Assembly: GCA_041665085.1 (NCBI GenBank) | Contig: JBAYJO010000003.1 | Span: 2,131 to 66,130 of the forward strand | Length of the DNA stretch: 64,000 nucleotides | Source: Patescibacteria group bacterium | GTDB lineage: Bacteria; Patescibacteriota; UBA1384; JBAYJO01 | Direction: 5' to 3' | Part shown: positions 1-64,000 of the stretch, in pieces | Layout: every line of letters starts with the position of its first letter | Position numbering within the stretch: position 1 is the stretch's first letter | Program-made: the position numbers and the translations under genes | Notes under the pieces: generated by a model | What the model was told of the DNA's origin: nothing | What the model saw: the letters and a program-made list of their open reading frames with translations, nothing else | Database searches by the model: none

Positions 1-156
1 TGTCCGACTGATTTATGCGAGAGTGAAATACCTAAATCTATAAGCATTGTAATTGATTCATTTACTGCTTTTGCAGTTAAATAAGTGCGTAGTTTTATCA
101 ATGTGAATTAGATATAAGGAATTTATAAAATTGAAAATTCATACTATTATATTTAT

Positions 157-1749
157 TTAGGTGATTAATCTGCTGATCAATTCTTTAGCTTTTTCTATTG
201 AAATATGGGCAGTATTGGCGATTTCTTCAATTGAGGCTGTTTTTATATTTTCAACAGATCCGAAATGTTGGAGAAGAGATATTCTTTTTTTAGGTCCGAT
301 ACCTGATATTTCTTCAAGAGATGATTTCGGTTTTCGAAGCGACTTTTGAAAAGTAACAGCAAATCTATGAGCTTCATTTCTAATTCTTTGGAGTAAAAAC
401 AGGGTAGGCGAGAGAGTGGGAAGTATAATTGGTTCTTTTGAATTCGGAACAAAAATAAATTCAATTTTTTTTGCCATGGCGGCGATTGGAATATTTAAAT
501 CATATTTTTTAAGAATTGCTTTGCCGGCTGATAACTGACCCTTACCGCCATCAAGTAAAATAAGATCGGGGAGTGGCCAGAATTCTGATTTAGAATGGAT
601 TCCAGATCCGGATTGTCCTTCGGACTTCCGGTCTGGAATGACATTAGGATGGAGACTTCGCTTTGAGTCTGGAATGACAATGATAGATTGCTTTGTCGTT
701 CGCCTGTTGGCGGATTCTTTGCGATGACAAAAAGAGGAACTCGCAATGACAGAGGAGGATCTTGAAAATCGTCGATCAAGAATCTCGCGCATCGAGGCAA
801 CATCATTTTGAATATTTACTTTTTTAATTTTAAACTTTCGATATTCTGATTTATCTGATTCGCCTTCTGTAAAAACTATCATAGATCCGACAATATTTGT
901 GCTTCCTAAATTTGAAATATCAAAACATTCTATTCGGTGTGGAATAGATTTTAAATTTAATTCTTTTTTTAACTGATCAAGAGCTGACATATTTAATCTT
1001 TTTTCAGATTCGTTATTATCGCTTGAAAAGATAAAAGTGTCTGGTTGGTATTTTATTCTTTGAAGTATTGAAATTTGATCTCTTAAAATTTTTGCCAGTT
1101 CAAATTCTTCATTTTTTGAAGCAAGATTCATCTCACGCGATAAGTTGCGAATTGTTTTTTGAGATTTTGACGAGAGAAAATCAATTGCTCTTGCAACTTG
1201 TTTCGCATAAACTTCTTTTGATACTTTGCCTATGCAAGCATCTGTACATTTACCGATTAAATATCCTGAATATGGGCGATGATTGTGTTTAATGTGGCAG
1301 GTTCTGATGCCAAAAACTTGTTGCAAGACTCTGATTGTCTGGCGCATTGAAGAAGCGTTAGTATATGGACCAAAGTATTTTGCTCCATCACTTAATATTT
1401 TTCTGGCAATATGAATTCGAGGAAAATCTTCGTTGGTTAATTTAATGAGTGGGTAATTTTTATCATCTCTCATTTTAATGTTGTAATAGGGGTGATAGAG
1501 TTTGATTAAATTATTTTCAAGAATTAATGCTTCATTTGCTGACTTTGTTTTTATGAATTCGATATTATCGATTTGCTCTAGCATTGAAATATTTTTAAGC
1601 TCCGTTGGTTTTTGAAAATGGGATTTTATTCTATTTTTAATTGAAATTGCTTTTCCAACATAAATAATACGGTCGTTGGAATTTTTAAAAAGATAGACGC
1701 CGGTTTCATTTGGAAGCGATTTAATTATTTTTTTTATTTTATCTTTCAT
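157..1749 (-). CDS. uvrC: Excinuclease ABC subunit C (UvrC). The likely start is the internal Met at 'MKDKIKKIIKSLPNETGVYLF…', so the ORF-track start at 1794 is probably too far upstream. It carries a ~55-aa in-frame repeat-derived insertion.
   Basis: GIY-YIG N-terminus (…GVYLFKN…IIYVGKA…NRIKSHF). UvrBC-interaction region, RNase H-like 'DISNLGS…FWPLPDLILLDGGKGQ', and a C-terminal HhH. Nucleotides 600-765 are GC-rich and palindromic, and differ from the rest of the gene. Confidence 0.85.
   Translation of the reverse strand: MKDKIKKIIKSLPNETGVYLFKNSNDRIIYVGKAISIKNRIKSHFQKPTELKNISMLEQIDNIEFIKTKSANEALILENNLIKLYHPYYNIKMRDDKNYPLIKLTNEDFPRIHIARKILSDGAKYFGPYTNASSMRQTIRVLQQVFGIRTCHIKHNHRPYSGYLIGKCTDACIGKVSKEVYAKQVARAIDFLSSKSQKTIRNLSREMNLASKNEEFELAKILRDQISILQRIKYQPDTFIFSSDNNESEKRLNMSALDQLKKELNLKSIPHRIECFDISNLGSTNIVGSMIVFTEGESDKSEYRKFKIKKVNIQNDVASMREILDRRFSRSSSVIASSSFCHRKESANRRTTKQSIIVIPDSKRSLHPNVIPDRKSEGQSGSGIHSKSEFWPLPDLILLDGGKGQLSAGKAILKKYDLNIPIAAMAKKIEFIFVPNSKEPIILPTLSPTLFLLQRIRNEAHRFAVTFQKSLRKPKSSLEEISGIGPKKRISLLQHFGSVENIKTASIEEIANTAHISIEKAKELISRLIT
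600..765. repeat. Palindromic repeat element (GTCTGGAATGACA / TCGCAATGACA modules) inserted in-frame in uvrC.
   Basis: Its reverse complement carries 'tgtcattgcgag', 'aagcaatctatcat' and 'tgtcattccagac(c)gga' modules shared with the repeats at 18811-18880, 52849-53000 and 53451-53651. Local GC is well above the gene average. Confidence 0.7.
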
Positions 1750-1915
1750 CAAACGATATAATAACACATTTATTAATATTTGAATATTCCACATCTATTA
1801 AAATAGTTATATGTGAACTATATTATAGATAAGTAAATATTTATTTAAGGAAGGGACAAAATATTCGGGCCTTGGTTTTAGTTAAGTTTTGCTAATTCTA
1901 TTTTTGGTTATATTT

Positions 1916-4900
1916 ATGATAAAACGAATAAAGCTTATTATTTTTTCCGGGCTGTTTGCGATATTATCACTTCAATTGATAATTTTTCAGGGTCTTTTTA
2001 AATACAATGCGAACACTAATGACAAGCTTTCTGTTACGCCGACTGAAATATCCTCTATTTTATTAGCTCCCGATCAAATTAAAGTAAAATGGTCATTTAA
2101 TTCATCTGACGAATTGGGTTTTAAGGTCGAAAGATCTTTATCATATGAGGATGATTTTGTTGAAATTGCAAGAACCGGTCCTAATATTACTTCATATATT
2201 GACAGCGGGATTGATCCAGAAAAAATGTATTATTATCGGGTTAAGGCATATAATCTCGCAGGAGATACTGACTATTCGATCCTTACTTCTCCACCAAAAG
2301 AAGTTAATTATGATTTTATGGCTGGTATTGGAGACATGAAAGAAAGCACCCATATTCATGGTAGCAGTTATTTTAATAGTAACGATGTAGTTGGTCCTTC
2401 GGTAGATGATCAAGTGGCTAATGGTTGGCGTAGACATACTAATATGGCTACTATTCCTAAAATTAATTCTATATTTAGAATCGATCAAGAGGGTGGGTTT
2501 AATAGTCAGTATATGGGTGTTTTGGGAACTAAAAGTAATGATGCCGATATTTCAATAAGCAATGAAATAAATGTTTCGAATATAGATTTACAACAAGGAG
2601 ATATTTTAAGATTTGAATTTGATTATGTTAAGTTTAGCGGGTATGAAGATTTGCCTAATGGAAGCAGCGTGCAGTATGGAATTAGACTCTATGGTCAGGC
2701 AGGCGAAAGTACTAATCCAGCTTTAAATTATGTAAATATGTTTTTTATTCAAAAGGATAATATTGATCCTACGAGTCAAGGACCGTTATATGTTGAAGGA
2801 ACAGTTGTTAGAGACCTTAATATTGAAGGAATATCATATCCAAATTATCCAATTTTACATCTTTATAGTTCTTTTAGGATGTTTGTTGACGGCGATATCG
2901 GTACAGCACAACCAGGAGTTAATTTCAGTGGAGCACATATTTTTATTAAAAAGAAAGATCAATCAAGCTTTCAAAAAATTATTGTTCCAGCGCCTCATAA
3001 TCGTAATGTGCAAACAGGTTTAGTATTTTATAGTCCTGCAAGGTATAATATTTACGATGTGGCATCAAATTTTGATTGGGTTTCAACAGATTATTTGTTT
3101 GATGATGAGGTTTCTAAATTGAAATATTATAATCCAAATGTTAAAGTATATTTTTATATGGCAGCAGCGGCTATGGCAGATTATCGTGATGAAAATTTCA
3201 ATGACTGGACAAATCCTGGTACTGAATTTCAATGGGCGCTTGATAATCATCCGGAGTGGTTTTATAGTCGTTATCGTGATCCTGTTAATAAAATTGGCGA
3301 TATGATTCCTTTGGTCAACGGTGAAGATCCAAGAAAAAAAGAGTATAAAAGATATTTTAATGAGGAGGATTATGCGGAGTACTTAGCCACAGGTGATGAA
3401 TCAAAGCAAATTCCATATTTTTTTGATATTCAGTACCCGCAAATATATTCAGTCAACCCATCTATTCCTTCCTACCAAGATTATTATTATAATTCAGTTG
3501 TAAAAGCACAGAATTTTTATAATTTTGATGGTGTTTTTGTTGATACGCTAGGAGCAACAGGGTCATGGAGTGTAGCAAATCCCTCTCAAGATCTGCAGAA
3601 GTTAGTTTTGCCGGATCAAATTCAAAAATTTCAAGAAAATGTTTTCCCGAGATTAAGAGAAGCAGGCATTACAACCATTCAAAATAATTGTTCTATGCAT
3701 TATTCTACATATGGATACGGTGGTATAACTGCCCTTAACCCATATTGGAAAAAAGATAGTTTATCGGTGGAAAATTTATTACTTGAAAATACACCAACAA
3801 TTGATTTGACTACTTTTGTTAACAATTATTATGGCGGTAGTTCACCAATAGCACTATTTGATGATAATAACCCCGATATGACGGCAGATTTCTTTTTTCA
3901 GGAACGGGCTTTTTTTGGGGGTTATGATCGAAATTATTATAGTACTTCAGAATGGTTAAATGCTTTAACTGATATGGATTTAGCGAGTGAATGGAACGCA
4001 AATTTGTCAGATGATAAAAAGAAAAAAATCTTTCAGTTGGTTCATGGAGTAGATAATGCCGAAAATCCAGCTTTAGGAATTAATGGATGGGCACAGTTTG
4101 GGCTGACTTCTTATTTATTGGGATCAAGCGATTATTCGTGGTTAGGAATTGATAAGGTTGGATCTTATGAACAAATATTTTCATTTTATTCTTTAACCTC
4201 GAAGCTTGGTGATCCGGTTTCGCGTCGTGTGGATTTAAAATCTGATACTGATCATTCGCTTCAATCAAGAAGATTTTCAGGTGGTCTTGTGGTTGTAAAT
4301 GGGGATAGTAATATAGCTCAAAAATATATTCTTAGCAAAGAGATGTTGGATGAAACAAACAGTGTTATTAGCGGTGAAATTACATTGCTTCCTCATACTG
4401 GTCGTATTTTTTATGATTTTCCTATTACAACTGCAAATTATAATCAAAATTATCAATCAAAAAACGGTTTTTTTAATAAAGAAGTAAAAGTAAATTTGTC
4501 GACTTCTGAAACAGTTCATGATAATTTGGTAACATATTATCGTATTGATGATGATGTTCAGAAAATATATAGTGGAGAAATTGTGATTCCGGAAGGCAGC
4601 CACACTCTTTATTATTGGTCGGAAGATACAGGTCCTGATTCGTCATCAGTTGAAGAAGAAAAATCGATTGATTTTAAAATTGACCTGACGGCGCCTCCTG
4701 TAGCTGTTCCTAAAAGTCCATTGTATACATTTAAAAATATTTTAACCTTAAAATTAGATAAAAATATAGATATTACTCAAATGTTTGTCAATGATTCTGA
4801 AATTATCTATAACTCTTCCGGACAATATTGGCATATGGATCAGCAATTAAATGTTGGTGAGACAAAAACTTTAATTATTAAAACAATGGATTTGGCAGGA

Positions 4901-5110
4901 AACAATTCAAATTCTGCGTTAGTAGTTACTCGAAGAAGAATAGGTGATGCAGTATCGAATTTACAAGCAGGTATCGACAAGGTTAATATTTATGATTTTA
5001 GTGCTCTTCTATCTTTTTGGGGAACAAATAATTATTCCACTGATTTTAATGGGGATGGTACAACAGATATTTACGATTTTTCAGATATGTTGTTAAATTG
5101 GACGAATTAA
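1916..5110 (+). CDS. Large surface protein: N-terminal TM anchor, FN3 domain, large uncharacterised (enzyme-like) domain, Ig-like domain and a C-terminal dockerin.
   Basis: 1073-aa ORF with an ATG at 1916 after the TTG-initiated track start. C-terminal 'DFNGDGTTDIYDFSDMLLNW' matches the dockerin Ca-binding loop plus helix. FN3-like 'VKWSFNSSDELGFKVERS…YYYRVKAYN'. Confidence 0.7.
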   Translation: MIKRIKLIIFSGLFAILSLQLIIFQGLFKYNANTNDKLSVTPTEISSILLAPDQIKVKWSFNSSDELGFKVERSLSYEDDFVEIARTGPNITSYIDSGIDPEKMYYYRVKAYNLAGDTDYSILTSPPKEVNYDFMAGIGDMKESTHIHGSSYFNSNDVVGPSVDDQVANGWRRHTNMATIPKINSIFRIDQEGGFNSQYMGVLGTKSNDADISISNEINVSNIDLQQGDILRFEFDYVKFSGYEDLPNGSSVQYGIRLYGQAGESTNPALNYVNMFFIQKDNIDPTSQGPLYVEGTVVRDLNIEGISYPNYPILHLYSSFRMFVDGDIGTAQPGVNFSGAHIFIKKKDQSSFQKIIVPAPHNRNVQTGLVFYSPARYNIYDVASNFDWVSTDYLFDDEVSKLKYYNPNVKVYFYMAAAAMADYRDENFNDWTNPGTEFQWALDNHPEWFYSRYRDPVNKIGDMIPLVNGEDPRKKEYKRYFNEEDYAEYLATGDESKQIPYFFDIQYPQIYSVNPSIPSYQDYYYNSVVKAQNFYNFDGVFVDTLGATGSWSVANPSQDLQKLVLPDQIQKFQENVFPRLREAGITTIQNNCSMHYSTYGYGGITALNPYWKKDSLSVENLLLENTPTIDLTTFVNNYYGGSSPIALFDDNNPDMTADFFFQERAFFGGYDRNYYSTSEWLNALTDMDLASEWNANLSDDKKKKIFQLVHGVDNAENPALGINGWAQFGLTSYLLGSSDYSWLGIDKVGSYEQIFSFYSLTSKLGDPVSRRVDLKSDTDHSLQSRRFSGGLVVVNGDSNIAQKYILSKEMLDETNSVISGEITLLPHTGRIFYDFPITTANYNQNYQSKNGFFNKEVKVNLSTSETVHDNLVTYYRIDDDVQKIYSGEIVIPEGSHTLYYWSEDTGPDSSSVEEEKSIDFKIDLTAPPVAVPKSPLYTFKNILTLKLDKNIDITQMFVNDSEIIYNSSGQYWHMDQQLNVGETKTLIIKTMDLAGNNSNSALVVTRRRIGDAVSNLQAGIDKVNIYDFSALLSFWGTNNYSTDFNGDGTTDIYDFSDMLLNWTN

Positions 5111-5147
5111 TAGTGTATAATAAAAATATATTTATTAGTGGGGAAAA

Positions 5148-6602
5148 ATGAAAAAAATTGTTAGTTTAGTTATTGGAATAATATTTTTTAGCTCATTTAA
5201 TATAGCTTATGCAGCTAATGTAAGTTTATCAATTTCCGGAGCAGGAAGTCATGATAATGGAACTGAATTTGATGTTTCAATAAATGTTGGAGCAAATGGT
5301 AATAATGTTTGTGCTGTTAGAGCAAATCTTAATTATCCATCAAATTTATTAGATGTAGTAAGCGTTGTAAAAGCAGGTCCATCAAGTGCATACTTAGAAA
5401 TTGACAACGATACAACTACAGCGGGAGTGGTCAAATATCTTGGTGGTTTTATGAATTGTACTACTAGTGATAAGCCGTTGTATATTGTAAAATTTAGAGC
5501 AAAAGCTGCTGGCAGTGGGCAATTTTCATTTGGTGAGACCCAAGTAGTGGGAGGATCAGGTGAAAATACTGTTGCTTTAGGTTTTTCTAAATCAACATCA
5601 GATATAAATATTAATCAGGTCAATAGTAGTGTTAGTTCAAGCGCTGATAGTAGCGGCGACGGTAGTGCTAGTAGTAGTTCTTCTGCATCAGGAGATAGTA
5701 GCAGCTCGTCATCTGATAGTAGCTCCAGCAGTACTGATTCGAGTAATACTTCAGGCAGCTCGGCTTCAACTGATAGTAATTCTAGAGCGAGAAATTCAAA
5801 TACCAACAATCAAAATTCTAATACTACTCCAGTGATTGTAGCTGTTAATCCATATTTAAAAACAGTTGTTTTTTCTAGTGATGCCTCTTTTGATACGGAG
5901 AACAAAAAAGTCAAAGGATTTACTTTTTCTGGTACGGCGGAACCAGATAGTAAAGTATATATTACAATAATGAGCTTTCCGATTTTAGCTGAAGCGCAAA
6001 CAAATTCAAGCGGCGTTTGGTCCTTTAGTATTACGAATTGGCTTGAAGATGGCGATCACACTTTGACTGCTTATTCTGAAAAAAACGGAATAAAATCAGC
6101 GGAAATTAAAGTTGGTTTTACTTTTCAAAGTGCCGATAAAAATAGTTTAAAAATAATTTCTGCTTCCGTAGTAAATAAAAATAGTAATTCAAACAATAAT
6201 TATAATACAAATACAAATTCTACCGCTAGCGCGGAAACAAATGCTACTAAAAGTAATTTTTGGACTATTTTAATGTATATCACTCTTGCAATCGTTGCGG
6301 TGATTGTTGTTTTTCTTGTTTTAATTATTAGGCGAAATAAAAATAATAATTCTATAAATCCAACTGCCGATATAAATAATAATCCAGTAATTAATCCAAA
6401 TCCGGTAAATAATGTTGAATCTATGCAACCCGAAAATCAGATTTCTGAAGAAAAAGTTTCAACTGAAGTGTATTCAGCTCCTTCAGTAATTAGCGAGCCT
6501 GTTGAAACTGGCAATACTAATCAAACAAATCAACAAAGTGAAGAGCCAGCAATAATTACTCCGTCTCAAGCTGAAGATGTGACCAAAGATACTAAAAATT
6601 AA
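5148..6602 (+). CDS. Membrane-anchored cohesin-domain protein (scaffoldin-like): signal peptide, cohesin, Ser-rich linker, Ig-like domain, C-terminal TM helix and cytoplasmic tail.
   Basis: Cohesin-like N-terminal module ('FDVSINVGANGNNVCAVRANLNYPSNLLDVVSV…LYIVKFRAKAAGSGQFSF'). Poly-Ser/Asp linker and TM 'FWTILMYITLAIVAVIVVFLVLII' near the C-terminus. RBS GGGGAAAAATG. Confidence 0.65.
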   Translation: MKKIVSLVIGIIFFSSFNIAYAANVSLSISGAGSHDNGTEFDVSINVGANGNNVCAVRANLNYPSNLLDVVSVVKAGPSSAYLEIDNDTTTAGVVKYLGGFMNCTTSDKPLYIVKFRAKAAGSGQFSFGETQVVGGSGENTVALGFSKSTSDININQVNSSVSSSADSSGDGSASSSSSASGDSSSSSSDSSSSSTDSSNTSGSSASTDSNSRARNSNTNNQNSNTTPVIVAVNPYLKTVVFSSDASFDTENKKVKGFTFSGTAEPDSKVYITIMSFPILAEAQTNSSGVWSFSITNWLEDGDHTLTAYSEKNGIKSAEIKVGFTFQSADKNSLKIISASVVNKNSNSNNNYNTNTNSTASAETNATKSNFWTILMYITLAIVAVIVVFLVLIIRRNKNNNSINPTADINNNPVINPNPVNNVESMQPENQISEEKVSTEVYSAPSVISEPVETGNTNQTNQQSEEPAIITPSQAEDVTKDTKN

Positions 6603-9405
6603 GAACTTCTCTTAAATATTGTCCGGTAAATGATTTTTCAACGCCTGCGATATTTTCTGGCGTGCCGGTAGCAACAATTTTACCGCCCTTGTCTCCTCCT
6701 TCGGGTCCAAGATCAATTATAAAATCCGCTGATTTTATAACATCTAAATTGTGTTCAATTACTAAAATTGAATTTCCTGCGTCAACTAAACGATTTAAAA
6801 CTAAAAGTAGTTTATTAATATCATCAAAATGAAGTCCTGTTGTTGGCTCGTCAAGGATGTAAAAAGTGTTTCCTGTTGCGGGCTTGGCAAGCTCCGAGGC
6901 AAGTTTGATTCTTTGAGCCTCACCTCCGGAAAGAGTTGTTGCAGATTGTCCTAGCTTGATATATCCAAGCCCCACATCCATTAATGTTTGTAATTTATCG
7001 GCTATTTTTTTAATTGGTGAGAAAAATTTTAAAGCTTCTTCAACAGTCATATTTAAAACATCAGAAATATTTTTTCCTTTATATTTTACTTCTAGTGTTT
7101 CGTGGTTATATCTTGAGCCGTTGCATACTTCACATGGAACATAAACATCCGGCAGGAAATGCATTTCAATTTTGATCAAACCGTCGCCATTACAATTTTC
7201 GCATCTTCCTCCTGTAACATTAAATGAAAATCTTCCCGGTCTATAACCCCTTTCGCGCGCTTCTTTTGTCATGGAAAAAATTTCACGAATAATGTCAAAA
7301 GTTTTTGTGTAGGTGGCAGGATTTGAACGCGGAGTTCGTCCAATAGGTGATTGGTCGATAATTAGTATTTTGTCAATTTTTTCTGCACCAATGATATCTT
7401 TATGTTCGCCCGGTTTTTCAAGATGGCGCATGATTTTGAATGCAAGGCCTTTATATAATATGTCATTGATTAAAGTTGATTTTCCTGACCCGGAAACTCC
7501 TGTAACGCAAGTAAATACGCCAAGCGGAATAAATGAATTAATGTTTTTTAAATTGTGTTCGCGCGCTCCTCTTATTTCTATAAAATCTTTTGGCGCTCGT
7601 CTTTTTTTAGGAACAATAATTTTTTTCTCGCCTCTTAAATATTGACCGGTAAATGATTCCGGACTTTCTAAAATTTCATTAAGTGAGCCTGAAGCAACTA
7701 CATTTCCACCGTGTTCGCCTGCTCCCGGTCCAATATCGACAATGTAATCAGCGGTTCTAATTGTTTCTTCGTCATGCTCAACAACAATAACTGTGTTTCC
7801 CAGTTCGCGCAAATATTTTAATGTATTGATCAATTTTAAATTGTCTCTTTGATGTAAACCGATTGACGGTTCGTCTAAAATATATAACACGCCCATAAGT
7901 TTACTGCCTAGTTGAGAAGCAAGTCTGATTCTTTGAGCTTCACCGCCGGCAAGTGTCAGTCCCATTCTGTCTAAAGATAAATAGTCTAAACCAACATTCA
8001 TTAAAAATTCTAATCTGTTCATAATTTCTTTTAGGACTTGACCAATTATGGTTTTTTCTCGATCGGTTAATGGTAAATTATGAAAAAAATCATATGCATC
8101 TTTAACTGATTTTGAAGTAAGTTCAGAAATATTTATTCCGTTTACTTTTATTGATAATGATTCTTTTTTTAGTCTTGCGCCTTGGCAGTCCGGACAATTA
8201 TTGACTGAAAAATATTTTTCAATTTCTAATCTTACGGCGTCTGATTCAGTTTGTTTGTATCTATCTTCAAGCATTCTGACAATGCCTTTCCAATTCAGAT
8301 TAAAGACATGCGAACCTGTTGCTGTGCGATGATGTATTTTAATTTTTTCATTTGATCCGTTTAATATTATGTCGAACTGTTCTTTTTTCAAATCTTTAAT
8401 TCTAACATTTGTTGGAATTTGATGATGTTCGCAAACTGCTTTTAATATTGCAGTTAAATATCCATTTTTATTAAAACTCCAAGGTACTATTCCTCCTTGA
8501 TCAATGGTTTTATTGTGATCCGGCATGATTAAATCAGCGTCAATTTCTCTTTTTACTCCAAGCCCTTGGCAAGTAGGGCAGGCACCAAAAGGGGAATTGA
8601 AGGAAAAGAGTCGAGGTGAAATTTCAGAATAAGAAAACCCGCAGGTTGGACAGGAAAGTTCTTCAGAAAAAGTAAAATCTTCGCCTGTTTCAAGGTTGTG
8701 AATTATGACAAGATGATCTGACAAATGAAGAGCTTGTTCAATTGATTCAGCCAATATTTTTCTATTTTCTAAATTTACAGTTGTTTCTGTAATTACGGCG
8801 TCAATATTTTGAGTTTTATATCTTCCAAGCTCAATTTTTTGATTTAAATCAACAAATTTACCGTTAATTCTAACCCTTAAATATCCATCTTGATATAGGT
8901 CGTTTAAGAGTTGGTGATATTCACCTTTTCTTCCGATAACAATTGGAGATAGAATTATTATTTTCTTATTATTTAATAGATCGGCAACGAAATCTATAAT
9001 TTGATCAATGGTTTGTTTTACAATCGGAGTATTGTCGTTTGGGCAAAACGGTTTTCCAACTCTGGCGTAAAAAACTCTTAAATAATCATATATTTCTGTA
9101 ATGGTTCCGACAGTTGAGCGGGGGTTATGGCTGGCTGATTTTTGGTCAATTGAAATTGCAGGGGAAAGTCCATCGATTAAATCTACATCCGGTTTGTCCA
9201 TTGTTCCTAGAAATTGCCTAGCATAAGAGGAGAGAGATTCTATATATCTTCTTTGTCCTTCGGCGTAAATGGTATCAAAGGCAAGCGATGATTTGCCCGA
9301 ACCGGATATACCGGTAATAACAACAAGCTTGTTGCGTGGTATATCAAGATTAATATTTTTTAAATTGTGGGTTTTTGCACCGCGAATTATAATTTTATTT
9401 TCCAT
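6592..9405 (-). CDS. uvrA: Excinuclease ABC subunit A (UvrA).
   Basis: 937 aa, two ABC ATPase modules ([14 protein letters not shown]…, [11 protein letters not shown]…), zinc-finger Cys pairs and LSGGE signature motifs. Confidence 0.95.
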
Positions 9406-9406
9406 T

Positions 9407-11383
9407 TTAAAACTTAAATTTTCTTAATTCTTTGATTTCATCTCTGATTCTTGCTGCTGTTTCAAATTCCAAATGTTTGGCAGCTTCTCTCATGGCAATT
9501 GTTTTCTGTTTAATAATTTCCGGTACTTGCTCTAGATCTAAAACTAAATCTTCTGCTTTTTCTGCAATTTCTTCGTTTTTTTCATAAATTGAATATATTT
9601 CTTTTTTAATTGTTTGAGGTGTGATGTTGTGATCGGTATTATATTTTTGTTGGACTTTTCTTCTTTTTTCCGTGACTGAAATTGCTTTTTTCATTGAATC
9701 TGTGATTGTATCTCCATATAATATCACTCTTCCGGCTGAATTTCTAGCTGCTCGGCCAATTGTTTGAATAAGTGATCTTTCTGATCTTAAAAATCCTTCT
9801 TTATCTGCATCTAGAATTGCAACAAGTGAAACTTCGGGCAAATCTAGCCCTTCTCTTAAAAGATTAATTCCGACCAAGACATCAAATTCGCCTTTTCTAA
9901 GTCCGGCTAAGATTTCAAGTCTTTCGAGTGTATCTACTTCGGAGTGAATATATCTTGTTTTTACTCCTGCTTCGGTTAAAAATTCAGCAATATCTTCAGA
10001 CAAGGATTTTGTAAGTGTGGTTACTAAAATTCTTTCTTTTTTAACCTGTCTTAATCTAATTTCATGCAAGATATCATCGATTTGATTTTTTGTTGGACGA
10101 ACTTCAATTTCAGGATCAACAAGACCGGTTGGACGAATGACTTGTTCCACAATTTGAGTTGAGTTTTCCTCTTCAAAATGACTTGGTGTGGCTGATGTAA
10201 AAATTGCTTGAGAAACTTTTTTTTCAAATTCGTCAAATTTTAAAGGTCTATTATCAAGGGCTGATGGAAGTCTAAATCCATGTTCAACTAAAACTTCTTT
10301 TCTGGCGCGATCACCATTATGCATTCCGTTGATTTGAGGTATGGTAATGTGTGATTCATCGATTATGGTTAAAAAATCTGCAGGCCCGCCTTCAGTCGAG
10401 GCAGGAAAATAATCAAGTAAAGTTGCAGGAGGAGATCCGGCTGGACGATCTGACAAAATTCTTGAATAATTTTCAATACCATTACAATAACCAATATTTT
10501 CAAGCATTTCCATATCAAATTTTGTGCGCTGCTCCAGTCTTTGAGCTTCGAGCAATTTATTATGTGATTTTAAATCTTTAAGCCTTGATTCTAATTCAGA
10601 TTTTATTTCATTTAATGCTTTTTTGAGTTTTTGCGGTGAGATTAAAAAATGTTTTGCTGGGAAAATTGTAATATATCCAATATTTTCTGATTGTCGTCTT
10701 GAAATCGGATCAACTTCAAAAATATTAATTATTTTATTTCCCTGAAGTTCTACGCGAACAATTACATTTGCGTTAACCGGCATAATTTCAATTACTTCTC
10801 CTTTAGCTTTGAATGTTCCGCGTGTCAAATTTACATCGTTTCTCACAAAAAGCATTTCTATCAATTTTTTAATAATTTCATCTCGTGAAATTTTTTGAGC
10901 TGTGTAAATATTTAAAACCGTTTGTTTATATTCAATAGGGGATCCAAGACCATAAATGCAAGAAACGGAGGCAATTATAATTACGTCTTTGCGAGAAAGT
11001 AATGCTGAAGTGGCAGCATGTCGAAGTCTTTCAATTTCGTCATTTATTGTTGCTTCTTTCTCAATATAAGTGTCGGTTGTGGGTAAATATGCTTCCGGCT
11101 GATAGTAATCATAGTATGAAACAAAATATTCTACGGCATTTTTTGGAAAAAATTCGCGATATTCAGCGCAAAGTTGAGCCGCTAGAGTTTTATTTGGAGC
11201 AATTACAAGTGTTGGCTTTTGAATTTGGGCAATAATATTTGCAGCAGTGAATGTTTTTCCTGATCCGGTTACACCTAAAAGAGTCTGGTATTTTTGTTTT
11301 TCTTTGAGCCCTTTAACCAGCTTTTTTATTGCTTGTATTTGATCGCCTTTTGGCAAATATTTTTGTGATAATTCAAATTTCAT
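9407..11383 (-). CDS. uvrB: Excinuclease ABC subunit B (UvrB).
   Basis: 658 aa, helicase motifs ([12 protein letters not shown]), UvrB beta-hairpin region and C-terminal UVR domain '[13 protein letters not shown]'. Start is 2 nt downstream of the uvrA stop. Confidence 0.95.
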
Positions 11384-11507
11384 TGCGGGTATATAATAAC
11401 CTATTTTGATACTTTTTGAAAGGTCAAACTATTTAATTTAGTTTTTTTAATTGAAAATATTTGGTTTAGGATTATAATAGAATTAAGCAAATAATAAGGA
11501 GGCTCTA

Positions 11508-12440
11508 ATGTATATGTCGAAAAGAAAAACATTTAATGTGGCTGTTTATTCAATTGGGTTATTATTTCTTTTGGGGGCGATTTCATTTTCCTCATATAAT
11601 TTATTCTACAAAGCAGATGAACTTCCTTCTGCAAATTTGGCTCTAACTACTTCAAGCGCGGGTGGACAGGTTTCCAATAATGCTAATTTTAATTTATATG
11701 TCAATTTTATCCCCAGTGGAAATACAATTTGTGCTATTAGTTTCACAATAAATTATCCAACTGATACTATTCAATTAGCAGGTGAACCGGTTCTTGGAGA
11801 AGTATACGATTTGGCAGTAGAGGCAGATACTAGCGTCCCCGGTATTATTAATTACGCCCTTGGAGTAAAAGGATGCAGCACTAGCAGCGCTCAACTTTTA
11901 ACGGTTCCGTTAAAAGCGATTTCGCTTGGAACAGCAAATATTACAATATCAAGCTCCGAAGCGGTTACTGATATTGATGGTCAAGTTGTGCCGTTTTCCA
12001 ACGTGCCGACGGTTATTAATATTATTCCTTTGGCTAAGCCGGTAGTAACAACATCCAAAACTTTTACTTACAAGTCTACTTTGTCATTAGCCGGTACTAA
12101 ATCAGCTGAATTAACCAAGATAGTGATCGGTGGAGTTACAACAGATGTTTCCGCTATTGCAACAACTTGGGCTGTATCTGTTAATTTAACGATTGGAAAT
12201 AATAATTTATCAGTTGTTGGAAAGGATAACTTAAATAATTTAAGCGACGCGGCAAGTTATAGTATTGTCAGAAGAAAAATGGCTGATGCGGATAATGATG
12301 GTTTTGTTAATATTAATGATTTTGGATCATTGATGTTAAATTGGAAAAAAACAGGAGCTGACAATGTTGCTGATTTCAACGAAGATTTAACAGTTGATAT
12401 TAAAGATTTTGGTAATTTGATGCTAAATTGGAATAAATAG
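11508..12440 (+). CDS. Cohesin-like plus dockerin protein (adaptor-type scaffoldin component) with an N-terminal TM or signal anchor.
   Basis: Cohesin-like 'NFNLYVNFIPSGNTICAISFTINYPTDTIQLAG…LLTVPLKAISLGTANITIS'. C-terminal duplicated dockerin segments 'DADNDGFVNINDFGSLMLNW' and 'DFNEDLTVDIKDFGNLMLNW'. Strong RBS AAGGAGG. Confidence 0.7.
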   Translation: MYMSKRKTFNVAVYSIGLLFLLGAISFSSYNLFYKADELPSANLALTTSSAGGQVSNNANFNLYVNFIPSGNTICAISFTINYPTDTIQLAGEPVLGEVYDLAVEADTSVPGIINYALGVKGCSTSSAQLLTVPLKAISLGTANITISSSEAVTDIDGQVVPFSNVPTVINIIPLAKPVVTTSKTFTYKSTLSLAGTKSAELTKIVIGGVTTDVSAIATTWAVSVNLTIGNNNLSVVGKDNLNNLSDAASYSIVRRKMADADNDGFVNINDFGSLMLNWKKTGADNVADFNEDLTVDIKDFGNLMLNWNK

Positions 12441-12442
12441 TT

Positions 12443-13366
12443 TTATTTAGACCATCTATCTTCGATTCTAGCGATAAAATATGGTAGATCGTTATCAATA
12501 TGCATTCGGCCTAAAATAAATAAATCATTTTTATTATGATCAATTTCTTTATTGACCGAGGACGCGGATTGATATCCAAATTCAGAAACTTTTGCGATCG
12601 CTCGCGCTCCCATGCTGCCGCCGGGATAAGCATAATTTTTAATTTTGATTTCTAGCTTTTCTTCTAGGATTTTTTTAGATTCAGAAAGTTCGTAATTAAT
12701 TTCGTCATCTGTGGCTGCATTCATGTCGCGGTGAGTCATGTTGTGCGATCCGATTATCATGCCGTATTTTGCCATTTCTAGGGCATTGTTCCAGCTCATA
12801 TAATCGCTGCCTGTACCGACTGATCCTTTGTCTAACCACGAGGGAACCATAAAAAATGTTGCATTGTAATGATATTGTTTTAAAATAGGAAAAGCGTTTT
12901 GATATTGCCCGATTGTCCCATCGTCAAAAGTAATAACAATTGATTTGTCCGTTGGTTTATTTTTCCCTGTTGTTAAATAATTTACTAAAGCGTCAAGACT
13001 AATTACGCGATAATTATTTAAAGCTAGCCATCGCATTTGAAGTTCGAATTTTTCAGGGGAGACATAGTAGGATGTCTCTTCGCCTTCTTTTGGGGTGCCG
13101 ATTTTATGATAAAGAAGAATCGGGACTCTAATGGACCCTTTTTCTATTGGTTTGACTGGTAGTGTGCTCAAATATTCTTGGTCTTTTTTTTCCTCATCTG
13201 TAAATTCAATTGTTTTTTCTGTAATATCTGGTGCTTGCCAAGAAGTATCTTCATTATTTATTATATTTTGATCTGATTTTATTCGAGCATTTCTGATAAA
13301 TCCAAAAAAACAAATTCCGATGAATATTATTATAATAATTAAAAAAACGCTTTTTGTTGCTTTCAT
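12443..13366 (-). CDS. Polysaccharide deacetylase (NodB-homology, CE4) with an N-terminal TM anchor.
   Basis: 'SIVITFDDGTIGQYQNAFPILKQYHYNATFFMV' NodB motif and His-containing motifs (HNMTHRD). Confidence 0.8.
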   Translation of the reverse strand: MKATKSVFLIIIIIFIGICFFGFIRNARIKSDQNIINNEDTSWQAPDITEKTIEFTDEEKKDQEYLSTLPVKPIEKGSIRVPILLYHKIGTPKEGEETSYYVSPEKFELQMRWLALNNYRVISLDALVNYLTTGKNKPTDKSIVITFDDGTIGQYQNAFPILKQYHYNATFFMVPSWLDKGSVGTGSDYMSWNNALEMAKYGMIIGSHNMTHRDMNAATDDEINYELSESKKILEEKLEIKIKNYAYPGGSMGARAIAKVSEFGYQSASSVNKEIDHNKNDLFILGRMHIDNDLPYFIARIEDRWSK

Positions 13367-13491
13367 TTATTATATTATAACTTATTTGGAACTTAAGCTA
13401 AATGGTCCTAATGGATAAAATCATAATGATATTTTAGAATTAATGAAATATTATAGGGTTGTAATAAAAGAAATTGAAAGGGGGTGATAAT

Positions 13492-13842
13492 ATGTTTTGG
13501 TTATATGCATTAATAGCAGGTTTAATTGTTGGGTGGATTGTGAGTGCGGCAACAAAAGAAACAAGAGGTCAGAGTATTTTTGGATATATACTTATGGGAG
13601 CTGTAGGGGGGTTGGTTGGAAACTGGTTTTTTGCAGATTTACTTAAAATTGGAGTTCATTCAAGTGTTGCATTAAGAGATGTTTTGGCAATAGCTTGGGG
13701 AGGAATTGGATCGTTGGTTTTTGTTGCGGTAATCAGCGCAATCTGGCCGGAAAAGTATGTGTCTGATCGTGAAGAAAAATTTGGACGAGGTTATGCTCAT
13801 GAATATAGAGATCATGAAAAAGATAAAGATAAGGATGAATAA
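13492..13842 (+). CDS. GlsB/YeaQ/YmgE-family transglycosylase-associated small membrane protein.
   Basis: Two TM helices with Gly-rich 'GxxGGxxG' motifs. Start set at the ATG after RBS AAAGGGGGTGA; the track start at 13474 lies inside the RBS. Confidence 0.7.
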   Translation: MFWLYALIAGLIVGWIVSAATKETRGQSIFGYILMGAVGGLVGNWFFADLLKIGVHSSVALRDVLAIAWGGIGSLVFVAVISAIWPEKYVSDREEKFGRGYAHEYRDHEKDKDKDE

Positions 13843-13850
13843 TATGGCAA

Positions 13851-13878
13851 GTCCGTCTACCGGGGATGATAGACGGAC
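13851..13878. terminator. Perfect 9-bp stem hairpin (gtccgtcta…tagacggac) at the left edge of the GC-rich island, between convergent genes.
   Basis: Inverted repeat read directly; sits between the YeaQ stop (13842) and the island-gene stop (13879). Confidence 0.5.
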
Positions 13879-15093
13879 CTAGAATTTGAGGGTTGGGTGG
13901 GTGATTGTGATAATCTCCGGTTTAGGAGAGCTTTTCCTGTTCTTAGGAGGTCGTATCTTGTCGTTCGGAGAAGTTCCAATTGCATCCCGATCCAGTATCT
14001 GATGCTGTCTGATCTTAGTATCCTGTATTGAGACTAAGCGTGCTCCTTTCTTGGAAACTGTGATATTTCGGAAGTTGTTGGTTGCGTATTCTCTGTAGGA
14101 CATGCCATTATACATGGATCCAAGATCAAGTGTGGGATGAGGTACTGCTAGATCATAACACATTGAACCTCGAGAATGGTTCTCTTTGTTGGGCGGAACA
14201 TGGCATTGACAAAGTTCATAGCTTGGGCAAACCAAAGCGCAGTGCCTTTCGGCTGCTAAAGCGCTTGTTTTGGGTCGCCATTGACAGAGTCCGTTTCCAA
14301 TATGCCATGCACCTTGGTTGGAGTCGTAGCAGGACAATCCTGCATTATGGCAAGCAAGCGATAGATCTTCCGATAAGTCTTCGCTTATACCGTCTCTTTT
14401 GTCATAAGTGAAGCTTTTGATCATACCAAATTGGTAGACCAACCTCATGATCCAGATATCCACACAATAGAACGGTATTTGACGGAAGAATTCCCACTCC
14501 CTATCGTTGCCTTTCCATTGGATATCTTGAAGCCAGAGCAAGATTAGTTGAGCGATCTTGTGCTTCATCCCAACAGGTTTATCACGATGCTTGCCAGCGA
14601 GCGTCATTACCTTGATCAATCGGTCTCTGTTTTCCATCGGACTCTGATCAAGATTGAGATTCCGAAGAATCAAAATCCTAGGATCACCATCGTATTTCTC
14701 AAGGAGCTTAAGAGTGTTTCGCCACCAGTTGATTCTCTTTGGATCAGTGTGAGCAAAGGGAATGATTGGGGTTAGAATTCTCCGCAGCTCGTCTTGATAA
14801 CTCTCTGCCAGTCCAGTTGCAGGATTGAGTACTTCAGGGTGATCCAGACATACTGTGCTGCATTGGCTGATAGCTTTTTCAGCTGTTTTGCCAGATCTGT
14901 TGTTCCAGCCGACAAAGAAGAGATACATGGCATGCATTAGGCTGCCATATTCTATTTCTTTGGGTTGATGGCGAATTTCCGGGGGGTGCATATTGGCAAA
15001 ACCATAAGTACGGTTTTCCCATGCATCTGCCCAGCTTTTGCATACAACTGCTGCAGTATCGCAGTCAAACTCGTACTTTTTGATTCTGGCCAC
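13879..15093 (-). CDS. Hypothetical Cys-rich protein of the GC-rich island. There is a possible HhH-like 'FYCVDIWIMRLVYQFGMI' segment. Function unknown.
   Basis: Long ORF at ~48% GC. Likely GTG start at 15093, which lies 9 nt after GAAAGGAGG; the track gives TTG at 15129. Antisense ORFs over it are composition artefacts. Confidence 0.55.
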   Translation of the reverse strand: MARIKKYEFDCDTAAVVCKSWADAWENRTYGFANMHPPEIRHQPKEIEYGSLMHAMYLFFVGWNNRSGKTAEKAISQCSTVCLDHPEVLNPATGLAESYQDELRRILTPIIPFAHTDPKRINWWRNTLKLLEKYDGDPRILILRNLNLDQSPMENRDRLIKVMTLAGKHRDKPVGMKHKIAQLILLWLQDIQWKGNDREWEFFRQIPFYCVDIWIMRLVYQFGMIKSFTYDKRDGISEDLSEDLSLACHNAGLSCYDSNQGAWHIGNGLCQWRPKTSALAAERHCALVCPSYELCQCHVPPNKENHSRGSMCYDLAVPHPTLDLGSMYNGMSYREYATNNFRNITVSKKGARLVSIQDTKIRQHQILDRDAIGTSPNDKIRPPKNRKSSPKPEIITITHPTLKF

Positions 15094-15213
15094 TTGTGGC
15101 ACCCTCCTTTCAGATTGATCAGAATTCAAAAGAGAGCGTTCCTTGCTCCCTCATTTTCAATATAGATTATTTGTAAAAATAAGGCAAATGCAAAGGGGCA
15201 GCTATATTTCAAG

Positions 15214-16518
15214 CTACCCCGAGTTAGTCTGGCCTGTGCCAGCCAATACTGCTGGTTGTGATTCTTCAGCAGTCAGTTCGTCGATAGCGTCAAGTAGACG
15301 CCGAGTTTGTCGAGTCAGTCGTTTGACTTTCTTAGGATCAAGACTGATCAGGTGTCGCGCGAGTTTGGCTAGATGTGGTAGACCAATTCCCTCGAGACTA
15401 TTGATTACCATTTGGACTTGGCCAAGACATGAGTCAAGATGATCTAGTACTTTACCAAGTCTCTTACGGTTTTCAGGGTCGGTCATAGGTGAATCAGCTG
15501 TTGATAATAGGTGTTGTTCGCAGAGCCACTTCATTCCTTCGAATGTTAGTATAATGCCCTGCAAGCCATCGCCTGTCAAGCTCTTGATAGCATTGCGAAA
15601 TGCCTTTTCAGTATCAGCTTGGACAGAATAATCCATTGCTGCAGCTAAGTCCATTTGGACTAGACTGGCGATTCTTTCAGTGATGCGTCTGCGGTACTTT
15701 GGAATCGACAATCGTGGCCCTTGGCTTATGACATAACGCAATTCAGTTTCTAGCGTTTTTTCGCCGAACTTATGATCTGCCAATCGAGCCATCTCTATGG
15801 CAAAACCATACTTCATCTTGCTGTTTTCAACAGCTTTGCGCAAACGATCCGGCAAGCCGCAGAACTTGATCATGCGACTGACTTTGTTAGGGGAGCAACC
15901 AAGTTCTTTGGCCAATTTGGCATACGAGAATTGCGCATCTCTCTTGCGGTACATCTTAAGCATTGATTCGACAAAGTATGCCTCCTCATGTGCCGGTACT
16001 GTACCGTGGATGTTTTCGGAGACTTGAATGCATCTGGCGTAGAAAGGATCAGGATTGACATAGATGTCGCACCACCTGATTGCGCTTTTTGGAAACTGTA
16101 TCTCAAAGCAGTGGCATTCAGATGATTCTTCTCCATCAACCTTGCAACGCGAGCATCCTTTTTCACGGAGTTCGATCATTGCTCGAATTCTACATTCTCC
16201 TGCGATCAAGACATAGTATTTGCCTTTTCGCGCGTAGGATTTGTAGTCATCAAACTCGAGGGTTGCTCCATGAAGGTCTGCCGAGAAAAGCAAATACTCG
16301 ATGAACTTTGCTTTGCTGGTAAAAACAGCCAGCTTAATGTTGGTCAAAAGTCCCATTCGGCCGATATTCTCAGCCAAGTCAGTGATCTTGAGGGGATCAA
16401 AGGTGTGCCTTTCCTGTGGTAAGATAATCACATCTTCGATCGGGATTTCTCGACTTCGCATGAGCGATTCGAACTGTAGTCTCTCAACAACATTGTTTTC
16501 TGGTCCAGACTTTGTCAT
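15214..16518 (-). CDS. ParB/Srx-like nuclease-domain protein with an HTH domain.
   Basis: 'YVLIAGECRIRAM' resembles the ParB 'LIAGERRxRA' box. HTH 'SYAKLAKELGCSPNKVSRMIKF'. ATG at 16518 is preceded by AAAGGGGGTGA. GC ~50%. Confidence 0.65.
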   Translation of the reverse strand: MTKSGPENNVVERLQFESLMRSREIPIEDVIILPQERHTFDPLKITDLAENIGRMGLLTNIKLAVFTSKAKFIEYLLFSADLHGATLEFDDYKSYARKGKYYVLIAGECRIRAMIELREKGCSRCKVDGEESSECHCFEIQFPKSAIRWCDIYVNPDPFYARCIQVSENIHGTVPAHEEAYFVESMLKMYRKRDAQFSYAKLAKELGCSPNKVSRMIKFCGLPDRLRKAVENSKMKYGFAIEMARLADHKFGEKTLETELRYVISQGPRLSIPKYRRRITERIASLVQMDLAAAMDYSVQADTEKAFRNAIKSLTGDGLQGIILTFEGMKWLCEQHLLSTADSPMTDPENRKRLGKVLDHLDSCLGQVQMVINSLEGIGLPHLAKLARHLISLDPKKVKRLTRQTRRLLDAIDELTAEESQPAVLAGTGQTNSG

Positions 16519-16609
16519 TTCATCACCCCCTTTTGTCCAGACTAATTTAATCATTAAAATAAATACGAGACTTGTCAAATGGTACATGTTAATAAATATG
16601 TGGAAAAGT

Positions 16610-16648
16610 ATATATTAAAAAGGTTAAGGCAGGCGCAAGCGCCTGCCT
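16610..16648 (-). terminator. Rho-independent terminator downstream of purA (minus strand).
   Basis: Perfect hairpin 'aggcaggcgc aa gcgcctgcct', followed on the minus strand by TTAACCTTTTTAATATA. Confidence 0.7.
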
Positions 16649-16680
16649 AATAAGTCAATATTCAGTTTTGGGTCAATCCG

Positions 16681-17952
16681 CTATTTGCGGAGGATGATCT
16701 TGTCTCGATGAGCACCGTTGGTCACGATGACGATCGGAACTCCGAGAAGCTGCTCGATGTGATCGATGTAGCTGCGTGCTGCTTCGGGAAGTTCATCCAT
16801 GCTTGTTGCTCCTGTGATGTCTTCCTTCCAGCCGGGTAATGTCTCGTATTCTGGTTCGACTTTGCCTAGCAGATCCGTGGTCGGGTAGCTGGCAAGGATC
16901 GAATCCCGGTACTTGTAAGCGATGCAGATCTTGATCTCATCAAGCTGACTCAAGATATCAAGCTTGGTCATGATGAGACTGGTGAATCCGCCAACCATCA
17001 TAGCGTACTTGAGCGCTACGATATCGAGCCATCCGCATCTTCGTTTCCTGCCGGTAGTAGCGCCGTACTCGTTGCCAGATGTTCGGAGTTGTTCGCCGAT
17101 CTGGTCTCGCAATTCGGTGGGAAAAGGACCAGCACCAACAGCAGTGGTGTATGCTTTCATAACTCCGTAGATCTCGATGATTTCGAGCGGTGAAATTCCG
17201 GCTCCTGCAATAATACCAGCAGGGCTAGGGCAGGAGCTGGTAACGAATGGATAGGCACCTTCATTGAGATCCCGCATAAGGCCAAGTTGTCCTTCGAGCA
17301 AGATCTGCTTGCTGCCAGATACTGCAGTGTGGATCAGCTCAATTGGATTCATGACATGTGGAGCAATGAATCGACATGCTCCTTCAATCTCATCCATGAT
17401 CTGACTCAAGCTAAGCCCACTGTGACCATAGAGCGAGAGTCGATCATTGATCCATTCAAGTTCTTGGCTTATGTGGTTGCTAAATTGCCCAAGGTCAAGG
17501 ACCTCCTCGACTCGGAATCCGCTCCTGTTTGCCTTGTCGGCATAGCACCACGCAATGCCTTGATGGGTCGATCCAATCTCTTTGCCATTGCCCATGCGCC
17601 GCTTTTCATCTAGCATGTCGAAAAGGACGTGATAGGGCATGACGAGATGGGCAAGTGGGGAAATGATGAGCTTGCTGGTGTTGATTCCTACTTTCTGCAA
17701 CTCTCTGATTTCAGTTTCAACACCAACCGGATTGACGACGCAACCATTTCCGATGATGCAGGTGGTCTCGGGGTTGAATATCCCAGATGGGATAGCATGC
17801 AATTTGAAGACTCGGCCGTCGCGTTCAACAGTGTGGCCGGCATTGGCTCCACCTTGACCACGAATAACCATATCAGCTTCAGTGGCAAGATAATCAACCA
17901 CTTTGCCTTTGCCTTCATCTCCCCATTGTGTTCCGGCTACGATATCGACCAT
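16681..17952 (-). CDS. purA: Adenylosuccinate synthetase.
   Basis: 'VAGTQWGDEGKGK', 'GGANAGHTV', 'GTTGRKRRCGWLD' canonical motifs. Start at the internal 'MVDIVAG…'; the track ORF extends 25 codons upstream. GC ~52%, atypical for this window. Confidence 0.9.
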   Translation of the reverse strand: MVDIVAGTQWGDEGKGKVVDYLATEADMVIRGQGGANAGHTVERDGRVFKLHAIPSGIFNPETTCIIGNGCVVNPVGVETEIRELQKVGINTSKLIISPLAHLVMPYHVLFDMLDEKRRMGNGKEIGSTHQGIAWCYADKANRSGFRVEEVLDLGQFSNHISQELEWINDRLSLYGHSGLSLSQIMDEIEGACRFIAPHVMNPIELIHTAVSGSKQILLEGQLGLMRDLNEGAYPFVTSSCPSPAGIIAGAGISPLEIIEIYGVMKAYTTAVGAGPFPTELRDQIGEQLRTSGNEYGATTGRKRRCGWLDIVALKYAMMVGGFTSLIMTKLDILSQLDEIKICIAYKYRDSILASYPTTDLLGKVEPEYETLPGWKEDITGATSMDELPEAARSYIDHIEQLLGVPIVIVTNGAHRDKIILRK

Positions 17953-18087
17953 AGTAGAATTATCCTCTCTTGTGAAGTAGTGTAAGGCAATCGGTTGCTT
18001 ATCTTCACAACCATAAGAATAGTACAATTTAATAAATAAAAAATCAATCTATTTTAAAAAATATTTTAGAACTGTGTCAATTATTGT

Positions 18088-18795
18088 TTAGTCGTTTAGG
18101 CCGTCTTTTAGTTTTATTCGGTTTTTGCAGGCATCAGCAACTTCGGTATTGTGAGTAACAATTAAAAATGTTTGGTTGTTTTCTTTGTTTAATTTTTTAA
18201 GCATCTCAATAATTTCAAGTGAAGTTTTGCTATCAAGCTCGCCTGTTGGTTCGTCTGCTAAAATGACAGCAGGATTATTCATCAATGCACGAGCAATGGC
18301 AACTCGTTGTTGTTGTCCGCCGGATAGTTCATTTGGCTTGTGGTTAATTCTATCTGTAAGTCCAACCAATGTAAGCAGTTCTTTTGCTCGCTCTTTTCTG
18401 ACTTTTGCCTTCATGCCGCCATATTTTCCAGCTAGCATCACATTTTCAATAGCTGTCAAAGAGGGAATTAGATTAAATCCTTGAAAAATAAAACCAATTT
18501 TTTTTGCTCTGATTTTGTGAGCTTTTTTTTCATTGATTTTACTCATATCATCACCATCAATGATCAAAGTGCCTTCATTTGGTTTATCAAGGAGCCCAAG
18601 GATGTGCATCAATGTTGATTTTCCACAGCCTGATGGCCCGACAATAGCAGAAAAATCTCCTTCATTTACTTCAAGATCAATTCCTTTTAATGCCTCGACA
18701 ATATTTGTTTTAGACATTTTATATGTCTTTTTTAAACCAGTTGCTTTAATAATTGTTTTATTTCCACCCAAGGCGGACTTTATTTCATTTTGCAT
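18088..18795 (-). CDS. ABC transporter ATP-binding protein (MacB/LolD-type).
   Basis: Walker A 'GPSGCGKST', signature 'LSGGQQQRVAIARAL', Walker B 'ILADEPTGELD'. Confidence 0.9.
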   Translation of the reverse strand: MQNEIKSALGGNKTIIKATGLKKTYKMSKTNIVEALKGIDLEVNEGDFSAIVGPSGCGKSTLMHILGLLDKPNEGTLIIDGDDMSKINEKKAHKIRAKKIGFIFQGFNLIPSLTAIENVMLAGKYGGMKAKVRKERAKELLTLVGLTDRINHKPNELSGGQQQRVAIARALMNNPAVILADEPTGELDSKTSLEIIEMLKKLNKENNQTFLIVTHNTEVADACKNRIKLKDGLND

Positions 18796-18810
18796 ATTTA
18801 TCCTTTATGT

Positions 18811-18880
18811 TGTCATCCTGAACTTGATTCAGGATCTAATTATTATTTATATAGATTCCGGATCAAGTCCGGAATGACAT
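18811..18880. repeat. Intergenic palindromic repeat (two hairpin modules), same family as the uvrC insert.
   Basis: 'tgtcatcctgaacttgattcaggatc' and 'attccggatcaagtccggaatgacat'. Lies between the permease stop and the ATPase start. Confidence 0.6.
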
Positions 18881-18885
18881 TTGAA

Positions 18886-20172
18886 CTATAATTCTCTAAT
18901 TGCGTCAACAACTTTCATTTTTGAAGCTCGTATAGCAGGAATAATTCCGGCGATTATTCCTATTACAAATGAAAATACTACGACTCCAGCAAGGAAATTT
19001 GGTGAAAGTAAAAATATTTCCGCACCTTTGCTTGCCATTTTTGAATTGATTATTATAATTGCTAGAGCTCCTAGCCCCATGCCAAGCAATCCTCCAAAAA
19101 AGCTGATAACTCCTGCTTCAAGAGTGTATTCTAGAGCAATTGATCTACCTGAAGCGCCAAGAGCTTTTTTGATTCCGATTTCTTTTGTTCTTTCTGAAAT
19201 TGACATAACCATCGTGTTTGTTATTGAAAATATTCCTACGATCAAGGCTAGCATGGCCGCGCCATAAATAATTGCATTCATTGTGGCTGATGCTTTATCA
19301 ATTTGTTCTCCCATTTTTTTTGGAGATAAGACCACAACTTGGTCTTTAAATTGGTTTTTTATTTTTGCTACTATTACTTCCGGGTCGGCGCCATTTTTCC
19401 ATGAAACTGCTCCCATTGTTGAAACATCCTCAACATTAAATGTTTTTGCTTGGATTATTTGATTTCTGGTTTCGGGTGAAAGTTTTGCTAATTCAACATC
19501 TGAAATATTTGATGCTTCAGCAGCACGGTCTTTTAACGATTTTAAAAATGGATTTGAATCAATATACATTTCTCGTGCAACCGGTAATTTCATAAAGACA
19601 TAACTATCCGGACCAGTCATGGTTTTATCGAGTATGCCAACAACATTAAATTCTTTTTCTCGAATTTTAACTTTATCATTCACTTTCCAATTTTTGTCTA
19701 ATGCAACTGTTGAGCCGATCGAAATGTCATTATCTGCGCTATCTTTATTTATTAGTTTTCCTTCTTTCATATCCAGCGTTTCCCAGTTTTTGTTTTTAAA
19801 ATTAGAACTGGTGTCAAGCGAGTTGATTGTTGGAGGTGTGCTCATGCTAATTGAAACTGGTTCATCCGGATTTGGTTCATTAACGGCTAAACTGACCGAT
19901 CCTTCAACAGCTTCAATTCCATCAATTTTAGCGATATTATTTAATGTATCAACAGGCAACATTCCGCTCATTTGGCCGGTAGCAAAGTCGGTTCCTTTTG
20001 GCATAATCGTAATCTGACCGGTAATGTATTTTTTGCCGCCATCAATCATTTTATTTAATTTAAGCGCCATTGACCCCATTACTGTAAATGCAAAAATTCC
20101 AACAACAATTCCGACTATTGTTAAAAATGTGCGAAACTTTCGTCGCCACATATTTCGCAAAATTTCTATCAT
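18886..20172 (-). CDS. ABC transporter permease (FtsX/MacB-type with a large extracytoplasmic domain).
   Basis: N-terminal TM, ~250-aa periplasmic MacB_PCD-like domain, and C-terminal FtsX 4-TM bundle. Confidence 0.8.
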   Translation of the reverse strand: MIEILRNMWRRKFRTFLTIVGIVVGIFAFTVMGSMALKLNKMIDGGKKYITGQITIMPKGTDFATGQMSGMLPVDTLNNIAKIDGIEAVEGSVSLAVNEPNPDEPVSISMSTPPTINSLDTSSNFKNKNWETLDMKEGKLINKDSADNDISIGSTVALDKNWKVNDKVKIREKEFNVVGILDKTMTGPDSYVFMKLPVAREMYIDSNPFLKSLKDRAAEASNISDVELAKLSPETRNQIIQAKTFNVEDVSTMGAVSWKNGADPEVIVAKIKNQFKDQVVVLSPKKMGEQIDKASATMNAIIYGAAMLALIVGIFSITNTMVMSISERTKEIGIKKALGASGRSIALEYTLEAGVISFFGGLLGMGLGALAIIIINSKMASKGAEIFLLSPNFLAGVVVFSFVIGIIAGIIPAIRASKMKVVDAIREL

Positions 20173-20303
20173 CTTACTCCTTATATTTATTTTTATCTTT
20201 ATTGATTATAACAAAAAAATAGATATCAAACAATATTTTTATTAAATAATGATATAATATAAATATATTTATTTTATTTGCCGTTTGGCAAAATGGAGGA
20301 AAA

Positions 20304-21080
20304 ATGGAAGAAAAATTTAAAAGGTTAAAAACCTTGAATGCGTGGGCGTGTTTGCTTCATTTGGTCTCGGGAATATTAATGGTAGCGTTATCAACTAACC
20401 TAGAAGTGCCTATTACGGCCTCTTTTTTGCATTTTGACAGATTTAGTCAGACTCTGGTTCCGCAGATGGAAACATTATTTTCAATTAAACTTGGACTACT
20501 TGTAGCATCATTTTTGTTTATGTCTTCAATCGCTCATTTTTTAATTGCTTTTCCACTTAATAGTTGGTACAACAAAAACCTTAAGAATAATATAAATATT
20601 GCAAGATGGATTGAATATGCTTTTTCGTCATCTGTTATGATGGTTGTTATTTCATTTTTAGTTGGTATGAGCGATATTGCAACTTTAATTGTAATATTTT
20701 TTCTAAATGCAATGATGATACTTTTTGGATGGATGATGGAGCTTCATAACCAAACCCTTCGACAGTGTTCGGAACAGGCCGAAAAGGTAAACTGGACAGC
20801 ATACATTTTTGGTTGTATTGCTGGAATTGGTCCATGGATTGCTGTTGCGATATATTTAGCAAGTCCGGGAGTAGCTGATAATCCACCAACTTTTGTGTAT
20901 TGGATTTTCTTTTCAATTTTTATTTTCTTTAACATTTTTGCTGTAAACCAGATACTTCAATATAAAAAATTCGGTAAATGGAATGATTATCTTTATGGAG
21001 AAAAAGTATATATTATTTTAAGTTTTGTGGCAAAATCGCTTCTTGCGTGGCAAGTTTTTGCTGGTACACTAAGACCATAG
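20304..21080 (+). CDS. Heliorhodopsin (7-TM retinal protein, inverted topology).
   Basis: Full-length similarity to characterised heliorhodopsin 48C12: 'RWIEYAFSSSVM', 'FGWMMELHN', 'FGCIAGIGPWIAV', 'KFGKWNDYLYGEKVYIILSFVAKSLLAWQVFAGTL'. TM7 has the Schiff-base Lys in 'SFVAKS' and TM3 the counterion Glu in 'WIEY'. Confidence 0.9.
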   Translation: MEEKFKRLKTLNAWACLLHLVSGILMVALSTNLEVPITASFLHFDRFSQTLVPQMETLFSIKLGLLVASFLFMSSIAHFLIAFPLNSWYNKNLKNNINIARWIEYAFSSSVMMVVISFLVGMSDIATLIVIFFLNAMMILFGWMMELHNQTLRQCSEQAEKVNWTAYIFGCIAGIGPWIAVAIYLASPGVADNPPTFVYWIFFSIFIFFNIFAVNQILQYKKFGKWNDYLYGEKVYIILSFVAKSLLAWQVFAGTLRP

Positions 21081-21085
21081 GAAGT

Positions 21086-21454
21086 ATGAAAAAGATAAAC
21101 AAAAATTTAATTGCTTCGTGTGGAATGAACTGCGGAGTTTGTAGAGCATATTTGCGAGAGAAAAATAAATGTCCGGGCTGCCAAAAAGGTCCGACTATGA
21201 TTTCGTGCCAGCGTTGCAAACTTATGAACTGTCCTGATAGAAAGGGTGAATTTTGTTTTGAATGTGAGAAATTTCCATGTGATAGGCTTAATCATTTAGA
21301 TAAACGATATCGCGAAAAATACGGCATGAGTGAAATTGAAAATCTTGAAAATATTAGAGATAATGGGATTGATGAATTTATGAAAAGCCAGCGAAAAAAA
21401 TACCAATCAGAAAAAGGAACTTTTTGCGTGCATGATAAAAAATATTATAAATAA
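21086..21454 (+). CDS. Cys-rich DUF3795-family protein, translationally coupled to heliorhodopsin.
   Basis: CGMNCGVC…CPGCQ…CQRC…CPDR…CFEC…C pattern. ATG is 5 nt after the heliorhodopsin stop, preceded by AGGAAG. Confidence 0.65.
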   Translation: MKKINKNLIASCGMNCGVCRAYLREKNKCPGCQKGPTMISCQRCKLMNCPDRKGEFCFECEKFPCDRLNHLDKRYREKYGMSEIENLENIRDNGIDEFMKSQRKKYQSEKGTFCVHDKKYYK

Positions 21455-21466
21455 AAAGGAGAAAAA

Positions 21467-21790
21467 ATGGATCATAATAATATTACTACAGCACTCGAAT
21501 TGCCAGATTTAAAAATTGAAAAAAATTTAGGTGTTGTAAAAGGGATTACTGTTAGATCAAGATCATTATTTGGAACTATTGGAGCAGCATTTCAGACACT
21601 AGCAGGTGGAAATATTTCACTTTTAACAACACTTTGTGAAAAAACTCGAGCCGAAGCTTATGAATTAATGATTAAGCACGCAGAAGAAATTGGGGCAAAT
21701 GCTGTTGTGGCGGTAAAATATGACGCTACTGAAGTGATGAGTGGCGTGACTGAAGTATTGTGCTACGGCACTGCCGTTGTGGTGAAATAA
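21467..21790 (+). CDS. YbjQ/UPF0145 (DUF74) family protein.
   Basis: 107 aa, 'GVVKGITVRSRSLFGTIGAAFQTLAGG…ANAVVAVKYD' typical of YbjQ. Confidence 0.7.
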   Translation: MDHNNITTALELPDLKIEKNLGVVKGITVRSRSLFGTIGAAFQTLAGGNISLLTTLCEKTRAEAYELMIKHAEEIGANAVVAVKYDATEVMSGVTEVLCYGTAVVVK

Positions 21791-21802
21791 TAAAAAAAGG
21801 AG

Positions 21803-22597
21803 TTGATGATGAATCTTGTAGACAAGATAATTTTGGTTACGGGTGCTGGAAGCGGCATTGGCAGAGAGCTTACTTTGTCTTTATTAAAAAAAGGTACAAA
21901 AGTTATAGCTGTTGATATTGATAATGAATCTTTAGAAGAAACTAAAAAACTGGCAGGGTTAAATAGTGAAAATATTACAACTCAAATTATAAATATCGCC
22001 GATAAAAAAGCAGTTGAAAATTTGCCCGAAAAGATCAAAAATATTGATGGTATTGTTAATAATGCTGGAATAATTCAACCTTTTGTCAAAATAAATGATC
22101 TTGATTATGAATCAATTGAAAGAGTTATGAATATTAATTTTTACGGTACACTTTATATGACCAAGGCGTTTTTGCCACTTTTATTAAAACGTCCAGAAGC
22201 GTATATTGTAAATATTTCCAGTATGGGAGGATTTTTGCCAGTGCCTGGTCAAAGCATTTATGGCGCATCAAAAGCGGCAGTAAAACTTATGACAGAGGGA
22301 TTGTATGCGGAGTTGGCGGACACTAATGTTCATGTTACGGTTGTTTTTCCGGGAGCTACTAAAACAAATATTACTGTAAATTCTGGTTTAGATCAGCCAA
22401 AAGGCGGTTCGGAAAATAATTTTCCAATGTTGCCGGCGAAAAACGCAGCAAATTTAATTGTTAAAGGTATTGAAAACAATAAATTTCAAGTATTTTTGGG
22501 TAAAGACTGCAAATCAATGAACTTTTTATACCGTCTGAATCCTCGCTTTGCCACCAATTTTATTGCCAAGCAAATGCGTTCTTTGTTGACCAAATAA
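21803..22597 (+). CDS. Short-chain dehydrogenase/reductase (SDR).
   Basis: 'VTGAGSGIGRE' Rossmann motif, 'NNAG', catalytic 'YGASKAA'. Confidence 0.85.
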   Translation: MMMNLVDKIILVTGAGSGIGRELTLSLLKKGTKVIAVDIDNESLEETKKLAGLNSENITTQIINIADKKAVENLPEKIKNIDGIVNNAGIIQPFVKINDLDYESIERVMNINFYGTLYMTKAFLPLLLKRPEAYIVNISSMGGFLPVPGQSIYGASKAAVKLMTEGLYAELADTNVHVTVVFPGATKTNITVNSGLDQPKGGSENNFPMLPAKNAANLIVKGIENNKFQVFLGKDCKSMNFLYRLNPRFATNFIAKQMRSLLTK

Positions 22598-22612
22598 TTC
22601 AAATCTTATACT

Positions 22613-22657
22613 AAAATTGTCCCGACGAATAATGTCGGGACAATTTTAGTTAGAGAG
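22613..22657. terminator. Bidirectional intrinsic terminator (15-bp perfect stem).
   Basis: 'aaaattgtcccgacg aataa tgtcgggacaatttt', flanked by A- and T-runs. Confidence 0.75.
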
Positions 22658-22659
22658 TT

Positions 22660-22869
22660 CTACTTTCCGATCAAACCTGCTAAATGAAGCAGGTAGAGAA
22701 ATACTCCTACACAAACAAGTCCTGGTGCCCAAGCGAGCATTAGCCCAACTGGCGAGCCCCATTCATCCCAATGCGATCTGCGATACAATGGATAATCCAC
22801 ATTTCTGGTGCTTCTCAAAACCGATTCTTCGATTTCTTTGTTGAATCGCTTTGTTTCTTGTTTGTCCAT
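22660..22869 (-). CDS. Hypothetical small membrane protein (69 aa), GC-rich. Coding status is uncertain.
   Basis: Single ORF in a locally GC-rich patch with a C-terminal hydrophobic stretch. No recognisable family. Confidence 0.3.
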   Translation of the reverse strand: MDKQETKRFNKEIEESVLRSTRNVDYPLYRRSHWDEWGSPVGLMLAWAPGLVCVGVFLYLLHLAGLIGK

Positions 22870-23275
22870 AATGTGTACCTCTTTTAGTTCATAAGATGAC
22901 TATCCGATCGACCCTTCGACAAGCTCACCATTCGATCCCGAGCAACTCATGGTCGAGGGATGGCAAGCCGAATTTTAGGATAGTTTTTGGGGCCCTTGAG
23001 TTTTCTCGTTTGGACTCCTTTAATTGCTTCAAGGGTAAAGCAGGAGTATCTAATCCAACGAGTTTATTATAATAAATTCAGGCAAAAAAACAACACCACT
23101 CTTGCTTGTCATTCCTTAATTTTACGCGAAGGAGAAACTTTTCCTTAATATTTTTGGCACTATAATAGAGGTGGTAAATACCATTTACTCTATGAGCTGA
23201 ACGACCTTGAGGTAGACGGCCTATTTGTTCTATAAGATGGAAAGACTGGGCGGAAGAAATAAATATATATTCATA

Positions 23276-23304
23276 TTGACATCAATAATGTATGGGTATA
23301 TATT
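23276..23304 (+). promoter_or_regulatory. Sigma70-type promoter (TTGACA-17-TATATT) upstream of the DUF5320 gene.
   Basis: Exact consensus -35 and a near-consensus -10 with a 17-nt spacer, ~40 nt upstream of the RBS AAAGGAGGTGA. Confidence 0.55.
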
Positions 23305-23346
23305 TATAGTATAAGGTAAAATTATCACCGAAAGGAGGTGAGAAAT

Positions 23347-23586
23347 ATGCCAGGATTTGATCAAACAGGTCCTCAAGGACGAGGTCCAATGACAGGAAGA
23401 GGGTTGGGACCATGCGGGAGAGGTATGGGCTGGGGCAGAGGTTACGGACAAGGTTGTGGGAGATTCGCAGGACGATCCTATCTCTCAAAAAGAGAAGAAG
23501 TGGAAGATTTAGAAGAAGAAGCCAAAGATCTTGAATCAGATCTTAAAGCTTTAAAAGAAAGAATTGCTGAGATCAAGGGAGAATAA
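23347..23586 (+). CDS. DUF5320-family protein (Gly/Arg-rich N-terminus, C-terminal coiled coil).
   Basis: 'MPGFDQTGPQGRGPMTGRGLGPCGRGMGWGRGYG' followed by an acidic coiled coil. ATG after AAAGGAGGTGA. This family typically accompanies NifB/NifX-like and MinD-FeS genes. Confidence 0.7.
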   Translation: MPGFDQTGPQGRGPMTGRGLGPCGRGMGWGRGYGQGCGRFAGRSYLSKREEVEDLEEEAKDLESDLKALKERIAEIKGE

Positions 23587-23686
23587 AAAAGCCGCTCCGG
23601 CGATCCAGTCTTTCTGGACGCTGGGGCGACCCTGCATTTTCAATTTTACTGAAAAATAAATATTTATCAATAAGAGAGGGAGTAAA

Positions 23687-24418
23687 ATGAGATTGGAAAA
23701 TAAAGTAGCGATTGTAACGGGTGCAGCATCCGGTATCGGCAAAGCGATCGCTGAAACATTTATTAAAGAAGGGGCCAAGGTTGTCTATTCCGATATTAAT
23801 GCGCCGGATAATTTTGAAACAACCGACAGAACATTATTTATAAAATGCGATGTTTCAAATTCAAAAGATGTGGATGCGTTGATTGGTGGAACAATCGATC
23901 ATTTTGGTAAAATTGACATTATGGTAAATAATGCCGGAATCGGCGGTTTGGGCGGTATTCTTGATGTTACTGATGAGAATTGGGATAAAACAATCGGGAT
24001 AAATCTTTCCGGCGTGATGTACGGCATGAGAGCAGTAGCCAATAAGATGAAGGAGTCGAACATCAAGGGCGCTATCATTAATATGAGTTCTATCTTGGGA
24101 AGTGTTGGTTTTAATGGAGCTATTGCATACTGCGCGGCAAAAGGCGGAATTGTTCAACTAACGCATGCCGGTTCTCTTGATCTTGCTCAATATAATATTA
24201 GAGTAAACGCAATTGCCCCGGGATTTATCCAAACCAATATGACAAAAGATATTTTGAAAGATGAACAATTTAATCAATTAGTAACCGGATCAACACCGCT
24301 GGGGCATGTTGGTGAGCCAGATGACATTGCCAATGCTGCTGTTTATTTGGCATCAGACGAGGCCAAATATGTCACAGGTAACATTTTATATGTTGACGGT
24401 GGGTGGACAGCTAAATAG
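23687..24418 (+). CDS. SDR-family oxidoreductase (FabG-like 3-oxoacyl-ACP reductase type).
   Basis: 'VTGAASGIGKA', 'NNAGI', 'YCAAKGG', 'YVTGNILYVDGGWTA'. Confidence 0.85.
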   Translation: MRLENKVAIVTGAASGIGKAIAETFIKEGAKVVYSDINAPDNFETTDRTLFIKCDVSNSKDVDALIGGTIDHFGKIDIMVNNAGIGGLGGILDVTDENWDKTIGINLSGVMYGMRAVANKMKESNIKGAIINMSSILGSVGFNGAIAYCAAKGGIVQLTHAGSLDLAQYNIRVNAIAPGFIQTNMTKDILKDEQFNQLVTGSTPLGHVGEPDDIANAAVYLASDEAKYVTGNILYVDGGWTAK

Positions 24419-24428
24419 AAAGGAAGAA

Positions 24429-24767
24429 ATGAAAATAGCAATCGGAATAAAAGACAAAGAGAGCAAAGAAATAAATGAGATGTTTGCTAGATCTTCGTAT
24501 TTTTTATTTATAGAAGTTGAAAATAAAGAAATTGTCAATGAAAAAATTGAAGAAAATACATTTACCGATCAAATGAGCGGCGCTGGGATTGCCGTAATTG
24601 AACATTTGGCAAAAAAGGAAGTCGAGACAATAATTTGCGCTAATCTTGGACCACGTGCGCTTGATCTTTGTAAACAACTTCAAATTAAAGCCTACAAAAC
24701 AAATGATTCTACCTATGAAAAAACTATAGAATTATTTTTGAAAAATGATTTAGTTGAGATCAAATAA
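24429..24767 (+). CDS. NifX/NifB-C-terminal-like (dinitrogenase FeMo-cofactor-binding fold) protein.
   Basis: 112 aa, 'MKIAIGIKDK…MFARSSYFLFIEV…GAGIAVIEHLAKKEVETIICANLGPRALDL'. Start placed after RBS AGGAAG; the track ORF runs on from the upstream gene. Confidence 0.7.
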   Translation: MKIAIGIKDKESKEINEMFARSSYFLFIEVENKEIVNEKIEENTFTDQMSGAGIAVIEHLAKKEVETIICANLGPRALDLCKQLQIKAYKTNDSTYEKTIELFLKNDLVEIK

Positions 24768-24768
24768 T

Positions 24769-25116
24769 ATGAAAATAGCAATACCAACAAACGACAAAAA
24801 AACTGTTGCAGACCATTTTGGACGTTGCCAAACATACTTGTGTTTTGACGAAAAAGGCAATAGTTTGGCCGAGATTAACAATACTTCCGAGCATATGGGC
24901 GGACAAGGATTGCCTCCGGAATTACTAAAAAATAACGGTGTGGATGTTCTTTTGTGCAAAGATTTAGGACCCTACGCTATCTCACTTTGCAGTGAAAATA
25001 ACATAAAGGTTTACAAACATTCTGAAGCAGAATTGATAAATAGCCTTTTTAATTTATGGCAGTCTAATAAATTAAAAGAAATCGCTATCGGTGAAGGCTG
25101 TGAAAGCCATCAATAA
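24769..25116 (+). CDS. NifX/NifB-like FeMo-co-binding-fold protein (second paralog).
   Basis: 'MKIAIPTNDKKTVADHFGRCQTYLCFD…GVDVLLCKDLGPYAISL', with the characteristic HFG motif. Confidence 0.7.
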   Translation: MKIAIPTNDKKTVADHFGRCQTYLCFDEKGNSLAEINNTSEHMGGQGLPPELLKNNGVDVLLCKDLGPYAISLCSENNIKVYKHSEAELINSLFNLWQSNKLKEIAIGEGCESHQ

Positions 25117-25125
25117 GGAGAAAAT

Positions 25126-25995
25126 ATGAAAATTGCAGTCGCCGGAGGAAAAGGTGGAACCGGAAAATCTACTATCGCGACAATAATTGCGGCAGAATTG
25201 GGCGTAAAAGCAAAAACTATGCTCATTGATTGCGATGTAGAATGTCCCAATGATCATTTGCTTTTGAATACTAAGCTTAAATTCTATAAAGATGTTTTTC
25301 AAGTTATTCCTAAATGGGATCAAGACATCTGCAACAAATGTGGCAAATGCGCTGAAATTTGTAAACAAGATGCTATAATTTTTGTCGAAGGCAAATTTCC
25401 CGCGTTTTTAGCGGAAAGATGCATTGGTTGTAAGGCATGCTTAGCTGCCTGTCCGCTCCATGCAATAAGCACTGATCAAAGGCCTGTTGGAAAAATTTAC
25501 CTGTCGGATAGCAAAAAATATAATATTACTTTAGTCACCGGAGAGTTAAATATTGGAGATTTGGCTTCCGGAGAAATTGTAGCCGAATTACGAAAAGAGT
25601 CAAAAAAAATTAATCTTGATAAAAAATGCGAGCATATTGTTACTGATGCGGCCGCCGGAATCGGTTGTCCTGTTATCGCTTCAATATTGAACAATGATTA
25701 TATGATCGCGGTTACCGAGCCAACTCCTTCTGCTTTTAGCGACTTAAAGAGAGTAATCAGCTTGGCAACTCATTTTAATATTCCCATTGGAATTGTAATA
25801 AATAAGTATGATATAAATGAAAAATTTATTAAGGAAATTGAAAAATTTGCCGATTGCTATAAAATTAAAATAGTCGGAAAAATCCCTTACGATAAAAATC
25901 TGATAAAATTAAATGTGGAAGGAAAAATAAGCGACAAGAGCAAATATAAAGAAATTATTAAAAAATTATTAAGCAATATTGAAGAAACCATATGA
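25126..25995 (+). CDS. MinD/ParA-superfamily P-loop ATPase with a 2x[4Fe-4S] ferredoxin insert (CooC/Mrp-like).
   Basis: 'AGGKGGTGKST' deviant Walker A and two CxxCxxCxxxCP motifs (CNKCGKCAEIC, CIGCKACLAACP). Confidence 0.8.
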   Translation: MKIAVAGGKGGTGKSTIATIIAAELGVKAKTMLIDCDVECPNDHLLLNTKLKFYKDVFQVIPKWDQDICNKCGKCAEICKQDAIIFVEGKFPAFLAERCIGCKACLAACPLHAISTDQRPVGKIYLSDSKKYNITLVTGELNIGDLASGEIVAELRKESKKINLDKKCEHIVTDAAAGIGCPVIASILNNDYMIAVTEPTPSAFSDLKRVISLATHFNIPIGIVINKYDINEKFIKEIEKFADCYKIKIVGKIPYDKNLIKLNVEGKISDKSKYKEIIKKLLSNIEETI

Positions 25996-27263
25996 AAATG
26001 AACGCCAAAATAATTTCATTAATCTCAGCCATTACCAATATTATATTGTCGGCGGCAAAATTGATTGCCGGTTTTGCTTTTGGTAGCATTACATTGATTG
26101 CATCAGGTATAGATTCATCCCTAGACATTGTGTCTTCTCTTATAACTTTCTTTGGAATTAAAATCTCTGAAAAACCTGCCGACAAAGAACATCCTTATGG
26201 TCATGCAAGATATGAAAGTTTGGCTAGCTATACCGTAGTAATGCTTATTTTTGCTTCGACGCTTTGGATTATTTATGAAGCTTTCATTGAATTATTCAAA
26301 GGCGGTTACAATGTGCAGTATTCAATAATTTCTATAATAGTAATTATTGCTGCCATAATTATTACAGAAGTGCTAGCACGGCTTAAGTACTACTTTGGCA
26401 ATAAGTTTTCCTCGCTTTCTCTTGTTGCGGACGCACAACATTCAAGAGCCGATGTTCTATCGCAGATTGCCGTTTTAACCGGTCTTTATATAACAAAATA
26501 TTTTTCTGTCGCAGACAATATTTTAGCAATTCTAATTGCTTTTTATGTTCTCTGGAGTACATATAATCTTGCTAAGGAATCGGTTGATTCGCTAGTCGAT
26601 AAGGCAAATAATGAACTTGAAAAAAAGATTGATGATTGGCTTAAAACCAATGATTATCATTTTTCCGATATAAAGACTCGAAAAATAGGATCTCAAAATT
26701 TTGCTGAAATATTCTTAGTATTGGAAAAAAAATTAGAAACAGAAGAAATAACTGAATATCTTCGAAAACTCGAGCATCAGATATTAAACAGTTTTAACGA
26801 ATTGACTCAAGTCACTTTGTCCATTGATTCGCATAATATTTCGGACTCTTCGACCAGAAATTGGCTTGGCGGAAGAATGCATTTTCGATTTGCCAATTCT
26901 AATATGAAAGGCACAGCAATCAGCCCCAAAGAAACAGATGCTTACCGTATTGTAATTCCGTATCAAGATGGCAAAATATCTTCAGATTTTGGTTCTAAAG
27001 AGTACATGCTAATCGACCGTTCCTCTAAAAAAGAAGGGTTTAAGAAAGAAATTACAGCCAATCCTTTTTTTGACAATGGAGAAAATTCAGGTCACGGAGT
27101 TCGTTTTATAAAATCCGTCGATGCGGATGAAATCATTGTTAGATCGATCGGTCACGGAGCATTGAACAATTTAAAGTCACAAAATGTTAAGATTACTATC
27201 CTTAAGAAGGATATTAGTTTAGATGAATTAGAAAGAGAAAAGTATGAAACCGAGAAAATGTAG
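25992..27263 (+). CDS. Cation diffusion facilitator (CDF) transporter fused to a C-terminal NifX-like domain.
   Basis: N-terminal 6-TM CDF core ('HPYGHARYESLAS', 'HSRADVLSQ'). C-terminal ~110 aa 'RIVIPYQDGKISSDFGSKEYMLID…GHGVRFIKSVDADEIIVRSIGHGALNNL' resembles the upstream NifX-like proteins. Confidence 0.7.
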   Translation: MKMNAKIISLISAITNIILSAAKLIAGFAFGSITLIASGIDSSLDIVSSLITFFGIKISEKPADKEHPYGHARYESLASYTVVMLIFASTLWIIYEAFIELFKGGYNVQYSIISIIVIIAAIIITEVLARLKYYFGNKFSSLSLVADAQHSRADVLSQIAVLTGLYITKYFSVADNILAILIAFYVLWSTYNLAKESVDSLVDKANNELEKKIDDWLKTNDYHFSDIKTRKIGSQNFAEIFLVLEKKLETEEITEYLRKLEHQILNSFNELTQVTLSIDSHNISDSSTRNWLGGRMHFRFANSNMKGTAISPKETDAYRIVIPYQDGKISSDFGSKEYMLIDRSSKKEGFKKEITANPFFDNGENSGHGVRFIKSVDADEIIVRSIGHGALNNLKSQNVKITILKKDISLDELEREKYETEKM

Positions 27264-27528
27264 AAAAATCGAATTTGAACCAAGCGTTTTTTATTTTAAA
27301 CCGCAGGGAGTCCCGCTTCGTTTTTTGGATGAGGTTGATCTTTCAGCTGAAGAATTAGAAGCAATGAGGCTAAAAAATATTGAGGATATGGATCAGATCG
27401 AAGCAGCAGAAAAAATGCATACTTCGCAGAGTACCTTCCAACGAATCTTGTCTTCCGCATACAAAAAGATTTCCATTGCCTTGATAGAAGGCAAAGCAAT
27501 AAAAATTCATGAAATTGAGCGTCCATAA
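27244..27528 (+). CDS. DUF134/UPF0251 predicted DNA-binding protein.
   Basis: 'KPRKCRKIEFEPSVFYFKPQGVP…LSAEELEAMRLKNIEDMDQIEAAEKMHTSQSTFQRIL…ALIEGKAIKI' matches the family hallmark. Confidence 0.7.
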   Translation: MKPRKCRKIEFEPSVFYFKPQGVPLRFLDEVDLSAEELEAMRLKNIEDMDQIEAAEKMHTSQSTFQRILSSAYKKISIALIEGKAIKIHEIERP

Positions 27529-27588
27529 AACATTTTGCGTGTCAATAAACCAATGTCTTGTTAAAAAATAGCTTTAGCTTTAGCTTTA

Positions 27589-28354
27589 GGGGACGCTTCA
27601 CTTTCACTCAATGCTTTAGCGATAACTTAAATTTTGGTATAGTATAGTTATGCCACGACAACCAAGATTTCTTCCACCGGACAACTACTATCATATAATG
27701 AACCGCGGTAATAACGGCCAGCAGATTTTTACTTGTGATGAAGATTATCAATATTACCTCGACAAATTATTAGAACTTAAATATGAACATCCATTTAATC
27801 TCTCTCACTATTGTCTGATGCCTACTCATGTTCATTTTTTACTAAAAATAATCAAAGAAACTGATTTTTCCATCTTTTCAAAACGGTTGAACTTAAGTTA
27901 CGCTATTTATTTTAAAAGAAACTATGGCTCTATAGGCCATTTCTGGCAGGGTAGGTTTAAAAGCCAGTTAATAAGCAATGATATCTATCTTATGCAGTGC
28001 GGAAAATATATTGAATTAAATCCAGTCAGAGCAGACATGATAACAATGCCAGAAGACTATTCCTGGTCAAGCTATCAATATTATGCCTTTGGTAAAAAGA
28101 ACAGTTTGATTACCGAAGATATTTTTTACAATGAATTTGGAAATGATCAAAAAGAAAGGCAAAAAAATTATTCCCAATTTATGATTGATGAGGCTATTGC
28201 GACTACGATGAGTAGTAAGAAGCTAGCTATCGGAGCTAAAGATTTCGTGTATAATATAAATAGAAAAAATAAATACCACTTAGAAAATAAAGATGCTTCC
28301 TACCATTCAAAAAATACTTATCGCTAAAGTATTGAGTGAAAGTGAAGCGTCCCC
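27589..28354 (+). mobile_element. REP-associated tyrosine transposase (RAYT)/IS200-like element bounded by 33-bp perfect inverted repeats.
   Basis: Left inverted repeat 27589-27621 'ggggacgcttcactttcactcaatgctttagcg' and right inverted repeat 28322-28354 (its exact reverse complement). Short tandem repeats (tagcttt)x3 and (ccccgaaag)x2 lie just outside. Confidence 0.75.
27650..28327 (+). CDS. Y1 HUH tyrosine transposase (RAYT / TnpA-REP family).
   Basis: 'YHIMNRGNNGQQIF…HYCLMPTHVHFLLK…' has the HxH (HVH) motif, and there is a downstream Tyr region ('YSWSSYQYY'). Confidence 0.75.
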   Translation: MPRQPRFLPPDNYYHIMNRGNNGQQIFTCDEDYQYYLDKLLELKYEHPFNLSHYCLMPTHVHFLLKIIKETDFSIFSKRLNLSYAIYFKRNYGSIGHFWQGRFKSQLISNDIYLMQCGKYIELNPVRADMITMPEDYSWSSYQYYAFGKKNSLITEDIFYNEFGNDQKERQKNYSQFMIDEAIATTMSSKKLAIGAKDFVYNINRKNKYHLENKDASYHSKNTYR

Positions 28355-28397
28355 GAAAGTCCCCGAAAGACTATGATTTAGAGGGCGGGTATAATAC

Positions 28398-29141
28398 ATG
28401 GACGGTGCAATGAGCAGTATTAATATTTTAATTTTAGCTTTTCTTTCCGGATTGGCTACATTTTTCGGTGTTTACCTTGGAGACAAAAGCAATAAAAGCA
28501 CTGCAAATATTGCTTTCGGCACTAGTTTTGCGGCTGGTATTATGATTTTAATATCATTTTTTGAGCTTATTCCGGAAGCTTACCATAGTGCTGGTGCAAG
28601 GTCTTTATTTTGGGTAGTTTTAGGTTTATTGGCAGTTTGGTTGATAAATAAAATCTTGCCGCATATTCACTCAATAAAAGGGATTGAAAATTGTGAACAA
28701 AAATGTTCTCTAAAATTATCTTATCTTTTAGCGATCGGCTTAATTCTTCATGACTTTCCGGAAGGATTTGCCATCCCAAGCTCATTTACAAGTTCTTCAG
28801 AGCTAGGATTGCTTCTAGTAATTGCTACATTTATTCACAATATTCCAGAAGGATATGTTTTAACTGTTGCCTCGGCTAAATACAAGAGCAAAGGGTTCTT
28901 TTATAAATTGGCACTATTTTCAGCAGTTTCGACACTGTTAGGGGCTACTCTAGGCGTAATTTTAATTCATTACTTTAGTTTTCTTAACCCAGTCTTTCTT
29001 TCGATTGCCGCAGGAGCGATGATATTTATATCTATTCACGAACTCATTCCAGCGAGTTTAAAGAATGGCAGGAAACTGACTTTTCTTCTCGGAACTAGTA
29101 CTTCGCTGGCTGTTTACTTCGGACTTAATTTAATATTTTAA
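28398..29141 (+). CDS. ZIP-family metal (Zn/Fe) transporter.
   Basis: 'HDFPEGFAI' and 'HNIPEGYVL' metal-binding TM motifs, ~8 TM. Confidence 0.85.
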   Translation: MDGAMSSINILILAFLSGLATFFGVYLGDKSNKSTANIAFGTSFAAGIMILISFFELIPEAYHSAGARSLFWVVLGLLAVWLINKILPHIHSIKGIENCEQKCSLKLSYLLAIGLILHDFPEGFAIPSSFTSSSELGLLLVIATFIHNIPEGYVLTVASAKYKSKGFFYKLALFSAVSTLLGATLGVILIHYFSFLNPVFLSIAAGAMIFISIHELIPASLKNGRKLTFLLGTSTSLAVYFGLNLIF

Positions 29142-29208
29142 TTTTTGTTAGATTTAGATTTACTTTTTTGTGGTATGATAAAATTATATAAATAACTAAA
29201 GGAGAAAA

Positions 29209-29937
29209 ATGAAAATTACACATGTTTTATTAACAGCGGTGATCGTCGCTATGCCAAATGCTATCTTAGCGGTATCGAGCAATAGTCAAGGGCAGGGATC
29301 GGTTTCATCAAATAGTTCATCGAGTACATCGGTAAACTCAAACAGCGCAAATTCAAACAGTCAGTCCGGTACCGGTATTCAGACGCAAAACCAAACTCAG
29401 ACGAACAACGCTGGGGCTTCAACACAGATTCAAACTCAAACAGAGGAGGAAACTCAAGCTGCAGCAAAGGTAAAAGAAACTGCTCCGAAATATATCCCGA
29501 CTAATTCAAAATCTGTCGAACACAAAAGCGTGGTTGCTAATGCGGTTCAAAGTTTAATTCAAGCCTCTTATCAACTTGAAAACACTGGTCTTGGTGATCA
29601 AGTTAGAACTATCGCTCAAACTCAGTCGCAAAATCAAGATAAAATTGGTCAGGCTGTAGATAACGCAGACAAACGAACTGGCTTTGCCAAATTTTTTATC
29701 GGTGTAAATTACAAAGAGTTAAGACTTGCCAAGACGGCCATGGAGCAAAATCGAACGCAGATTCAAGAGTTAGAACAACTAATGGCTCAAATTGATAATG
29801 AGGGCGACAAGTTGGAAATTGCCAACCAAATTATAGTTTTGCAAAATCAACAAATCGAACTTAAAGATCAACTAGCAGAAGAAACTTCGGGTTTTTCGCT
29901 CTTTGGCTGGCTCGCACGATGGCGTAATAGCTACTAA
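29209..29937 (+). CDS. Secreted S/N/Q-rich protein with a C-terminal coiled coil. Hypothetical.
   Basis: Signal peptide, low-complexity Ser/Asn/Gln region, heptad-like C-terminus. RBS AAGGAG. Confidence 0.5.
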   Translation: MKITHVLLTAVIVAMPNAILAVSSNSQGQGSVSSNSSSSTSVNSNSANSNSQSGTGIQTQNQTQTNNAGASTQIQTQTEEETQAAAKVKETAPKYIPTNSKSVEHKSVVANAVQSLIQASYQLENTGLGDQVRTIAQTQSQNQDKIGQAVDNADKRTGFAKFFIGVNYKELRLAKTAMEQNRTQIQELEQLMAQIDNEGDKLEIANQIIVLQNQQIELKDQLAEETSGFSLFGWLARWRNSY

Positions 29938-29996
29938 AATTTTCTCAGTATTTTTTCAGCACAATATAATATTGTAAGGTCAAGGAGTTTGCAAAT

Positions 29997-30626
29997 ATGA
30001 AATTTTTAATCAAACTTGATCGGTTTTTTGCGTGGGTTCTGTTCGGTGGGATGTTACTTTATTTTGTCTCCGGTTATGGCATGACTAAAGGTATAATTGA
30101 TGTATCTTTTGCAACTAAAATTCATCTCAACTTTTTGACGTACATTATTCTGATGGCTTTCACCTTTCATACTTTTTATGCCATTCACTTGGCTTTTAAA
30201 CGATGGCGAATTTGGGGTGGGCCAGCGAAGGTTTTACTGGTCAGTTTTTTCGTTGCCTTTTTCGGATCTTTCGTCTATATCGATCGATATTATCAAATCT
30301 CTAAGCAAATACCCGTAGAGTCTAGCCCTAGTGAAAGTGTGAGCAACACAAATTCTGAAGCAATAACACTGACAAACTCAAACAGCAATAGTGCTTTGTC
30401 TACCGAAGAGACTTTTACCATCTCACAGCTTTCGAAGTATAATGGCAAAAATGGTCAGAGCGCCTATGTAGCTGTTGACGGTAACATTTATGATCTAACT
30501 TCGGTTTTTAATAATGGTAGTCATTTTTCTCATTATGCCGGAACCGAATTAACTAATGCATTTTACACTCGTCATGCTAAAAGTGCTCTCTCTAAATTTC
30601 CAATTGTGGGAAAATTGGTAAAATAA
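29997..30626 (+). CDS. Membrane protein with a C-terminal cytochrome b5-like heme/steroid-binding (MAPR-type) domain.
   Basis: 4 TM, then 'FTISQLSKYNGKNGQSAYVAVDGNIYDLT…HYAGTELTNAF'. Confidence 0.6.
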   Translation: MKFLIKLDRFFAWVLFGGMLLYFVSGYGMTKGIIDVSFATKIHLNFLTYIILMAFTFHTFYAIHLAFKRWRIWGGPAKVLLVSFFVAFFGSFVYIDRYYQISKQIPVESSPSESVSNTNSEAITLTNSNSNSALSTEETFTISQLSKYNGKNGQSAYVAVDGNIYDLTSVFNNGSHFSHYAGTELTNAFYTRHAKSALSKFPIVGKLVK

Positions 30627-30811
30627 TTTTTTTGAATATTTAATTTGCTGAGTTTTAACTGTAGTTTTTTTATGATAAAATATTAGTTAGTTAAGATAGA
30701 AGATTTGTTATTAAATTTGGGTTGAAAATTGTTATTTAACATAAGAATTTTTTTCAATAAATAATCTTTTATTAGAAAACATAGCTCAAATAATATTAAA
30801 TGGAGGGGAAA

Positions 30812-32272
30812 ATGAATGATTCAAACCAACCCAAGAAGAAATTGGTTATATTTATTGTAATTCTTATTCTAATTATCGCGGGGATAGTTGTAAGTGGCTA
30901 TTGTCTGTATTGTTCTATAACCAAAACCAGTACCAACTTTGATACTAGTTCTATTTCTAGCATCGATGAGATGGCTTCATCGTGGCCGAAAAGTGATTCG
31001 CCTTGGCCGATGTTTCATGGCAACTATAATCATACCGGATTTGTTAATGTTTCAGGACCGGCTACTAATCAATTAAAATGGAAATATTTAATCGGGGCAA
31101 CTGCGGGTAATTTTCCTAACAGTGTGATTGTTGCTAAGGATGGAATCATATTTGTGGCTGGCAATAATAAGATAACGGCTTTAAATACCGATGGTTCTTT
31201 AAGGTGGGTTAAGGATTATAATTCAACGCAAGGTCCGTCTTTGTCTGCAGATGGAAAAACCTTATATTTTGTTTCTATGTCTTCGATCATTGCTACTTCC
31301 TCGCTTGACGGCAGTAAAATTTGGGAATTTAAAGCAGATGGTAATATGGTTTTTGGTCCGACGATCGGACCGGACGGGGTGATCTATCAGGGTTCTTGGG
31401 ATAAATATTTTTATGCCATTAATCCCGACGGCACACTCAAATGGAAATATTTGACCAAGGGCACAATCTCATATCCATCAAGTATTGATAAAAACGGTAA
31501 TATTTATCTTGGCGGCGGCGATGCTCACTTTGGTCCGGACGGCAATATTTACGCTTTTGACAAAGATGGCAAATTGCTTTGGACTTATGATACGAAAATG
31601 CTGCGAGTCGGTTCTCCTGCTATCGGTTACGATGGTTTGCTCTATTTCCCGGCCTCACCGGATTTGTTTGTATTGAATGTAAAAGGAGAACTGGTTTGGA
31701 AAAAAGGACCGGAAGCGGTTGTGACAGCGGCTCCAGAAAGTGAAGCTTCGAACGTCACGCCTGTTGGAACGACAAGCGAACCACAAAGCGGGGCACCGGC
31801 AACAGATTGTCCTCCGCCACCAGCACCTTGCGGTAATGTTCCCAGTGAAGCCGATGGAGGTGCGCAAGGAGGACCGTCGGGCATGGAAATTGAAGCTGGT
31901 GTGGAAGTAATTGCCGGTATTATTTCACCGGCCTTAACACCGGAAGGACTGATTTATATCGGTAACCCGCAAGGCAAATTAATGGCTATTGATTCAAAGA
32001 CTCAAGAAATTAAATGGTCATATCAAACCGGTAAAAATCCGGATCCAAAAGGCATTGATTTTGGTCTGCCAAGTTTTATTATTACAGATAAAGATGGAAC
32101 AGCTTATCTGGGTGCGTTTGATCATAAATTTTATGCTATTAGTAAAGACGGTAAAGAGAAATGGAGTTATGAAACGGGCGACAAGATTACCGAAGCGGCT
32201 CCTGCCATTGGCGCTGATGGCACAATTTATTTTACTTCGGAAGACGGATATGTTTATGCGATAGGGAAATAA
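30812..32272 (+). CDS. PQQ-like beta-propeller repeat protein (BamB-like) with a TM anchor and an internal Pro/Gly-rich GC-rich insertion.
   Basis: Repeated '…DG..YF.S.DG.LYA…G...W.Y.T' blades. The insertion at ~31715-31900 encodes 'TAAPESEASNVTPVGTTSEPQSGAPATDCPPPPAPCGNVP…'. Start follows RBS GGAGGGGA. Confidence 0.7.
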   Translation: MNDSNQPKKKLVIFIVILILIIAGIVVSGYCLYCSITKTSTNFDTSSISSIDEMASSWPKSDSPWPMFHGNYNHTGFVNVSGPATNQLKWKYLIGATAGNFPNSVIVAKDGIIFVAGNNKITALNTDGSLRWVKDYNSTQGPSLSADGKTLYFVSMSSIIATSSLDGSKIWEFKADGNMVFGPTIGPDGVIYQGSWDKYFYAINPDGTLKWKYLTKGTISYPSSIDKNGNIYLGGGDAHFGPDGNIYAFDKDGKLLWTYDTKMLRVGSPAIGYDGLLYFPASPDLFVLNVKGELVWKKGPEAVVTAAPESEASNVTPVGTTSEPQSGAPATDCPPPPAPCGNVPSEADGGAQGGPSGMEIEAGVEVIAGIISPALTPEGLIYIGNPQGKLMAIDSKTQEIKWSYQTGKNPDPKGIDFGLPSFIITDKDGTAYLGAFDHKFYAISKDGKEKWSYETGDKITEAAPAIGADGTIYFTSEDGYVYAIGK

Positions 32273-32291
32273 TCGGATCCAAGGAGATAGT

Positions 32292-33473
32292 ATGGCGGAG
32301 CAACAATACAAACAAGCGCTAGCTACTCAAGACCAAGATATTGAGGAGAAAGTAATAAAGCCGAAAAAATGGTGGCGTTGGTGTTGTGGCATTCCGGCGA
32401 TTATTTGCGTATTGATATTTATCGCATTGATTATTTTTGTATTTATAATCGAAAAGAAACAAGCAGACAGGATGTCTAATCGTAATAAGCCGGAAACTTA
32501 TTCCGAAATATTTAATATCAATATCTTGCCTGACTATACAGTTAGTGAAACTGATGAAAAAGAGTTTAATAAGAAAATTGTAATTTTGTTTCAGAAAAAT
32601 GATTCAGAAATTGGTAACTACACTGAAAACGGAGACACAAAATTACTTCCTTTACTAAATAAAGACAAAAAGTTAGCTAAAGCCATATCGGATATGAAAT
32701 TTCTCAAAGATTATTATCCAGAAGGATACTATTTGGTAGTAAACTCCGTCCTTAAAACTCCTGAAAAAGAACAACAATTTCCAAATTTTTATCGTCATTC
32801 TACAGGGGAAGTAGACAGGGTGAATTTCCTTGTTCACGAGCTTTCTCACCTTAGTATTATTGTTAATGCATTAGGATGCGATGATTTTGGATATCTTGTT
32901 GAGGATAAATTTGTCAATTTCAATAAATTAACAAATGCACCCAAGGGCGATGAACTATTAAAATACATTAGCGAGTTGACTGCTTTAGACAATAAATACT
33001 TAAAAGAAAGTAAACATAACATTTACGCTACGCTTGATGAAATTGTTGCATATACAAAAAGTGTCAGATTGTATAGGGCTTTTGCCTATAAGAATAAAGT
33101 TACAATTGATGAAGACGCACCGCAGGGATTATCCAGACAGCTATATTATTTATCTTTGCATCTTAAAAATATTAAGGAAAACCACCCTGCTTTTTGGGAA
33201 AACTTAAAAAAAGAAAAGGGATTTGCCTATATAGTTTCTCGCGAAGTAACTATTGTTAAAACCGAGATAAAAGCAGCAAAGGATGAAGGTGTATGGAGTT
33301 CGACCAATACCGATTTTGCCGGTTCGATAGATAATAATCTATTGTCATTCGATCAGAATCAATCCGTGTTAGACGAATTATTTGACGCTGCTGGTTTAGA
33401 CTCTATGAACAATTTGCAAAATCTTACAGAACAGAAACTAATGATACTTGGCCTCAAGATTAAGAAATTTTGA
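32292..33473 (+). CDS. Membrane-anchored hypothetical protein with an HExxH motif (possible zinc metalloprotease).
   Basis: N-terminal TM 'WWRWCCGIPAIICVLIFIALIIFVFII' and 'LVHELSHLS'. Confidence 0.4.
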   Translation: MAEQQYKQALATQDQDIEEKVIKPKKWWRWCCGIPAIICVLIFIALIIFVFIIEKKQADRMSNRNKPETYSEIFNINILPDYTVSETDEKEFNKKIVILFQKNDSEIGNYTENGDTKLLPLLNKDKKLAKAISDMKFLKDYYPEGYYLVVNSVLKTPEKEQQFPNFYRHSTGEVDRVNFLVHELSHLSIIVNALGCDDFGYLVEDKFVNFNKLTNAPKGDELLKYISELTALDNKYLKESKHNIYATLDEIVAYTKSVRLYRAFAYKNKVTIDEDAPQGLSRQLYYLSLHLKNIKENHPAFWENLKKEKGFAYIVSREVTIVKTEIKAAKDEGVWSSTNTDFAGSIDNNLLSFDQNQSVLDELFDAAGLDSMNNLQNLTEQKLMILGLKIKKF

Positions 33474-33501
33474 GAGTTAATAATTGTTTCAATAAGATAA
33501 T

Positions 33502-34491
33502 ATGAAGAGAAAATATATTTACGATTTAATAATAATAGTGTTTCTAGGATTAACATTTTTGTATTTTCAATTTTATACTCCGCGATCGGCAATCAAACTA
33601 AGCCAAAGGATCGATGAAACGCAAGCTGGCAATTATGATTCCGATCGGATCACATTATCAAAAAAATATGAAACATATCTAGCCAAATGGTTGCCTAAGG
33701 GCGACAAAACTCCAACCATCGGACATTATTATATTGGCCAGCAAAGAAAGCTTTTAGATTTGAGGATTGAAAAAGCGATTGATGAGGTTAAAACTATAGT
33801 CATACCAACACGAAAAGTGCGGATTTGGAGTTTGTTGAATATGGGGGTAGTTGTTAAAACTCATGATAAAATAATTTCCATCGATACTGCCAATATTCCT
33901 TTTGTTTCTATTGCTCACAATGAACTGACCAGCATTGCCGATATTTTTCTTGTTACTCATGCTGATGCTGATCACTACGATAGGCAACTTTTAGCAGAAG
34001 CTTTAAAAAATAAAAAAACAATAATTTTTCCGGAGGGATTTTACTTTACTGGAGAAGATAATAACCCCAATATTTATAAATTAAAAAGCGGCCAAAGAAC
34101 AAATATTGATGGTATTTATGTTACTGCGTTTAAAACCGATCATCGCGGTGATGGAAATTTTCAAATTCCAAACTGTTGGTTTTTGATCGAAGTTGACGGC
34201 TTTAAAATATTGCACACTGGTGATGGCTTAGCTTTTCAAAATCCGACCGAAAGCCAGTATTTGCGGGATCGTCGCGATATCGATATTATGCTGACCAATC
34301 TAATGTTAAGTGATGAGAATATTCGAAATATTAAGCCAAATGTAGCAGTACCGCTTCATTTATTTAAATATATACACAGTCGTGAACAACTCAAAGAAAG
34401 TACTTTTGAATCTGCGATAGCTAAATATGATCAAAAAATATCCGGTATAGATATGAAAATGTTGTTTGCTGGAGAAGGTTTTGAATATTGA
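33502..34491 (+). CDS. Metallo-beta-lactamase-fold hydrolase with an N-terminal TM anchor.
   Basis: 'IFLVTHADADHYD' HxHxDH motif. Downstream His and Asp residues. Confidence 0.65.
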   Translation: MKRKYIYDLIIIVFLGLTFLYFQFYTPRSAIKLSQRIDETQAGNYDSDRITLSKKYETYLAKWLPKGDKTPTIGHYYIGQQRKLLDLRIEKAIDEVKTIVIPTRKVRIWSLLNMGVVVKTHDKIISIDTANIPFVSIAHNELTSIADIFLVTHADADHYDRQLLAEALKNKKTIIFPEGFYFTGEDNNPNIYKLKSGQRTNIDGIYVTAFKTDHRGDGNFQIPNCWFLIEVDGFKILHTGDGLAFQNPTESQYLRDRRDIDIMLTNLMLSDENIRNIKPNVAVPLHLFKYIHSREQLKESTFESAIAKYDQKISGIDMKMLFAGEGFEY

Positions 34492-34571
34492 GAAAATTTT
34501 AATCATTTTAATAATAAATGTTGTGTTTTTACTTGGTAAAATATGATAACATAATTATATAAGGAGGAAAA

Positions 34572-35663
34572 ATGAAAAGAATTTTAACAATAGTATCTGT
34601 GTGTTTAGTATTTTTTTCGGCTGTACCGGTATTGGCAGCGAATGAAAATCAATTACCGTCAAAATTTACCTATGCTAAAGAATGGGTTGTATTAAATTTG
34701 TTTACTTGGAAATATGAGTCAAAATTGACTGTCTTAGATCGTTATGCCACCGAACGAGTGGGTAATATTGAAACTACTAGTCGAAATGGCTCTGATGGTG
34801 AAATTCAAGAATTGGTTGATAGATATTTGCGAATTAATGGAAAAGAAAACAACCTGATTCAAACAAAAAACATATCGGATAAAAAGATAAATATGGTAAT
34901 GGAGCAAGAGTTAGAAAGACAAAGAATTTTGTCGACAATAAGGCAAGAAACTAAATCTGAAGATGTTAAAAACAAAATGGTTGAGACACAAGAGAGAGTT
35001 GTGAACAATATTAAAACAGCCTTAAAGAATAATAAGAATGATGACGATATAAATGAATTTCAGAATAATATTGTAGCTTCTTGGCGTGATCCTAAAGGTG
35101 AACTGAACCAAAATCAGGAAAGAGAAACTCGTGTTTATACTACTGGTACGACGGAAAATGGCACAATTGACGATGGGGTAATTATTGATGGCGGCGAGGC
35201 AAAAATCAGTAAAGACAATGGCGGCAATTTAAAAATTGAATACGCACCTGGCACTGGGCCATCTTCAACTACTACCGAGAGTGGTTTGAGAATATGGAAA
35301 ATCGTTCAAAGCGACGGCACAACCATAGATAGTTATCAGGCGGCAGGTAGAGTAGTAATTGGACAAAGTACGGGAGTATCTGGGAATGTTGTGGTTAATA
35401 CTGTTGCGGACGGAACAAACACTACTTCATCAGAAGCTAATGTTGTTGCTGGAAATAATAGTGCTGCGAGCGGTGTAACGGTTGTTGGCGGTAAGCCGAT
35501 AATAAAAACAGGACAAGCAGGAATGGAATCCGACGATTCAGTTTCCGATCCTTCACAAGCTACCAGAAACGAAATCAATTCCTCCAATGGTGCCAATTTA
35601 ATAAACGGAACAAATAGTGGTGGACAAAATGTAGAGCAGGCTACTCCGGTTTCCCCACAATAA
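34572..35663 (+). CDS. Secreted hypothetical protein.
   Basis: Signal peptide 'MKRILTIVSVCLVFFSAVPVLAA'. RBS AAGGAGG. No family recognised. Confidence 0.5.
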   Translation: MKRILTIVSVCLVFFSAVPVLAANENQLPSKFTYAKEWVVLNLFTWKYESKLTVLDRYATERVGNIETTSRNGSDGEIQELVDRYLRINGKENNLIQTKNISDKKINMVMEQELERQRILSTIRQETKSEDVKNKMVETQERVVNNIKTALKNNKNDDDINEFQNNIVASWRDPKGELNQNQERETRVYTTGTTENGTIDDGVIIDGGEAKISKDNGGNLKIEYAPGTGPSSTTTESGLRIWKIVQSDGTTIDSYQAAGRVVIGQSTGVSGNVVVNTVADGTNTTSSEANVVAGNNSAASGVTVVGGKPIIKTGQAGMESDDSVSDPSQATRNEINSSNGANLINGTNSGGQNVEQATPVSPQ

Positions 35664-35696
35664 TTTACTATTTTTGATTTATACTGGGAGAGACAA

Positions 35697-36929
35697 ATGA
35701 AAGATGGATTAAACCAGCCCAATCTGTCGGAGCAAAAAAATAAGAAAAAAATATGTTTTTGGGTTATATTGATTATTATAATTTCAGCTATTGGTCTATA
35801 TTGTTATCTGGATTGGCAAAGTAGCCGACCGGTGGATGATTTTATTTCTCCATTAGGTCCAATAGTGGATACTAACACAACGCCGAAAATAATTCCGCAA
35901 CAGATTTTGGATAATAAGTTTGGCTGGCTTGGCGGAGGAATAGAGGATTCAGGGGATGGAATCGTAGAGAAAGAAGGCGGATGGATGAGACCGCATCCGG
36001 GTGCGTTTGTTTGGGATATGATGCAGAAATCAAAAGATGGTGAAATTGATTTTTCGCTAGCTGACACAGAAGTTAAAAATATTCAAAAAAACAACCTTGG
36101 AATATTAGCAACTATTTGGCCGTTTGCTGACTGGGATCAAAAAAACTTATCTGATGCGGAAAATTGTAAAGTTTCTGAAAATGACGAATTTTTACCAAAA
36201 AATGATAAAAAAGGGCGCGGAGTTTATTTGCCGGAATGTCGATGCAATCCAAGCGATTGGGCTAGCTATCAAAAATTCGTAGAGGCAGTTGTCGAGCGGT
36301 ATGATGGTGATGGAATTTCTGATATGCCGGGACTAATTATTCCGATCAAATATTGGGAAGTAATGAATGAACCGGACCTGCAATACGGAAGTAATGCGCC
36401 AATTGGCGATTCTGATCGCTTGACTTTTTACAAACAGGGCCCAACTGAATATGGAGAACTACTCAAAAAAAGTTATTTTTCAATCAAAAGCGCAGACTCT
36501 ACCGCAAGTGTGTTAATCGCTGGCGCCGCTGGAGCGGATGAGAGAATGCTTGGTTTTTATGAAGAAGTTTTTGCCGATCCGGAAACAAAAACATCTTTTG
36601 ACATTGGCAATATCCATTGCATTTCCAACGATCAACAGACACATGATTTTAATGTTACGGCATATAAAAAAATGCTGGCCAGTTTTGGTATTACGAAGCC
36701 AATCTGGGTTACAGAAGCAGAGGCAATGTATGGCACAACCGGTGAGACAAATTTTCAAAGCACAAAAACAAGCACTACCGGCGCCATCGCTGCCGGAGCT
36801 GAAAGAATATTTTTTACGCGAGACGATTTTGGCGACACTAGAACAGATATGTCAAAAATAAATACGGCAAGCGACTATCCAAGTGCGGAAAAGTATCGAG
36901 AAATTATTAAGAGCTATTTAAATAAATAA
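35697..36929 (+). CDS. Membrane-anchored glycoside-hydrolase-like protein (GH5/GH39-like TIM barrel).
   Basis: 'IWPFADWDQ' and 'YWEVMNEPD' (NEP acid/base motif) with a later 'WVTEAE' nucleophile-like motif. N-terminal TM. Confidence 0.55.
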   Translation: MKDGLNQPNLSEQKNKKKICFWVILIIIISAIGLYCYLDWQSSRPVDDFISPLGPIVDTNTTPKIIPQQILDNKFGWLGGGIEDSGDGIVEKEGGWMRPHPGAFVWDMMQKSKDGEIDFSLADTEVKNIQKNNLGILATIWPFADWDQKNLSDAENCKVSENDEFLPKNDKKGRGVYLPECRCNPSDWASYQKFVEAVVERYDGDGISDMPGLIIPIKYWEVMNEPDLQYGSNAPIGDSDRLTFYKQGPTEYGELLKKSYFSIKSADSTASVLIAGAAGADERMLGFYEEVFADPETKTSFDIGNIHCISNDQQTHDFNVTAYKKMLASFGITKPIWVTEAEAMYGTTGETNFQSTKTSTTGAIAAGAERIFFTRDDFGDTRTDMSKINTASDYPSAEKYREIIKSYLNK

Positions 36930-37011
36930 ATTTTTCGTATTTTTAAGCCTATGAAAAGAATATTTTTAGTTATATAATAAATACACATGTTAATAACTAT
37001 CTTGGATAAAT

Positions 37012-37620
37012 ATGGAATTATTTAGTGGAGAATCATTAACGAATTTAGTTAGAACTGCTGGCTATTTAGGACTTTTTGCGATTATTTTTGCTGAGTCGGG
37101 ACTGTTTATCGGTTTTTTCTTGCCGGGGGATAGTTTGCTGTTTACAGCCGGTTTATTAGCTTCTCAAGGTATTCTTAATATTTATTGGTTGATATTAGTA
37201 TTATTTGTTGCTGCTGTTACTGGCGATAATGTTGGATACACTTTTGGTCGTCGAGTAGGCCATAGGATATTTAAAAGAGAGGATTCTCTTCTTTTTCATA
37301 AAAATAATTTAATTAGAGCGGAGAATTTTTATAAACAGTATGGTTCCATGACAATAATTATTGCCAGATTTATTCCAATTGTTAGAACGTTTGCTCCAAT
37401 TGTTGCAGGCGTTGGAAAAATGGAGTATAAAAGATTTTTTACTTATAATCTGATTGGTGGGTTTCTGTGGACTATCGTGATGACTTTGTCGGGATTTATC
37501 TTGGTGAAAATATTTCCAAATATTGAACATAATCTTTCACTAGTGGTGTTAATAATTATTATAGTTTCGGTTATACAACCGGCTTATCATATTATTAAAG
37601 AGAGATCAAAAAAGAGTTAG
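37012..37620 (+). CDS. DedA/SNARE-associated family membrane protein.
   Basis: 'FLPGDSLLFTAG…VTGDNVGYTFGRRVG' DedA signature. Confidence 0.85.
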   Translation: MELFSGESLTNLVRTAGYLGLFAIIFAESGLFIGFFLPGDSLLFTAGLLASQGILNIYWLILVLFVAAVTGDNVGYTFGRRVGHRIFKREDSLLFHKNNLIRAENFYKQYGSMTIIIARFIPIVRTFAPIVAGVGKMEYKRFFTYNLIGGFLWTIVMTLSGFILVKIFPNIEHNLSLVVLIIIIVSVIQPAYHIIKERSKKS

Positions 37621-38288
37621 AACTTTTTGTTTTTAAGTTCATTTAATGCGTTTGCAGCAATCCATTTTGCGGCTTTGTTTTCTTTAGGTTGTATTTTTTT
37701 AGCCAGCTCTATTGCTTCTATATTTAATTTTTTATTTCTCTTACCAATTTGTCTTAAGGCCCAATTTACTGCTTTTTTAACAAAATTTCTCTCATCAGTT
37801 GAATATTTTTCTATCAGTGGAAAAAATGAAGTATATACTTTATCTTCAGCTTTTTTGTTATGAACTGCTAGCCAAGCAACCATCACAAAACCTGCTCGTC
37901 TAGTATATTCTTTTTCAGATAGTATATACTCTTTAATTTTTTTGTAAGCAAATGGAGTTTTGTCGAACAGTGAACCACAGACACTATCGCAAATATCCCA
38001 TGAATTAAAACTATTTACCCATTCATCCATTTGATTTTCTGTTACATTTTTTGGATCCTCAATAAATGCTGCAATCATTCGTGCTTCATGGATTTCGCTA
38101 TTCCAAAGTTCCATTGCTAGCTCGTGATTATTTGTTGTGGATTTTTTGATTTCTTTTGCCATTTGTCTAAGAATTGGCATAGAAACTCCATAGGTATTTT
38201 TAGTGTTTATTCCAAATCTAGCCATTCCTGCAATATTTTTCTCATTTTTTAAAGATTTTATTTTTGTAATTATATCTTCTTTTTTCAT
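37617..38288 (-). CDS. DNA alkylation repair enzyme (AlkD/AlkC-like HEAT-repeat glycosylase).
   Basis: '…ARFGINTKNTYGVSMPILRQMAKEIKK…ELWNSEIHEARMIAAFIEDP…' matches the AlkD-family pattern. Confidence 0.7.
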   Translation of the reverse strand: MKKEDIITKIKSLKNEKNIAGMARFGINTKNTYGVSMPILRQMAKEIKKSTTNNHELAMELWNSEIHEARMIAAFIEDPKNVTENQMDEWVNSFNSWDICDSVCGSLFDKTPFAYKKIKEYILSEKEYTRRAGFVMVAWLAVHNKKAEDKVYTSFFPLIEKYSTDERNFVKKAVNWALRQIGKRNKKLNIEAIELAKKIQPKENKAAKWIAANALNELKNKKF

Positions 38289-38377
38289 ATTTAAATAATA
38301 ACATAAATCACTAATCCTTTGACAATTTTAGCAAATTGGAGTATTATTAATAAGTTATACACTTTAATTTTATCTTT

Positions 38378-40189
38378 ATGGAAATTAGAAATGCCGCCAT
38401 TATTGCCCATGTAGATCATGGAAAAACTACACTGGTTGATGGCTTACTAAAACAATCAAAAACATTTCGCGACAATGAAGCAGAGATGAGTCAAGATTTA
38501 ATTATGGACTCAAATGATCAGGAAAGAGAGCGTGGAATTACGATTTTAGCTAAAAATACTGCTATTAATTATAATGGTGTCAAAATTAATATTATTGATA
38601 CGCCAGGGCATGCGGATTTTGGCGGTGAGGTTGAGAGAACTTTAAATATGGCTGAAGGTGCTATTCTTTTAATTGATGCTCAAGAAGGCCCTATGCCTCA
38701 AACAAAATTTGTACTAAAAAAAGCTTTAGATTTAGGTTTAAAAATTATTGTTGTAATTAATAAAATCGACAAATCTAATGCAAATATTCAACAAACGCTT
38801 GATCGAACCTACGAGTTATTTTTGGAGCTTGCTCAAAAAGATGATCATTTAGATTTCCCAATTTATTACTGTATTAGTCGAGAAGGAAAATCATGGAATG
38901 AAATGCCGGATGATCCATCAGAAACTGCCGATTTAACCCCAATTTTAGATGCAATCATCGAGCATATCCCTACTCCTAAAAAAGATATTAATAGTCCATT
39001 TAAAATGCTTGTTTCAGCACTTGATTGGGATAATTTTATGGGGAAATATGTTATTGGAAAGATTACATCTGGTACTGCAAAAGCTGGTATGGCGACAAAT
39101 GTATTAAATGAAAATGGTATATTCGAAAATGGAAAAATTGAAAAAATATATATTACACAAGGACTTAAGAAAAATTCAGTTATAGAAGCAGAATCTGGTG
39201 ATATCGTTTCAATCGCTGGATTTAAAAATGCATCAATTGGGGATACGCTTGCCGATTTAGAAGTTAAAGAAGCTTTGCCTTCGATTGCAATTGAAGAACC
39301 GACATTAAGTATTTCAGTATATACTAATACTTCTCCTTTTGCCGGAAATGAAGGCAAATATGTTACGGCAAGACATTTGCTTGAAAGAATCAAAAAAGAA
39401 CTTGAAACCAATATTTCAATGAAACTTGAAATTGCCGACAATGGAGAGTATATACTTTCCGGTAGAGGAGAACTGCATTTATCAGTATTTATTGAAACTT
39501 TAAGACGAGAAGGTTTTGAACTGCAAGTTGGTAAACCGAAAGTTATTGAGAAAAAAATTGATGGTGTTTTGTGCGAACCAATCGAAGAGCTGACTGCTGA
39601 TGTTGCACCGGCTTATGTTAATACAATTATTGGCGAGGTAAACAAAAGACGAGGAATTCTTTTGAGACAGGATTCAAATGCTGATAATTCAACCAGAATT
39701 GAATTTGAGATCTCGACTCGCGGCACACTTGGTCTTCGAAATGTTTTAATGACAGCATCAAAAGGTACGGCTGTAACAAATTCGTTATTTTTAAGATATG
39801 ATCCGGTTGGAGGAACTATTCCAAAACTAAGAAATGGAGTTTTGGTTGCTTTTGAAGCAGGTAAAGCAGTTTCTTACGGTTTAAATATTGCTCAACAAAG
39901 AGGAACCACTTTTATTGCGCCGGGAACTATTGTTTATGCGGGAATGATTATCGGATCAAATACACGTGAAGAAGATATTGAAATAAATGTTACAAAAGAG
40001 AAAAAATTAACAAATGTTAGATCTTCAAATGCTGATATTGCTACTATTTTATCACCTCCAACTATTTTATCGCTTGAACAATGCATCGATTTTTTGGAAG
40101 ATGATGAGCTGCTTGAAGTAACACCTAAAAATTTAAGGCTTCGAAAAAGAATACTTGATTCTGTTGCTCGAAAACGAGCAAATAAATAA
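38378..40189 (+). CDS. typA: Translational GTPase TypA/BipA.
   Basis: 'AIIAHVDHGKTTLVD', 'DTPGHADF', 'NKIDK'. 603 aa with BipA-type C-terminal domains. Confidence 0.9.
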   Translation: MEIRNAAIIAHVDHGKTTLVDGLLKQSKTFRDNEAEMSQDLIMDSNDQERERGITILAKNTAINYNGVKINIIDTPGHADFGGEVERTLNMAEGAILLIDAQEGPMPQTKFVLKKALDLGLKIIVVINKIDKSNANIQQTLDRTYELFLELAQKDDHLDFPIYYCISREGKSWNEMPDDPSETADLTPILDAIIEHIPTPKKDINSPFKMLVSALDWDNFMGKYVIGKITSGTAKAGMATNVLNENGIFENGKIEKIYITQGLKKNSVIEAESGDIVSIAGFKNASIGDTLADLEVKEALPSIAIEEPTLSISVYTNTSPFAGNEGKYVTARHLLERIKKELETNISMKLEIADNGEYILSGRGELHLSVFIETLRREGFELQVGKPKVIEKKIDGVLCEPIEELTADVAPAYVNTIIGEVNKRRGILLRQDSNADNSTRIEFEISTRGTLGLRNVLMTASKGTAVTNSLFLRYDPVGGTIPKLRNGVLVAFEAGKAVSYGLNIAQQRGTTFIAPGTIVYAGMIIGSNTREEDIEINVTKEKKLTNVRSSNADIATILSPPTILSLEQCIDFLEDDELLEVTPKNLRLRKRILDSVARKRANK

Positions 40190-40206
40190 AAAAATTAGTA
40201 ATAAAA

Positions 40207-40240
40207 AAAGCGAGAGCTAATGCTCCCGCTTTTCTTTTTT
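40207..40240. terminator. Bidirectional intrinsic terminator between typA and the RRM gene.
   Basis: 'aaagcgagagc taat gctcccgcttt' plus TTTTCTTTTTT. An A-run upstream serves the opposite strand. Confidence 0.75.
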
Positions 40241-40251
40241 GATTTCGATAT

Positions 40252-40572
40252 TTATCTTCCAGATTGGAAGTTTCGATTTCCGCCTCTGAATCTATCGTTT
40301 CTCTCGGTTTGAGGTCGTGAAATATTTACGATGATACTTCTACCATCAATTTCTTTGTTGTTCATTGCATCAATAGCTTTTTGGGCCATTTCTTGATTCT
40401 CAACTTCAACAAATCCGAAACCTCTTGGTCTACCTGTTTCACGATCATTAATGATCGTGGTTTTAACTACGGTAACACCTTCGACAGCACTGAATAGTTC
40501 AGAAAGTTGTTCTTCGTTAACACTATATGGTAGGTTTCCGACGAATAACTTATTGTTTGCTTCTTCTTGCAT
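40252..40572 (-). CDS. RRM-domain RNA-binding protein (glycine/arginine-rich tail).
   Basis: RNP motifs 'KLFVGNLPY' and 'RGFGFVEV'. C-terminal RGG-like 'RNDRFRGGNRNFQSGR'. Confidence 0.85.
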   Translation of the reverse strand: MQEEANNKLFVGNLPYSVNEEQLSELFSAVEGVTVVKTTIINDRETGRPRGFGFVEVENQEMAQKAIDAMNNKEIDGRSIIVNISRPQTERNDRFRGGNRNFQSGR

Positions 40573-40767
40573 AGGATTTCCTAATATTATTTTTTCGACC
40601 CGTTTGAGTTCTCGATCACCTAATATATCCTATTAGAAAGAAAGCGAGTTCCAAACTACTGTCTATATATTAGCATGATTCGTCAAAATAGTCAATGCAA
40701 TAATTGTGTATATTTCAAAATTTGTCATAATATAATAAGTAAATATTTTAAATATTGCGAGGGGATA

Positions 40768-42441
40768 GTGAACCATGTTTTTTTAGAGATAAGTTTAGTA
40801 ATACTATTGGCTACAGCTATTTCCGGTTTAATGCAGTTTCTTCGTCAGCCGTTAATAATTGGTCATATCATTACTGGTTTGATTGTCGGACCATATTTAT
40901 TAAATATTGTAAGTTCAAATGAGACTTTTGAAGTTTTTTCTCAAATGGGAATCGCGCTTTTATTATTTATTATTGGACTAAGTTTGAATCCAAAAGTAAT
41001 TAAAGAAGTGGGAAGAATATCTTTAATTACAGGTGCTGGCCAAGTGATATTTACAGCAATTGTCGGTTATTTAATTTGTCATTTTTTGGGTTATTCTAGT
41101 ATTGAATCGATGTATATTGCAATTGCGTTGACTTTCAGTAGCACAATTATTATTATGAAACTTTTAACTGATAAAAAAGATACAGGAAGACTTTATGGTA
41201 AAATATTAATCGGATTTTTACTGGTTCAGGATATTATAGCAACCCTGATTTTAATTGCGATTTCATCGTTTAGTAAAGGCGGGGATATTGCAACTCTTGC
41301 TTCAGCAGCTTTAATAAAAGGTGTTGTTTTGTTTTTACTTTTAATTTTGACCAGTATTTATATTGTTCCAAAATTAAGTTATTTTTTTGCAAAATCACAA
41401 GAATTCTTATTTTTATTTTCAATTGCATGGGGACTTGGAATTGCAACGCTTTTTCAATATTCCGGTTTTTCAATTGAGATTGGAGCATTATTTGCTGGAG
41501 TTGTTTTAGCAACTTCTCCTTATCATCTTGAAATAAGTTCGCGCCTCAAGCCGCTAAGAGATTTTTTTATAGTTTTGTTTTTTATTCTTATTGGATCACA
41601 AATCGCAATTGTCAACCTGTCAAGTATTTTACTGCCGGCATTATTATTATCGTTATATGTTTTGGTGGGAAATCCAATAATTTTTATTATTGTAATGACA
41701 TTGCTTAAATTTGATATGAAAACCAGTTTTAAAGCTGGTCTTGCTATTGCACAAATTAGTGAATTTTCTTTGGTTTTAATTACGCTTGCAGGACGACTTG
41801 GACATGTTGATCAATCGATCGTATCTCTTGTTACGTTAGTCGGACTTGTAACGATTTTAGTTTCAACATATTTTATAATTTATTCTGATGAGTTATATCA
41901 TTTTTTTGAACCTTATTTGAGAATATTTGAAAGAAAGACAACGAGAAAAGATCAAAGGACGAAATTATCAACAGAAATTGTTTTATTTGGATTTGAGAAA
42001 ATTGGTTATGATTTATTAAATGCTTTTAAAAAGATGGGGAAAACCTTTACGGTTGTTGATTATAATCCGGAGACAATTGCCAATTTGGAAAAAGAGGGGA
42101 TTAATTGCATTTATGGTGATGCCGATGATAATGAGCTTTTGAGTCAATTAAATCTAGAGGATGTTAAAATGGTGATTTCAACCATTACTGATATTGAGGC
42201 TAGCACCATGATTGTAAGTCAATCTAGAAAAGTAAATAAAAAAATGATTATAATTGCAAAAACCGATGAAATTGAAGAGGCAATTAATCTTTATGATAAA
42301 GGCGCTTCATATGTAATGATGCCTCATTATCTGGGAGTTGAGCAGATAATTAATCTTATAGATAAGCATGAATTAAATTTTGATAAATTTGTAAGAGAAA
42401 AAGAAGGACATTTGTCTTTACTAAAGGAAAAGTCTGTTTAG
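40768..42441 (+). CDS. Monovalent cation:proton antiporter (CPA2/Kef-type) with a C-terminal TrkA-N (RCK) domain.
   Basis: 12-13 TM Na+/H+-exchanger core. C-terminal 'IVLFGFEKIGYDLLNAFKKMGKTFTVVDYNPE' Rossmann. GTG at 40768 after GAGGGGA is preferred over the track ATG at 40675, which has no RBS. Confidence 0.7.
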   Translation: MNHVFLEISLVILLATAISGLMQFLRQPLIIGHIITGLIVGPYLLNIVSSNETFEVFSQMGIALLLFIIGLSLNPKVIKEVGRISLITGAGQVIFTAIVGYLICHFLGYSSIESMYIAIALTFSSTIIIMKLLTDKKDTGRLYGKILIGFLLVQDIIATLILIAISSFSKGGDIATLASAALIKGVVLFLLLILTSIYIVPKLSYFFAKSQEFLFLFSIAWGLGIATLFQYSGFSIEIGALFAGVVLATSPYHLEISSRLKPLRDFFIVLFFILIGSQIAIVNLSSILLPALLLSLYVLVGNPIIFIIVMTLLKFDMKTSFKAGLAIAQISEFSLVLITLAGRLGHVDQSIVSLVTLVGLVTILVSTYFIIYSDELYHFFEPYLRIFERKTTRKDQRTKLSTEIVLFGFEKIGYDLLNAFKKMGKTFTVVDYNPETIANLEKEGINCIYGDADDNELLSQLNLEDVKMVISTITDIEASTMIVSQSRKVNKKMIIIAKTDEIEEAINLYDKGASYVMMPHYLGVEQIINLIDKHELNFDKFVREKEGHLSLLKEKSV

Positions 42442-42581
42442 TTCTAATGTATAAAATCGCTGGCAGGACGCTAAGCGTCCTTGTTGCCAAGCTAAACTTG
42501 TTAGGGCTTGGTGGCTGTGCCCTTCCGTAGCCTTGGCGAAGGAGGGAGGATGTTGGAACCTGTTGGATAAATAAATTACTA

Positions 42582-43151
42582 TTAGATTATTAATTTTTTA
42601 TCTAGTTTAAAAATAATTTGTTCCGTAATTTTTTCGGGAGATTCATAGGAAAAAATAATTAAATCATAGTCATATTTCAAATATATTTGATACCTCGATT
42701 GAAATTTTAATTCTTCTTTGGTTTTATTGAGTCCAAAACCTCTTTTTAATTGTCTTGATACAACTATTTTTTTGGATAATTCCATATTTTCAGAGGGTAA
42801 AAGTAAAATCTTTGTTCCATAATTTTTGATTTCTTGATAATTAGCTAAAACAATATCATTTAGTCCTTCATGTGCTAAAAAACCCGAAGATAATACAATT
42901 ACAGTATTTTTAATGATCGCTTTCTTTAATTTTTTAAATAAAAAAGAATTTTTAATGCAATAATCAGCATATCCATTTTTTTTAATGTATGTGCCAATAT
43001 TTTCTATTTTGTCACAAAATGATTGATCTAGATCGACAAAAGCATAGCCAATCTTTTCGGCTAAAACTTTCCCAGTAGTTGTTTTTCCTACGCCTCCCGG
43101 ACCTAATAAAATTATAATTTTTGATTGTTCCATCTGATTTAATTTTAACAA
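42582..43151 (-). CDS. P-loop NTPase / shikimate-kinase-like small kinase.
   Basis: 'IIILLGPGGVGKTTTGKVLAEKIGYAFVDLD'. Confidence 0.55.
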   Translation of the reverse strand: MLKLNQMEQSKIIILLGPGGVGKTTTGKVLAEKIGYAFVDLDQSFCDKIENIGTYIKKNGYADYCIKNSFLFKKLKKAIIKNTVIVLSSGFLAHEGLNDIVLANYQEIKNYGTKILLLPSENMELSKKIVVSRQLKRGFGLNKTKEELKFQSRYQIYLKYDYDLIIFSYESPEKITEQIIFKLDKKLII

Positions 43152-43206
43152 AAAAATACATCATATAATAATTAAAATTTATAACAAAAAAACCTACTAA
43201 CAGGTT

Positions 43207-43280
43207 TGGCAGGAGATAGAGGAGTTGAACCTCTGACTAGGGTTTTGGAGACCCTTATTATACCGTTTAACTAATCTCCC
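43207..43280 (-). tRNA. trnW: tRNA-Trp (anticodon CCA).
   Basis: Cloverleaf folded by hand: acceptor GGGAGAT/ATCTCCT, D stem GTTA/TAAT, anticodon stem AGGGT/ACCCT, loop CTCCAAA, T-loop TTCAACT. 3' CCA is encoded. Confidence 0.8.
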
Positions 43281-43392
43281 TGATAATCATATTTTATACT
43301 ATATTCATGGTTTATTCAATCATTATTATAACATTTGATCGAAAATTCGGTTGATGATAGAATGAATATTGCCATATTAAAAAAGGAGACTA

Positions 43393-45027
43393 GTGCCAGT
43401 AAGAAGTAATGAACAATTATCAAGATTTAAAAAAGTAGCAATTATTTTTGTATTGAGCTTGGCTCTTGCGATTATAATTATTGATGCAACGCTTCTTAAT
43501 GTCTCTTTGTCATATTTAATTCGCGATCTCAATACCGATATAAAGAGTTTGCAGTGGGTAATTACCGCTTATGCACTGACAATCGCGGCATTTACCGTAA
43601 CTGGCGGACGATTGGGAGATCTATTTGGTCGCAAAAAAATGTTTAAATTGGGAGCCGTTTTATTTGCTATTGGATCGCTTATGGCTTCATACAGTCATAC
43701 TGTCGGTCAGATGATAATCGGTGAATCGATTATTGAAGGAATCGGTGCTGCTTTAATGATGCCTGCAACAGCGTCTCTTTTAACCTCAACATTTAGAGGG
43801 CCGTCTCGAGCTATGGCAATGGGTATTTGGGGTGGTATTGCCGGAGCAGCATCAGCAGTTGGTCCTATTTTAGGTGGATATCTTACTACTAACTATAGTT
43901 GGAGGTGGGGATTTAGAATAAATGTTGTTGTGGCTATTATTTTGCTTATTGGTTCAGTAATTATTAAAGAATATAGAGATGAAGAAGAAAAGCCCGCACT
44001 TGATTGGCGCGGAGTGATATTATCATCTGTCGGGCTTTTTACTTTAGTTTTTGGTATTATCGAATCTTCAAGTTATGGCTGGATCAAAGCCAAAGAAATA
44101 TTTTCAATTGCCGGTCATACCGTTGATCTTGGTTCAATTTCAATTGTTTTGCCGTCTCTCATTTTAGCAGCGATTTTACTTGTATCTTTTGTAATATGGG
44201 AAATCAAAATTGAAAAAAGAGGACTTACTCCAATTGTCTCAATGAGCATATTTAAAAATAAACAATTTACCTCAAGTTCGATTACCACAACGGTTATGGC
44301 TCTGGGTCAGTCGGGATTGATATTTGCTATGCCGATATTTTTTCAATCTGTTAGAGGACTTGACGCATATCATACCGGACTCGCGATTTTGCCGGTTTCG
44401 GTCGCAGCAATTGTAGTTGCGCCGATTGCAGCAATATTGAGTCGAAAAATTATGCCAAAAAGATTGATTCAAGTTGGATTATTTTTAAATTTATTGGCTA
44501 TGCTGCTTTTGTATAGAAAACTAAATATTGATACCATTCCTCGTGATTTGATTTTTGAGCTAGTTATTTACGGAATTGGTATGGGGCTTGTGATGGCACA
44601 GATTAGCAACATGGTGATGTCTTCTGTTTCTGTTCAAAAGGCGGGGGAAGTTTCAGGAGTGAATAATACAATGCGTCAAATTGGCTCATCTCTTGGGTCG
44701 GCTATTATTGGTGCAGTTTTGTTGACATCTTTAGCAACTGGAATTAAAGATGGTATCGCAAATAGTACGGTTATCCCAAATAATATAAAGCAAAAAGTTG
44801 CAACAGATGTTGCTGCTGAATCAACCAATATTGAATTTAAAGGCGGGGCAGTTGCTTCAAAGGAAATACCGGCAAGTATTGTTAAGGAAATAAACACAAT
44901 TGCTCATCAGTCAACAACTGATTCTGCGAGAAAATCTTTATTATATGCTTCTTTATTTGTTTTAATTGGCTTATTTGCTTCGATTGCTTTGCCAAACAAA
45001 AGAGATCTTGAAGAAGGTCAAACTTAA
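43393..45027 (+). CDS. MFS transporter, DHA2 (EmrB/QacA) 14-TM drug:H+ antiporter family.
   Basis: 'GGRLGDLFGRKKMFKLGAVLFAIGSL' motif A. 544 aa, ~14 TM. Confidence 0.8.
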   Translation: MPVRSNEQLSRFKKVAIIFVLSLALAIIIIDATLLNVSLSYLIRDLNTDIKSLQWVITAYALTIAAFTVTGGRLGDLFGRKKMFKLGAVLFAIGSLMASYSHTVGQMIIGESIIEGIGAALMMPATASLLTSTFRGPSRAMAMGIWGGIAGAASAVGPILGGYLTTNYSWRWGFRINVVVAIILLIGSVIIKEYRDEEEKPALDWRGVILSSVGLFTLVFGIIESSSYGWIKAKEIFSIAGHTVDLGSISIVLPSLILAAILLVSFVIWEIKIEKRGLTPIVSMSIFKNKQFTSSSITTTVMALGQSGLIFAMPIFFQSVRGLDAYHTGLAILPVSVAAIVVAPIAAILSRKIMPKRLIQVGLFLNLLAMLLLYRKLNIDTIPRDLIFELVIYGIGMGLVMAQISNMVMSSVSVQKAGEVSGVNNTMRQIGSSLGSAIIGAVLLTSLATGIKDGIANSTVIPNNIKQKVATDVAAESTNIEFKGGAVASKEIPASIVKEINTIAHQSTTDSARKSLLYASLFVLIGLFASIALPNKRDLEEGQT

Positions 45028-45044
45028 TAGTTAGAACTAAAAAA

Positions 45045-45233
45045 TTATTTTGTTTCTTTGTGGGCTGTGGCTTTTTTGCATTTTTTGCAATATTTGTTCA
45101 TTTCTAGTCTGTCTGGGTGGTTGATTTTATTTTTTTTGCTGACATAGTTATGTTCTTTACATTCTGTGCATTGCATAGTAACGATAATAACCTTATCTTT
45201 TTTCTTTCCACCACTTTTTTTTGTTTCTGCCAT
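45045..45233 (-). CDS. rpmG: 50S ribosomal protein L33.
   Basis: 62 aa, CxxC…CxxC zinc ribbon ('CTECKEHNY…[12 protein letters not shown]'). Confidence 0.8.
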
Positions 45234-45274
45234 ATTTTCATTTCCTTTCGGTTTTTTTTATCTAATTTAATTAA

Positions 45275-45351
45275 TGGAGCCCACGAGGAGGGTCGCACTC
45301 CTGGCCTCGATCTTACCAAGATCGCGCTCTAACTACCTGAGCTACATGGGC
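45275..45351 (-). tRNA. trnT: tRNA-Thr (anticodon GGT). The T-loop is atypical.
   Basis: Acceptor GCCCATG/CGTGGGC, D stem GCTC/GAGC, anticodon stem CGATC/GATCG, loop TTGGTAA, 3' CCA encoded. The unusual T-loop TGCGACC lowers confidence. Confidence 0.6.
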
Positions 45352-45543
45352 TAATTATATTTTAACAGATCTATCTGTTCGTCAATCCATTGGCGTAACT
45401 TGGAATTATGGCAATAAATTTGTAATACACCATATTTAGTTTTATTTTTTTTTAAATATATCCATCATCGAATAGCCGCTATTGTAAAGTGTGGCTAATT
45501 CTTCTTTTGTAAGCATATCCCTCTTTGCTTGAAAGATAATAAA

Positions 45544-45629
45544 TGGTGCCGGGTGAAGGATTCGAACCTCCGTAGCCGTAAGGCGCCAGATTTACAGTCT
45601 GGAGCAATTGACCGCTCTGCCAACCCGGC
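45544..45629 (-). tRNA. trnY: tRNA-Tyr (anticodon GTA), class II with a long variable arm.
   Basis: Acceptor GCCGGGT/ACCCGGC, anticodon stem CCAGA/TCTGG, loop CTGTAAA, T-arm GGAGG-TTCGAAT-CCTTC, discriminator A plus CCA. Confidence 0.8.
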
Positions 45630-45671
45630 ACAGTATTTACTTTATCACAAACAGCTGGTTTTATCTATGGA

Positions 45672-45746
45672 TGGAGCCGGGAAGAGGAATCGGACCTCCG
45701 ACAAGCTGTTTACAAAACAGCTGCTCTACCACTGAGCTATCCCGGC
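45672..45746 (-). tRNA. trnT: tRNA-Thr (anticodon TGT).
   Basis: Acceptor GCCGGGA/TCCCGGC, D stem GCTC/GAGC, anticodon stem GCTGT/ACAGC, loop TTTGTAA, T-loop TCCGATT, CCA encoded. Confidence 0.8.
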
Positions 45747-45915
45747 ATATTCATACTTTAATCTTAATATATTATATGTTTTTTTAGGTCTATTGTCAAA
45801 GGTAAAATAGTTATTCTCAATAAATAGATTTGCCTAAAATCTTATAAGTATGTAAAATTAGTATAGAATATAGTATGATAAATATATCAAAGCCAACTAA
45901 GATAACAGGAGGGGA

Positions 45916-46629
45916 ATGCCTGATATTCAACCGCCAGCTGTGGAAAAATTTACTCCCACGCAGCATCAACAATTTGTTCCAAACACAGGACTTAACTCTG
46001 TAGAATCTCGTAGTTATACTTCGGGCGGTTTGGGTATTGGCACATATGCATTTTTAGTTGCAGTTTTAGTTGTTGCATTAGGCGTAGGTTGTTTTTATGT
46101 ATTTTTAACTCAAATAAAATCTCAATCAACTGCTTATGAAGCAAAAAACAATGATTTGAAAAATCAACTTTCAACTGGTGATTATGCAAAAATGGAAAAA
46201 ACTCTCGAGGATCTTACGGTTCAAGTCAGTTCTTTTAACTCCGTAGTTCGAAGTCAAAAACCTTTTCAAAAAATGTTTGATGCAATCAAGAGTACAACTT
46301 ATAAAAAAGCAAAATATTCCAGTTTTTCAGTTGATAAAAATGGAAAAATTGCAATTAGTGGAATAACTGATACTTATACTGATTTAGGAATAGTTCTTGC
46401 TGTTTTTTCTTCATCAACCGATATTACAAATTTTACAGTTGGAACTTTTTCAGGAGGAGTTAATTCTCCTTCAGACTCGTCCAAACCTGCTTTAGCAAAT
46501 GCGGCCAAGGTTAATTTTTCAGTAAGTTTTGATTATATTTTTGCCAGTACTCCAGTGGTTCAAAATACTAATACAAATAATACTAATGTAAATGCTAATT
46601 CTAACTCTTCAACCGGAGGTACCAAATGA
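45916..46629 (+). CDS. Type IV pilus assembly membrane protein (PilN/PilO-like bitopic).
   Basis: Single TM after a ~40-aa N-terminus, coiled-coil then periplasmic domain. Strong RBS AGGAGGGGA. First gene of the pilus operon. Confidence 0.45.
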   Translation: MPDIQPPAVEKFTPTQHQQFVPNTGLNSVESRSYTSGGLGIGTYAFLVAVLVVALGVGCFYVFLTQIKSQSTAYEAKNNDLKNQLSTGDYAKMEKTLEDLTVQVSSFNSVVRSQKPFQKMFDAIKSTTYKKAKYSSFSVDKNGKIAISGITDTYTDLGIVLAVFSSSTDITNFTVGTFSGGVNSPSDSSKPALANAAKVNFSVSFDYIFASTPVVQNTNTNNTNVNANSNSSTGGTK

Positions 46630-47231
46630 AAGAAGGCAAAAGCTCTCTTGGTTTAGCGGCTTTAATTATATTTTTGTCGCTTTTTGGTATTGGCTATGGT
46701 TTTTATTATATGAATATTCAAAGCGCGGATCTTAAGGATGCAAAACAAAAACTTGAAATTACTAAAATTGAAAACAAAGCCTTAACTGATAAAAAAGTTG
46801 CTCTTGACGCGGCTGCTAAAAAATTAATACAAAAAGACGGCGATCTAAAACTTCTCAAACTTGCAATGCCAAAAGGACCCAATTTGTCCGAAGCATTAAT
46901 TGAATCTGACAGTCTTTTTAGGTCTCTTCAGTCCAATGCCGTTCCCGGAGTTCAAGCAAAATCATTTTCAGTTGGATTACCGGTTTTAACTGATGGCAAA
47001 ATTCCGGTAAATATATCAATCGATTCCGATGTTAATAGTTTAATCGCGATGATTGCAAAATATTATAATAATATTAGACCATTTACTGTAGAGTCAATTA
47101 ATATTACTTCATCTGAAACGCCGATTTTTACTTCTAATCTTCAGATGAATTTATCATTTGTTCCGACAACAGGAGCTGTTAGTACTGAAAAAAAACAAGA
47201 AAATTCTAATCAAAATAGCGCTACAGAGTAA
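46626..47231 (+). CDS. Type IV pilus assembly protein PilO-like.
   Basis: TM plus coiled coil 'LKDAKQKLEITKIENKALTDKKVALDAAAKKL'. Overlaps the upstream gene by 4 nt. Confidence 0.45.
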   Translation: MKEGKSSLGLAALIIFLSLFGIGYGFYYMNIQSADLKDAKQKLEITKIENKALTDKKVALDAAAKKLIQKDGDLKLLKLAMPKGPNLSEALIESDSLFRSLQSNAVPGVQAKSFSVGLPVLTDGKIPVNISIDSDVNSLIAMIAKYYNNIRPFTVESINITSSETPIFTSNLQMNLSFVPTTGAVSTEKKQENSNQNSATE

Positions 47232-47245
47232 TAGCAGGAGGATCA

Positions 47246-47512
47246 ATGAATAAGCAATCATCACAATTAATTATCGGTATAAGTTTAATTGTCATTTGCC
47301 TTGGTGTAATTGGATGGTTTTATTATTCCAGTTCAAAGATTTCAACAAATATTGTATCGTCTGTTGTTCCTGCGAAAGTAGAAGTGCTTGAAACAAATTT
47401 TAGTAAATTATTTGAAAATAGAGAAATTCCGACTGTCTCAATCCAACAGCAACAACAACAAAAAGTTGATCCGTCGCAATTGGGTAGAGACAATCCGTTT
47501 GCTCCATATTAA
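47246..47512 (+). CDS. Small bitopic pilus-associated protein (PilP-like?), poly-Q, ending in a DNPF motif.
   Basis: 88 aa, one TM. RBS AGGAGGA. Its position between pilO-like and pilB is the only functional clue. Confidence 0.35.
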   Translation: MNKQSSQLIIGISLIVICLGVIGWFYYSSSKISTNIVSSVVPAKVEVLETNFSKLFENREIPTVSIQQQQQQKVDPSQLGRDNPFAPY

Positions 47513-47518
47513 TTTGCT

Positions 47519-50125
47519 ATGATAAATAACCAAACAATAAATTCAGGAGCAGCTGTTAGTTCTCAAAAGAGAACTATTTTAGATGTGATGCTTGAATGGA
47601 AAGTTGTTGATCAGAAAAAAGTTGAATTGATGTCTAATTTAACCAATAATCTGGATATTGAAAATTTTTTACTTGGTCATAAACTTACTGATCGAGTTGT
47701 AATAAATAGGGCATATGCGCATTTATTTAATTTACAATATATTAATTTGCAAGATCAGACAGTAGATTTGAAAGTAGTTAAACTGATAAAAGAAGAGTTT
47801 TGCCGAAAATATTTTTTATTGCCTTATAGCTATTATGTAAATTCAGTTACAAAGCGAAAAGTAATTAGAATTGCTCTTGGTATGCCCGGCATGCTAAGAG
47901 GTGGCAATGGCCAAAATAGTCCTGGTGTGATTAGTAACTTAAAAAAATCTCAAAATGCTGATATCGAAATGGTCATTGCAAGTCCTGATGAAATAATTTC
48001 AATTCTAAATGATGTTTATCAAAAAAATAATTTTGTAGTTGAAAAAAAAGTTGATTTAAAAAAAGTTACAGTTCCTGTCAATATACTTTCCAGATTTCCC
48101 GAAGAAGTTGCGCGAAAATATCGAATGGTTGTTTTTGAAAACTCAAATCCATTAAAAATTAATGTTGCAGCAGAAAATCCGAAAGATAAAAAAGTTATTG
48201 ATATTTTAAATTTTATAAAAAAAAGAAGTAAATTTGACATTGATTTATTTCGAACGGACAGAGATAGCATTGATCATGTTTTGATGCAATATAATCCGCA
48301 AGTCAAGGGTGATCTAAATTTAATCAAAGAAGACACTTTAAAAAATATTAATAGTGTTGCGCCTGGAAAAGCAGAAGAATTATTTTCGTCTTTTGGTTCT
48401 ATAGGTCAACCAAACAGCCAAGTTATTTTTCCAAAACCGCAAGTGGATAATATTCCGCTAAAACCTAATGCGAATCAAGATATTGATTCTAAAAAAAATA
48501 TTAAGACCAATGATTTTTGGTCAGATGATAAACCAGAATCAGCACAAAAAAATCAAACAAAAACTTCGCGTGATTTATTGTCGGTTGATCCGCATTTGAT
48601 TGAAATAGATAAAAATGCAAGCAAAAAGACAGTTGATGAGACAGAGACGTCAGAAGAAGAAAAACGACAAAAAGAGCTTGATAGATTTAATTCTTTAGGT
48701 GGCCAGCTTGTAAAATCTAATCAAGCAGCACAAAAAAATATTGTAAAGCCGGAAATGGCTGCTGCACCTACGCAGGATATGCAAAATGATGAATTAGTTG
48801 TTAAAGACGAACATGAAATGCAAGTTGCAGAAATGAAAAGTCTTGAAAAAGAGCTAACTTTAAGATCAGAATCTGATTTATCATCTGTTCTAAAAGAAGA
48901 GGTATCATCTGAAGATCAGCTTAAGAAGATTATTGATAGTGCAACCATACCAGTCATTGTTGCGGCAATGATAAATTTTGCTTTACACAAAAGAGCTTCG
49001 GATATTCATATTGAACCTACTGAAAAAGAAGTGAGACTTCGATTTAGAATTGACGGAATTTTATACGACATTATGAGTATGCCAAGATATTTTAGGAGCG
49101 CTTTGATCTCTAGAGTAAAAATTATGTCAAAGTTAAAAATTGATGAGCAAAGAGTTCCGCAAGATGGTAGATTTGATGTTGTTTTTAGCAAGCAAAAGAT
49201 TGATGTTCGTGTTTCTACCTTGCCAACAATTTTTGGGGAAAAGGTAGCAATGAGGCTTCTTGATAAATCTGCCGGACTTTATACTTTGGAAGAACTTGGA
49301 CTTTCCGGTTCGAATTTAAAAAGACTTGAGGAAAATATTTTAAAACCTTACGGAATTATCTTAGCAACCGGTCCGACTGGTTCAGGAAAATCTACAACTC
49401 TTTATGCGATTTTGAAAAGAATTTCCAATCCGTCGGTTAATATTATTACTCTTGAGGATCCAGTTGAATATGAAATACCCGGTGTGAATCAGTGTCTTGT
49501 TAAACCGAAAATTGGTTTTAGTTTTGCCGAGGGACTTAGATCGGTTTTAAGACAAGATCCAAATATTATTATGGTTGGTGAAATTCGTGATTCTGAAACT
49601 GCCAATTTAGGTGTTCAGGCTGCAATGACAGGACATTTAGTGCTTTCAAGTTTGCATACAAACAATGCTTCAGGTGCCATTCCGCGTTTGGTTAATATGA
49701 AGGTTGAACCGTTTTTAATTACCTCAACAGTTAGCGCAATTATTGCTCAAAGACTTGTGCGACGCATTTGCCAACATTGCAAGCAAGAAGTAAAATTACA
49801 TCAGGAAGTAGAAATGAAAGTTCGTTCTGCTTTGGAAAATTTACAGGGTACTGATAGCTTGCCAGCGAATTTAGAATATAAATTTTATCAAGGTAAAGGT
49901 TGCTCTGAATGTCATCTTGGTTATGCCGGCAGAATCGGTTTATATGAAATTATGGTTATGAGCGATGAGCTTGAAAAGTTGACTGTTCAAAATAGACCAA
50001 CAAGCGAGATTGAAGCGCAAGCTGTAAAAGAAGGTATGATCACAATGTTTCAAGACGGTTTAATTAAAGCAATGAAGGGGATTACAACGATTGATGAAGT
50101 ATTTAGAGAAACGAAATTAGATTAA
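47519..50125 (+). CDS. pilB: Type IV pilus assembly ATPase PilB (GspE family) with a long N-terminal extension.
   Basis: C-terminal 'ILATGPTGSGKSTTLYA', Asp box, His box, tetracysteine 'CQHC…C…CSEC'. About 450 aa of N-terminal N1/N2 plus a low-complexity acidic region. Confidence 0.85.
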   Translation: MINNQTINSGAAVSSQKRTILDVMLEWKVVDQKKVELMSNLTNNLDIENFLLGHKLTDRVVINRAYAHLFNLQYINLQDQTVDLKVVKLIKEEFCRKYFLLPYSYYVNSVTKRKVIRIALGMPGMLRGGNGQNSPGVISNLKKSQNADIEMVIASPDEIISILNDVYQKNNFVVEKKVDLKKVTVPVNILSRFPEEVARKYRMVVFENSNPLKINVAAENPKDKKVIDILNFIKKRSKFDIDLFRTDRDSIDHVLMQYNPQVKGDLNLIKEDTLKNINSVAPGKAEELFSSFGSIGQPNSQVIFPKPQVDNIPLKPNANQDIDSKKNIKTNDFWSDDKPESAQKNQTKTSRDLLSVDPHLIEIDKNASKKTVDETETSEEEKRQKELDRFNSLGGQLVKSNQAAQKNIVKPEMAAAPTQDMQNDELVVKDEHEMQVAEMKSLEKELTLRSESDLSSVLKEEVSSEDQLKKIIDSATIPVIVAAMINFALHKRASDIHIEPTEKEVRLRFRIDGILYDIMSMPRYFRSALISRVKIMSKLKIDEQRVPQDGRFDVVFSKQKIDVRVSTLPTIFGEKVAMRLLDKSAGLYTLEELGLSGSNLKRLEENILKPYGIILATGPTGSGKSTTLYAILKRISNPSVNIITLEDPVEYEIPGVNQCLVKPKIGFSFAEGLRSVLRQDPNIIMVGEIRDSETANLGVQAAMTGHLVLSSLHTNNASGAIPRLVNMKVEPFLITSTVSAIIAQRLVRRICQHCKQEVKLHQEVEMKVRSALENLQGTDSLPANLEYKFYQGKGCSECHLGYAGRIGLYEIMVMSDELEKLTVQNRPTSEIEAQAVKEGMITMFQDGLIKAMKGITTIDEVFRETKLD

Positions 50126-50160
50126 GATTTTTTCACATTTTACTAAATTAAGGAGGGTAT

Positions 50161-51225
50161 TTGCCGGTTTTATCTGAAAGAATGAAATCATTACTTGACC
50201 AAGTACTGACGCGAAATGCCAGCGATTTACATATGATGGTTGGAACAGCGCCTATTTTAAGGATAGATGGCAAATTAGCAACTATTCCGGATGAAGCGGT
50301 GCTTTCGGAAGCTGATTGCGAAGAACTGATTGGCAGTATGTTGCTAGAAACACATATGGAAATTTTAAAACATCGAAAAGAGTTGGATTTTTCATTTGGA
50401 TATAAAGATTTAAGATTTAGAACTAATGTTTATTATCAAAAAGGAACTCTTGCGGCTTCGCTTCGTTCTATTTCCAGTGTAATTAGAAGTTTTGCTGAAC
50501 TTGGACTCCCGCCGATAATTGAAAGATTTGCAACTAATTCCCAAGGTTTTGTTCTGATTACCGGTCCAACCGGACATGGGAAAACAACTACGCTTGCATC
50601 AATGATTGAGCATATTAATATTACTCGAAGTGAGCACATAGTTACAATTGAAGATCCGATTGAATATGTATTTAATAATAAAAAAAGTATTATCTCGCAA
50701 CGAGAGGTTGGTTCAGATACAAATACATTTGCTCGTGCTTTAAGGGCTTCGCTTCGTGAAGATCCGAATGTTGTTTTAATTGGTGAAATGAGAGATCTTG
50801 AAACAATCGAAACCGCGCTTACTATCGCTGAAACAGGACATTTGGTTTTTGCAACGCTTCATACCAATAGCGCTTCTCAAACTGCCGATCGAATTATTAA
50901 TGTTTTTCCTCCACACCAACAACAACAAGTCAGACAACAACTTGCATCGGTTCTTTTGGGTATTGTTTCACAAAGATTAATGCCTCGGGTGCAGGGTGGA
51001 AGAATTGTTGCTTCTGAAATAATGCTTGCATCAACTGCTGTTAGGAGTTTAATTCGCGAAGGTAAAACATATCAATTGCCTAATGTGATTCAAACTTCTG
51101 CTTCCGAAGGAATGATTAGTCTAGATAAGGTTTTGGCTGAACTTGTAAGTAAAGGTGAGATAACAATTGATGATGCTTTGACTTGGGCAACTGATCCAAA
51201 AGCATTTAAAATGATGATTTACTAG
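50161..51225 (+). CDS. pilT: Twitching-motility ATPase PilT.
   Basis: 'ASDLHMMVG', 'VLITGPTGHGKTTTLASM', 'VVLIGEMRDLETI', 'GHLVFATLHTN'. The TTG start at 50161 lies 3-4 nt after AAGGAGGG. An alternative ATG is at 50182. Confidence 0.85.
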   Translation: MPVLSERMKSLLDQVLTRNASDLHMMVGTAPILRIDGKLATIPDEAVLSEADCEELIGSMLLETHMEILKHRKELDFSFGYKDLRFRTNVYYQKGTLAASLRSISSVIRSFAELGLPPIIERFATNSQGFVLITGPTGHGKTTTLASMIEHINITRSEHIVTIEDPIEYVFNNKKSIISQREVGSDTNTFARALRASLREDPNVVLIGEMRDLETIETALTIAETGHLVFATLHTNSASQTADRIINVFPPHQQQQVRQQLASVLLGIVSQRLMPRVQGGRIVASEIMLASTAVRSLIREGKTYQLPNVIQTSASEGMISLDKVLAELVSKGEITIDDALTWATDPKAFKMMIY

Positions 51226-51283
51226 AGATAGCTAAAAACTTAAAACTGAAAGATTAAAATCACAACTTAAAATTTATATTAAA

Positions 51284-51646
51284 ATGATTAAAACAAATAC
51301 TGATTTAAAATCACGTTCATACAAATTCTCATTAGATATTATTAGTTTTATTCAAAATATATCAAATTCTAAAATAAGTTTAGTTTTGATAAATCAGCTA
51401 TTAAGGTCAGCTACTTCAATAGGTGCTAATATTTTTGAAGCAAAATCATCTTCATCAAAAAGAGATTTTATTAAGTTTTTTGAAATTTCATTAAAATCTG
51501 CTAATGAAACAGAATATTGGTTAAATTTATTCAAAGATAGTAGGATCAGTAGCGTCAAAGAGGTTGATATTTTACTTGATGAATTAGTTGAATTAAGCAA
51601 AATGATTGCCGCAAGTTTATTAACAATGAAAAACAAAAGGAATTAA
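51284..51646 (+). CDS. Four-helix-bundle protein ('23S rRNA intervening-sequence protein' family, homologous to the DGR Avd protein).
   Basis: 120 aa, 'SYKFSLDIISFIQNI…LINQLLRSATSIGANIFEAKSSSSKRDFIKFFEISLKSANETEYWL' matches the family pattern. Flanked by AT-rich (T)TAAAACT-type repeats. Confidence 0.65.
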   Translation: MIKTNTDLKSRSYKFSLDIISFIQNISNSKISLVLINQLLRSATSIGANIFEAKSSSSKRDFIKFFEISLKSANETEYWLNLFKDSRISSVKEVDILLDELVELSKMIAASLLTMKNKRN

Positions 51647-51649
51647 AAA

Positions 51650-51687
51650 GGATTTAAGTTTTAAACTGTGGATTTAAGTTTTAAACT
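51650..51687. repeat. Tandem direct repeat 2 x 'ggatttaagttttaaact', followed by 'ttaaacttta aactttaaat'.
   Basis: Read directly. Sits between the four-helix-bundle gene and pilC. Confidence 0.6.
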
Positions 51688-51708
51688 TTAAACTTTAAAT
51701 TAAAAACA

Positions 51709-52779
51709 ATGGATAATATAATTCATTACATAAATAAATACATTAAGCATGTGAGCGTTAAGGAAAAGGCGTTTTTTTCTCGTCAGTTGGCAACCATGCT
51801 TAGCTCTGGCTTGCCATTGACCCAGTCGCTATATATTTTAGCTGTTCAGAGTACCAATGAATATTTTAAAAGTATTTTAAATGATGTGATTTTTGATCTT
51901 GAGGCTGGATATAATTTTCACAATGCTCTTTCAAAACACCCTAAAGTATTTAATAAAGTTTTTGTCAGTCTTGTTAAGGCAGGCGAATCATCCGGTAAAT
52001 TAGAGCAAATTTTAGATGATTTAGCTACGCAAATTGAAAATGACGCTGCTTTTTCATCAAAAATAAAAGCTGCTTTGCTTTATCCGGTTTTTATTTTAGT
52101 TGTATTAATTGGAGTTTCTGTAATGATGATGGTTAAGGTTATTCCTCAACTCGAGGATGTTTTTAAAGAATCCAATGCCAAATTACCATGGATTACTACA
52201 ACTTTAATGTCCATGAGTCGTTTTATGGTTCATTATTGGTGGATTTGTATTTTTGCAATTGTAGGCTTGGTTATTTTGGTTCGAGTTTTGCTTAAAACAG
52301 ATGGTTTTGAATATTTTTGGAATAAATTTAAAATTAAAGGTCCGATTATTGGAAAAATTGTTACCGGTATTTATATGCATAGATTTACCAATACTTTAAG
52401 TTTACTTACATCATCAGGAATTCCAATTATTGAATCTTTGGATATTGTGGGCGATGTGATGAATAATCGCATTTATATTGAAGAGCTGCAAAATGTGGCT
52501 GTTCAAGTAGAGCGAGGTGTTCCGATATCTGTGCCTTTAAGTAAAAATTCAAATTTTCCGCTCATTGTTTCGCAGATGATTATGGTGGGGGAACAAACTG
52601 GAAAATTAGATAAAGTGCTAAAGGGGCTTGCAAAATATTATTATGAAGAAACCGATAATAAGATCAAAGGTATTTCGAGTCTTTTTGAGCCGGTTATGAT
52701 TGTTTTTATTGGTGGAGGAGTAGCATTTTTGGTTTTTGCGATTTTAATGCCGATATACAACCTAGCCCAGATTCAGTAA
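51709..52779 (+). CDS. pilC: Type IV pilus inner-membrane platform protein PilC (GspF family).
   Basis: Two GspF repeats ('FSRQLATMLSSGLPLTQSL' and 'FTNTLSLLTSSGIPIIESL') and 3 TM. Confidence 0.85.
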   Translation: MDNIIHYINKYIKHVSVKEKAFFSRQLATMLSSGLPLTQSLYILAVQSTNEYFKSILNDVIFDLEAGYNFHNALSKHPKVFNKVFVSLVKAGESSGKLEQILDDLATQIENDAAFSSKIKAALLYPVFILVVLIGVSVMMMVKVIPQLEDVFKESNAKLPWITTTLMSMSRFMVHYWWICIFAIVGLVILVRVLLKTDGFEYFWNKFKIKGPIIGKIVTGIYMHRFTNTLSLLTSSGIPIIESLDIVGDVMNNRIYIEELQNVAVQVERGVPISVPLSKNSNFPLIVSQMIMVGEQTGKLDKVLKGLAKYYYEETDNKIKGISSLFEPVMIVFIGGGVAFLVFAILMPIYNLAQIQ

Positions 52780-52848
52780 ATAGTATTGAGTATTTAGTAT
52801 TGGGTATTGAGTATAAAAAATAATTTGTAAAGCTTAAAGTCAAACTTT

Positions 52849-53000
52849 GTCATTGCGAGGTGTTTCCCTTTCCGTCATTGCGCCTGCCCGCCTTGGGAGG
52901 GAGGTCATCCGAAGCAATCTATCATATACAGATCGCCACAGCGCTGACGCTTCGCGATGACTACTTCTGTCATTCCAGCGTAGGCTGGAATCCAGAAGCA
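52849..53000. repeat. Composite palindromic repeat, copy A of a ~150-bp direct repeat.
   Basis: 'gtcattgcgaggtgtttccctttccgtcattgcgcctgcccgccttgggagggaggtcatccgaagcaatctatcatatacagatcgccacagcgctgacgcttcgcgatgactacttctgtcattccagcgtaggctggaatccagaagca'. Confidence 0.8.
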
Positions 53001-53035
53001 TTGATTTTGCAAAGAAATAAAATTAAACTTAAAGT

Positions 53036-53446
53036 ATGAAGAAAAAAGATTTTACAATTGATGATTTAGCAGTTATGGTGCAAAGTGGTTTTTTGGAGTT
53101 AAGAGATGAGATGCATGACGGATTTAATTCCCTTGATAAGAAAATTGACAATGAAGTGGGTAATCTTAGATCTGAAATGCAAGAAGGTTTTAATGAGGCT
53201 AGTAAGGAATTGCATAATGAAATAGACAAATTAAGAACCGAGATGCACGATGAGTTTAGGCGAGTTCACGAAGAGATAAGTGTATTAAAAGAGAGAATCG
53301 AATCCTTGGAAAACAGAATTAAGGATGATTTTAGTGTTTATGATGATGAAATAAGCGAGTTTCGTCGAAGAATCGATATGTTGGAAAAAGAGGTTGCAAG
53401 ATTAAAAAAGGATAATCCGTACATTCCAAAAAGGACTGTCCTTTAA
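53036..53446 (+). CDS. Coiled-coil protein (136 aa) with an N-terminal 'TIDDLAVMVQSGFLEL' motif. Paralog of 54522-54869.
   Basis: Repetitive 'LR.EM.EGF.E' heptad-like units. RBS absent or weak. Bracketed by the direct repeats. Confidence 0.55.
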   Translation: MKKKDFTIDDLAVMVQSGFLELRDEMHDGFNSLDKKIDNEVGNLRSEMQEGFNEASKELHNEIDKLRTEMHDEFRRVHEEISVLKERIESLENRIKDDFSVYDDEISEFRRRIDMLEKEVARLKKDNPYIPKRTVL

Positions 53447-53450
53447 ATAA

Positions 53451-53651
53451 GTCATTGCGAGGTTGTTTCCCATTGGTCGCTTTGGAAACAGGCTCTGTCA
53501 TTGCGAGGTGTTTCCCTTTCCGTCATTGCGCCTGCCCGCCTTGGGAGGGAGGTCATCCGAAGCAATCTATTATCATATACAGATCGCCACAGCGCTGACG
53601 CTTCGCGATGACTACCTCTGTCATTCTAGCGCAGGCTAGAATCCAGAAGCA
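53451..53651. repeat. Composite palindromic repeat, copy B. About 97% identical to copy A over ~150 bp, plus an extra 5' module.
   Basis: Nucleotides 53498-53651 align with 52849-53000 with ~5 mismatches and 1 indel. The extra 'gtcattgcgaggttgtttcccattggtcgctttggaaacaggctc' hairpin module sits at the 5' end. Confidence 0.8.
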
Positions 53652-53796
53652 ATCCCACGAGTTATCCCCAGTTTTGATTATGTCTGAAAGATAGTATTAT
53701 ATAGATAATAAATATTAATTATATCCTTTGTTTGAGTAGGTCGATCAGGGGATAGTATGTTTATTAAGTCGATTATTCATATTAAGGAGGTTTAAA

Positions 53797-54309
53797 ATGA
53801 GAAAAATTAAAGGTTTCACACTTATTGAACTTTTGGTTGTGATTGCCATTATTGGTATTCTAGCAGCCATGATTTTGGTAGCTCTTGGTGGCGCACGAGC
53901 CAAAGCACGAGATGCCACGAGAAAGTCAGATTTAAGATCGGTAAAGACAGCTTTAGAAATGTTTGCTACAGATGATCCAGCAGGTAAGTATTCAACAGCA
54001 ACTGTTAATATAACAAGTAGCTTTTTGGTATCAGGTGGATATATGAAAGTTGCGCCTACTGAGAAAAAATGGACTACATCACTATATGCTTATCTTACCG
54101 ATGCTAGCGCGTCTAACTATGTTCTTGCTGCTTTATTGGAAAATCAATCAGATCCTGGAATAAATGGTGTATTAAATACATTGCCTACTGGTTCTACTTG
54201 GATAGCTGCAACCCCAACAGCTATTGCAGCATCAACTAACACAAATTGGAGTGACAAAACAGAAGCTCCTGCAGACGGAAATTATAATTATTATTTAGGT
54301 AATAATTAA
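53797..54309 (+). CDS. pilA: Type IVa major pilin (PilA-like).
   Basis: Class III signal '[24 protein letters not shown]' with Gly(-1)/Phe(+1)/Glu(+5). RBS AAGGAGG. Confidence 0.85.
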
Positions 54310-54400
54310 TAGTATTTTAAGCTAAAGCTATATAAGAATACCTTGTCTTGCTGATGAGGTATTTTTATATTTATACTTAGAGGTAGAGGACGCATCACTT

Positions 54401-54424
54401 CTGCCTGCCGTCAGGCAGGTTTTA
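54401..54424 (+). terminator. Intrinsic terminator after the major pilin gene.
   Basis: 'ctgcctgcc gtc aggcaggt' plus TTTT. An additional AT-rich hairpin plus T-run lies 40 nt upstream. Confidence 0.65.
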
Positions 54425-54521
54425 ACCTGTTATATTCCATAAGCTATTAGATATTGTTTTATTGTCTTTTTAAATAAATAATTGTTGCTATAATATAGAT
54501 AAGAAGTAAAAAAGGAGAAGG

Positions 54522-54869
54522 GTGGCAAAAACAACAATTGATGATTTGGCAATAATGGTTCAGAAAGGTTTTCTGGAGATAAACGATAGGTTTAATGATT
54601 TTGATGAAAGGTTCAATCAGGTTGATGCAAGATTTGATCGCATTGAAGCTCGTCTTGATCGTGTGGAAAAACGCCTTGATCATATCGAAGCTCGTCTTGA
54701 TTTGATTGAAACCGATGTTGCAATTATCAAAAAAGATGTTGCTAGTATAAAAACTCGTCTTGATGCGACGGGTCAAAGAGATTCCGAAGACATTGAAGTT
54801 TTGTCAAGAGATATGCAGAAAGCGGAGCTTCGTTTAGATAAACTGGAAAAGCAGTGTTATGGCAAATGA
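54522..54869 (+). CDS. Coiled-coil protein (115 aa), paralog of 53036-53446. GTG start. The 3' end overlaps pilD by 11 nt.
   Basis: 'TIDDLAIMVQKGFLEI' then 11-residue repeats 'ARFDRIEARLDRVEKRLDHIEARLDLIETD'. RBS AAGGAGAAGG. Confidence 0.6.
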   Translation: MAKTTIDDLAIMVQKGFLEINDRFNDFDERFNQVDARFDRIEARLDRVEKRLDHIEARLDLIETDVAIIKKDVASIKTRLDATGQRDSEDIEVLSRDMQKAELRLDKLEKQCYGK

Positions 54870-55632
54870 TATTTTTTTCAATTTAATAATATTTATCTTC
54901 GGGCTCTGTATCGGGTCGTTTTTAAATGTGGTAGCTTTGAGATTTCCGGAATTTGTCTCGATTGCAACTACCCGAAGCCACTGTCCTTCATGCAAGAAAA
55001 ATCTCAAATGGTATGATCTTTTTCCTTTGTTCAGTTTTTTGTTTTTATGGGGTAAATGTCGATATTGCAAAGTTAAAATATCATGGCAATATCCTTTGGT
55101 TGAACTAGCGACCGGAATAATTACACTTGGCGTAATATATTTTTTCGGATTTACTTTTCAAAGCATTATTTTAATTCTTTTTTCTTGGATTTTGATAATA
55201 ATTTCAATTTTTGATTTGGAATCAATGGAGATTCCCGAATTTTTTCTGCGCATGGGGATAATATTTGCATTAATTTATCTTGTCTTTGGTTATTTTAATT
55301 TTGGTTATAATACGGATTTGTTATCTGCCATATATGGCGTATTGGTTTTTGCCGGCGTGCCGCTATTTATTTATCTTATTACAAAAGGCAAGGGGATGGG
55401 GGAAGGGGATTGGAAAATTGGATTTTCTCTTGGTTTGATTTTGGGTTTTCCACAGGCAGTTGTTGGATTTATTTTTTCAGTAGTTATCGGATCTTCGGTC
55501 GGCTTGATTTTAATAGCTTTAAAAATAAAATCTTTAAAAAGCGCTATCCCATTTGGTCCCTTTCTTGTGTTGGGATTTTTTATTGCATTATTTTGGGGAG
55601 AATATTTATGGCGGGTGTATTTCGGTTTATGA
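54859..55632 (+). CDS. pilD: Prepilin peptidase PilD (A24 family).
   Basis: N-terminal CxxC…CxxC ('CPSCKK…CRYCK'), catalytic Asp regions ('IFDLE', 'GMGEGDWK'), 8 TM. Confidence 0.85.
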   Translation: MANDIFFNLIIFIFGLCIGSFLNVVALRFPEFVSIATTRSHCPSCKKNLKWYDLFPLFSFLFLWGKCRYCKVKISWQYPLVELATGIITLGVIYFFGFTFQSIILILFSWILIIISIFDLESMEIPEFFLRMGIIFALIYLVFGYFNFGYNTDLLSAIYGVLVFAGVPLFIYLITKGKGMGEGDWKIGFSLGLILGFPQAVVGFIFSVVIGSSVGLILIALKIKSLKSAIPFGPFLVLGFFIALFWGEYLWRVYFGL

Positions 55633-55729
55633 TATAATAAGAATAAGTTGAAAGTTCGTAAAGCGCCTCATCGGCGCTCGCCGTAGAGGCGAGTTTATAA
55701 AATTTAAGATTTATAAATAGCGAGGGAAA

Positions 55730-56224
55730 ATGATTTTTAATTATAAAAAAAGAGCTTTTACATTAATTGAGCTTTTGGTTGTAATTGCAATTATAGGTAT
55801 TTTAGTTGCTTTGGCAACATTTAGTTATACAAGAGTAAGAAAACAAGCGCGTGATGTGAAAAGAAAAGAAGATATTGCGGCTATTGCCGGAGCATTGCAA
55901 CTTTATTATCAGGATAATTATAAGTATGTAAACATGTCTGGTAGTGTAACTGTGTTTACTTCTACTGCTACGACTTTGGGTGAGTTATCAACAGGAAAAT
56001 ATATTGATCTTCCATCAGCTGCTATGGATTCTTATCCTTATGAATATTGCACAGTCGAAGGTTATAACTACGCGTTAAGAGCAAAATTAGAAATTACAAA
56101 AGAAAGTGTTTTAGAAGAAAGTGGCGGTCTGTGTTCAATCCCGGGTTATTATATTTCCGGTGAATATATCGATGATAATGGTTTAGGAGATAGTTATACC
56201 TCGAAAAGTACCGGATTTGAATAA
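55730..56224 (+). CDS. Type IV pilin-like protein.
   Basis: '[23 protein letters not shown]' prepilin signal. Confidence 0.8.
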   Translation: MIFNYKKRAFTLIELLVVIAIIGILVALATFSYTRVRKQARDVKRKEDIAAIAGALQLYYQDNYKYVNMSGSVTVFTSTATTLGELSTGKYIDLPSAAMDSYPYEYCTVEGYNYALRAKLEITKESVLEESGGLCSIPGYYISGEYIDDNGLGDSYTSKSTGFE

Positions 56225-56236
56225 ATAAGGAGAGAT

Positions 56237-56866
56237 TTGAAAAAAGGCTTTACTTTAATTGAACTTTTAGTAGTTATGGTAATTATTAGTGTTTTGATTT
56301 CTATTTCCATTGCCAGCATTACAAAATCGCAAAAAAACAGCCGCGATACACGAAGAAAAGCGGATATTGGCATTATTCAATCAGCTCTTGAGTCTTTTTA
56401 TAATCAGAACAAAACATATCCAGATACATCAGGAAAAAAATGTGGTGGTACTGTAAATGATTGGGAGTGTGATTATACAACATCAAACCCTGTTTGGATT
56501 TCTGGTTTAACTGGTGTTGTGGATAAAATTGGCAAAGATCCTAAACCAGTTGATTCCGATTATCCATCAACTGCAAATGGACCGCTTGCTGCTAGTGAAT
56601 TTGGTGTAAACTATTACGGGTATCGTTCTGTGAATTATTCATCAGCGTGTGTTTCTCCGGTCAGCGCTTGTCCGTACAAAGATATTTGTATTAATCCTTA
56701 TGCGCAAGGTAAATATTATATTTTAACAGCAGTTTTAGAAAACAATAATGACATCGAAACAATTGGTAACAGCGCTGTTCCGAAATATTTTCTAAATTGC
56801 GACAACATGAAAAGTTTGACCACTGTTTATAACAAAAACGCTTATGTTAAAATTAATGCTTTTTAA
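56237..56866 (+). CDS. Type IV pilin-like protein (TTG start).
   Basis: '[22 protein letters not shown]'. RBS AAGGAGAG 5 nt upstream of TTG. Shares its C-terminal 'YVKINAF' with the next pilin. Confidence 0.75.
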   Translation: MKKGFTLIELLVVMVIISVLISISIASITKSQKNSRDTRRKADIGIIQSALESFYNQNKTYPDTSGKKCGGTVNDWECDYTTSNPVWISGLTGVVDKIGKDPKPVDSDYPSTANGPLAASEFGVNYYGYRSVNYSSACVSPVSACPYKDICINPYAQGKYYILTAVLENNNDIETIGNSAVPKYFLNCDNMKSLTTVYNKNAYVKINAF

Positions 56867-56885
56867 AGACATTTGGAGGATAAAA

Positions 56886-57575
56886 ATGATGAAATTTATT
56901 CAAGTCAAAAATAAGGGTTTTATGCTGGTCGAGCTGGTTGTGGCGATTTTGATTATTGGCATTTTAACTTCTGTTACTTCAATTAGTATTATAAAATCAC
57001 AAAAAGTTAGTCGCGATACGCAGAGAAAATCTGATATTGCTCAAATCGAGAAAACCTTAGAGTCGTATTATTCTGTGAATCATAAGTATCCTGTATCTGA
57101 TACATCTGGTGCTGAATGTAAGGAAGGCAGTCTAGGCTGTACAGGTGTTTCTAGTTGGCAGACTGATGCTACAACTAAAATTCCTATAGCAAAAACTGAT
57201 ATGTGGATAGTTGATTTAGCTAAGTATGCCGATAAATTGCCAAGCGATCCAAGAGGAAATAACGATACTACTCCTGGATTTGCACCAGTTTTTAAAGGTT
57301 CTGAATCGACTTATTTTTACGCGTATTATTCAAAAAGTTGTACCGAGTTGATGGTTAGCTATGTTAGTAAAAATTGTCCATATTATAAAGAGGGATCTAC
57401 TGAAGATACTAAGAGTTATGTAGTTGGATCTTACTATATTTTAGCAACTTCTCTTGAAAATAGGTCCGATCCTGAAGCTATAAGTAATTCTGATATATAC
57501 TATACAAACTGCGCAAGAATGAAACAAGATATTAATTACAATCAAAATGCTTTAGTTAAAATTAAGGTATTTTAA
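56886..57575 (+). CDS. Type IV pilin-like protein.
   Basis: 'KGFMLVELVVAILIIGILTSV'. ATG after GGAGGA; the track ORF starts upstream at 56844. C-terminus 'LVKIKVF'. Confidence 0.75.
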   Translation: MMKFIQVKNKGFMLVELVVAILIIGILTSVTSISIIKSQKVSRDTQRKSDIAQIEKTLESYYSVNHKYPVSDTSGAECKEGSLGCTGVSSWQTDATTKIPIAKTDMWIVDLAKYADKLPSDPRGNNDTTPGFAPVFKGSESTYFYAYYSKSCTELMVSYVSKNCPYYKEGSTEDTKSYVVGSYYILATSLENRSDPEAISNSDIYYTNCARMKQDINYNQNALVKIKVF

Positions 57576-57576
57576 A

Positions 57577-58221
57577 ATGATACTCAAGAGGGACTCATCT
57601 TTTACTTTAATCGAGATGGTTATCTCTCTTTTTATAATTATGGTTTTAATGGTGATCGGTTTTTACAGTTTTAATCAACTTGATAGAAATACTTATCTTC
57701 AAAAATCTGCCGAAGAGATTGCCGGTGCGATTGAAACGGCGCGGGGATATTCCATGAGTCTGCCAAGTATAATTCCAAATCCAGAAATAAAAGATATTAC
57801 TTATACCGGAATTAAATTTAATAAAAATTCTGATGATGATTCAGCTCTAAGTTATGAATATTTTTATACAAAGTGTGATGATCTAGATTCATTTAATCCT
57901 GATAGCCTTAGCACAGATGATGATTGCTTGAAAGATAGTATTATTAGAATTGGGGATGATCAAACATTTTCTAAAAATATATTTATTCGAGATGACAATT
58001 CTAGTGATCCAGACTTGCCTGATTACCCTATTCTATTATTTAATAAAAACAAGATCGTTTTTTGGTGCAATAATGATGGAAGTTGTAACTCAAACAAATT
58101 AGATTTAAGTGGTTTGGCGCCAGCTTACGAAAAAACAATTTGGTTGACAAAAAGATTATCAACAACTGAAGGTAAAGCAATTATTATTAATGTAAATTCA
58201 GGAATACCAAGTGTTGAATAA
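57577..58221 (+). CDS. Minor pilin/pseudopilin (GspH/FimT-like).
   Basis: 'SSFTLIEMVISLFIIMVLMVIGF' N-terminal prepilin helix. Confidence 0.7.
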   Translation: MILKRDSSFTLIEMVISLFIIMVLMVIGFYSFNQLDRNTYLQKSAEEIAGAIETARGYSMSLPSIIPNPEIKDITYTGIKFNKNSDDDSALSYEYFYTKCDDLDSFNPDSLSTDDDCLKDSIIRIGDDQTFSKNIFIRDDNSSDPDLPDYPILLFNKNKIVFWCNNDGSCNSNKLDLSGLAPAYEKTIWLTKRLSTTEGKAIIINVNSGIPSVE

Positions 58222-59191
58222 GGATTTAAACAAAATTAAAAGTTTTGGGTTAATCGAGGTAATGCTTTCGGTTTCTATATTTGTGATTCTTCTGACCGGC
58301 ATTACAGGTTTAACTCAAAAAACAATGAGTGCTTCCACTAGAACAATTGAAAGACAATATGCCTTGGGGTTGGCGCAAGAAGGAATTGAAGTAATATTGC
58401 ATAAAGGAGTTGATGGTCTTCCAGCGGCAGAGTCGTTTCATGATTATGAATGGTTAGGGTATGTAGAGTTTGTGGATGGAAGTTGGATATTGAAAGATAA
58501 TGATAATATGGTAAATGATGATCCTTGTGGTTTTGATGAAAACAAAGTGCATTTAGATGATGTAGATTGGATGTGCGCTGAAGATTTTGTTAGTCCCTAT
58601 GGGGATGATTCAACTCGTTTCTCAAGAATAATTAATATCAAAAAAGATGCAGCAAGTACTGAATTTATAATTACAGTAAAAGTTGCGTGGGATACGATTA
58701 TTCCTGATGAAGCAAGCTCAATTGATCCGAAAAATTCCGTTATACTTTCAACTATATTAGTTAGCGGCGGTCTTAGCGGAGGTGATTTGATTCCACCAGC
58801 TTTTCCTATCGGTTCGATTATCAATGTAGCTAATCCATGGGGAAGTACTGATTTTGTACGACTACCACTAGTATTAACATGGCCAAGTGCAGTTGATAAT
58901 TCAGGTGGCAGTGGTGTTGCTTATTATAAAATTAGTGCTACCGGTGTAGGTTATGGCTGCGGGGGCGATGATGAATATCAGGAAGCAATTAATTTTCCTA
59001 ATGAGGGTGAAATTGTTGATGTTCAGACGGCTACAATAGAATATAGTTATTTATCCGGTAGATTTTGGGAAAATACTTGTGGTGGTGATACGGATTTTAT
59101 CAATTTGACAATTACTGCTTATGATGGAGCTAATAATCCTAGTAAAAGTTTGATTATTCCTGAAGGAAGATTATCAGGTATTATTTATTAA
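58211..59191 (+). CDS. Minor pilin (PilV/GspI-like).
   Basis: 'SFGLIEVMLSVSIFVILLTGI'. Overlaps the upstream gene. Confidence 0.65.
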   Translation: MLNKDLNKIKSFGLIEVMLSVSIFVILLTGITGLTQKTMSASTRTIERQYALGLAQEGIEVILHKGVDGLPAAESFHDYEWLGYVEFVDGSWILKDNDNMVNDDPCGFDENKVHLDDVDWMCAEDFVSPYGDDSTRFSRIINIKKDAASTEFIITVKVAWDTIIPDEASSIDPKNSVILSTILVSGGLSGGDLIPPAFPIGSIINVANPWGSTDFVRLPLVLTWPSAVDNSGGSGVAYYKISATGVGYGCGGDDEYQEAINFPNEGEIVDVQTATIEYSYLSGRFWENTCGGDTDFINLTITAYDGANNPSKSLIIPEGRLSGIIY

Positions 59192-59201
59192 TATTAGTAA
59201 A

Positions 59202-59828
59202 ATGAAAAAGAACAAAAGTTTTTCTTTAATTGAAATATTGATTGCAAGTACAATTTTTTCAGTAGTGATTTTAGTTGTATTAAGTACGGTTGCTATGCTT
59301 TCGAGTGTAGAATCAGGTTTAAAATCAGCAAAAGTTGTAAACTCAACAAGCAGCTATGTTTTGGAATCAATGTTTCGCGACATAGCTGAAGCAGATGAAA
59401 GTTTGTCAATTAATGGAGGAATTACATATCACGCTTTTACTCTTTCTAATTCAATACCAAGCAGCATTATATATTCTGGAGGAACGCTACCAAATGATTT
59501 TTGTGAAGATGCATCTATACCAAAAAGTGGGATTTTACTCCATGTAAATGATGAGTATAAGTTTTATTATTTAGATACTAATAATAAAATAAATTTAAGA
59601 ACAGATTCAGATCTTGTAGACTTATTTAGTCCTTCAGGTTCTTATAGAGAATTTGTGATTGCCGGGTCTGACAAAGTGATAATTAGTAAATTTGCAGTAA
59701 CTGGAATTGCAAGTACCAGTAATCCTTGGGCGAAAATTGATATTGAAATTAAAAGTAGTAATTTTATCAAATCAGAAGAAACATTTAAATTTAGCACAAT
59801 GGTTTCAACAAGGAAAATAACATGGTAA
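59202..59828 (+). CDS. Minor pilin (PilW/GspJ-like).
   Basis: 'SFSLIEILIASTIFSVVILVVL'. Confidence 0.65.
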   Translation: MKKNKSFSLIEILIASTIFSVVILVVLSTVAMLSSVESGLKSAKVVNSTSSYVLESMFRDIAEADESLSINGGITYHAFTLSNSIPSSIIYSGGTLPNDFCEDASIPKSGILLHVNDEYKFYYLDTNNKINLRTDSDLVDLFSPSGSYREFVIAGSDKVIISKFAVTGIASTSNPWAKIDIEIKSSNFIKSEETFKFSTMVSTRKITW

Positions 59829-60166
59829 AAAATAATTCAAATAAAGGTTCTGCGCTTCTAATTACTTTAATAATTATGAGTATTGCTTCAGTTTTAATTT
59901 TTAGTATAAGCAAATTATCAATGTTTCAGCAATTAAGACAAGGATCTTACGAATCATCGCTTGGCGCCTATTATGCAGCTGAAGCAGGGTATAATTTAGC
60001 ATTGAAAGCTGCCGATGGTTCAAGTACAGACGCTCCCATAGAGTTGCCAAATGGTGCAAAATACGAATATGATAGAAATGATGCTAGTGATATTATTTCG
60101 ACCGGAACATTCGGTAAGGTGAAACATCAGATAATTTGGGACGGGACAACTAAAATAATCAAATAG
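59822..60166 (+). CDS. Minor pilin (PilX/GspK-like).
   Basis: 'GSALLITLIIMSIASVLIFSI'. No Glu5; typical of PilX-type. Confidence 0.6.
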   Translation: MVKNNSNKGSALLITLIIMSIASVLIFSISKLSMFQQLRQGSYESSLGAYYAAEAGYNLALKAADGSSTDAPIELPNGAKYEYDRNDASDIISTGTFGKVKHQIIWDGTTKIIK

Positions 60167-60172
60167 GAACAT

Positions 60173-60613
60173 ATGAACTTAAAAGTATATACTGATGGGG
60201 GAGCGAGAGGAAATCCCGGGCCGGCTGGAATTGGGATAATAATTAAAAATGATGATAAAATTATCGCTAAAATTAAAAAATATATTGGAGAGGCAACAAA
60301 TAATCAAGCAGAATATCAAGCGATTTTATCTGCCCTTGAATTTATAAAAGCAAATTATGTTGGTAAAATTGATTCTTTACTGTGCAGTCTTGATTCACAA
60401 CTTGTTGTTGAGCAATTAAGAGGTAATTATAAAGTCAAAAATCAAGATTTGGCTATTTTGTTTTTAAAGATAAAAAAAATATGCGAAGATTTAGATTTAA
60501 AAATAGAGTTTGTTCATATTCCTCGTGAGCAAAATAAATTAGCGGATAAGCTGGTAAATATTGCGATTGATGAGAAAAGTGATTTCTCTGTTGAATTACC
60601 TCTTGAAAAGTAG
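60173..60613 (+). CDS. rnhA: Ribonuclease HI.
   Basis: 'VYTDGGARGNPGPAGIG' and 'NNQAEYQAILSALE' catalytic DEDD residues. Confidence 0.85.
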   Translation: MNLKVYTDGGARGNPGPAGIGIIIKNDDKIIAKIKKYIGEATNNQAEYQAILSALEFIKANYVGKIDSLLCSLDSQLVVEQLRGNYKVKNQDLAILFLKIKKICEDLDLKIEFVHIPREQNKLADKLVNIAIDEKSDFSVELPLEK

Positions 60614-60625
60614 TAATATTTATTT

Positions 60626-60847
60626 GTGTTAGTAAATATAAATGTAAAACCCGGATCTAGTAAAATTGAAGTCCAAAAAGATGACCAAGGATTACTAGTT
60701 TATTTGACCGCTTTACCGGTAAAAGGTATGGCAAATAAACAATTGATAGAGGTTTTATCAGATTATTATAATGTATCAAAATCATCCATTGATATTATCA
60801 GAGGATGGAATTTTCATAAAAAAGTAGTAGAGGTTAAAAATGTTTAA
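60626..60847 (+). CDS. DUF167/YggU (UPF0235) family protein.
   Basis: 'VKPGSSKIEV…ALPVKGMANKQLIEVLSDYYNVSKSSIDIIRGWNFHKKVVEV'. Confidence 0.65.
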   Translation: MLVNINVKPGSSKIEVQKDDQGLLVYLTALPVKGMANKQLIEVLSDYYNVSKSSIDIIRGWNFHKKVVEVKNV

Positions 60848-63812
60848 ATCCATTAATCAAAGACAAAATTTTGTTGAACTTGAAAAAGAGATTTTAGAAT
60901 TTTGGAACAGTAACAAAATTCTAGAAAAATATTTAAATCGAAATAATGGTAGTAGCAAAAAATTTAGTTTTTTAGACGGACCGATCACCGCAAATAATCC
61001 TATGGGAGTTCATCATGCTTGGGGTAGGACATATAAAGATGCTTGGCAAAGATATAAAGCAATGAATGGTTTTGACCAAAGATTTCAAAATGGTTTTGAT
61101 TGTCAGGGACTTTGGGTTGAAGTTGAAGTTGAAAAAGAGCTAGATTTTAAAACAAAAAAAGATATTGAAACTTATGGACTTGAAAAATTTACTAATAAAT
61201 GTAAAGAAAGAGTTGTAAAATATTCTGCAATTCAAACAGAACAATCGAAAAGACTTGGTATGTTTATGGATTGGGACAATTCTTATTACACCATGAGTGA
61301 AGAAAATAATTACGCTATTTGGCATTTTTTAAAAAAATGTTCTGAACTTGGTTATTTATATAAAGGTGAAGATGTGGTGCCGTGGTGCCAGAGGTGTGGA
61401 ACAGCAATTTCACAGCATGAAATATTAACTGAAGAATACAAAGAGCTTACGCATGCTTCTTTTTATGTTAAATTCCCACTAAAAGATGAGAAAAATATAT
61501 ACTTTTTAGTTTGGACAACCACACCGTGGACTTTGCCAGCAAATACTGGTCTTGCTGTTGGAAAAGATATTAAATATTCAATTTATAAAAATATTGAAAC
61601 TGATGAAAAGTATATACTAGCTGAAGAGATTGCAGAAAAATTATTAAAAGAAAATTTTGAAAAAATTTGTTTTTCCGATGGATCAAAAACAAAAACCGGT
61701 AATGAGCTACTTGGTCTTGAATATAATTCCATATTGCCTGAAATTCAAAATAGTTTAGATTTATCTGAAAATAAATTTAAAGTTTGGGTTGGTGATTTTG
61801 TAAATACTGAAGAAGGAACAGGGATTGTTCATATTGCTCCGGGATGCGGTAAAGAAGATTTTGAACTTGCTAAAGAAAATAATATTCCTATTATTAATCC
61901 GATAAAAAATGATGAAGGTGATTACGCGGATTATATGGGAATATTATCTGGAAAAAATGTAAGTCATATAAATTCAGAGATAAAAGATTTGCTTGGAATT
62001 TTATTATTTAAAGAACAGAGCTATACTCATCGCTACCCAACTTGTTGGAGATGCAAATCAGAATTAATATTTCGCTTAGTTAATGAGTGGTATATAAAAA
62101 TGGATGAGATTCGTCAGAAAATGATGGAAGTAACTAAAAAAATCAAATGGTTACCATCATTTGGACTTGAAAGAGAGTTGGATTGGCTTAAAAATATGGA
62201 TGATTGGCTGATTTCTAAGAAAAGGTATTGGGGATTGGCTTTGCCTATATTTGAGTGTGAATGCGGACACTATGAAGTAATTGGAAGTAAAGAAGAGCTG
62301 AAAGAAAAGTCAGTTGAAGGCTGGGAAAAATTTGAAGGTAATACGCCTCATAGACCTTGGGTTGATAATATTATAATTCAATGTTCTAAATGCGGTAATT
62401 TGGTCTCAAGAATTAAGGATGTGGGAAATCCTTGGCTTGATGCCGGCATTGTTCCTTTTTCAACAATACCCGGAAATAAAACTGATAAAGAAAATAAACC
62501 AACCTCGTATTTTAATGACAGAGAAAACTGGGAAAAATGGTTTCCGGCCGATTTTATTACAGAATCTTTTCCAGGACAGTTTAAAAACTGGTTTTATTCA
62601 TTAATTGCTATGAGTACAGTTCTTGAAAACGAGCCTTCATTTAAAACAGTTTTAGGTTTTGCGTCAGTTAAAGATGAAAAAGGCGAAGAGATGCATAAAA
62701 GTAAAGGTAATGCAATTTGGTTTGATGAAGCTGCTGATACTATTGGTGTTGATACAATGAGACTTTTGTATTGTTTGCAAAATCCATCCAACAATTTACT
62801 TTTTGGATACAGGGCAAATGAAGAGGTTAGAAGGAAGTATATACTAATTCTATGGAATGTATATTCGTTTTTTGTAACTTATAGTAATATTGATAATTTT
62901 AAACCTGAAAAATCTACTAAATCAGAAAATTTGATGGACATGTGGATAATGGCGGATCTTCAAGAAACAATTGAGATTACTAGAAAAGGATTTGATGATT
63001 ATAATTTGCAAAAATCAACGCAGCAATTGGTTAAATTTATTGAAGATTTATCGACCTGGTATTTGCGAAGATCGAGAAACAGAAAAACATCAGAATTTTA
63101 TCAAACCATGTATGATGTTTTGAAAAATCTTGTAAAACTTCTTGCACCAATTACGCCATTTTTATCTGAAAGTATATATCAAAATTTGAAATTTGAAAAT
63201 GAGCCAGAATCTGTTCATTTGTGCGATTATCCTGAAGTAAATGATACTTTTGTAAATAAAGAATTATTAAGTGAAATGAGTATGATTCGCGATATCGTTG
63301 AGCTTGCTCATAGTGCTCGAGAAGAAGCAAATATAAAAATTAGACAACCACTATCTGACATTAAAGTATATACTTCGATAAAATTAAATTATAATTTTAA
63401 TGATATTTTGATTGACGAATTAAATATTAAAGAAATTACATTTATACAAAATACAGAAATTGAGTTAATGGACAAAAATAATGATTATATAATGAAACAA
63501 AATAATGATTTTAAAGTATATACTAATATTAAAATCACTCCTGAATTGCTTGAAGAATGTACATTTCGAGATTCGGTACGAAAAATTCAAGATTTGCGAA
63601 AAAATGTCGATCTTAAGCCCAATCAAATTGTTGATATATACTATTTTGCTGAAAATAATGAAATTGAAAAATTTATTGATAAACATACTTCCGAGTTATC
63701 TGCTAAAACAAATTGTAAATTAATACCGCTTGATATTAAGGACGGCAAAATAGAATCGTCTTTAAAAGTTGAAAATGGAACTATTAGCTTTTACATTAAT
63801 CAAAAAGATTAA
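60840..63812 (+). CDS. ileS: Isoleucyl-tRNA synthetase (class I aminoacyl-tRNA synthetase, divergent HIGH region).
   Basis: 990 aa. HIGH-like 'PMGVHHAWG', KMSKS 'HKSKGN', Zn fingers 'CWRCKSEL' and 'CECGH…CSKCGN', and an editing-domain-sized insertion. The N-terminal 'FVELEKEILEFW' is IleRS-typical. Confidence 0.7.
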   Translation: MFKSINQRQNFVELEKEILEFWNSNKILEKYLNRNNGSSKKFSFLDGPITANNPMGVHHAWGRTYKDAWQRYKAMNGFDQRFQNGFDCQGLWVEVEVEKELDFKTKKDIETYGLEKFTNKCKERVVKYSAIQTEQSKRLGMFMDWDNSYYTMSEENNYAIWHFLKKCSELGYLYKGEDVVPWCQRCGTAISQHEILTEEYKELTHASFYVKFPLKDEKNIYFLVWTTTPWTLPANTGLAVGKDIKYSIYKNIETDEKYILAEEIAEKLLKENFEKICFSDGSKTKTGNELLGLEYNSILPEIQNSLDLSENKFKVWVGDFVNTEEGTGIVHIAPGCGKEDFELAKENNIPIINPIKNDEGDYADYMGILSGKNVSHINSEIKDLLGILLFKEQSYTHRYPTCWRCKSELIFRLVNEWYIKMDEIRQKMMEVTKKIKWLPSFGLERELDWLKNMDDWLISKKRYWGLALPIFECECGHYEVIGSKEELKEKSVEGWEKFEGNTPHRPWVDNIIIQCSKCGNLVSRIKDVGNPWLDAGIVPFSTIPGNKTDKENKPTSYFNDRENWEKWFPADFITESFPGQFKNWFYSLIAMSTVLENEPSFKTVLGFASVKDEKGEEMHKSKGNAIWFDEAADTIGVDTMRLLYCLQNPSNNLLFGYRANEEVRRKYILILWNVYSFFVTYSNIDNFKPEKSTKSENLMDMWIMADLQETIEITRKGFDDYNLQKSTQQLVKFIEDLSTWYLRRSRNRKTSEFYQTMYDVLKNLVKLLAPITPFLSESIYQNLKFENEPESVHLCDYPEVNDTFVNKELLSEMSMIRDIVELAHSAREEANIKIRQPLSDIKVYTSIKLNYNFNDILIDELNIKEITFIQNTEIELMDKNNDYIMKQNNDFKVYTNIKITPELLEECTFRDSVRKIQDLRKNVDLKPNQIVDIYYFAENNEIEKFIDKHTSELSAKTNCKLIPLDIKDGKIESSLKVENGTISFYINQKD

Positions 63813-63840
63813 TTTAAAGTATATATTTTAAGGAGTATTT

Positions 63841-64000
63841 TTGCTTAAGAAACTTCGAATGTTTGATTGGGTATTGTATGGTTTAGTGTTAATTTTACTT
63901 TCTATTAGTATTATTTTGATATATACAATTACTTTTGGCAATCAAGTAAATTTAGCTCTAAGACAAGGAATTTTTGCTGGAATAGGTTTAGTTTTTATGT
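63841..64000 (+). CDS. N-terminus of an FtsW/RodA (SEDS)-like membrane protein (partial, runs off the window). TTG start.
   Basis: 'MFDWVLYGLVLILLSISIILIYTITFGNQ…' matches the SEDS N-terminal pattern. RBS AAGGAG upstream. Confidence 0.4.
   Translation, partial: MLKKLRMFDWVLYGLVLILLSISIILIYTITFGNQVNLALRQGIFAGIGLVFM

Follow-up and report, generated by a model that had tools for sequence, protein, structure and literature searches.

How a GC-rich block came to lie in frame, and without a stop codon, inside a core DNA-repair gene is the question raised by this locus, which belongs to a 64,000-nucleotide stretch of an uncultured Patescibacteria group bacterium (hereafter the window). An earlier note on this DNA had read the block as a selfish palindromic repeat inserted in frame in uvrC and had likened it to the Rickettsia palindromic elements (RPEs). 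From the present analysis, the block is very probably an in-frame cluster of REP-like hairpins, carried by uvrC as a tolerated passenger in a permissive loop. The host gene was identified as that of the repair enzyme UvrC by the Pfam domains of its product (GIY-YIG, UVR, UvrC_RNaseH_dom, and HHH_5) and by P0001, a protein named UvrC, Patescibacteria group bacterium, that is 100% identical to it. Translation likely starts at the ATG at 1749, yielding a 530-aa form, as deposited at NCBI. The exact protein was present on three contigs, and the insert is thus not an assembly artefact. As had been claimed, positions 600-765 read through without a stop, and their GC content was 0.47 (compared with 0.31 in the rest of uvrC and 0.35 in the window); the peptide of about 55 aa was also confirmed in its place between ILDRRF and WPLPDLILLDGGKGQ. 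The location given as about 600-765 stood, while its boundaries gave way to those of the element proper and of the protein segment listed in Table 1.

Table 1. Coordinates in the window of uvrC, of the element within it, and of the intergenic copies
Feature	Positions	Strand	Description
uvrC (excinuclease ABC subunit C)	157-1794	minus	ORF of 545 aa
Extra protein segment	577-759	minus	residues 331-391 of the 530-aa form; unaligned to 2NRT; excess over P0002
Repeat-derived element	596-751	minus (751 to 596)	156 nt = 52 codons; four head-to-tail TGTC-tagged units plus CCA tail
Unit 1	719-751	minus	TGTC-ATTGCGAG + 11 nt; 5' partial copy, of a type found throughout the family
Unit 2	680-729	minus	TGTC-ATCGC...(inner hairpin CGCC-AACA-GGCG)...AAGCAATC, then TATCAT
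Unit 3	644-679	minus	TGTC-ATTCCAGAC...GTCTCCAT-CCT; decayed hairpin
Unit 4	596-643	minus	TGTC-ATTCCAGA-(CCGGA..TCCGG nested hairpin)-TCTGGAAT-CCA; best preserved hairpin
Inverted dimer	18811-18879	.	two TGTC-tagged units, ATCCTGAAC/ATTCAGGAT and ATTCCGGAC/ATCCGGAAT
Intergenic composite copy 1	52848-52994	plus	147 nt; 66 nt downstream of gene 51709-52779
Partial unit	53451-53490	plus	4 nt past the stop of gene 53036-53446
Intergenic composite copy 2	53496-53645	plus	150 nt; 95% identical to copy 1

The extra protein segment lies between the helix ending in ...ILDRRFSR and the strand LILLD that bears a catalytic Asp, in the short connection from the last helix to the catalytic strand LILLD(GGKGQ) of the RNase H-like 5'-incision domain. 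In the T. maritima UvrC structure 2NRT, a single residue occupies this site, flanked by chain residues 81 and 83. The orthologue closest to it, P0002 (56-64% identity), is 55 residues shorter exactly here, where its sequence reads ...LDRRFSKVETGEWPLPDL..., and no repeat copies were found on its 11.6-kb contig; the indel by which the earlier note had proposed to check its reading was found. P0002 was the one close orthologue obtained, and there was no near-identical genome with an empty site among the matches, so that we infer the direction and date of the event. When 56 homologues were compared, the linker measured 7-80 residues (median 25); as the site is naturally length-variable, an older linker could make up part of the 55-residue excess. 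AlphaFold2 gave pLDDT values below 50 for residues 340-387 and of 91-97 for the flanks, and residues 341-395 had no predicted secondary structure. Comparison of the UvrC model with the solved endonuclease domains 3C65 and 2NRR gave target-normalised TM-scores of 0.86-0.88. In the predicted structure, the insert of about 55 residues is an unstructured excursion and the endonuclease fold is kept. In a UvrC from Ktedonobacteraceae, the same linker holds a tandem array of five 24-nt repeats.

An insertion at this site might have inactivated or crippled UvrC, leaving a pseudogene that looks intact or a hypomorph by which mutation becomes more frequent; a "mutator" idea for REP-decorated repair genes was floated in the account of Di Nocera et al. 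(PMC3733652). The end of the insert, in a connection that comprises one residue in T. maritima, precedes the catalytic Asp of DGGKGQ by five residues, and REP insertions recur in repair genes, both as described in PMC3733652 and here (in Mfd and in a UvrD-type helicase). However, the ORF remains open over 545 codons, and all residues invariant among 57 UvrC homologues are kept, including D277, D400, and H461 of the endonuclease domain. Moreover, uvrA and uvrB are intact nearby, the loop spans 7-80 residues in presumably functional homologues, and the fold is kept in the model. Judged by these residues, both nuclease domains of UvrC are left intact by the insert, with the catalytic residues kept. 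A crippled UvrC thus appears unlikely.

Under the preferred reading of a tolerated passenger, a composite of CGTC/TGTC-tagged REP-like units would have lodged in the uvrC connection before strand LILLD. The insert would have persisted because its length of 156 nt is divisible by three, its frame is free of stops, and the surface connection that received it varies in length. When composition-matched shuffles were examined, only 7% were stop-free in frame; combined with the one-in-three chance of a suitable length, this puts the compatible share of random insertions at about 2%. The element would be transcribed and translated within UvrC, adding about 55 unstructured residues, and would most likely be DNA of neutral or slightly deleterious effect, out of reach of purifying selection short of a precise deletion. 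Its arrival by insertion, its expression, its harmlessness, and its mode of movement are what we infer here, and the uvrC insert is probably not an adaptive module.

The TGTC tags of the uvrC element are found at 751, 729, 679, and 643, and its tail GGAATCCA ends at 596; the bordering uvrC sequences read ...CGATTTTC... and ...TGGCCACTCC.... Unit 1 pairs weakly with the start of unit 2 (TTGCGA/TCGCAA), and unit 2 fits the family fold GTC-ATYGC-(inner stem)-GCAAT-C. Units 1-3 have only 4-6 paired bases each and are thus decayed or partial copies. In unit 4, which encodes VIPDRKSEGQSGSGI, the outer stem ATTCCAGA/TCTGGAAT measures 8 bp, has AT as its first bases, and is extended by the nested stem. 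The outer stem of unit 4 closes over 29 nt that contain nested stems, and the loops of units 2 and 3 measure at least 11 nt. Relative to shuffles, folding of the insert gave z values of -2.9 as RNA and -4.7 as DNA.

Four repeat loci were detected in 76 kb (the window plus 12 kb), three intergenic and one in frame, and the 12 kb outside the window contained no further units. Each of the three intergenic loci follows a stop codon at a distance of 4-66 nt and has same-strand genes on either side. Intergenic TGTC tags were located at 52848, 52968, 53496, and 53619, and at 18811 and 18879 on the minus strand. Stems of 8-9 bp with at most one mismatch were present at 52968-52994, 53619-53645, 18811-18838, and 18852-18879; the loops were GTAG and GCAG, and 3-5 nt long in the 18.8-kb units. 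The stem is followed by CCA at 598-596, 52992-52994, and 53643-53645, and instead by CTA in the 18.8-kb units. Copy 1 ends in a canonical unit (52968-52994), TGTC-ATTCCAGC-GTAG-GCTGGAAT-CCA, and copies 1 and 2 differ by a compensated stem change. The dimer at 18811-18879, whose tags face outward across a 16-nt AT-rich spacer, has a minus-strand gene on each side, with the stop of the upstream gene about 6 nt away.

The element could be functional in place, either as an mRNA hairpin tuning the translation or stability of uvrC or as a peptide with a new interaction. In favour of this, the hairpin of unit 4 is strong, shuffles fold less well than the insert, the family as a whole conserves its hairpin structure, and the intergenic copies lie just 3' of genes, like the REPs that are thought, according to PMC3733652, to stabilise mRNA. 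However, many unrelated genes carry these units, in differing frames and orientations, which argues against a gene-specific role; in addition, the peptide is predicted to be disordered, and a simple scan revealed no terminator-like site at the intergenic copies. We regard a function in place as improbable.

To assess the relationship between the insert and the intergenic copies, similarity was compared with that of 1000 dinucleotide-preserving shuffles. Local alignment of the insert (gene-sense) with the intergenic copies gave scores of 30-35, compared with a shuffle mean of 16 (sd 2.2), and the semi-global score was 111, compared with 66.8 (sd 6.3); in both cases, 0 of 1000 shuffles reached the observed scores. 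In the opposite orientation, similarity between the insert and the intergenic copies was not significant. The claim that the insert shares its modules with intergenic repeats was thereby upheld, for the gene-sense orientation only. When tiles of the whole window were scored against the insert, the copies at 52.8-53.6 kb came out on top. A GC-rich island at 31.5-32.0 kb, with a moderate score, was rejected as a copy because it is ordinary coding sequence, its product being a beta-propeller protein that has a Pro/Ala/Gly-rich linker. The motif GTCATTSCRR occurred 10 times in the window, compared with 1.0 expected, and none of 100 shuffles reached 10; the insert accounts for three of the 10 occurrences and the intergenic loci described above for five. 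The uvrC element and the intergenic copies have their module order in common, and the 14-nt block AAGCAATCTATCAT of unit 2 (693-680) is identical in both, but identity is only about 58% over alignment columns, and the uvrC copy lacks the long palindrome GTCATTGCGAGG...CTTCGCGATGAC that the intergenic copies carry. By its sequence, the uvrC element is a diverged or mosaic relative of the intergenic copies, not a recent copy; module order and shared blocks are what suggest its derivation from this particular composite.

Alternatively, the linker might have expanded in place, for example by slippage, with its likeness to the repeats due to chance or shared composition. The site in UvrC is generally length-variable, and the Ktedonobacteraceae array is an expansion of this kind of linker. 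Against this, the similarity exceeded that of 1000 of 1000 shuffles and was orientation-specific; four TGTC tags, the identical 14-nt block, and a canonical tag/stem/CCA unit are present in the insert, whose GC content is 16 points above the rest of uvrC. Expansion in place is already largely refuted, and we consider it very improbable. Removal of the segment before the mature protein, as a small intron, an intein, or a translational bypass element, is hardly credible: in its favour, the segment stands in a conserved gene as a discrete block that is structured and GC-rich, but no Rfam family matched positions 1-2000 of the window even at E<=1, bypass is not needed for a segment that is in frame and stop-free, its 55 low-complexity residues have no Cys/Ser/Thr...His-Asn junctions and are far below any known intein (mini-inteins have about 130 aa or more), and the same repeats also lie between genes. 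Across the whole window at gathering thresholds, Rfam matched nothing except tRNAs.

CGTC-tagged REPs, with families CGTC-1 to CGTC-4, were described by Di Nocera, De Gregorio and Rocco in 2013 (BMC Genomics 14:522; PMC3733652). As defined there, a unit has an unpaired TGTC or CGTC tag, a stem of 8-9 bp whose first pairs are A-T and T-A, a loop of 4-5 nt, and a short unpaired 3' tail with the consensus CCA. The same account presents these REPs as dispersed, multi-copy, and mostly intergenic near gene 3' ends, with opposite-orientation dimers, and calls grouped and head-to-tail arrangements rare; it gives no dedicated or adjacent transposase as known for the superfamily. Judged by this published definition, the units analysed here belong to the CGTC-tagged REP superfamily. 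The TGTC tag, the AT-first stem, and the CCA tail are shared by intergenic units and by unit 4 of the insert; also shared are the inverted dimer at 18811-18879, the position just 3' of genes, and the lack of an adjacent transposase. The loop of 4-5 nt is shared by the intergenic units, whereas unit 4 has a 29-nt nested insert instead. In-frame intragenic copies encoding VIP...GI-type peptides, often in DNA repair genes, are a further likeness: in the uvrC frame, GTC-ATT-CC... reads V-I-P and GGA-ATC reads G-I, and the same frame yields "VIPAKAGI" in Rickettsia. In contrast, the host phylum Patescibacteria is outside the five phyla of the 2013 account, the uvrC copy has four units clustered head to tail, three of them degenerate, and an internal loop is present in the ATTGCGAG...GAAGCAAT unit, whose inner stem varies.

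According to PMC3733652, RPE-4 and RPE-6 are CGTC-4 and CGTC-1 units, respectively, in R. conorii, and a CGTC-1 unit lies in R. conorii uvrC (RC0864, residues 438-446), with others in uvrB, dnaE, and further genes; the survey in that paper reports REPs in UvrA, UvrB, UvrC, UvrD, PolA, DnaE2, and RecBCD. The phenomenon is therefore known in kind, as the unit in R. conorii uvrC precedes the present case, and the UvrC insert site is possibly a recurrent one. A search for R. conorii UvrC with a synthetic query (CHSRESGDP plus UvrC motifs) returned four short fragments only. RPEs themselves are described (Ogata et al. 2000, as related in PMC10969869 and PMC3733652) as palindromic repeats of about 100-150 bp, found between genes and in frame in housekeeping genes, and the peptide segments that they add are thought, in the same two accounts, to be compatible with the fold of the host protein. 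The likeness to RPEs drawn by the earlier note was substantiated: the uvrC element lies in frame in a housekeeping ORF (52 codons, no stop), the fold appears undisrupted in the model, and RPE-4/RPE-6 fall in the same superfamily, a link that rests on the shared CGTC-unit definition in PMC3733652. However, the host is not Rickettsia, and one in-frame copy was seen in 76 kb, compared with dozens per Rickettsia genome. GTAG REPs and REPINs, which RAYT tyrosine transposases mobilise, likewise consist of small tagged hairpins that are frequently paired in inverted orientation and scattered downstream of genes, but the tag here is TGTC, not GTAG. MITEs with in-frame insertions (ERIC, BOX, and Nezha among others, as presented in PMC10969869) are also short, non-autonomous, structured, and occasionally intragenic with open frames. 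Unlike these, the uvrC copy has no terminal inverted repeats or target-site duplication, and the building block is a tagged hairpin of 25-50 nt, not an IS-derived pair of terminal inverted repeats. A literature search found nothing relevant on the unit sequence, on later CGTC REP work, or on in-frame repeats in CPR proteins.

The mode of movement was also considered. No target-site duplication of at least 4 nt was present between the 20-nt flanks of the uvrC element, and no transposase linked to it was found. Accordingly, the repeat origin claimed by the earlier note was sustained, while "selfish" and transposition are terms that go further than these observations. The only Y1 transposase gene seen, a RAYT-like gene at 27650-28327, is more than 9 kb from any unit, and units do not flank it as in a REP/REPIN-RAYT system; it is flanked by 42-nt inverted repeats unrelated to TGTC units, and its product scored 64.9 bits against NF047646, below the 80-bit cut-off. 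When 757 kb of element-bearing metagenome loci were searched by tblastn, 0 matches to RAYT-like genes were obtained. With unrelated inverted repeats at its ends and no counterpart in these loci, the RAYT-like transposase was set aside as an unsupported candidate for the mobiliser, though one that might act in trans.

The core module was found in at least 120 metagenome contigs, and the core was near-identical among contigs with GC contents of 31-69%. Of 95 distinct units, 39 had an inner stem of 5 bp or more without a mismatch, compared with 5% of shuffles. In-frame copies, flanked or spanned by Pfam-verified domains, were identified in Mfd, a UvrD-type helicase, AsnB (twice), a MiaB-like enzyme, PrmC, DUF1015, and LpxB. 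Four further in-frame candidates in GC-rich contigs (L132, L112, L116, and L065) turned out to be artefacts of the wrong frame and were dropped. No candidate came from searching a protein database with the insert peptide of 60 aa; this search also missed P0001, which contains the peptide. The metagenome data suggest that one hairpin core has spread over very different genomes and has been repeatedly tolerated inside enzymes.

A wider reading, which we hold to be doubtful, is that the TGTC-tagged ATTGC...GCAAT hairpin is a cosmopolitan, phylum-crossing mobile element whose recurrence in the linkers of enzymes for nucleotide excision and recombination repair (UvrC here, Mfd and the UvrD-type helicase in metagenomes, and the proteins of the 2013 survey) goes beyond survivorship in large multidomain proteins and reflects targeting or selection for altered repair. 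If this were true, the repair-gene bias could stem from targeting linked to the repair or replication of hairpin DNA, or alternatively from selection for altered repair, the element then acting as a mutator or anti-mutator tuning device. For evolution, the case bears on the movement of CGTC-type REPs and on the recurrence of repair genes among their hosts. The present case extends the in-frame colonisation of core genes by REP/RPE-type elements to Patescibacteria, bacteria with very small genomes. For annotation, such inserts lengthen proteins and give odd low-complexity segments (VIAS..., VIP...GI, CHCE..., or LAMT...), which could be mistaken for novel domains or errors. For protein engineering, the case singles out the RRF...PDL connection of UvrC as a place that takes 50-80 extra residues.

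The first gene of the window encodes a UvrC protein with the usual four domains (GIY-YIG, UVR, RNase H-like endonuclease and HhH). The deposited protein (P0001), 530 aa long, identical to that of the window and named UvrC of 'Patescibacteria group bacterium', uses the ATG at 1749 as its start codon. It had been claimed in an earlier note, made from the sequence alone, that a GC-rich palindromic repeat at 600-765 is read in-frame inside this gene, like the Rickettsia palindromic elements. The read-through was borne out: the reading frame contains no stop in this stretch, and the quoted peptide was located between ILDRRF and WPLPDLILLDGGKGQ. The composition was likewise as described, with a GC content of 0.47 versus 0.31 in the remaining uvrC sequence. 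The element carries four TGTC tags (at 751, 729, 679 and 643) in one common orientation, marking units 1-4. Unit 4 has kept the tag, an 8-bp outer stem beginning with AT and the CCA tail, and encloses a nested hairpin where a short loop would be expected; units 1-3 are partial or decayed. The reading frame is of the VIP...GI type (VIPDSKRSL..., VIPDRKSEGQSGSGI), and two of the three sense frames of this copy are open. In the 76 kb examined (the window plus 12 kb beyond), uvrC was the sole gene with an in-frame copy. The observation was thereby confirmed and its interpretation supported.

Positions of the features discussed in the window, and loci of the in-frame host genes found in metagenomes
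Feature	Position or locus	Strand	Remarks
uvrC	157-1794	minus	545-codon ORF
Repeat-derived element proper in uvrC	751 to 596	minus	156 nt = 52 codons
uvrA	6592-9405	minus	intact, no tagged unit
uvrB	9407-11383	minus	intact, no tagged unit
Inverted dimer	18811-18879		also fits CGTC-REP features
Heliorhodopsin gene	20304-21080	+	Pfam PF18761
RAYT-like region	27584-28359		flanking inverted repeats
RAYT-like tyrosine (Y1/HUH) transposase gene	27650-28327	+	225 aa
PQQ-like beta-propeller protein gene	30800-32272	+	GC-rich segment at 31700-31900
Type IV pilus / type II secretion-like cluster	47519-60000		two T2SSE ATPases, T2SSF, prepilin peptidase
23S_rRNA_IVP-family gene	51284-51646		within the span of the pilus-like cluster
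Intergenic copy	52848-52994
Canonical unit	52968-52994		TGTC-ATTCCAGC-GTAG-GCTGGAAT-CCA; has every listed CGTC-REP feature
Coiled-coil gene	53036-53446		136 aa, no Pfam match
Intergenic copy	53496-53645
Canonical unit	53619-53645		compensated stem change (CTAGC/GCTAG); also has the CGTC-REP features
Paralogue start	54534-54598		75% similar, near the coiled-coil gene
Mfd/TRCF	L027		Pfam domains confirmed
UvrD-type helicase	L122		Pfam-confirmed; between motifs DEFQD and GDPKQSIY
Asparagine synthase	L055		Pfam-confirmed; two separate inserts; GC 31%
MiaB-like radical-SAM enzyme	L019		Pfam-confirmed
PrmC	L121		Pfam-confirmed; directly before NPPY
DUF1015	L092		Pfam-confirmed
LpxB	L042		Pfam-confirmed

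The earlier note had also described the insert as made of the hairpin modules found in intergenic repeats, and this similarity passed a shuffle test in the gene-sense orientation only. In that orientation, the insert matched the long intergenic copies with local scores of 30-35 (shuffle mean 16, sd 2.2; reached by 0 of 1000 shuffles) and a semi-global score of 111 (versus 66.8, sd 6.3, in shuffles); the score in reverse orientation was not significant. Across the whole window, the top-scoring tiles for the insert were the two intergenic copies, which are 95% identical to each other. The word GTCATTSCRR occurred 10 times in the window when 1.0 was expected (0 of 100 shuffles reached 10); three of these occurrences fall within the uvrC insert, and the previously named intergenic loci account for five. 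Moreover, insert and copies have a common module order: TGTCATTGCGAG, 11-14 nt, GTCATYGC and an inner hairpin, followed by AAGCAATCTATCAT and one or more TGTCATTCCAG hairpins ending in GGAATCCA. Because identity amounted to only ~58% of alignment columns, the uvrC copy is an old or mosaic relative and not a fresh copy.

Each of the three intergenic loci begins 4-66 nt beyond a stop codon and has genes of one strand on both sides, which is the usual position of REPs; the tags of the composite copies are on the sense strand. Between the two canonical units there is one loop change, and two stem changes that compensate each other (CCAGC/GCTGG versus CTAGC/GCTAG), a single case that is consistent with selection for pairing. 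When folding was compared with that of shuffles, RNA z-scores of -3.9, -4.9 and -2.9 were obtained for the intergenic composite, the dimer and the uvrC insert, respectively, and a DNA z-score of -4.7 for the insert. The predicted fold of the intergenic composite consists of a long palindrome and a terminal hairpin; the intergenic copies showed no terminator-like site, and the repeat elements matched no Rfam family. The two direct, 147-150-nt copies bracket the coiled-coil gene, an arrangement that may reflect a recent duplication or a cassette that has been mobilised.

An indel at the position of the insert was found by comparison with orthologues. The closest among 5.8 billion proteins, P0002 (475 aa, 56-64% identity), reads ...LDRRFSKVETGEWPLPDL... 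opposite 65 residues of the window UvrC, a difference of exactly 55, and the 11.6-kb contig that carries it contains no tagged unit. In the T. maritima UvrC crystal structure (2NRT), to which the flanks align at chain residues 4-81 and 83-206, a single residue takes the place of 61. An assembly chimera was excluded because three contigs carry the identical protein. Given that the databases hold no empty-site allele from a close relative, we infer from foreign composition, repeat relationship and indel together that the segment is an insertion. Among 56 homologues the RRF-PDL connection measures 7-80 residues (median 25), and the site is thus naturally permissive.

As for the frame, shuffling the segment at matched composition left the gene frame free of stops in only 7% of cases; since one length in three is a multiple of three, an essential frame would tolerate ~2% of insertions of this kind. 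The intergenic copies have a stop in the equivalent frame (e.g. VIPA*AGI from the GTAG loop). An open copy in uvrC is what survivorship would give, in that frame-breaking copies would have been lost and the retained one purged of stops.

The window UvrC has every residue that is invariant in a set of 57 UvrC sequences, including the GIY-YIG residues and D277, D400 and H461 of the endonuclease. In an AlphaFold2 model (57-sequence alignment, mean pLDDT 82), the flanks of the insert reached pLDDT 91-97 (helix 316-340, strand 396-400), and residues 340-387 had pLDDT <50 and no predicted secondary structure. The modelled endonuclease domain superimposed on 3C65 (target-normalised TM-score 0.86, rmsd 2.5 A) and 2NRR (0.88). 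The most economical reading is that of a predicted disordered excursion on the surface of an otherwise normal enzyme. The partner genes uvrA and uvrB lie ~5 kb away.

The comparison with Rickettsia palindromic elements held at the level of family features (tag, stem, tail and VIP...GI frame), as judged from the text of Di Nocera, De Gregorio and Rocco 2013 (PMC3733652). There, CGTC REPs are described as having a CGTC tag (in many copies TGTC or CCTC), an 8-9-bp stem starting nearly always with A-T, T-A, a 4-5-nt loop and a 3-nt tail, mostly CCA; they are predominantly inverted dimers and have no associated transposase. R. conorii CGTC-1 and CGTC-4 are equated with RPE-6 and RPE-4, respectively. 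The supplementary table gives VIPAKAGI, SFPRKRES and CHSRESGNP as peptides encoded by intragenic R. conorii units, and places a CGTC-1 unit at residues 438-446 of 'excinuclease ABC, C subunit' (RC0864), so that the in-frame phenomenon has already been described. The same authors stressed that replication and repair genes host many intragenic REPs. Most reported cases are smaller and less composite than our insert, whose size falls inside the 43-82-residue range given there for clusters. The unit sequence is not quoted in the text of the literature searched. With the uvrC case, in-frame insertions of the REP/RPE type extend to a phylum not previously listed for such, as far as that text extends. 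By itself the case would not surprise a specialist.

When metagenomes were scanned with the pattern TGTCATTGCGAG-N9-16-GTCATYGC-N20-40-AAGCAATC, at least 120 contigs matched, with GC contents of 0.31-0.69 among the matches listed. In these listed matches, the recurring unit was GTC, ATTGC, GA(G), inner stem-loop, (C)GAA, GCAAT, C; the inner stem varied from copy to copy with complementarity kept, 39 of 95 distinct units had an inner stem of 5 bp or more without mismatch (versus 5% of shuffles), MFE z-scores had a median of -2.0, and many copies had an inverted copy after them. Many of the listed units were preceded by 5' partial copies arranged in tandem, [flank + TGTCATTGCGAG...]n, a feature for which the pattern itself selects by requiring at least one; unit 1 of the uvrC element has the same feature. 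In L017-L136 they comprise 2-4 repeats, each joining 8-14 nt of flank particular to the locus to the initial 12-16 nt of the unit (e.g. L025 2497-2578, L060 and L052), and inside genes they give HPLCHCEE x4 or VIASPSSS x3. For 80 of the matches listed, the context was stop-free, with 20 or more open codons to either side; several of these, in GC-rich contigs, were rejected as wrong-frame artefacts. A long open frame in L089 is near-identical to the Mfd/TRCF of L027, the copy covered by the Pfam scan. DNA-repair genes accounted for two of the seven Pfam-confirmed hosts among the listed matches, which echoes the bias stressed in the text of PMC3733652 in a small sample not scaled for linker length.

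With respect to movement, no target-site duplication was found at the uvrC element. The window does contain a RAYT-like gene, matched by Pfam Y1_Tnp (in locus L138); its best NCBIfam match was 'REP-associated tyrosine transposase' (64.9 bits versus a cut-off of 80). It is flanked by 42-nt terminal inverted repeats (95% complementary), which is the 'TIRYT' layout in the text of Di Nocera et al.; these repeats have no sequence relation to the TGTC units. Short tandem repeats (AGCTTT x3, TCCCCGAAAG x2) occupy the outer ends of the region. Across 757 kb of metagenome loci that bear the element, no RAYT-like gene was found, in agreement with the published view of CGTC REPs as being without a dedicated transposase. 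The transposase may act in trans on the TGTC units.

The same RRF...PDL loop is an 80-residue linker in the UvrC of a Ktedonobacteraceae MAG, an unrelated phylum (P0011; L140 1646-1787). Its DNA has a GTAG-tagged perfect palindrome, GTAG-GGACGCGAT-TT-ATCGCGTCC, not seen elsewhere within 5.3 kb of sequence, and then five tandem copies of a 24-nt repeat, which encode (GDGHIAS)n. In the window, GC reaches 0.61 (in a 35%-GC genome) at 31700-31900, which encodes the Pro/Ala/Gly-rich linker of the PQQ-like beta-propeller protein; as linker coding sequence it was rejected as a TGTC-unit copy, though it could represent an insertion of a different kind. The window also carries a heliorhodopsin gene, and its pilus-like cluster, which spans a 23S_rRNA_IVP-family gene, includes at least five pilin-like genes with a common N-terminal methylation motif (repeat family D1).

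Follow-up and report, generated by a model that had tools for sequence, protein, structure and literature searches.

A dockerin-bearing putative glycoside hydrolase and a membrane-anchored single-cohesin protein encoded as neighbors in a Patescibacteria genome

The anchoring scaffoldins of cellulolytic Firmicutes (the SdbA/OlpB/Orf2p type of C. thermocellum and ScaE of R. flavefaciens) hold a cohesin at the cell for dockerin-bearing proteins, and the known cellulosome anchors are attached through SLH modules or by sortase and an LPXTG motif (PMC12484212). The locus described here resembles these systems in its cell-bound cohesin, in an adaptor that combines a cohesin with a dockerin, and in its carbohydrate-active cargo. 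Cohesin and dockerin modules are known to be widespread outside cellulosomes, as Peer et al. reportedly described in FEMS Microbiol Lett in 2009. In Clostridium perfringens both modules are parts of the enzymes, which they join to one another. The surface equipment of the ultra-small, largely uncultured Patescibacteria is poorly understood, type IV pili being the main device with experimental support. In a cultured Saccharibacterium, one protein with a dockerin domain but no known partner proved essential (PMC10633639), and our literature searches turned up no account of cohesin-dockerin gene pairs in CPR bacteria.

The 64-kb stretch of DNA analyzed here (the window) holds two cohesins and two dockerins only, carried by the proteins P1, P2 and P3. 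An earlier note, made from the sequence alone, had placed the P1 and P2 genes at the positions where we find them and had suggested a CPR-type genome; an identical P3 protein is deposited as hypothetical protein WCW17_01585 of a Patescibacteria group bacterium MAG, which confirms that suggestion. P3 lies outside the region considered in the note. The window also contains a type IV pilus cluster. The features are as follows.

1889..5110, + strand: P1, secreted multidomain dockerin-bearing protein, ORF of 1073 aa from TTG 1889
1916..1999, + strand: P1 N-terminal segment, signal or anchor, with MIKRIK and a hydrophobic stretch; AF2 helix aa 2-37
2039..2278, + strand: P1 fibronectin type III domain (aa 51-130); Pfam fn3 E 0.0052 (P1 alone), pLDDT 67-86
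3344..4285, + strand: P1 GHL15 glycoside-hydrolase-like (beta/alpha)-barrel (aa 486-799); Pfam PF14885
4715..4927, + strand: P1 Ig-like beta-sandwich (aa ~943-1013), directly before the dockerin, ending in a conserved RRR/RRK motif
4928..5107, + strand: P1 dockerin (aa 1014-1073); first loop degenerate, its helix NIYDFSALLSFW; second loop canonical, its helix DFNGDGTTDIYDFSDMLLNW
5111..5147, + strand: P1-P2 spacer of 37 bp, with GGGG(A) as ribosome-binding site, 6-9 nt ahead of the P2 start codon ATG
5148..6602, + strand: P2, membrane-anchored single-cohesin protein, 484 aa
5217..5615, + strand: P2 cohesin module (aa 24-156), conserved Cys55/Cys104 pair
5625..5822, + strand: P2 Ser-rich disordered stalk (aa 160-225), from sequence; pLDDT <50 for aa 161-223
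5853..6173, + strand: P2 Ig-like domain (aa 236-342); Pfam Big_13 E 8e-6, pLDDT ~90, all-beta
6243..6314, + strand: P2 transmembrane helix (aa ~366-389), from hydropathy; AF2 helix aa 371-399
6315..6599, + strand: P2 low-complexity cytoplasmic tail, ~95 aa, RRNK directly after the transmembrane helix
11508..12440, + strand: P3, secreted cohesin-Ig-dockerin adaptor, 310 aa
11628..12035, + strand: P3 cohesin
about 12045..12257, + strand: P3 Ig domain
12258..12437, + strand: P3 dockerin, two near-canonical repeats

The earlier note had read P2 as a cohesin-like module on a Ser-rich stalk with a C-terminal transmembrane (TM) anchor, and profile, AF2 model and hydropathy bear this out. The Pfam Cohesin model (PF00963) aligns to the module over model positions 2-124 of 139 with an E-value of 7.8e-5, at 23.3 bits against a cutoff of 24.1. 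In an AF2 model built with 12 homologues, aa 24-156 are all-beta (pLDDT about 76-93), and by Foldseek the model shares the nine-stranded flattened beta-sandwich (jelly-roll) fold of solved cohesins: the top 12 PDB matches are all cohesins (E 8.8e-10 to 7.6e-6), with target TM-scores of 0.70-0.81 for single-module entries. The best or near-best of these matches are the Archaeoglobus fulgidus cohesin 2xdh and the entries 2w1n, 2vo8, 2jh2 and 2o4e, cohesins of C. perfringens glycoside-hydrolase toxin complexes. Judged by the matches of its family profile and by its predicted fold, the P2 module is a cohesin.

P2 begins with a signal peptide (AYA-AN) and also contains an Ig-like domain, overlooked in the earlier note, that is kept in P2-like proteins. 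A signal peptide and, further on, a TM helix with a basic stop-transfer are common to P2 and 14 other cohesin proteins, and no LPXTG-like motif precedes the TM helix in P2 or in these relatives. We considered whether the C-terminal TM helix and basic tail of P2 might be a sorting signal of the sortase type and rejected this, since there is no LPXTG-like motif and the tail runs to ~95 residues. Pfam searches returned no SLH match and no lectin domain in P2, and no CBM match in P2 or P3.

P1 is 1064 aa long if translated from ATG 1916, the start used in the earlier note, with the N-terminus MIKRIK followed by the hydrophobic stretch; P0025, P0016, P0137 and P0027 are full-length homologues. Its central domain, which the note had left to structure-based fold searches, matches the family GHL15 (PF14885) with an E-value of 5.6e-14 and 53.1 bits against a cutoff of 27, as do 6 of the 7 P1-family members, and has a predicted (beta/alpha)-type secondary-structure pattern. 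The best PDB matches of the P1 AF2 model are GH168 endo-1,3-fucanases (E ~1e-6), and the P1-family profile weakly matches 8ya6_A (E 0.013). Likeness to the GHL15/GH168 endo-alpha-1,3-L-fucanases thus consists of the GHL15 match, the (beta/alpha) pattern and the GH168 fold matches, of which the last have a TM-score of only ~0.42 and are tentative because the model is poor (7 sequences, mean pLDDT 51). The family GHL15 is itself hypothetical and is not among the known cellulase families; we know of no member whose activity has been tested. The family profile also matches the Fn3 structures of titin and C. thermocellum, with E-values down to 7e-17, and the P1 Ig domain, for which AF2 predicts strands, is homologous to that of the Ig-dockerin cassette of P3 (phmmer 6.6e-11). 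Tentatively, P1 may be described as a secreted, putative GHL15-type, GH168-like (beta/alpha)-barrel glycoside hydrolase with FN3 and beta-sandwich accessory domains.

The segment DFNGDGTTDIYDFSDMLLNW, quoted in the earlier note as the dockerin-type duplicated calcium-binding end of P1, lies at 5042-5101, and a second copy of its helix, NIYDFSALLSFW, lies upstream at 4985-5020, so that the C-terminal segment is indeed duplicated. A type I dockerin has two tandem segments of ~22 residues, each made up of a 12-residue EF-hand-like calcium loop (D1, N/D3, D5, D/N9, D12) and a helix, and the two loop-helix motifs pack antiparallel. In P1 the canonical calcium-binding loop (D-x-N-x-D-G-x-x-D-x-x-D) occurs in the second segment only (DFNGDGTTDIYD); in the first loop (GDAVSNLQAGIDKVNIYDF) 5 residues are inserted and N3 and D5 are missing, with the helix after it kept. 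In six P1 homologues the same loop reads (A/G)D(A/T/S/I)N(N/G/A)D-(G/N)x(I/V)(N/D)xxD(F/L), for example ADANND-GAINIKDF in P0025. The duplication and one loop of the proposed segment thus hold, but the first loop is degenerate and unlike that of all six homologues, which suggests that the P1 dockerin may be weakened or single-sided. The P1 tail falls below the Pfam Dockerin_1 (PF00404) cutoff (E 0.036, 14.7 bits against 22.9) and is matched by our dockerin-family HMM, A2, at 6.3e-18. AF2 predicts the dockerin helices at aa 1034-1042 and 1061-1071 with a pLDDT of only 40-58 across the dockerin region; given so poor a model, the dockerin fold of P1 itself is putative.

Word-index homology searches with the P2 cohesin module, P3 and a composite profile returned only the queries themselves and four dockerin proteins, a scan of the genome collection with P2 alone found no relatives, and phmmer searches of PDB sequences made directly with P1, P2 and P3 yielded nothing meaningful. 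The cohesin and dockerin families were gathered by exhaustive representative search with P3, whose cohesin is 29% identical to that of P2 (E 1e-14) and whose dockerin segments are DADNDGFVNIND and DFNEDLTVDIKD; P3 scores 3.7e-40 and 6.8e-26 under the family HMMs A1 and A2, and Pfam gives its cohesin module 19 bits and its dockerin tail 12.9. At E<=0.01, PF00963 matches 21 of 29 related cohesins (best 3.4e-11) and PF00404 matches 55 of 60 related dockerins (best 3.9e-11); 6 of the 7 P1-family members also match PF00404, and several relatives pass its cutoff (P0008, P0013 and P0011 with 25.4, 27.4 and 26.4 bits). Against the PDB, the cohesin family profile finds the C. cellulolyticum cohesin 2vn5/1g1k over its full length (4.4e-5) and the A. 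fulgidus cohesin 2xdh (6e-5). The top matches of the dockerin family profile are the dockerins 2y3n_B (6e-10), 4fl4_A, 2mte, 1daq and 2jnk, with EF-hand and calmodulin matches ranking after them. The dockerin ends within 8 residues of the C-terminus in 105 of 113 domains; ahead of it there is always a conserved Ig domain with an RRK motif, and this Ig-dockerin cassette is conserved in ~85 representative proteins. By sequence, the C-terminal cassette of P1 belongs to this family. The HMM searches that the earlier note had called for therefore succeed with family members and profiles, but not with P1 and P2 alone, which stay below the Pfam gathering cutoffs; and where the note had named missing HMM matches and unrelated folds as evidence against it, we find a cohesin by both profile and fold and a significant dockerin family match.

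P1 and P2 have an operon-like arrangement, and the spacer between them contains no terminator. Gene order was counted in loci fetched with dockerin-only patterns (n=34 distinct). In 15 of the 34, a cohesin gene lies immediately downstream of the dockerin gene on the same strand, separated from it by no more than about 65 bp or overlapping it slightly, and this downstream gene usually encodes a TM-anchored, single-cohesin protein; Patescibacteria, Uhrbacteria and Adlerbacteria genomes are among those with the pair. Every cohesin match in the fetched loci adjoins a dockerin gene or shares an uninterrupted gene cluster with one. Adjacency is not universal: the P2-like protein P0036 has no recognized dockerin gene beside it, and of nine loci with large enzymes that stand nearest to the P3 cassette, most have no cohesin beside them. 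Functional coupling of dockerin and cohesin genes is supported by this conserved order. The cargo varies across loci and the anchor stays, as at locus L004, where a P2-like anchor accompanies a 1099-aa protein with a GH5-like WELVNEP motif. Relatives carry beta-helix, CBM5/12, CBM4/9 and DUF5060 domains.

The term 'cellulosome-like' used in the earlier note fits the cohesin-dockerin tether and little else. A cellulosome has a multi-cohesin primary scaffoldin, whereas P2 and P3 have one cohesin each; CBM3 is absent and no cellulases were recognized; and instead of an SLH or sortase (LPXTG) attachment, P2 and its 14 relatives have a simple TM helix at the C-terminus, ended by a basic stop-transfer and followed in P2 by a cytoplasmic tail. 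The organism is a Patescibacterium and not a cellulolytic Firmicute. P1-P2 is thus probably a non-cellulosomal cohesin-dockerin surface-tethering module and not a cellulosome. In this it resembles the C. perfringens and A. fulgidus proteins, in which the modules likewise connect glycoside hydrolases that are not cellulolytic, or other proteins, outside cellulosomes, and a C. perfringens dockerin is also among the top matches of the dockerin family profile (2jnk/2ozn, the dockerin of a glycoside-hydrolase toxin complex). In contrast to C. perfringens, a dedicated membrane anchor is here encoded directly after its presumptive cargo, and the dockerin always follows the Ig domain and RRK motif.

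We consider it probable that P1 and P2 are transcribed together as a cargo protein and its anchor, and that they employ the cohesin-dockerin interaction in a setting other than a cellulosome. P2 would be exported, its signal peptide cut, and the protein retained in the cytoplasmic membrane by its single C-terminal TM helix, with the positive residues inside; its N-terminal cohesin would be held off the cell by the Ig domain and the disordered Ser-rich stalk of ~65 residues. The C-terminal dockerin of P1 would plug into a cohesin in a calcium-dependent manner, so that the enzyme would stay at the cell surface and not diffuse away. P3, encoded 5 kb away, could be an adaptor or extender that docks on P2 through its dockerin and leaves its cohesin open to P1, or it could form chains. 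We infer the mutual binding of P1, P2 and P3, the matching of cohesins with dockerins, the tolerance of the degenerate first loop in P1 and the substrate of P1. The parts list of a surface enzyme-docking complex proposed in the earlier note is supported by the identity of the modules and by conserved gene order.

The modules could also be genuine and wired hierarchically, the well-formed P3 dockerin binding P2 and the atypical P1 dockerin binding the P3 cohesin or one encoded elsewhere in the genome, with the adjacency of P1 and P2 reflecting co-regulation rather than contact. The union in P3 of a cohesin with a dockerin of two near-canonical repeats, the degenerate first loop of P1, and multi-gene clusters with adaptors at L008, L031 and L037 are in keeping with such wiring, which we nevertheless regard as unlikely: in most of the recurrent pairs a single dockerin gene accompanies a single TM-cohesin gene and the fetched sequence contains no adaptor, so that pairing between neighbors is the simplest reading.

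Less probable still is that the stalked cohesin is mainly an adhesin for a host-cell or polymer ligand and not a receptor for the cell's own dockerin proteins, with the dockerins serving another role such as calcium-dependent stabilization or the binding of glycans or host surfaces. Patescibacteria are largely epibionts, the long stalk of P2 would suit outward reach, and host-glycan targeting has been proposed for the essential Saccharibacterium dockerin protein (PMC10633639). This reading, however, leaves unexplained the frequent placement of a dockerin gene directly upstream of the cohesin gene; P2 has no lectin or CBM domain that we could find, and the window already encodes type IV pili, the known attachment device of these bacteria. 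The earlier note had offered both host attachment and polymer degradation as functions. The former is speculation for the P1-P2 system, and the latter is favored because cargo domains here and in relatives are carbohydrate-active.

A chance resemblance, with a generic Ig or beta-sandwich domain at the N-terminus of P2 and a generic EF-hand-like motif at the end of P1, both unrelated to cohesin-dockerin biology, is highly improbable: the sub-threshold Pfam scores of P1 and P2 on their own and the EF-hand and calmodulin matches behind the dockerins would allow it, but solved cohesins and dockerins rank first with the family profiles, the leading fold matches of P2 are cohesins throughout, the dockerin is strictly C-terminal and the gene pair is conserved, so that family-level, fold-level and gene-order evidence, though not P1 and P2 alone, settles the resemblance as more than chance.

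Taken together, these results extend cohesin-dockerin biology to a new mode of anchoring, by a TM helix, and to a very large lineage that is new to it. Small anchors of this type, each with one cohesin, could together with their compact dockerins supply new orthogonal pairs for designer protein assemblies. For the Patescibacteria, the recurrent bicistronic cargo-anchor pair offers a concrete model of how enzymes are retained at the surface. It is conceivable, though we would not yet expect it, that the lineage as a whole uses a modular plug-and-socket display in which TM-anchored single-cohesin receptors replace SLH and sortase anchoring for an Ig- and dockerin-tagged secretome, cargo genes being swapped in before a conserved anchor gene and the displayed proteins degrading or remodeling host envelopes or exopolymers; the tagged secretome would then comprise glycoside hydrolases, CBM-bearing proteins, beta-helix enzymes and proteases. 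The recurrence of the gene pair in related genomes suggests a way in which these cells keep the enzymes they secrete fixed to the surface.

The P1, P2 and P3 genes lie in a low-GC window (~0.33) in which uvrC, uvrA and uvrB all occupy the minus strand between 157 and 11383, and the plus-strand P1-P2 pair splits uvrC from uvrA. The features are as follows.

157-1794, minus strand: uvrC
1889-5110, plus strand: P1, a secreted GHL15 protein with a C-terminal dockerin of atypical sequence (1073 aa, TTG start)
1916, plus strand: alternative ATG start of P1, used in the earlier note (MIKRIK, then a hydrophobic segment)
5148-6602, plus strand: P2, a membrane-anchored protein with a single cohesin (484 aa; ectodomain aa 23-345)
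6592-11383, minus strand: uvrA/uvrB
11508-12440, plus strand: P3, a cohesin-Ig-dockerin adaptor (310 aa), directly past uvrB
12443-13366, minus strand: polysaccharide deacetylase gene (Pfam E 1.2e-26), convergent with P3
13879-18027: region of raised GC
47519-59191: type IV pilus cluster

P1 and P2 are 37 bp apart; a G-rich ribosome-binding site lies in this spacer, which shows no hairpin resembling a terminator. A six-frame motif scan of the window confined dockerin-like segments to the C-termini of P1 and P3. P3, which was missing from the earlier note, is a secreted, adaptor-type third component whose single chain joins a cohesin (aa 41-176) to an Ig domain and a dockerin of two repeats (together aa 180-310); NCBI has a protein identical to it, annotated as hypothetical, from a MAG of a 'Patescibacteria group bacterium'. 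The deacetylase gene also adjoins P3 in a JGI contig (L001). The region at 13879-18027 has a GC content of 0.45-0.475, against ~0.33 elsewhere in the window, and may be a foreign island; it holds a 416-aa ORF without a Pfam match, a 457-aa ORF with a weak ParB-HTH match, and adenylosuccinate synthetase. The pilus cluster encodes a PilB-like ATPase with an MshEN domain, a PilT-like ATPase, PilC, a prepilin peptidase and at least four N-methyl pilins.

When the whole P2 protein was compared with Pfam and NCBIfam, an Ig domain alone was recognized (Big_13, E 8e-6). In isolation its N-terminal module aligned with Pfam Cohesin over nearly the full length (E 7.8e-5), with a score of 23.3 bits that just missed the cutoff of 24.1 bits. 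The N-terminal module of P3 matched the same model with E 0.0017, and the two modules are homologous to one another (29% identity, E 1e-14). An exhaustive HMMER search with P3 as the query yielded 377 representative proteins at E<=1e-3, from which 27 further cohesin modules were taken; the HMM search proposed in the earlier note then gave Pfam Cohesin matches for 21 of the 29 modules at E<=0.01 (best 3.4e-11). Against solved structures, the family profile matched the Clostridium cellulolyticum cohesin over its whole length (2vn5/1g1k, 4.4e-5) and the Archaeoglobus fulgidus cohesin (2xdh, 6e-5). The AlphaFold2 model of full-length P2, built with 12 full-length homologues as input, consists of an all-beta module (aa 24-156, pLDDT ~76-93), a disordered linker (aa 161-223), a second beta-sandwich (aa 236-342, pLDDT ~90) and a helix (aa 371-399). 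All 12 top Foldseek matches of this model in the PDB are cohesins, with target-normalized TM-scores up to 0.81; they include C. perfringens 2w1n (8.8e-10), 2vo8 and 2jh2, C. acetobutylicum CohA2 (6kgc/6kgd/6kge/6kgf), C. cellulolyticum 1g1k and A. fulgidus 2xdh.

P2-like proteins have a common architecture that runs from a signal peptide through a cohesin with an invariant cysteine pair, a linker and an Ig domain to a TM helix, which is followed by basic residues and a tail that varies. The pair, Cys55 and Cys104 in P2 (5310-5312 and 5457-5459), is invariant in 13 P2-like proteins, is present in most but not all of the 29 aligned modules, and probably forms a disulfide. No LPXTG-like motif was found ahead of the TM helix in the P2-like proteins; together with the shared TM architecture, this identifies P2 as a bitopic membrane anchor and rules it out as a sortase substrate. 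The earlier description of P2 as a cohesin with a C-terminal TM anchor was therefore correct.

The dockerin that the earlier note placed at the P1 C-terminus is borne out, in an atypical form. On its own the P1 tail scores only E 0.036 on Pfam Dockerin_1, but the P3-query search recovered the large family to which it belongs, C-terminal cassettes in which an Ig-like domain and an RRK motif precede two repeats. The P1 cassette spans aa 940-1073, and the family has 113 dockerin domains in 109 proteins, 105 of the 113 ending within 8 residues of the C-terminus. In the dockerin half of the HMM search, Dockerin_1 was matched by 55/60 aligned members (best 3.9e-11), and the best PDB matches of the family profile are the solved dockerins 2y3n_B (6e-10), 4fl4_A, 2mte, 1daq and 2jnk, followed by calmodulins. 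Among the seven P1-family proteins of full length, P1 alone fails to match Dockerin_1. In the alignment the second P1 repeat is canonical (DFNGDGTTDIYDFSDMLLNW), while the first retains its helix (IYDFSALLSFW) but has a degenerate calcium loop, with a 5-residue insertion and loss of the ligands at positions 3 and 5; it is because of this disrupted loop that P1 misses the Pfam model. A poor AlphaFold2 model of P1 (seven sequences only, mean pLDDT 51) places helices where a dockerin would have them and leaves the fold unconfirmed. Judged by its sequence, the P1 C-terminus is an atypical dockerin.

Upstream of the dockerin, P1 residues 486-799 match GHL15, a hypothetical glycoside-hydrolase family (Pfam E 5.6e-14), as do 6/7 relatives, and residues 51-130 form a fibronectin type III domain that is weak from P1 alone and clear by family profile. 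Acidic residues conserved in the putative enzyme include the invariant D480 and D552 and the Glu of a QE(R/W)AFF motif. The best PDB fold matches of the low-confidence P1 model are GH168 endo-1,3-fucanases (E ~1e-6, TM ~0.42), in agreement with a weak profile match of the family to 8ya6_A (E 0.013); these tentatively suggest a GH168-like (beta/alpha) barrel. Other proteins with the same cassette carry beta-helix, CBM5/12, CBM4/9, DUF5060 and Propeptide_C25 domains, and a GH5-like WELVNEP motif occurs in one of them; carbohydrate-active proteins therefore make up most of the cargo class.

GTDB species genomes and JGI metagenome contigs were scanned with Ig+dockerin cassette patterns only, and every ORF of the fetched loci was then searched with cohesin and dockerin HMMs. 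In 15 of 34 distinct loci a cohesin gene lies immediately downstream of the dockerin gene, on the same strand, with a gap of at most ~65 bp or a short overlap. Each cohesin match in the fetched loci adjoins a dockerin gene or shares an uninterrupted gene cluster with one; given how seldom such genomes carry cohesin genes, chance adjacency cannot account for the frequency of 15 in 34. The pair occurs in a Patescibacteria MAG with the same anchor architecture as P2, in Candidatus Uhrbacteria, and in Candidatus Adlerbacteria, where two TM-cohesin genes accompany a cohesin-dockerin adaptor. It is also found, dockerin gene then TM-cohesin gene, at 7509-9952 of a locus from a MAG labelled Gammaproteobacteria (binchicken_co6_188), which may reflect misbinning or lateral spread. 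No cohesin was found within 8 kb of the dockerin loci of Chloroflexota, Planctomycetota, Chitinophaga and one Saccharibacteria MAG. Of the downstream cohesin proteins that are complete, nearly all carry a signal peptide, a C-terminal TM helix and a basic stop-transfer sequence. The adjacency is not obligatory: a P2-like gene on another contig adjoins a type IV pilus cluster similar to that of the window, with no recognized dockerin gene found beside it, and among the large-enzyme loci closest to the P3 cassette, most are without a neighboring cohesin. In two metagenome contigs (L031, 2764-9942; L037, 5503-9352) four cohesin genes follow one another in a compact cluster, with one and two cohesin+dockerin adaptors, respectively, and additional dockerin genes upstream, a more elaborate form of the P1/P2-type system.

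Given the observed module identities, topology, operon-like arrangement and conserved gene pair, the best-supported reading, which we consider probable, is that P1, P2 and P3 form a cargo-anchor tether. P2 would be held in the membrane and present its cohesin on a stalk, P1 would be secreted and then retained through cohesin-dockerin binding, and P3 could bridge or extend the assembly. We infer the binding itself, the choice of partners and the P1 substrate; the half-degenerate P1 dockerin may bind in one orientation only. Hierarchical wiring through P3, whose single chain bears both modules, seems to us unlikely. Less likely again is that the cohesin is an adhesin and the dockerins serve something else. 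Chance resemblance to cohesin and dockerin is highly improbable; family profiles, P2 fold and gene order agree that the pair claimed for this CPR-type genome is real.

The modules, and their existence outside cellulosomes, are already established, in the C. perfringens toxin complexes and the A. fulgidus cohesin, both among the best matches of the modules described here. The term cellulosome-like fits in that the P1/P2 system would work as an anchoring scaffoldin does; it does not in that each protein has a single cohesin, CBM3 and a recognized cellulase are both absent, and attachment is by a TM helix rather than by the SLH modules or sortase described in a 2025 review (PMC12484212). A dockerin-domain protein essential in a Saccharibacterium is mentioned in passing (PMC10633639), and our search of the Patescibacteria literature found no account of cohesin partners or of a dockerin-cohesin gene pair. 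The earlier interpretation was thus essentially right, and what is new is the TM-helix anchor, the bicistronic cargo-anchor layout and the Patescibacteria lineage. The recurrent pair provides a directly testable model of how a major uncultured lineage may display enzymes at the cell surface.

Follow-up and report, generated by a model that had tools for sequence, protein, structure and literature searches.

A small Patescibacteria protein with divergent cohesin and dockerin modules as a possible connector of a minimal display system at the cell surface

Sequence comparison and structure prediction indicate that the small exported protein encoded by a 310-aa gene of a tiny, uncultivated Patescibacteria (CPR) bacterium has genuine but divergent cohesin and dockerin modules. 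From its domain make-up we tentatively read the protein as an exported cell-surface connector of a minimal cohesin-dockerin display system. The protein would be exported by Sec, and its dockerin, Doc(310), folded by Ca2+, would plug into the cohesin of a membrane-anchored 484-aa protein. The cohesin of the 310-aa protein, Coh(310), would then offer a further socket, either to Ig-dockerin proteins such as a 1073-aa enzyme or to another copy of the 310-aa protein. The outcome would be an extended or multiplied display at the cell surface. The partners were assigned by proximity and homology, their genes lying 5-10 kb upstream of the 310-aa gene in the window, that is, the whole stretch of 64,000 nucleotides that was analysed (Table 1).

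Table 1. Positions in the window of the 310-aa gene, its sequence features, its candidate partners and the convergent gene
Feature	Position	Strand	Remarks
1073-aa partner candidate	1889..5110	+	N-terminal hydrophobic segment, fn3, GHL15, Ig-like module, dockerin
484-aa partner candidate, membrane-anchored cohesin protein	5148..6602	+	family cohesin HMM E=1.1e-42
Sigma-70-like promoter candidate (TTGAAA-16-TATAAT)	11451..11478	+	upstream of the 310-aa ORF; 11/12 consensus match
310-aa ORF	11508..12440	+	ATG start; export/anchor segment, cohesin, Ig-like module, dockerin
N-terminal hydrophobic segment, aa 9-27	11532..11588	+	preceded by a basic SKRK motif; signal peptide or uncleaved signal anchor
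Cohesin module, aa ~41-175	11628..12032	+	compact, type-I-like; family-conserved Cys75/Cys123
Ig/Fn3-like beta-sandwich module, aa ~178-252	12039..12263	+	directly before the dockerin; AF2 pLDDT 96
Dockerin repeat 1, aa 260-281, DADNDGFVNINDFGSLMLNWKK	12285..12350	+	Ca-binding loop and helix; AF2 helix aa 269-277
Dockerin repeat 2, aa 289-310, DFNEDLTVDIKDFGNLMLNWNK	12372..12437	+	Ca-binding loop and helix; AF2 helix aa 298-306
CE4 polysaccharide deacetylase	12443..13366	-	N-terminal TM segment; Polysacc_deac_1 E=1.2e-26

The public annotation starts the 310-aa ORF two codons later, at 11514, which gives a protein of 308 aa (P0001) that is 100% identical. The promoter in Table 1 is listed as a candidate only, since the total count of sigma-70-like sites in the region did not exceed the shuffled expectation. 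The N-terminal hydrophobic segment has a 19-residue Kyte-Doolittle mean of 1.97 and is the only one of its kind in the protein. The signal peptide of the 484-aa paralogue looks cleavable; the N-terminus of the 310-aa protein can be aligned with it, but has a 6-aa insertion and lacks a clear AXA site. Because there is no clear signal-peptidase site, the protein may be membrane-tethered by its N-terminus, a point against the connector. The remainder is a mosaic: the cohesin has its paralogue in the 484-aa protein, the Ig-like module and dockerin have theirs in the tail of the 1073-aa protein; a Pfam search found no catalytic domain.

A word-indexed homologue search with the 310-aa protein alone returned no match except itself, and phmmer against the PDB gave only a weak EF-hand match (7wbo, E=0.3). 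When the word-indexed search was run with two family alignments, 14 and 9 short metagenomic proteins were retrieved, carrying precomputed Pfam Cohesin/Dockerin labels. A whole-length MAFFT alignment was discarded, as cohesin fragments had been mis-aligned onto the Ig and dockerin part, and the two halves were modelled separately. With the family profiles and the predicted structures, both elements of the original prediction for this protein, a cohesin-like module and two dockerin segments, were upheld.

For the cohesin, the 310-aa sequence alone scored 18.9 bits (E=0.002) with Pfam Cohesin (PF00963), for which the cutoff is 24.1 bits. Among 26 homologous cohesin modules, 21 matched the same Pfam model at E<=0.01 (best 3.6e-11), and a profile of the cohesin family had cohesins as its top PDB matches (2vn5_A and 1g1k_A at 1e-4, 2xdh at 7.5e-4). 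The AF2 model of the module (aa 37-178) was all-beta, with pLDDT 90 and pTM 0.82, and when it was compared with the PDB by Foldseek, ranks 1-33 were all cohesins (E down to 5.6e-9, TM 0.65-0.80). The N-terminal module is therefore predicted, by its model, to have the cohesin fold, a nine-stranded jelly-roll beta-sandwich of ~140 residues. The N-terminus of the 484-aa protein is a homologue of Coh(310) (29% identity, E=4e-15). Its nearest relatives were TM-anchored cohesins of other genomes (33-35% identity), as taken from a rough neighbour-joining tree with long branches that was used for nearest-neighbour identities only.

The C-terminal tail has, by sequence and model, the expected layout of a dockerin: two tandem segments of ~22 residues, each with a 12-residue EF-hand-like loop followed by a helix. 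The two segments originally quoted, DADNDGFVNINDFGSLMLNW and DFNEDLTVDIKDFGNLMLNW, are present in the translation at aa 260-279 and aa 289-308. The 22-residue repeats are identical at 13/22 residues, and positions 1/3/5/9/12 of the loops are acidic or amide in both (D/D/D/N/D in repeat 1 and D/N/D/D/D in repeat 2). At position 6 of loop 2, Leu takes the place of the usual Gly (family consensus ADFNEDG). The repeats are otherwise near-symmetric, with I-N/I-K at positions 10/11, M-L at 17/18 and K at 22 in both, an arrangement that would be compatible with a dual binding mode; positions 10/11 of Doc(1073) are I-Y/I-Y.

The tail was also expected to match EF-hand or dockerin profiles. This held clearly at the family level and by structure prediction, while the 310-aa sequence alone was marginal and below cutoffs: EF-hand_1 gave 20.6 bits (E=3e-4, cutoff 25.4), Dockerin_1 (PF00404) 12.9 bits (E=0.13, cutoff 22.9) and NCBIfam dockerin_GC E=0.043. 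Pfam Dockerin_1 was matched at E<=0.01 by 71 of 77 homologous tails (best 3.9e-11), and the best PDB matches of the dockerin family profile were all dockerins (2y3n_B, 3.2e-11; 1daq, 2.4e-9; 4fl4_A; 2jnk_A; 5nrk_B). Scores below the Pfam thresholds are the reason why cohesin and dockerin modules of CPR bacteria are left as 'hypothetical protein' in annotation. For the 310-aa protein, such scores and the Leu in loop 2 count against a connector.

AF2 modelled the Ig-like module and the dockerin as one confident unit (pLDDT 96, pTM 0.84). By Foldseek the Ig-like module matched Fn3-like modules of C. thermocellum CbhA (3pe9, 1.3e-4) and SiiE BIg domains, and an Ig module stands directly upstream of the dockerin in 72 of the 101 dockerin-bearing family representatives among those listed. 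Doc(310) had its nearest counterparts in other genomes, on proteins that are passengers or enzymes (53-62% identity). The LLNW/MLNW helix that had been noticed at the end of both the 310-aa and the 1073-aa protein reflects true homology, extending over ~140 aa of Ig-like module and dockerin (29% identity, E=1e-12), and the proposed paralogy of Doc(310) and Doc(1073) is borne out by it.

Exactly two dockerins and two cohesins were detected in the 64-kb window by regex and family-HMM scans of all six frames, and all four lie within 11 kb. The 1073-aa protein matches GHL15 (PF14885, E=5.6e-14), a putative glycoside hydrolase, and no other enzyme partner is encoded in the window. Its tail matches Dockerin_1 at E=0.035 and the family dockerin HMM at E=1.2e-17, and the first Ca loop of its dockerin is degenerate. 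The 484-aa protein has, in order, a signal peptide with the cleavage motif AYA|A, a cohesin, a Ser-rich linker, a Big_13 Ig-like domain (E=8e-6), a predicted TM helix (aa 369-398) and a cytoplasmic tail. Identity is 23-29% between the two cohesins and 41% between the two dockerins, a divergence such that their specificities are not readable from sequence.

The family of the 310-aa protein comprises 377 representatives at E<=1e-3. A TM helix is found downstream of the cohesin in 11 of the 13 cohesin-only representatives among those listed, and in 18 of 37 evaluable independent related loci the gene directly after a dockerin gene encodes a signal peptide, a cohesin and a C-terminal TM helix. The 1073-aa/484-aa pair has this layout and is thus a canonical cassette; the conserved adjacency points to it as the primary cognate pair. 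Synteny further suggests that Doc(1073) binds the 484-aa cohesin directly, hence that no adaptor is strictly needed, an observation that counts against a connector. Both modules are detectable in 9 of 150 listed representatives, and sequence comparison indicates that the free-standing cohesin and dockerin fusion of the 310-aa protein recurs elsewhere. One such homologue, P0032, has 307 aa and the same architecture, scores above the cutoff with Dockerin_1 (27.7 bits) and is encoded in an 8-kb cluster together with a GH5-Ig-dockerin enzyme, a further two dockerin proteins and a cohesin anchored by a TM helix. A profile search of genome contigs gave at least one locus in Ca. Berkelbacteria. No recognisable enzyme domain was found in most of the cassette dockerin proteins.

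Neither Coh(310) nor Doc(310) forms a separate adaptor class; both are of the family's standard types. Because of this resemblance, the role of an extender or self-associating protein is as plausible as that of a classical adaptor, and a strictly hierarchical model, from enzyme to adaptor to anchor, appears weakened by the conserved synteny and the sequence comparisons.

Adaptor scaffoldins of cellulosomes, such as Acetivibrio cellulolyticus ScaA and Ruminococcus flavefaciens ScaA/ScaB, are among the closest known systems. Like them, the 310-aa protein is predicted to carry a cohesin and a C-terminal dockerin on one non-catalytic polypeptide, and the same genome encodes nearby an anchoring cohesin protein and a dockerin-bearing putative enzyme. 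Among the Foldseek matches of the cohesin model are 3ghp, 3l8q and 5n5p, which we take to be adaptor-scaffoldin-related structures. Unlike adaptor scaffoldins, the protein has a single cohesin, only 310 aa and no CBM, anchoring is by a C-terminal TM helix and not by SLH or sortase, the CPR host has no evident cellulolytic machinery, and the distinct specificities that define an adaptor are here putative. Pfam searches found no CBM in any of the window's cohesin/dockerin proteins, and each cohesin protein has a single cohesin, so that the set falls outside the definition of a cellulosome (a CBM-bearing scaffoldin, multiple cohesins and dockerin-borne cellulases).

Type II X-module-dockerin dyads, for example the XDoc of C. 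thermocellum CipA, resemble the 310-aa protein in the direct fusion of an Ig-like module upstream of the dockerin, and 2b59, 5k39 and 4u3s, also among the Foldseek matches of the cohesin model, are presumably XDoc-related complexes. Identity with type II X-module/dockerin was rejected, as there was no XDoc chain in the top 50 Foldseek matches of the Ig and dockerin model. The Ig module differs from these dyads in resembling Fn3-like and BIg domains, and the cohesin in being compact and type-I-like, with non-cellulosomal and type I cohesins as its best matches. By structure, the cohesin model was best matched by cohesins of Archaeoglobus fulgidus (2xdh) and Clostridium perfringens (2jh2, 2w1n, 2vo8, 2o4e), and of the C. 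perfringens dockerin structures 2jnk/2ozn, 2jnk was among the best matches of the family dockerin profile. Like those non-cellulosomal cohesins, which share only 11-16% sequence identity with it, Coh(310) is compact and would assemble surface or secreted proteins outside plant-cell-wall degradation. In C. perfringens the modules are carried on large toxins and enzymes, with a FIVAR module, not an Ig-like one, before the dockerin.

Cohesin and dockerin proteins have already been reported in CPR bacteria, and the 310-aa protein adds to this known kind. Cellulosome components are annotated in Ca. Shapirobacterales, where they are expressed, and in Ca. Roizmanbacterium (10.1101/2021.08.21.457207), a 'two-subunit cellulosome' in Ca. 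Teamsevenus rhizospherense (10.1101/211649), and an essential dockerin protein in Southlakia epibionticum (PMC10633639). As far as their accessible text goes, these reports concern the same superphylum, cohesin- or dockerin-domain proteins and minimal two-subunit systems; in that text they are at the level of annotation and describe no cohesin-Ig-dockerin fusion, no TM-anchored cohesin partner and no conserved cassette. A similarly reduced system encoded by adjacent genes is ClcC/ClcD of Cellulosilyticum lentocellum, one cohesin and one dockerin protein that were shown to form a functional heterodimer (PMC13487519). Unlike the present system, it comes from a Firmicute, is linked to cellulases and has no protein with both modules (PMC13487519).

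As a live rival, less likely than the connector, the 310-aa protein might be a self-associating multimeriser. Coh(310) would then recognise its own dockerin type and build a head-to-tail polymer or a cross-linked mesh, surface-bound or extracellular, with one end anchored through the 484-aa protein and the 1073-aa enzyme as a possible cap, rather than serve as a specific two-step adaptor. The standard kind of both its modules argues for this, and so does Amy4 of the Ruminococcus bromii amylosome, which likewise has both cohesin and dockerin in a system that is not cellulolytic, and whose cohesin binds the dockerin of Amy4 itself as well as dockerins from other enzymes to give multimers and mini-complexes (PMC4611034). 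Amy4 is a precedent for connectors as much as for multimerisers; unlike the 310-aa protein, which has no catalytic module, it is a 1356-aa GH13 enzyme, and R. bromii anchors via sortase-linked Sca2 and not by a TM helix (PMC4611034). Against self-association, the ~75-aa Ig module between the two domains and the divergence of the paralogues could equally mean distinct specificities. More doubtful is an N-terminally tethered scaffold or adhesin, held by an uncleaved signal anchor, whose surface cohesin would capture Ig-dockerin proteins while the distal dockerin reached the cohesin of an adjacent protein or cell, as in epibiont-host or cell-cell attachment. The hydrophobic stretch of about 19-23 residues without an obvious AXA motif, unlike that of the 484-aa paralogue, is consistent with such a tether, an epibiotic life is common among CPR bacteria, and a cultivated Saccharibacterium has an essential dockerin-domain envelope protein (PMC10633639). 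However, the same-architecture homologue P0032 has a typical signal peptide, and the family's anchor is normally the C-terminal TM helix of cohesin-only proteins.

Could the modules be decayed, mere relics of a cohesin and a dockerin that no longer bind? The low Pfam scores of the sequence on its own, the Gly-to-Leu change in loop 2 and the degenerate first Ca loop of the 1073-aa dockerin all point that way. This is improbable, however, given that every Ca-ligand position is intact in both 310-aa repeats, that both models are of high pLDDT, and that the family is large and the synteny between its two module types conserved. Least probable of all is a carbohydrate-processing unit in which the 310-aa protein recruits or organises a deacetylase and a hydrolase on a polysaccharide. 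As had been stated, the CE4 gene is convergent with the 310-aa gene and adjoins it, the stop codons being 2 nt apart, and its product scores 93.5 bits with Polysacc_deac_1 (cutoff 23.1 bits), with ITFDDG and HNMTH in the translation as the metal/catalytic motifs TFDDG and HxxxH. The arrangement is repeated on a second contig, which belongs to the same organism, is 100% identical and hence is not independent evidence. The pairing of a GHL15 hydrolase with CE4 also recalls the bifunctional PgaB/PelA-type enzymes, and the CE4 protein gave partial PgaB/IcaB-like NCBIfam matches, all far below equivalog cutoffs. Against this, the two genes converge and so are not transcribed together, a family-HMM scan found no cohesin or dockerin in the CE4 protein, and a CE4 homologue (phmmer, E<=1e-5) was found within +/-10 kb at 0 of 41 other related loci. 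This lack of conservation largely refutes the coupling: the functional hint that had been drawn from the CE4 neighbour fails, and the gene is probably unrelated to the cohesin-dockerin system. Sequence matches support a carbohydrate link through the passenger domains instead, namely GHL15 here, and GH5 and a Pel9A-like beta-helix in relatives.

The most familiar setting of cohesin-dockerin pairs is the cellulosome of cellulolytic Firmicutes. Under the connector reading, a streamlined Patescibacteria genome would hold a complete but minimal set, in which the socket is anchored in the membrane, the plug belongs to an enzyme and a small protein has one of each. Should binding be confirmed, the set would give a concrete, testable model for surface protein organisation in ultra-small, probably epibiotic bacteria, and the very small, divergent modules could serve as orthogonal protein-assembly parts. 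A broader proposal, which we regard as speculative and rather unlikely, is that the 310-aa protein belongs to an envelope display system, as yet undescribed but widespread in CPR and other uncultivated bacteria. The system would be built on a conserved two-gene cassette, the gene of an Ig-dockerin passenger and after it that of an anchor with signal peptide, cohesin and C-terminal TM helix, with the free-standing fusions as extenders or polymerisers. If that were true, cohesin-dockerin pairing would be a general attachment device and not a plant-biomass device, and episymbiotic Patescibacteria could use it to build the surface layer by which hydrolases and adhesins are kept against the cell of the host.

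Translation confirmed that the open reading frame (ORF) at 11508–12440 (+) codes for 310 aa, as originally predicted. The public record holds an identical 308-aa protein that starts at the second Met (11514) and is annotated as a 'hypothetical protein' of a Patescibacteria group bacterium MAG, and a JGI metagenome contig also encodes the protein, with the same gene downstream. The window is low in GC (~0.33) and its gene content is typical of CPR bacteria. A good sigma-70-like hexamer pair, a candidate promoter, lies 30 nt 5′ of the ORF. The hydrophobic N-terminal segment (aa 9–27, KD hydropathy 1.97), which has no counterpart of the AYA|A site in the paralogous 484-aa protein, may serve as a signal peptide or as an uncleaved anchor.

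The original prediction of a cohesin and two dockerin segments was to be judged by EF-hand and dockerin profile searches. For the single sequence these were borderline, with Pfam matches below the cutoffs for Cohesin (E = 0.002, 18.9 bits, cutoff 24.1), Dockerin_1 (E = 0.13, 12.9 bits, cutoff 22.9) and EF-hand_1 (E = 3e-4, 20.6 bits, cutoff 25.4), and NCBIfam dockerin_GC at E = 0.043; homologues were therefore examined. Among 1.84 billion representatives searched exhaustively with HMMER, 377 proteins matched at E ≤ 1e-3; most of them align to aa ~170–310 at the very C-terminal end of their own sequence, fewer to aa ~40–175 near their own N-terminus, and a few end to end. At the family level the assignment was positive: 71 of 77 aligned C-terminal tails matched Dockerin_1 (best 3.9e-11), and 21 of 26 aligned N-terminal modules matched Pfam Cohesin (best 3.6e-11). 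The best PDB matches of the dockerin-tail profile were solved dockerins, ranked ahead of calmodulins: 2y3n_B (3.2e-11), 1daq/2mte from CelS, 4fl4_A, 2jnk from C. perfringens and 5nrk_B. Those of the cohesin profile were the C. cellulolyticum cohesin 2vn5/1g1k (1e-4) and the A. fulgidus cohesin 2xdh. In the 310-aa dockerin no side-chain ligand position is missing from either loop (D/D/D/N/D and D/N/D/D/D), and 13 of 22 positions are identical between the repeats; the sole oddity is that loop 2 has Leu, not Gly, at position 6.

Predicted structures bore out both module types. Using an alignment of the family N-terminal modules, AlphaFold2 modelled aa 37–178 as an all-beta domain (pLDDT 90, pTM 0.82), for which Foldseek against the PDB returned cohesins alone at ranks 1–33 (TM up to 0.80), the best being C. 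perfringens and A. fulgidus non-cellulosomal cohesins and type I cohesins. The model of aa 169–310 (pLDDT 96.2, pTM 0.84) comprised an Ig/Fn3-like sandwich, resembling CbhA Fn3-like modules and SiiE BIg, followed by helices at aa 269–277 and 298–306, each directly after a Ca-type loop; Foldseek against the PDB did not recognise an X-module-dockerin dyad. Given the family profiles, these models and the intact loop ligands, we take the cohesin and dockerin assignment as established, the protein being a divergent member overlooked by curated thresholds. Cys75 (11730–11732) and Cys123 (11874–11876), in ...ICA... and ...GC[ST]T..., are kept as a pair in ~19 of 26 aligned family cohesins and in the same columns of the 484-aa protein, are absent from classical cohesins, and may form a stabilising disulfide of an exported module.

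Relative to two genes that lie 5–10 kb upstream, the 310-aa protein is a mosaic: its cohesin shares homology with the N-terminal module that the 484-aa protein carries (29% identity, E = 4e-15), and its Ig and dockerin modules share homology with the C-terminal end of the 1073-aa protein (29% identity, E = 1e-12). In the 1073-aa dockerin, loop 1 (GDAVSNLQAGIDKVNIYDF) is degenerate, as it carries an insertion and lacks acidic ligands, whereas loop 2 (DFNGDGTTDIYDF) is canonical; this dockerin could be single-Ca or single-binding-mode. Dockerin positions 10/11 are I-N/I-K in the 310-aa protein versus I-Y/I-Y in the 1073-aa protein. An in-frame ATG at nt ~1916 (MIKRIKLIIF...), downstream of the TTG listed as the start of the 1073-aa ORF, gives a more typical, basic then hydrophobic N-terminus, and the true protein is thus probably ~1064 aa. 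Family HMMs and a motif scan found no further cohesins or dockerins in the 64-kb window.

The family HMMs were used to annotate related loci (41 metagenomic, one from a Ca. Berkelbacteria genome and several close-homologue contigs). Of 37 evaluable independent loci, 18 (L002, L011–L017, L019, L020, L022, L024, L029–L031, L036, L041, L045) have a dockerin gene that is followed on the same strand by an adjacent cohesin gene, at −184 to +91 nt as measured between stop-to-stop reading frames; the cohesin product has a signal peptide, a cohesin and usually a C-terminal TM helix. Among the 150 representatives listed, the dockerin was at the extreme C-terminus of 97 of 101 dockerin-bearing proteins, directly preceded by an Ig module in 72, and a TM helix followed the cohesin in 11 of 13 cohesin-only proteins. 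The 1073-aa and 484-aa genes share this layout (38-nt gap) and form the canonical cassette of the window; by guilt-by-association they are most likely the cognate pair. The GC content of the related loci spans 31% to 72%, so the cassette probably extends beyond CPR.

Among the passenger domains that accompany the dockerins are GHL15, GH5 and a Pel9A-like beta-helix. A sample of ten dockerin proteins encoded in paired cassettes, however, showed fn3 and/or Dockerin_1 only; in five of these, whose sequences were read, the N-terminal region is short and contains repeated S-x-N-[FY] motifs. In these small proteins, which have no known catalytic domain, about three S-x-N-[FY]-x-[VLI] repeats occupy the N-terminal region, sometimes preceding a Cys-rich CGDG...C segment or a poly-Gly/Pro linker. 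On the domain content of the sampled proteins, the system would be a general display device, not demonstrably a polysaccharide-degrading machine.

The free-standing fusion of both module types also recurs. A 307-aa homologue (P0032) has the same architecture, with Dockerin_1 above threshold, and its 8-kb cluster encodes a GH5-Ig-dockerin enzyme, two more dockerin proteins and a 229-aa signal-peptide-cohesin-TM protein. Both modules are also combined in other proteins of L030, L033 and L034 and in 9 of the 150 representatives listed.

Domain identities, paralogy and the conserved pairing of module types are observed; on these we propose that the 310-aa protein would be exported, that its dockerin would plug into the anchored 484-aa cohesin, and that its cohesin would present one more docking site for Ig-dockerin proteins, whether the 1073-aa enzyme or the 310-aa protein itself. 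An enzyme-adaptor-anchor hierarchy of this kind is plausible. The conserved dockerin/cohesin synteny argues that the 1073-aa enzyme could also dock straight onto the 484-aa anchor, and this direct pair is more likely to be primary. A classical adaptor with two specificities is further tempered by the nearest relatives of the modules: the 310-aa cohesin is closest to anchored cohesins of other genomes (33–35% identity) and its dockerin to passenger dockerins of other genomes (53–62%), and neither forms a distinct adaptor clade. This resemblance favours an extender or self-polymeriser, by analogy with R. bromii Amy4, in which the cohesin binds the dockerin of the same protein (PMC4611034). However, the two cohesins of the window (23–29% identical) and its two dockerins (41%) are divergent enough for separate specificities.

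The CE4 gene had been read as a hint of a carbohydrate-processing role. Its product is a genuine CE4 deacetylase with intact TFDDG and HxxxH motifs, but the gene is convergent, the product has its own TM segment and no cohesin or dockerin by the family HMMs, and none of 41 other related loci has a CE4 homologue within ±10 kb; the sole other contig with this adjacency is from the same organism. The adjacency is therefore treated as coincidental. Elsewhere in the window, three nucleotide-excision-repair genes, identified by reading translations alone, are interleaved with the cohesin/dockerin genes (157–11383). A block of raised GC (0.45–0.475 versus the ~0.33 background) may be horizontally acquired DNA. 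A heliorhodopsin gene adjoins a transporter pair, and a PilB/GspE-type ATPase indicates type IV pilus machinery, another surface-attachment system.

Features of the window and small dockerin proteins of related cassettes
Feature	Position	Strand	Description
uvrC	157–1794	−	translation read
1073-aa protein	1889–5110	+	fn3, GHL15 putative glycoside-hydrolase domain (5.6e-14), C-terminal dockerin (~4928–5107)
484-aa protein	5148–6602	+	signal peptide, cohesin, Ser-rich linker, Big_13 Ig domain, TM helix aa 369–398, cytoplasmic tail
uvrA	6592–9405	−	translation read
uvrB	9407–11383	−	translation read
310-aa protein	11508–12440	+	cohesin, Ig/Fn3-like module, dockerin
CE4 deacetylase	12443–13366	−	307 aa; Polysacc_deac_1 E = 1.2e-26; lies two bases past the 310-aa stop codon
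Raised-GC block	~13879–18027		
ORF, 416 aa	13879–15129		no Pfam match
ORF, 457 aa	15214–16587		weak Pfam matches only, sub-threshold ParB-HTH-like
purA	16681–18027		Adenylsucc_synt E = 1e-158
ABC transporter pair	18088–20172	−	MacB/FtsX-type
Heliorhodopsin	20304–21080	+	258 aa; Pfam Heliorhodopsin E = 1.1e-96, full-length match
PilB/GspE-type ATPase	47519–50125	+	868 aa; MshEN domains, T2SSE E = 3e-128
L014 dockerin protein	2022–2777		250–300 aa
L019 dockerin protein	9473–10375		250–300 aa
L022 dockerin protein	788–1615		250–300 aa
L041 dockerin protein	1572–2417		250–300 aa
L045 dockerin protein	3908–4699		250–300 aa

Polypeptides carrying both a cohesin and a dockerin are well known from adaptor scaffoldins, R. 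bromii Amy4, and archaeal and C. perfringens non-cellulosomal systems. In CPR bacteria, earlier reports describe expressed cohesin/dockerin proteins in Ca. Shapirobacterales, with a citation to those of Ca. Roizmanbacterium (10.1101/2021.08.21.457207), a 'two-subunit cellulosome' in a Saccharibacterium (10.1101/211649) and a dockerin protein that is essential to a Saccharibacterium in culture (PMC10633639). Biochemical work on C. lentocellum has validated a minimal pair of adjacent cohesin and dockerin genes (PMC13487519). Such proteins are thus already known in CPR bacteria, to which the 310-aa protein adds a divergent example; what is seemingly less documented is the conserved cassette of a dockerin gene and a TM-anchored cohesin gene, together with small cohesin-Ig-dockerin fusions, across uncultivated lineages.
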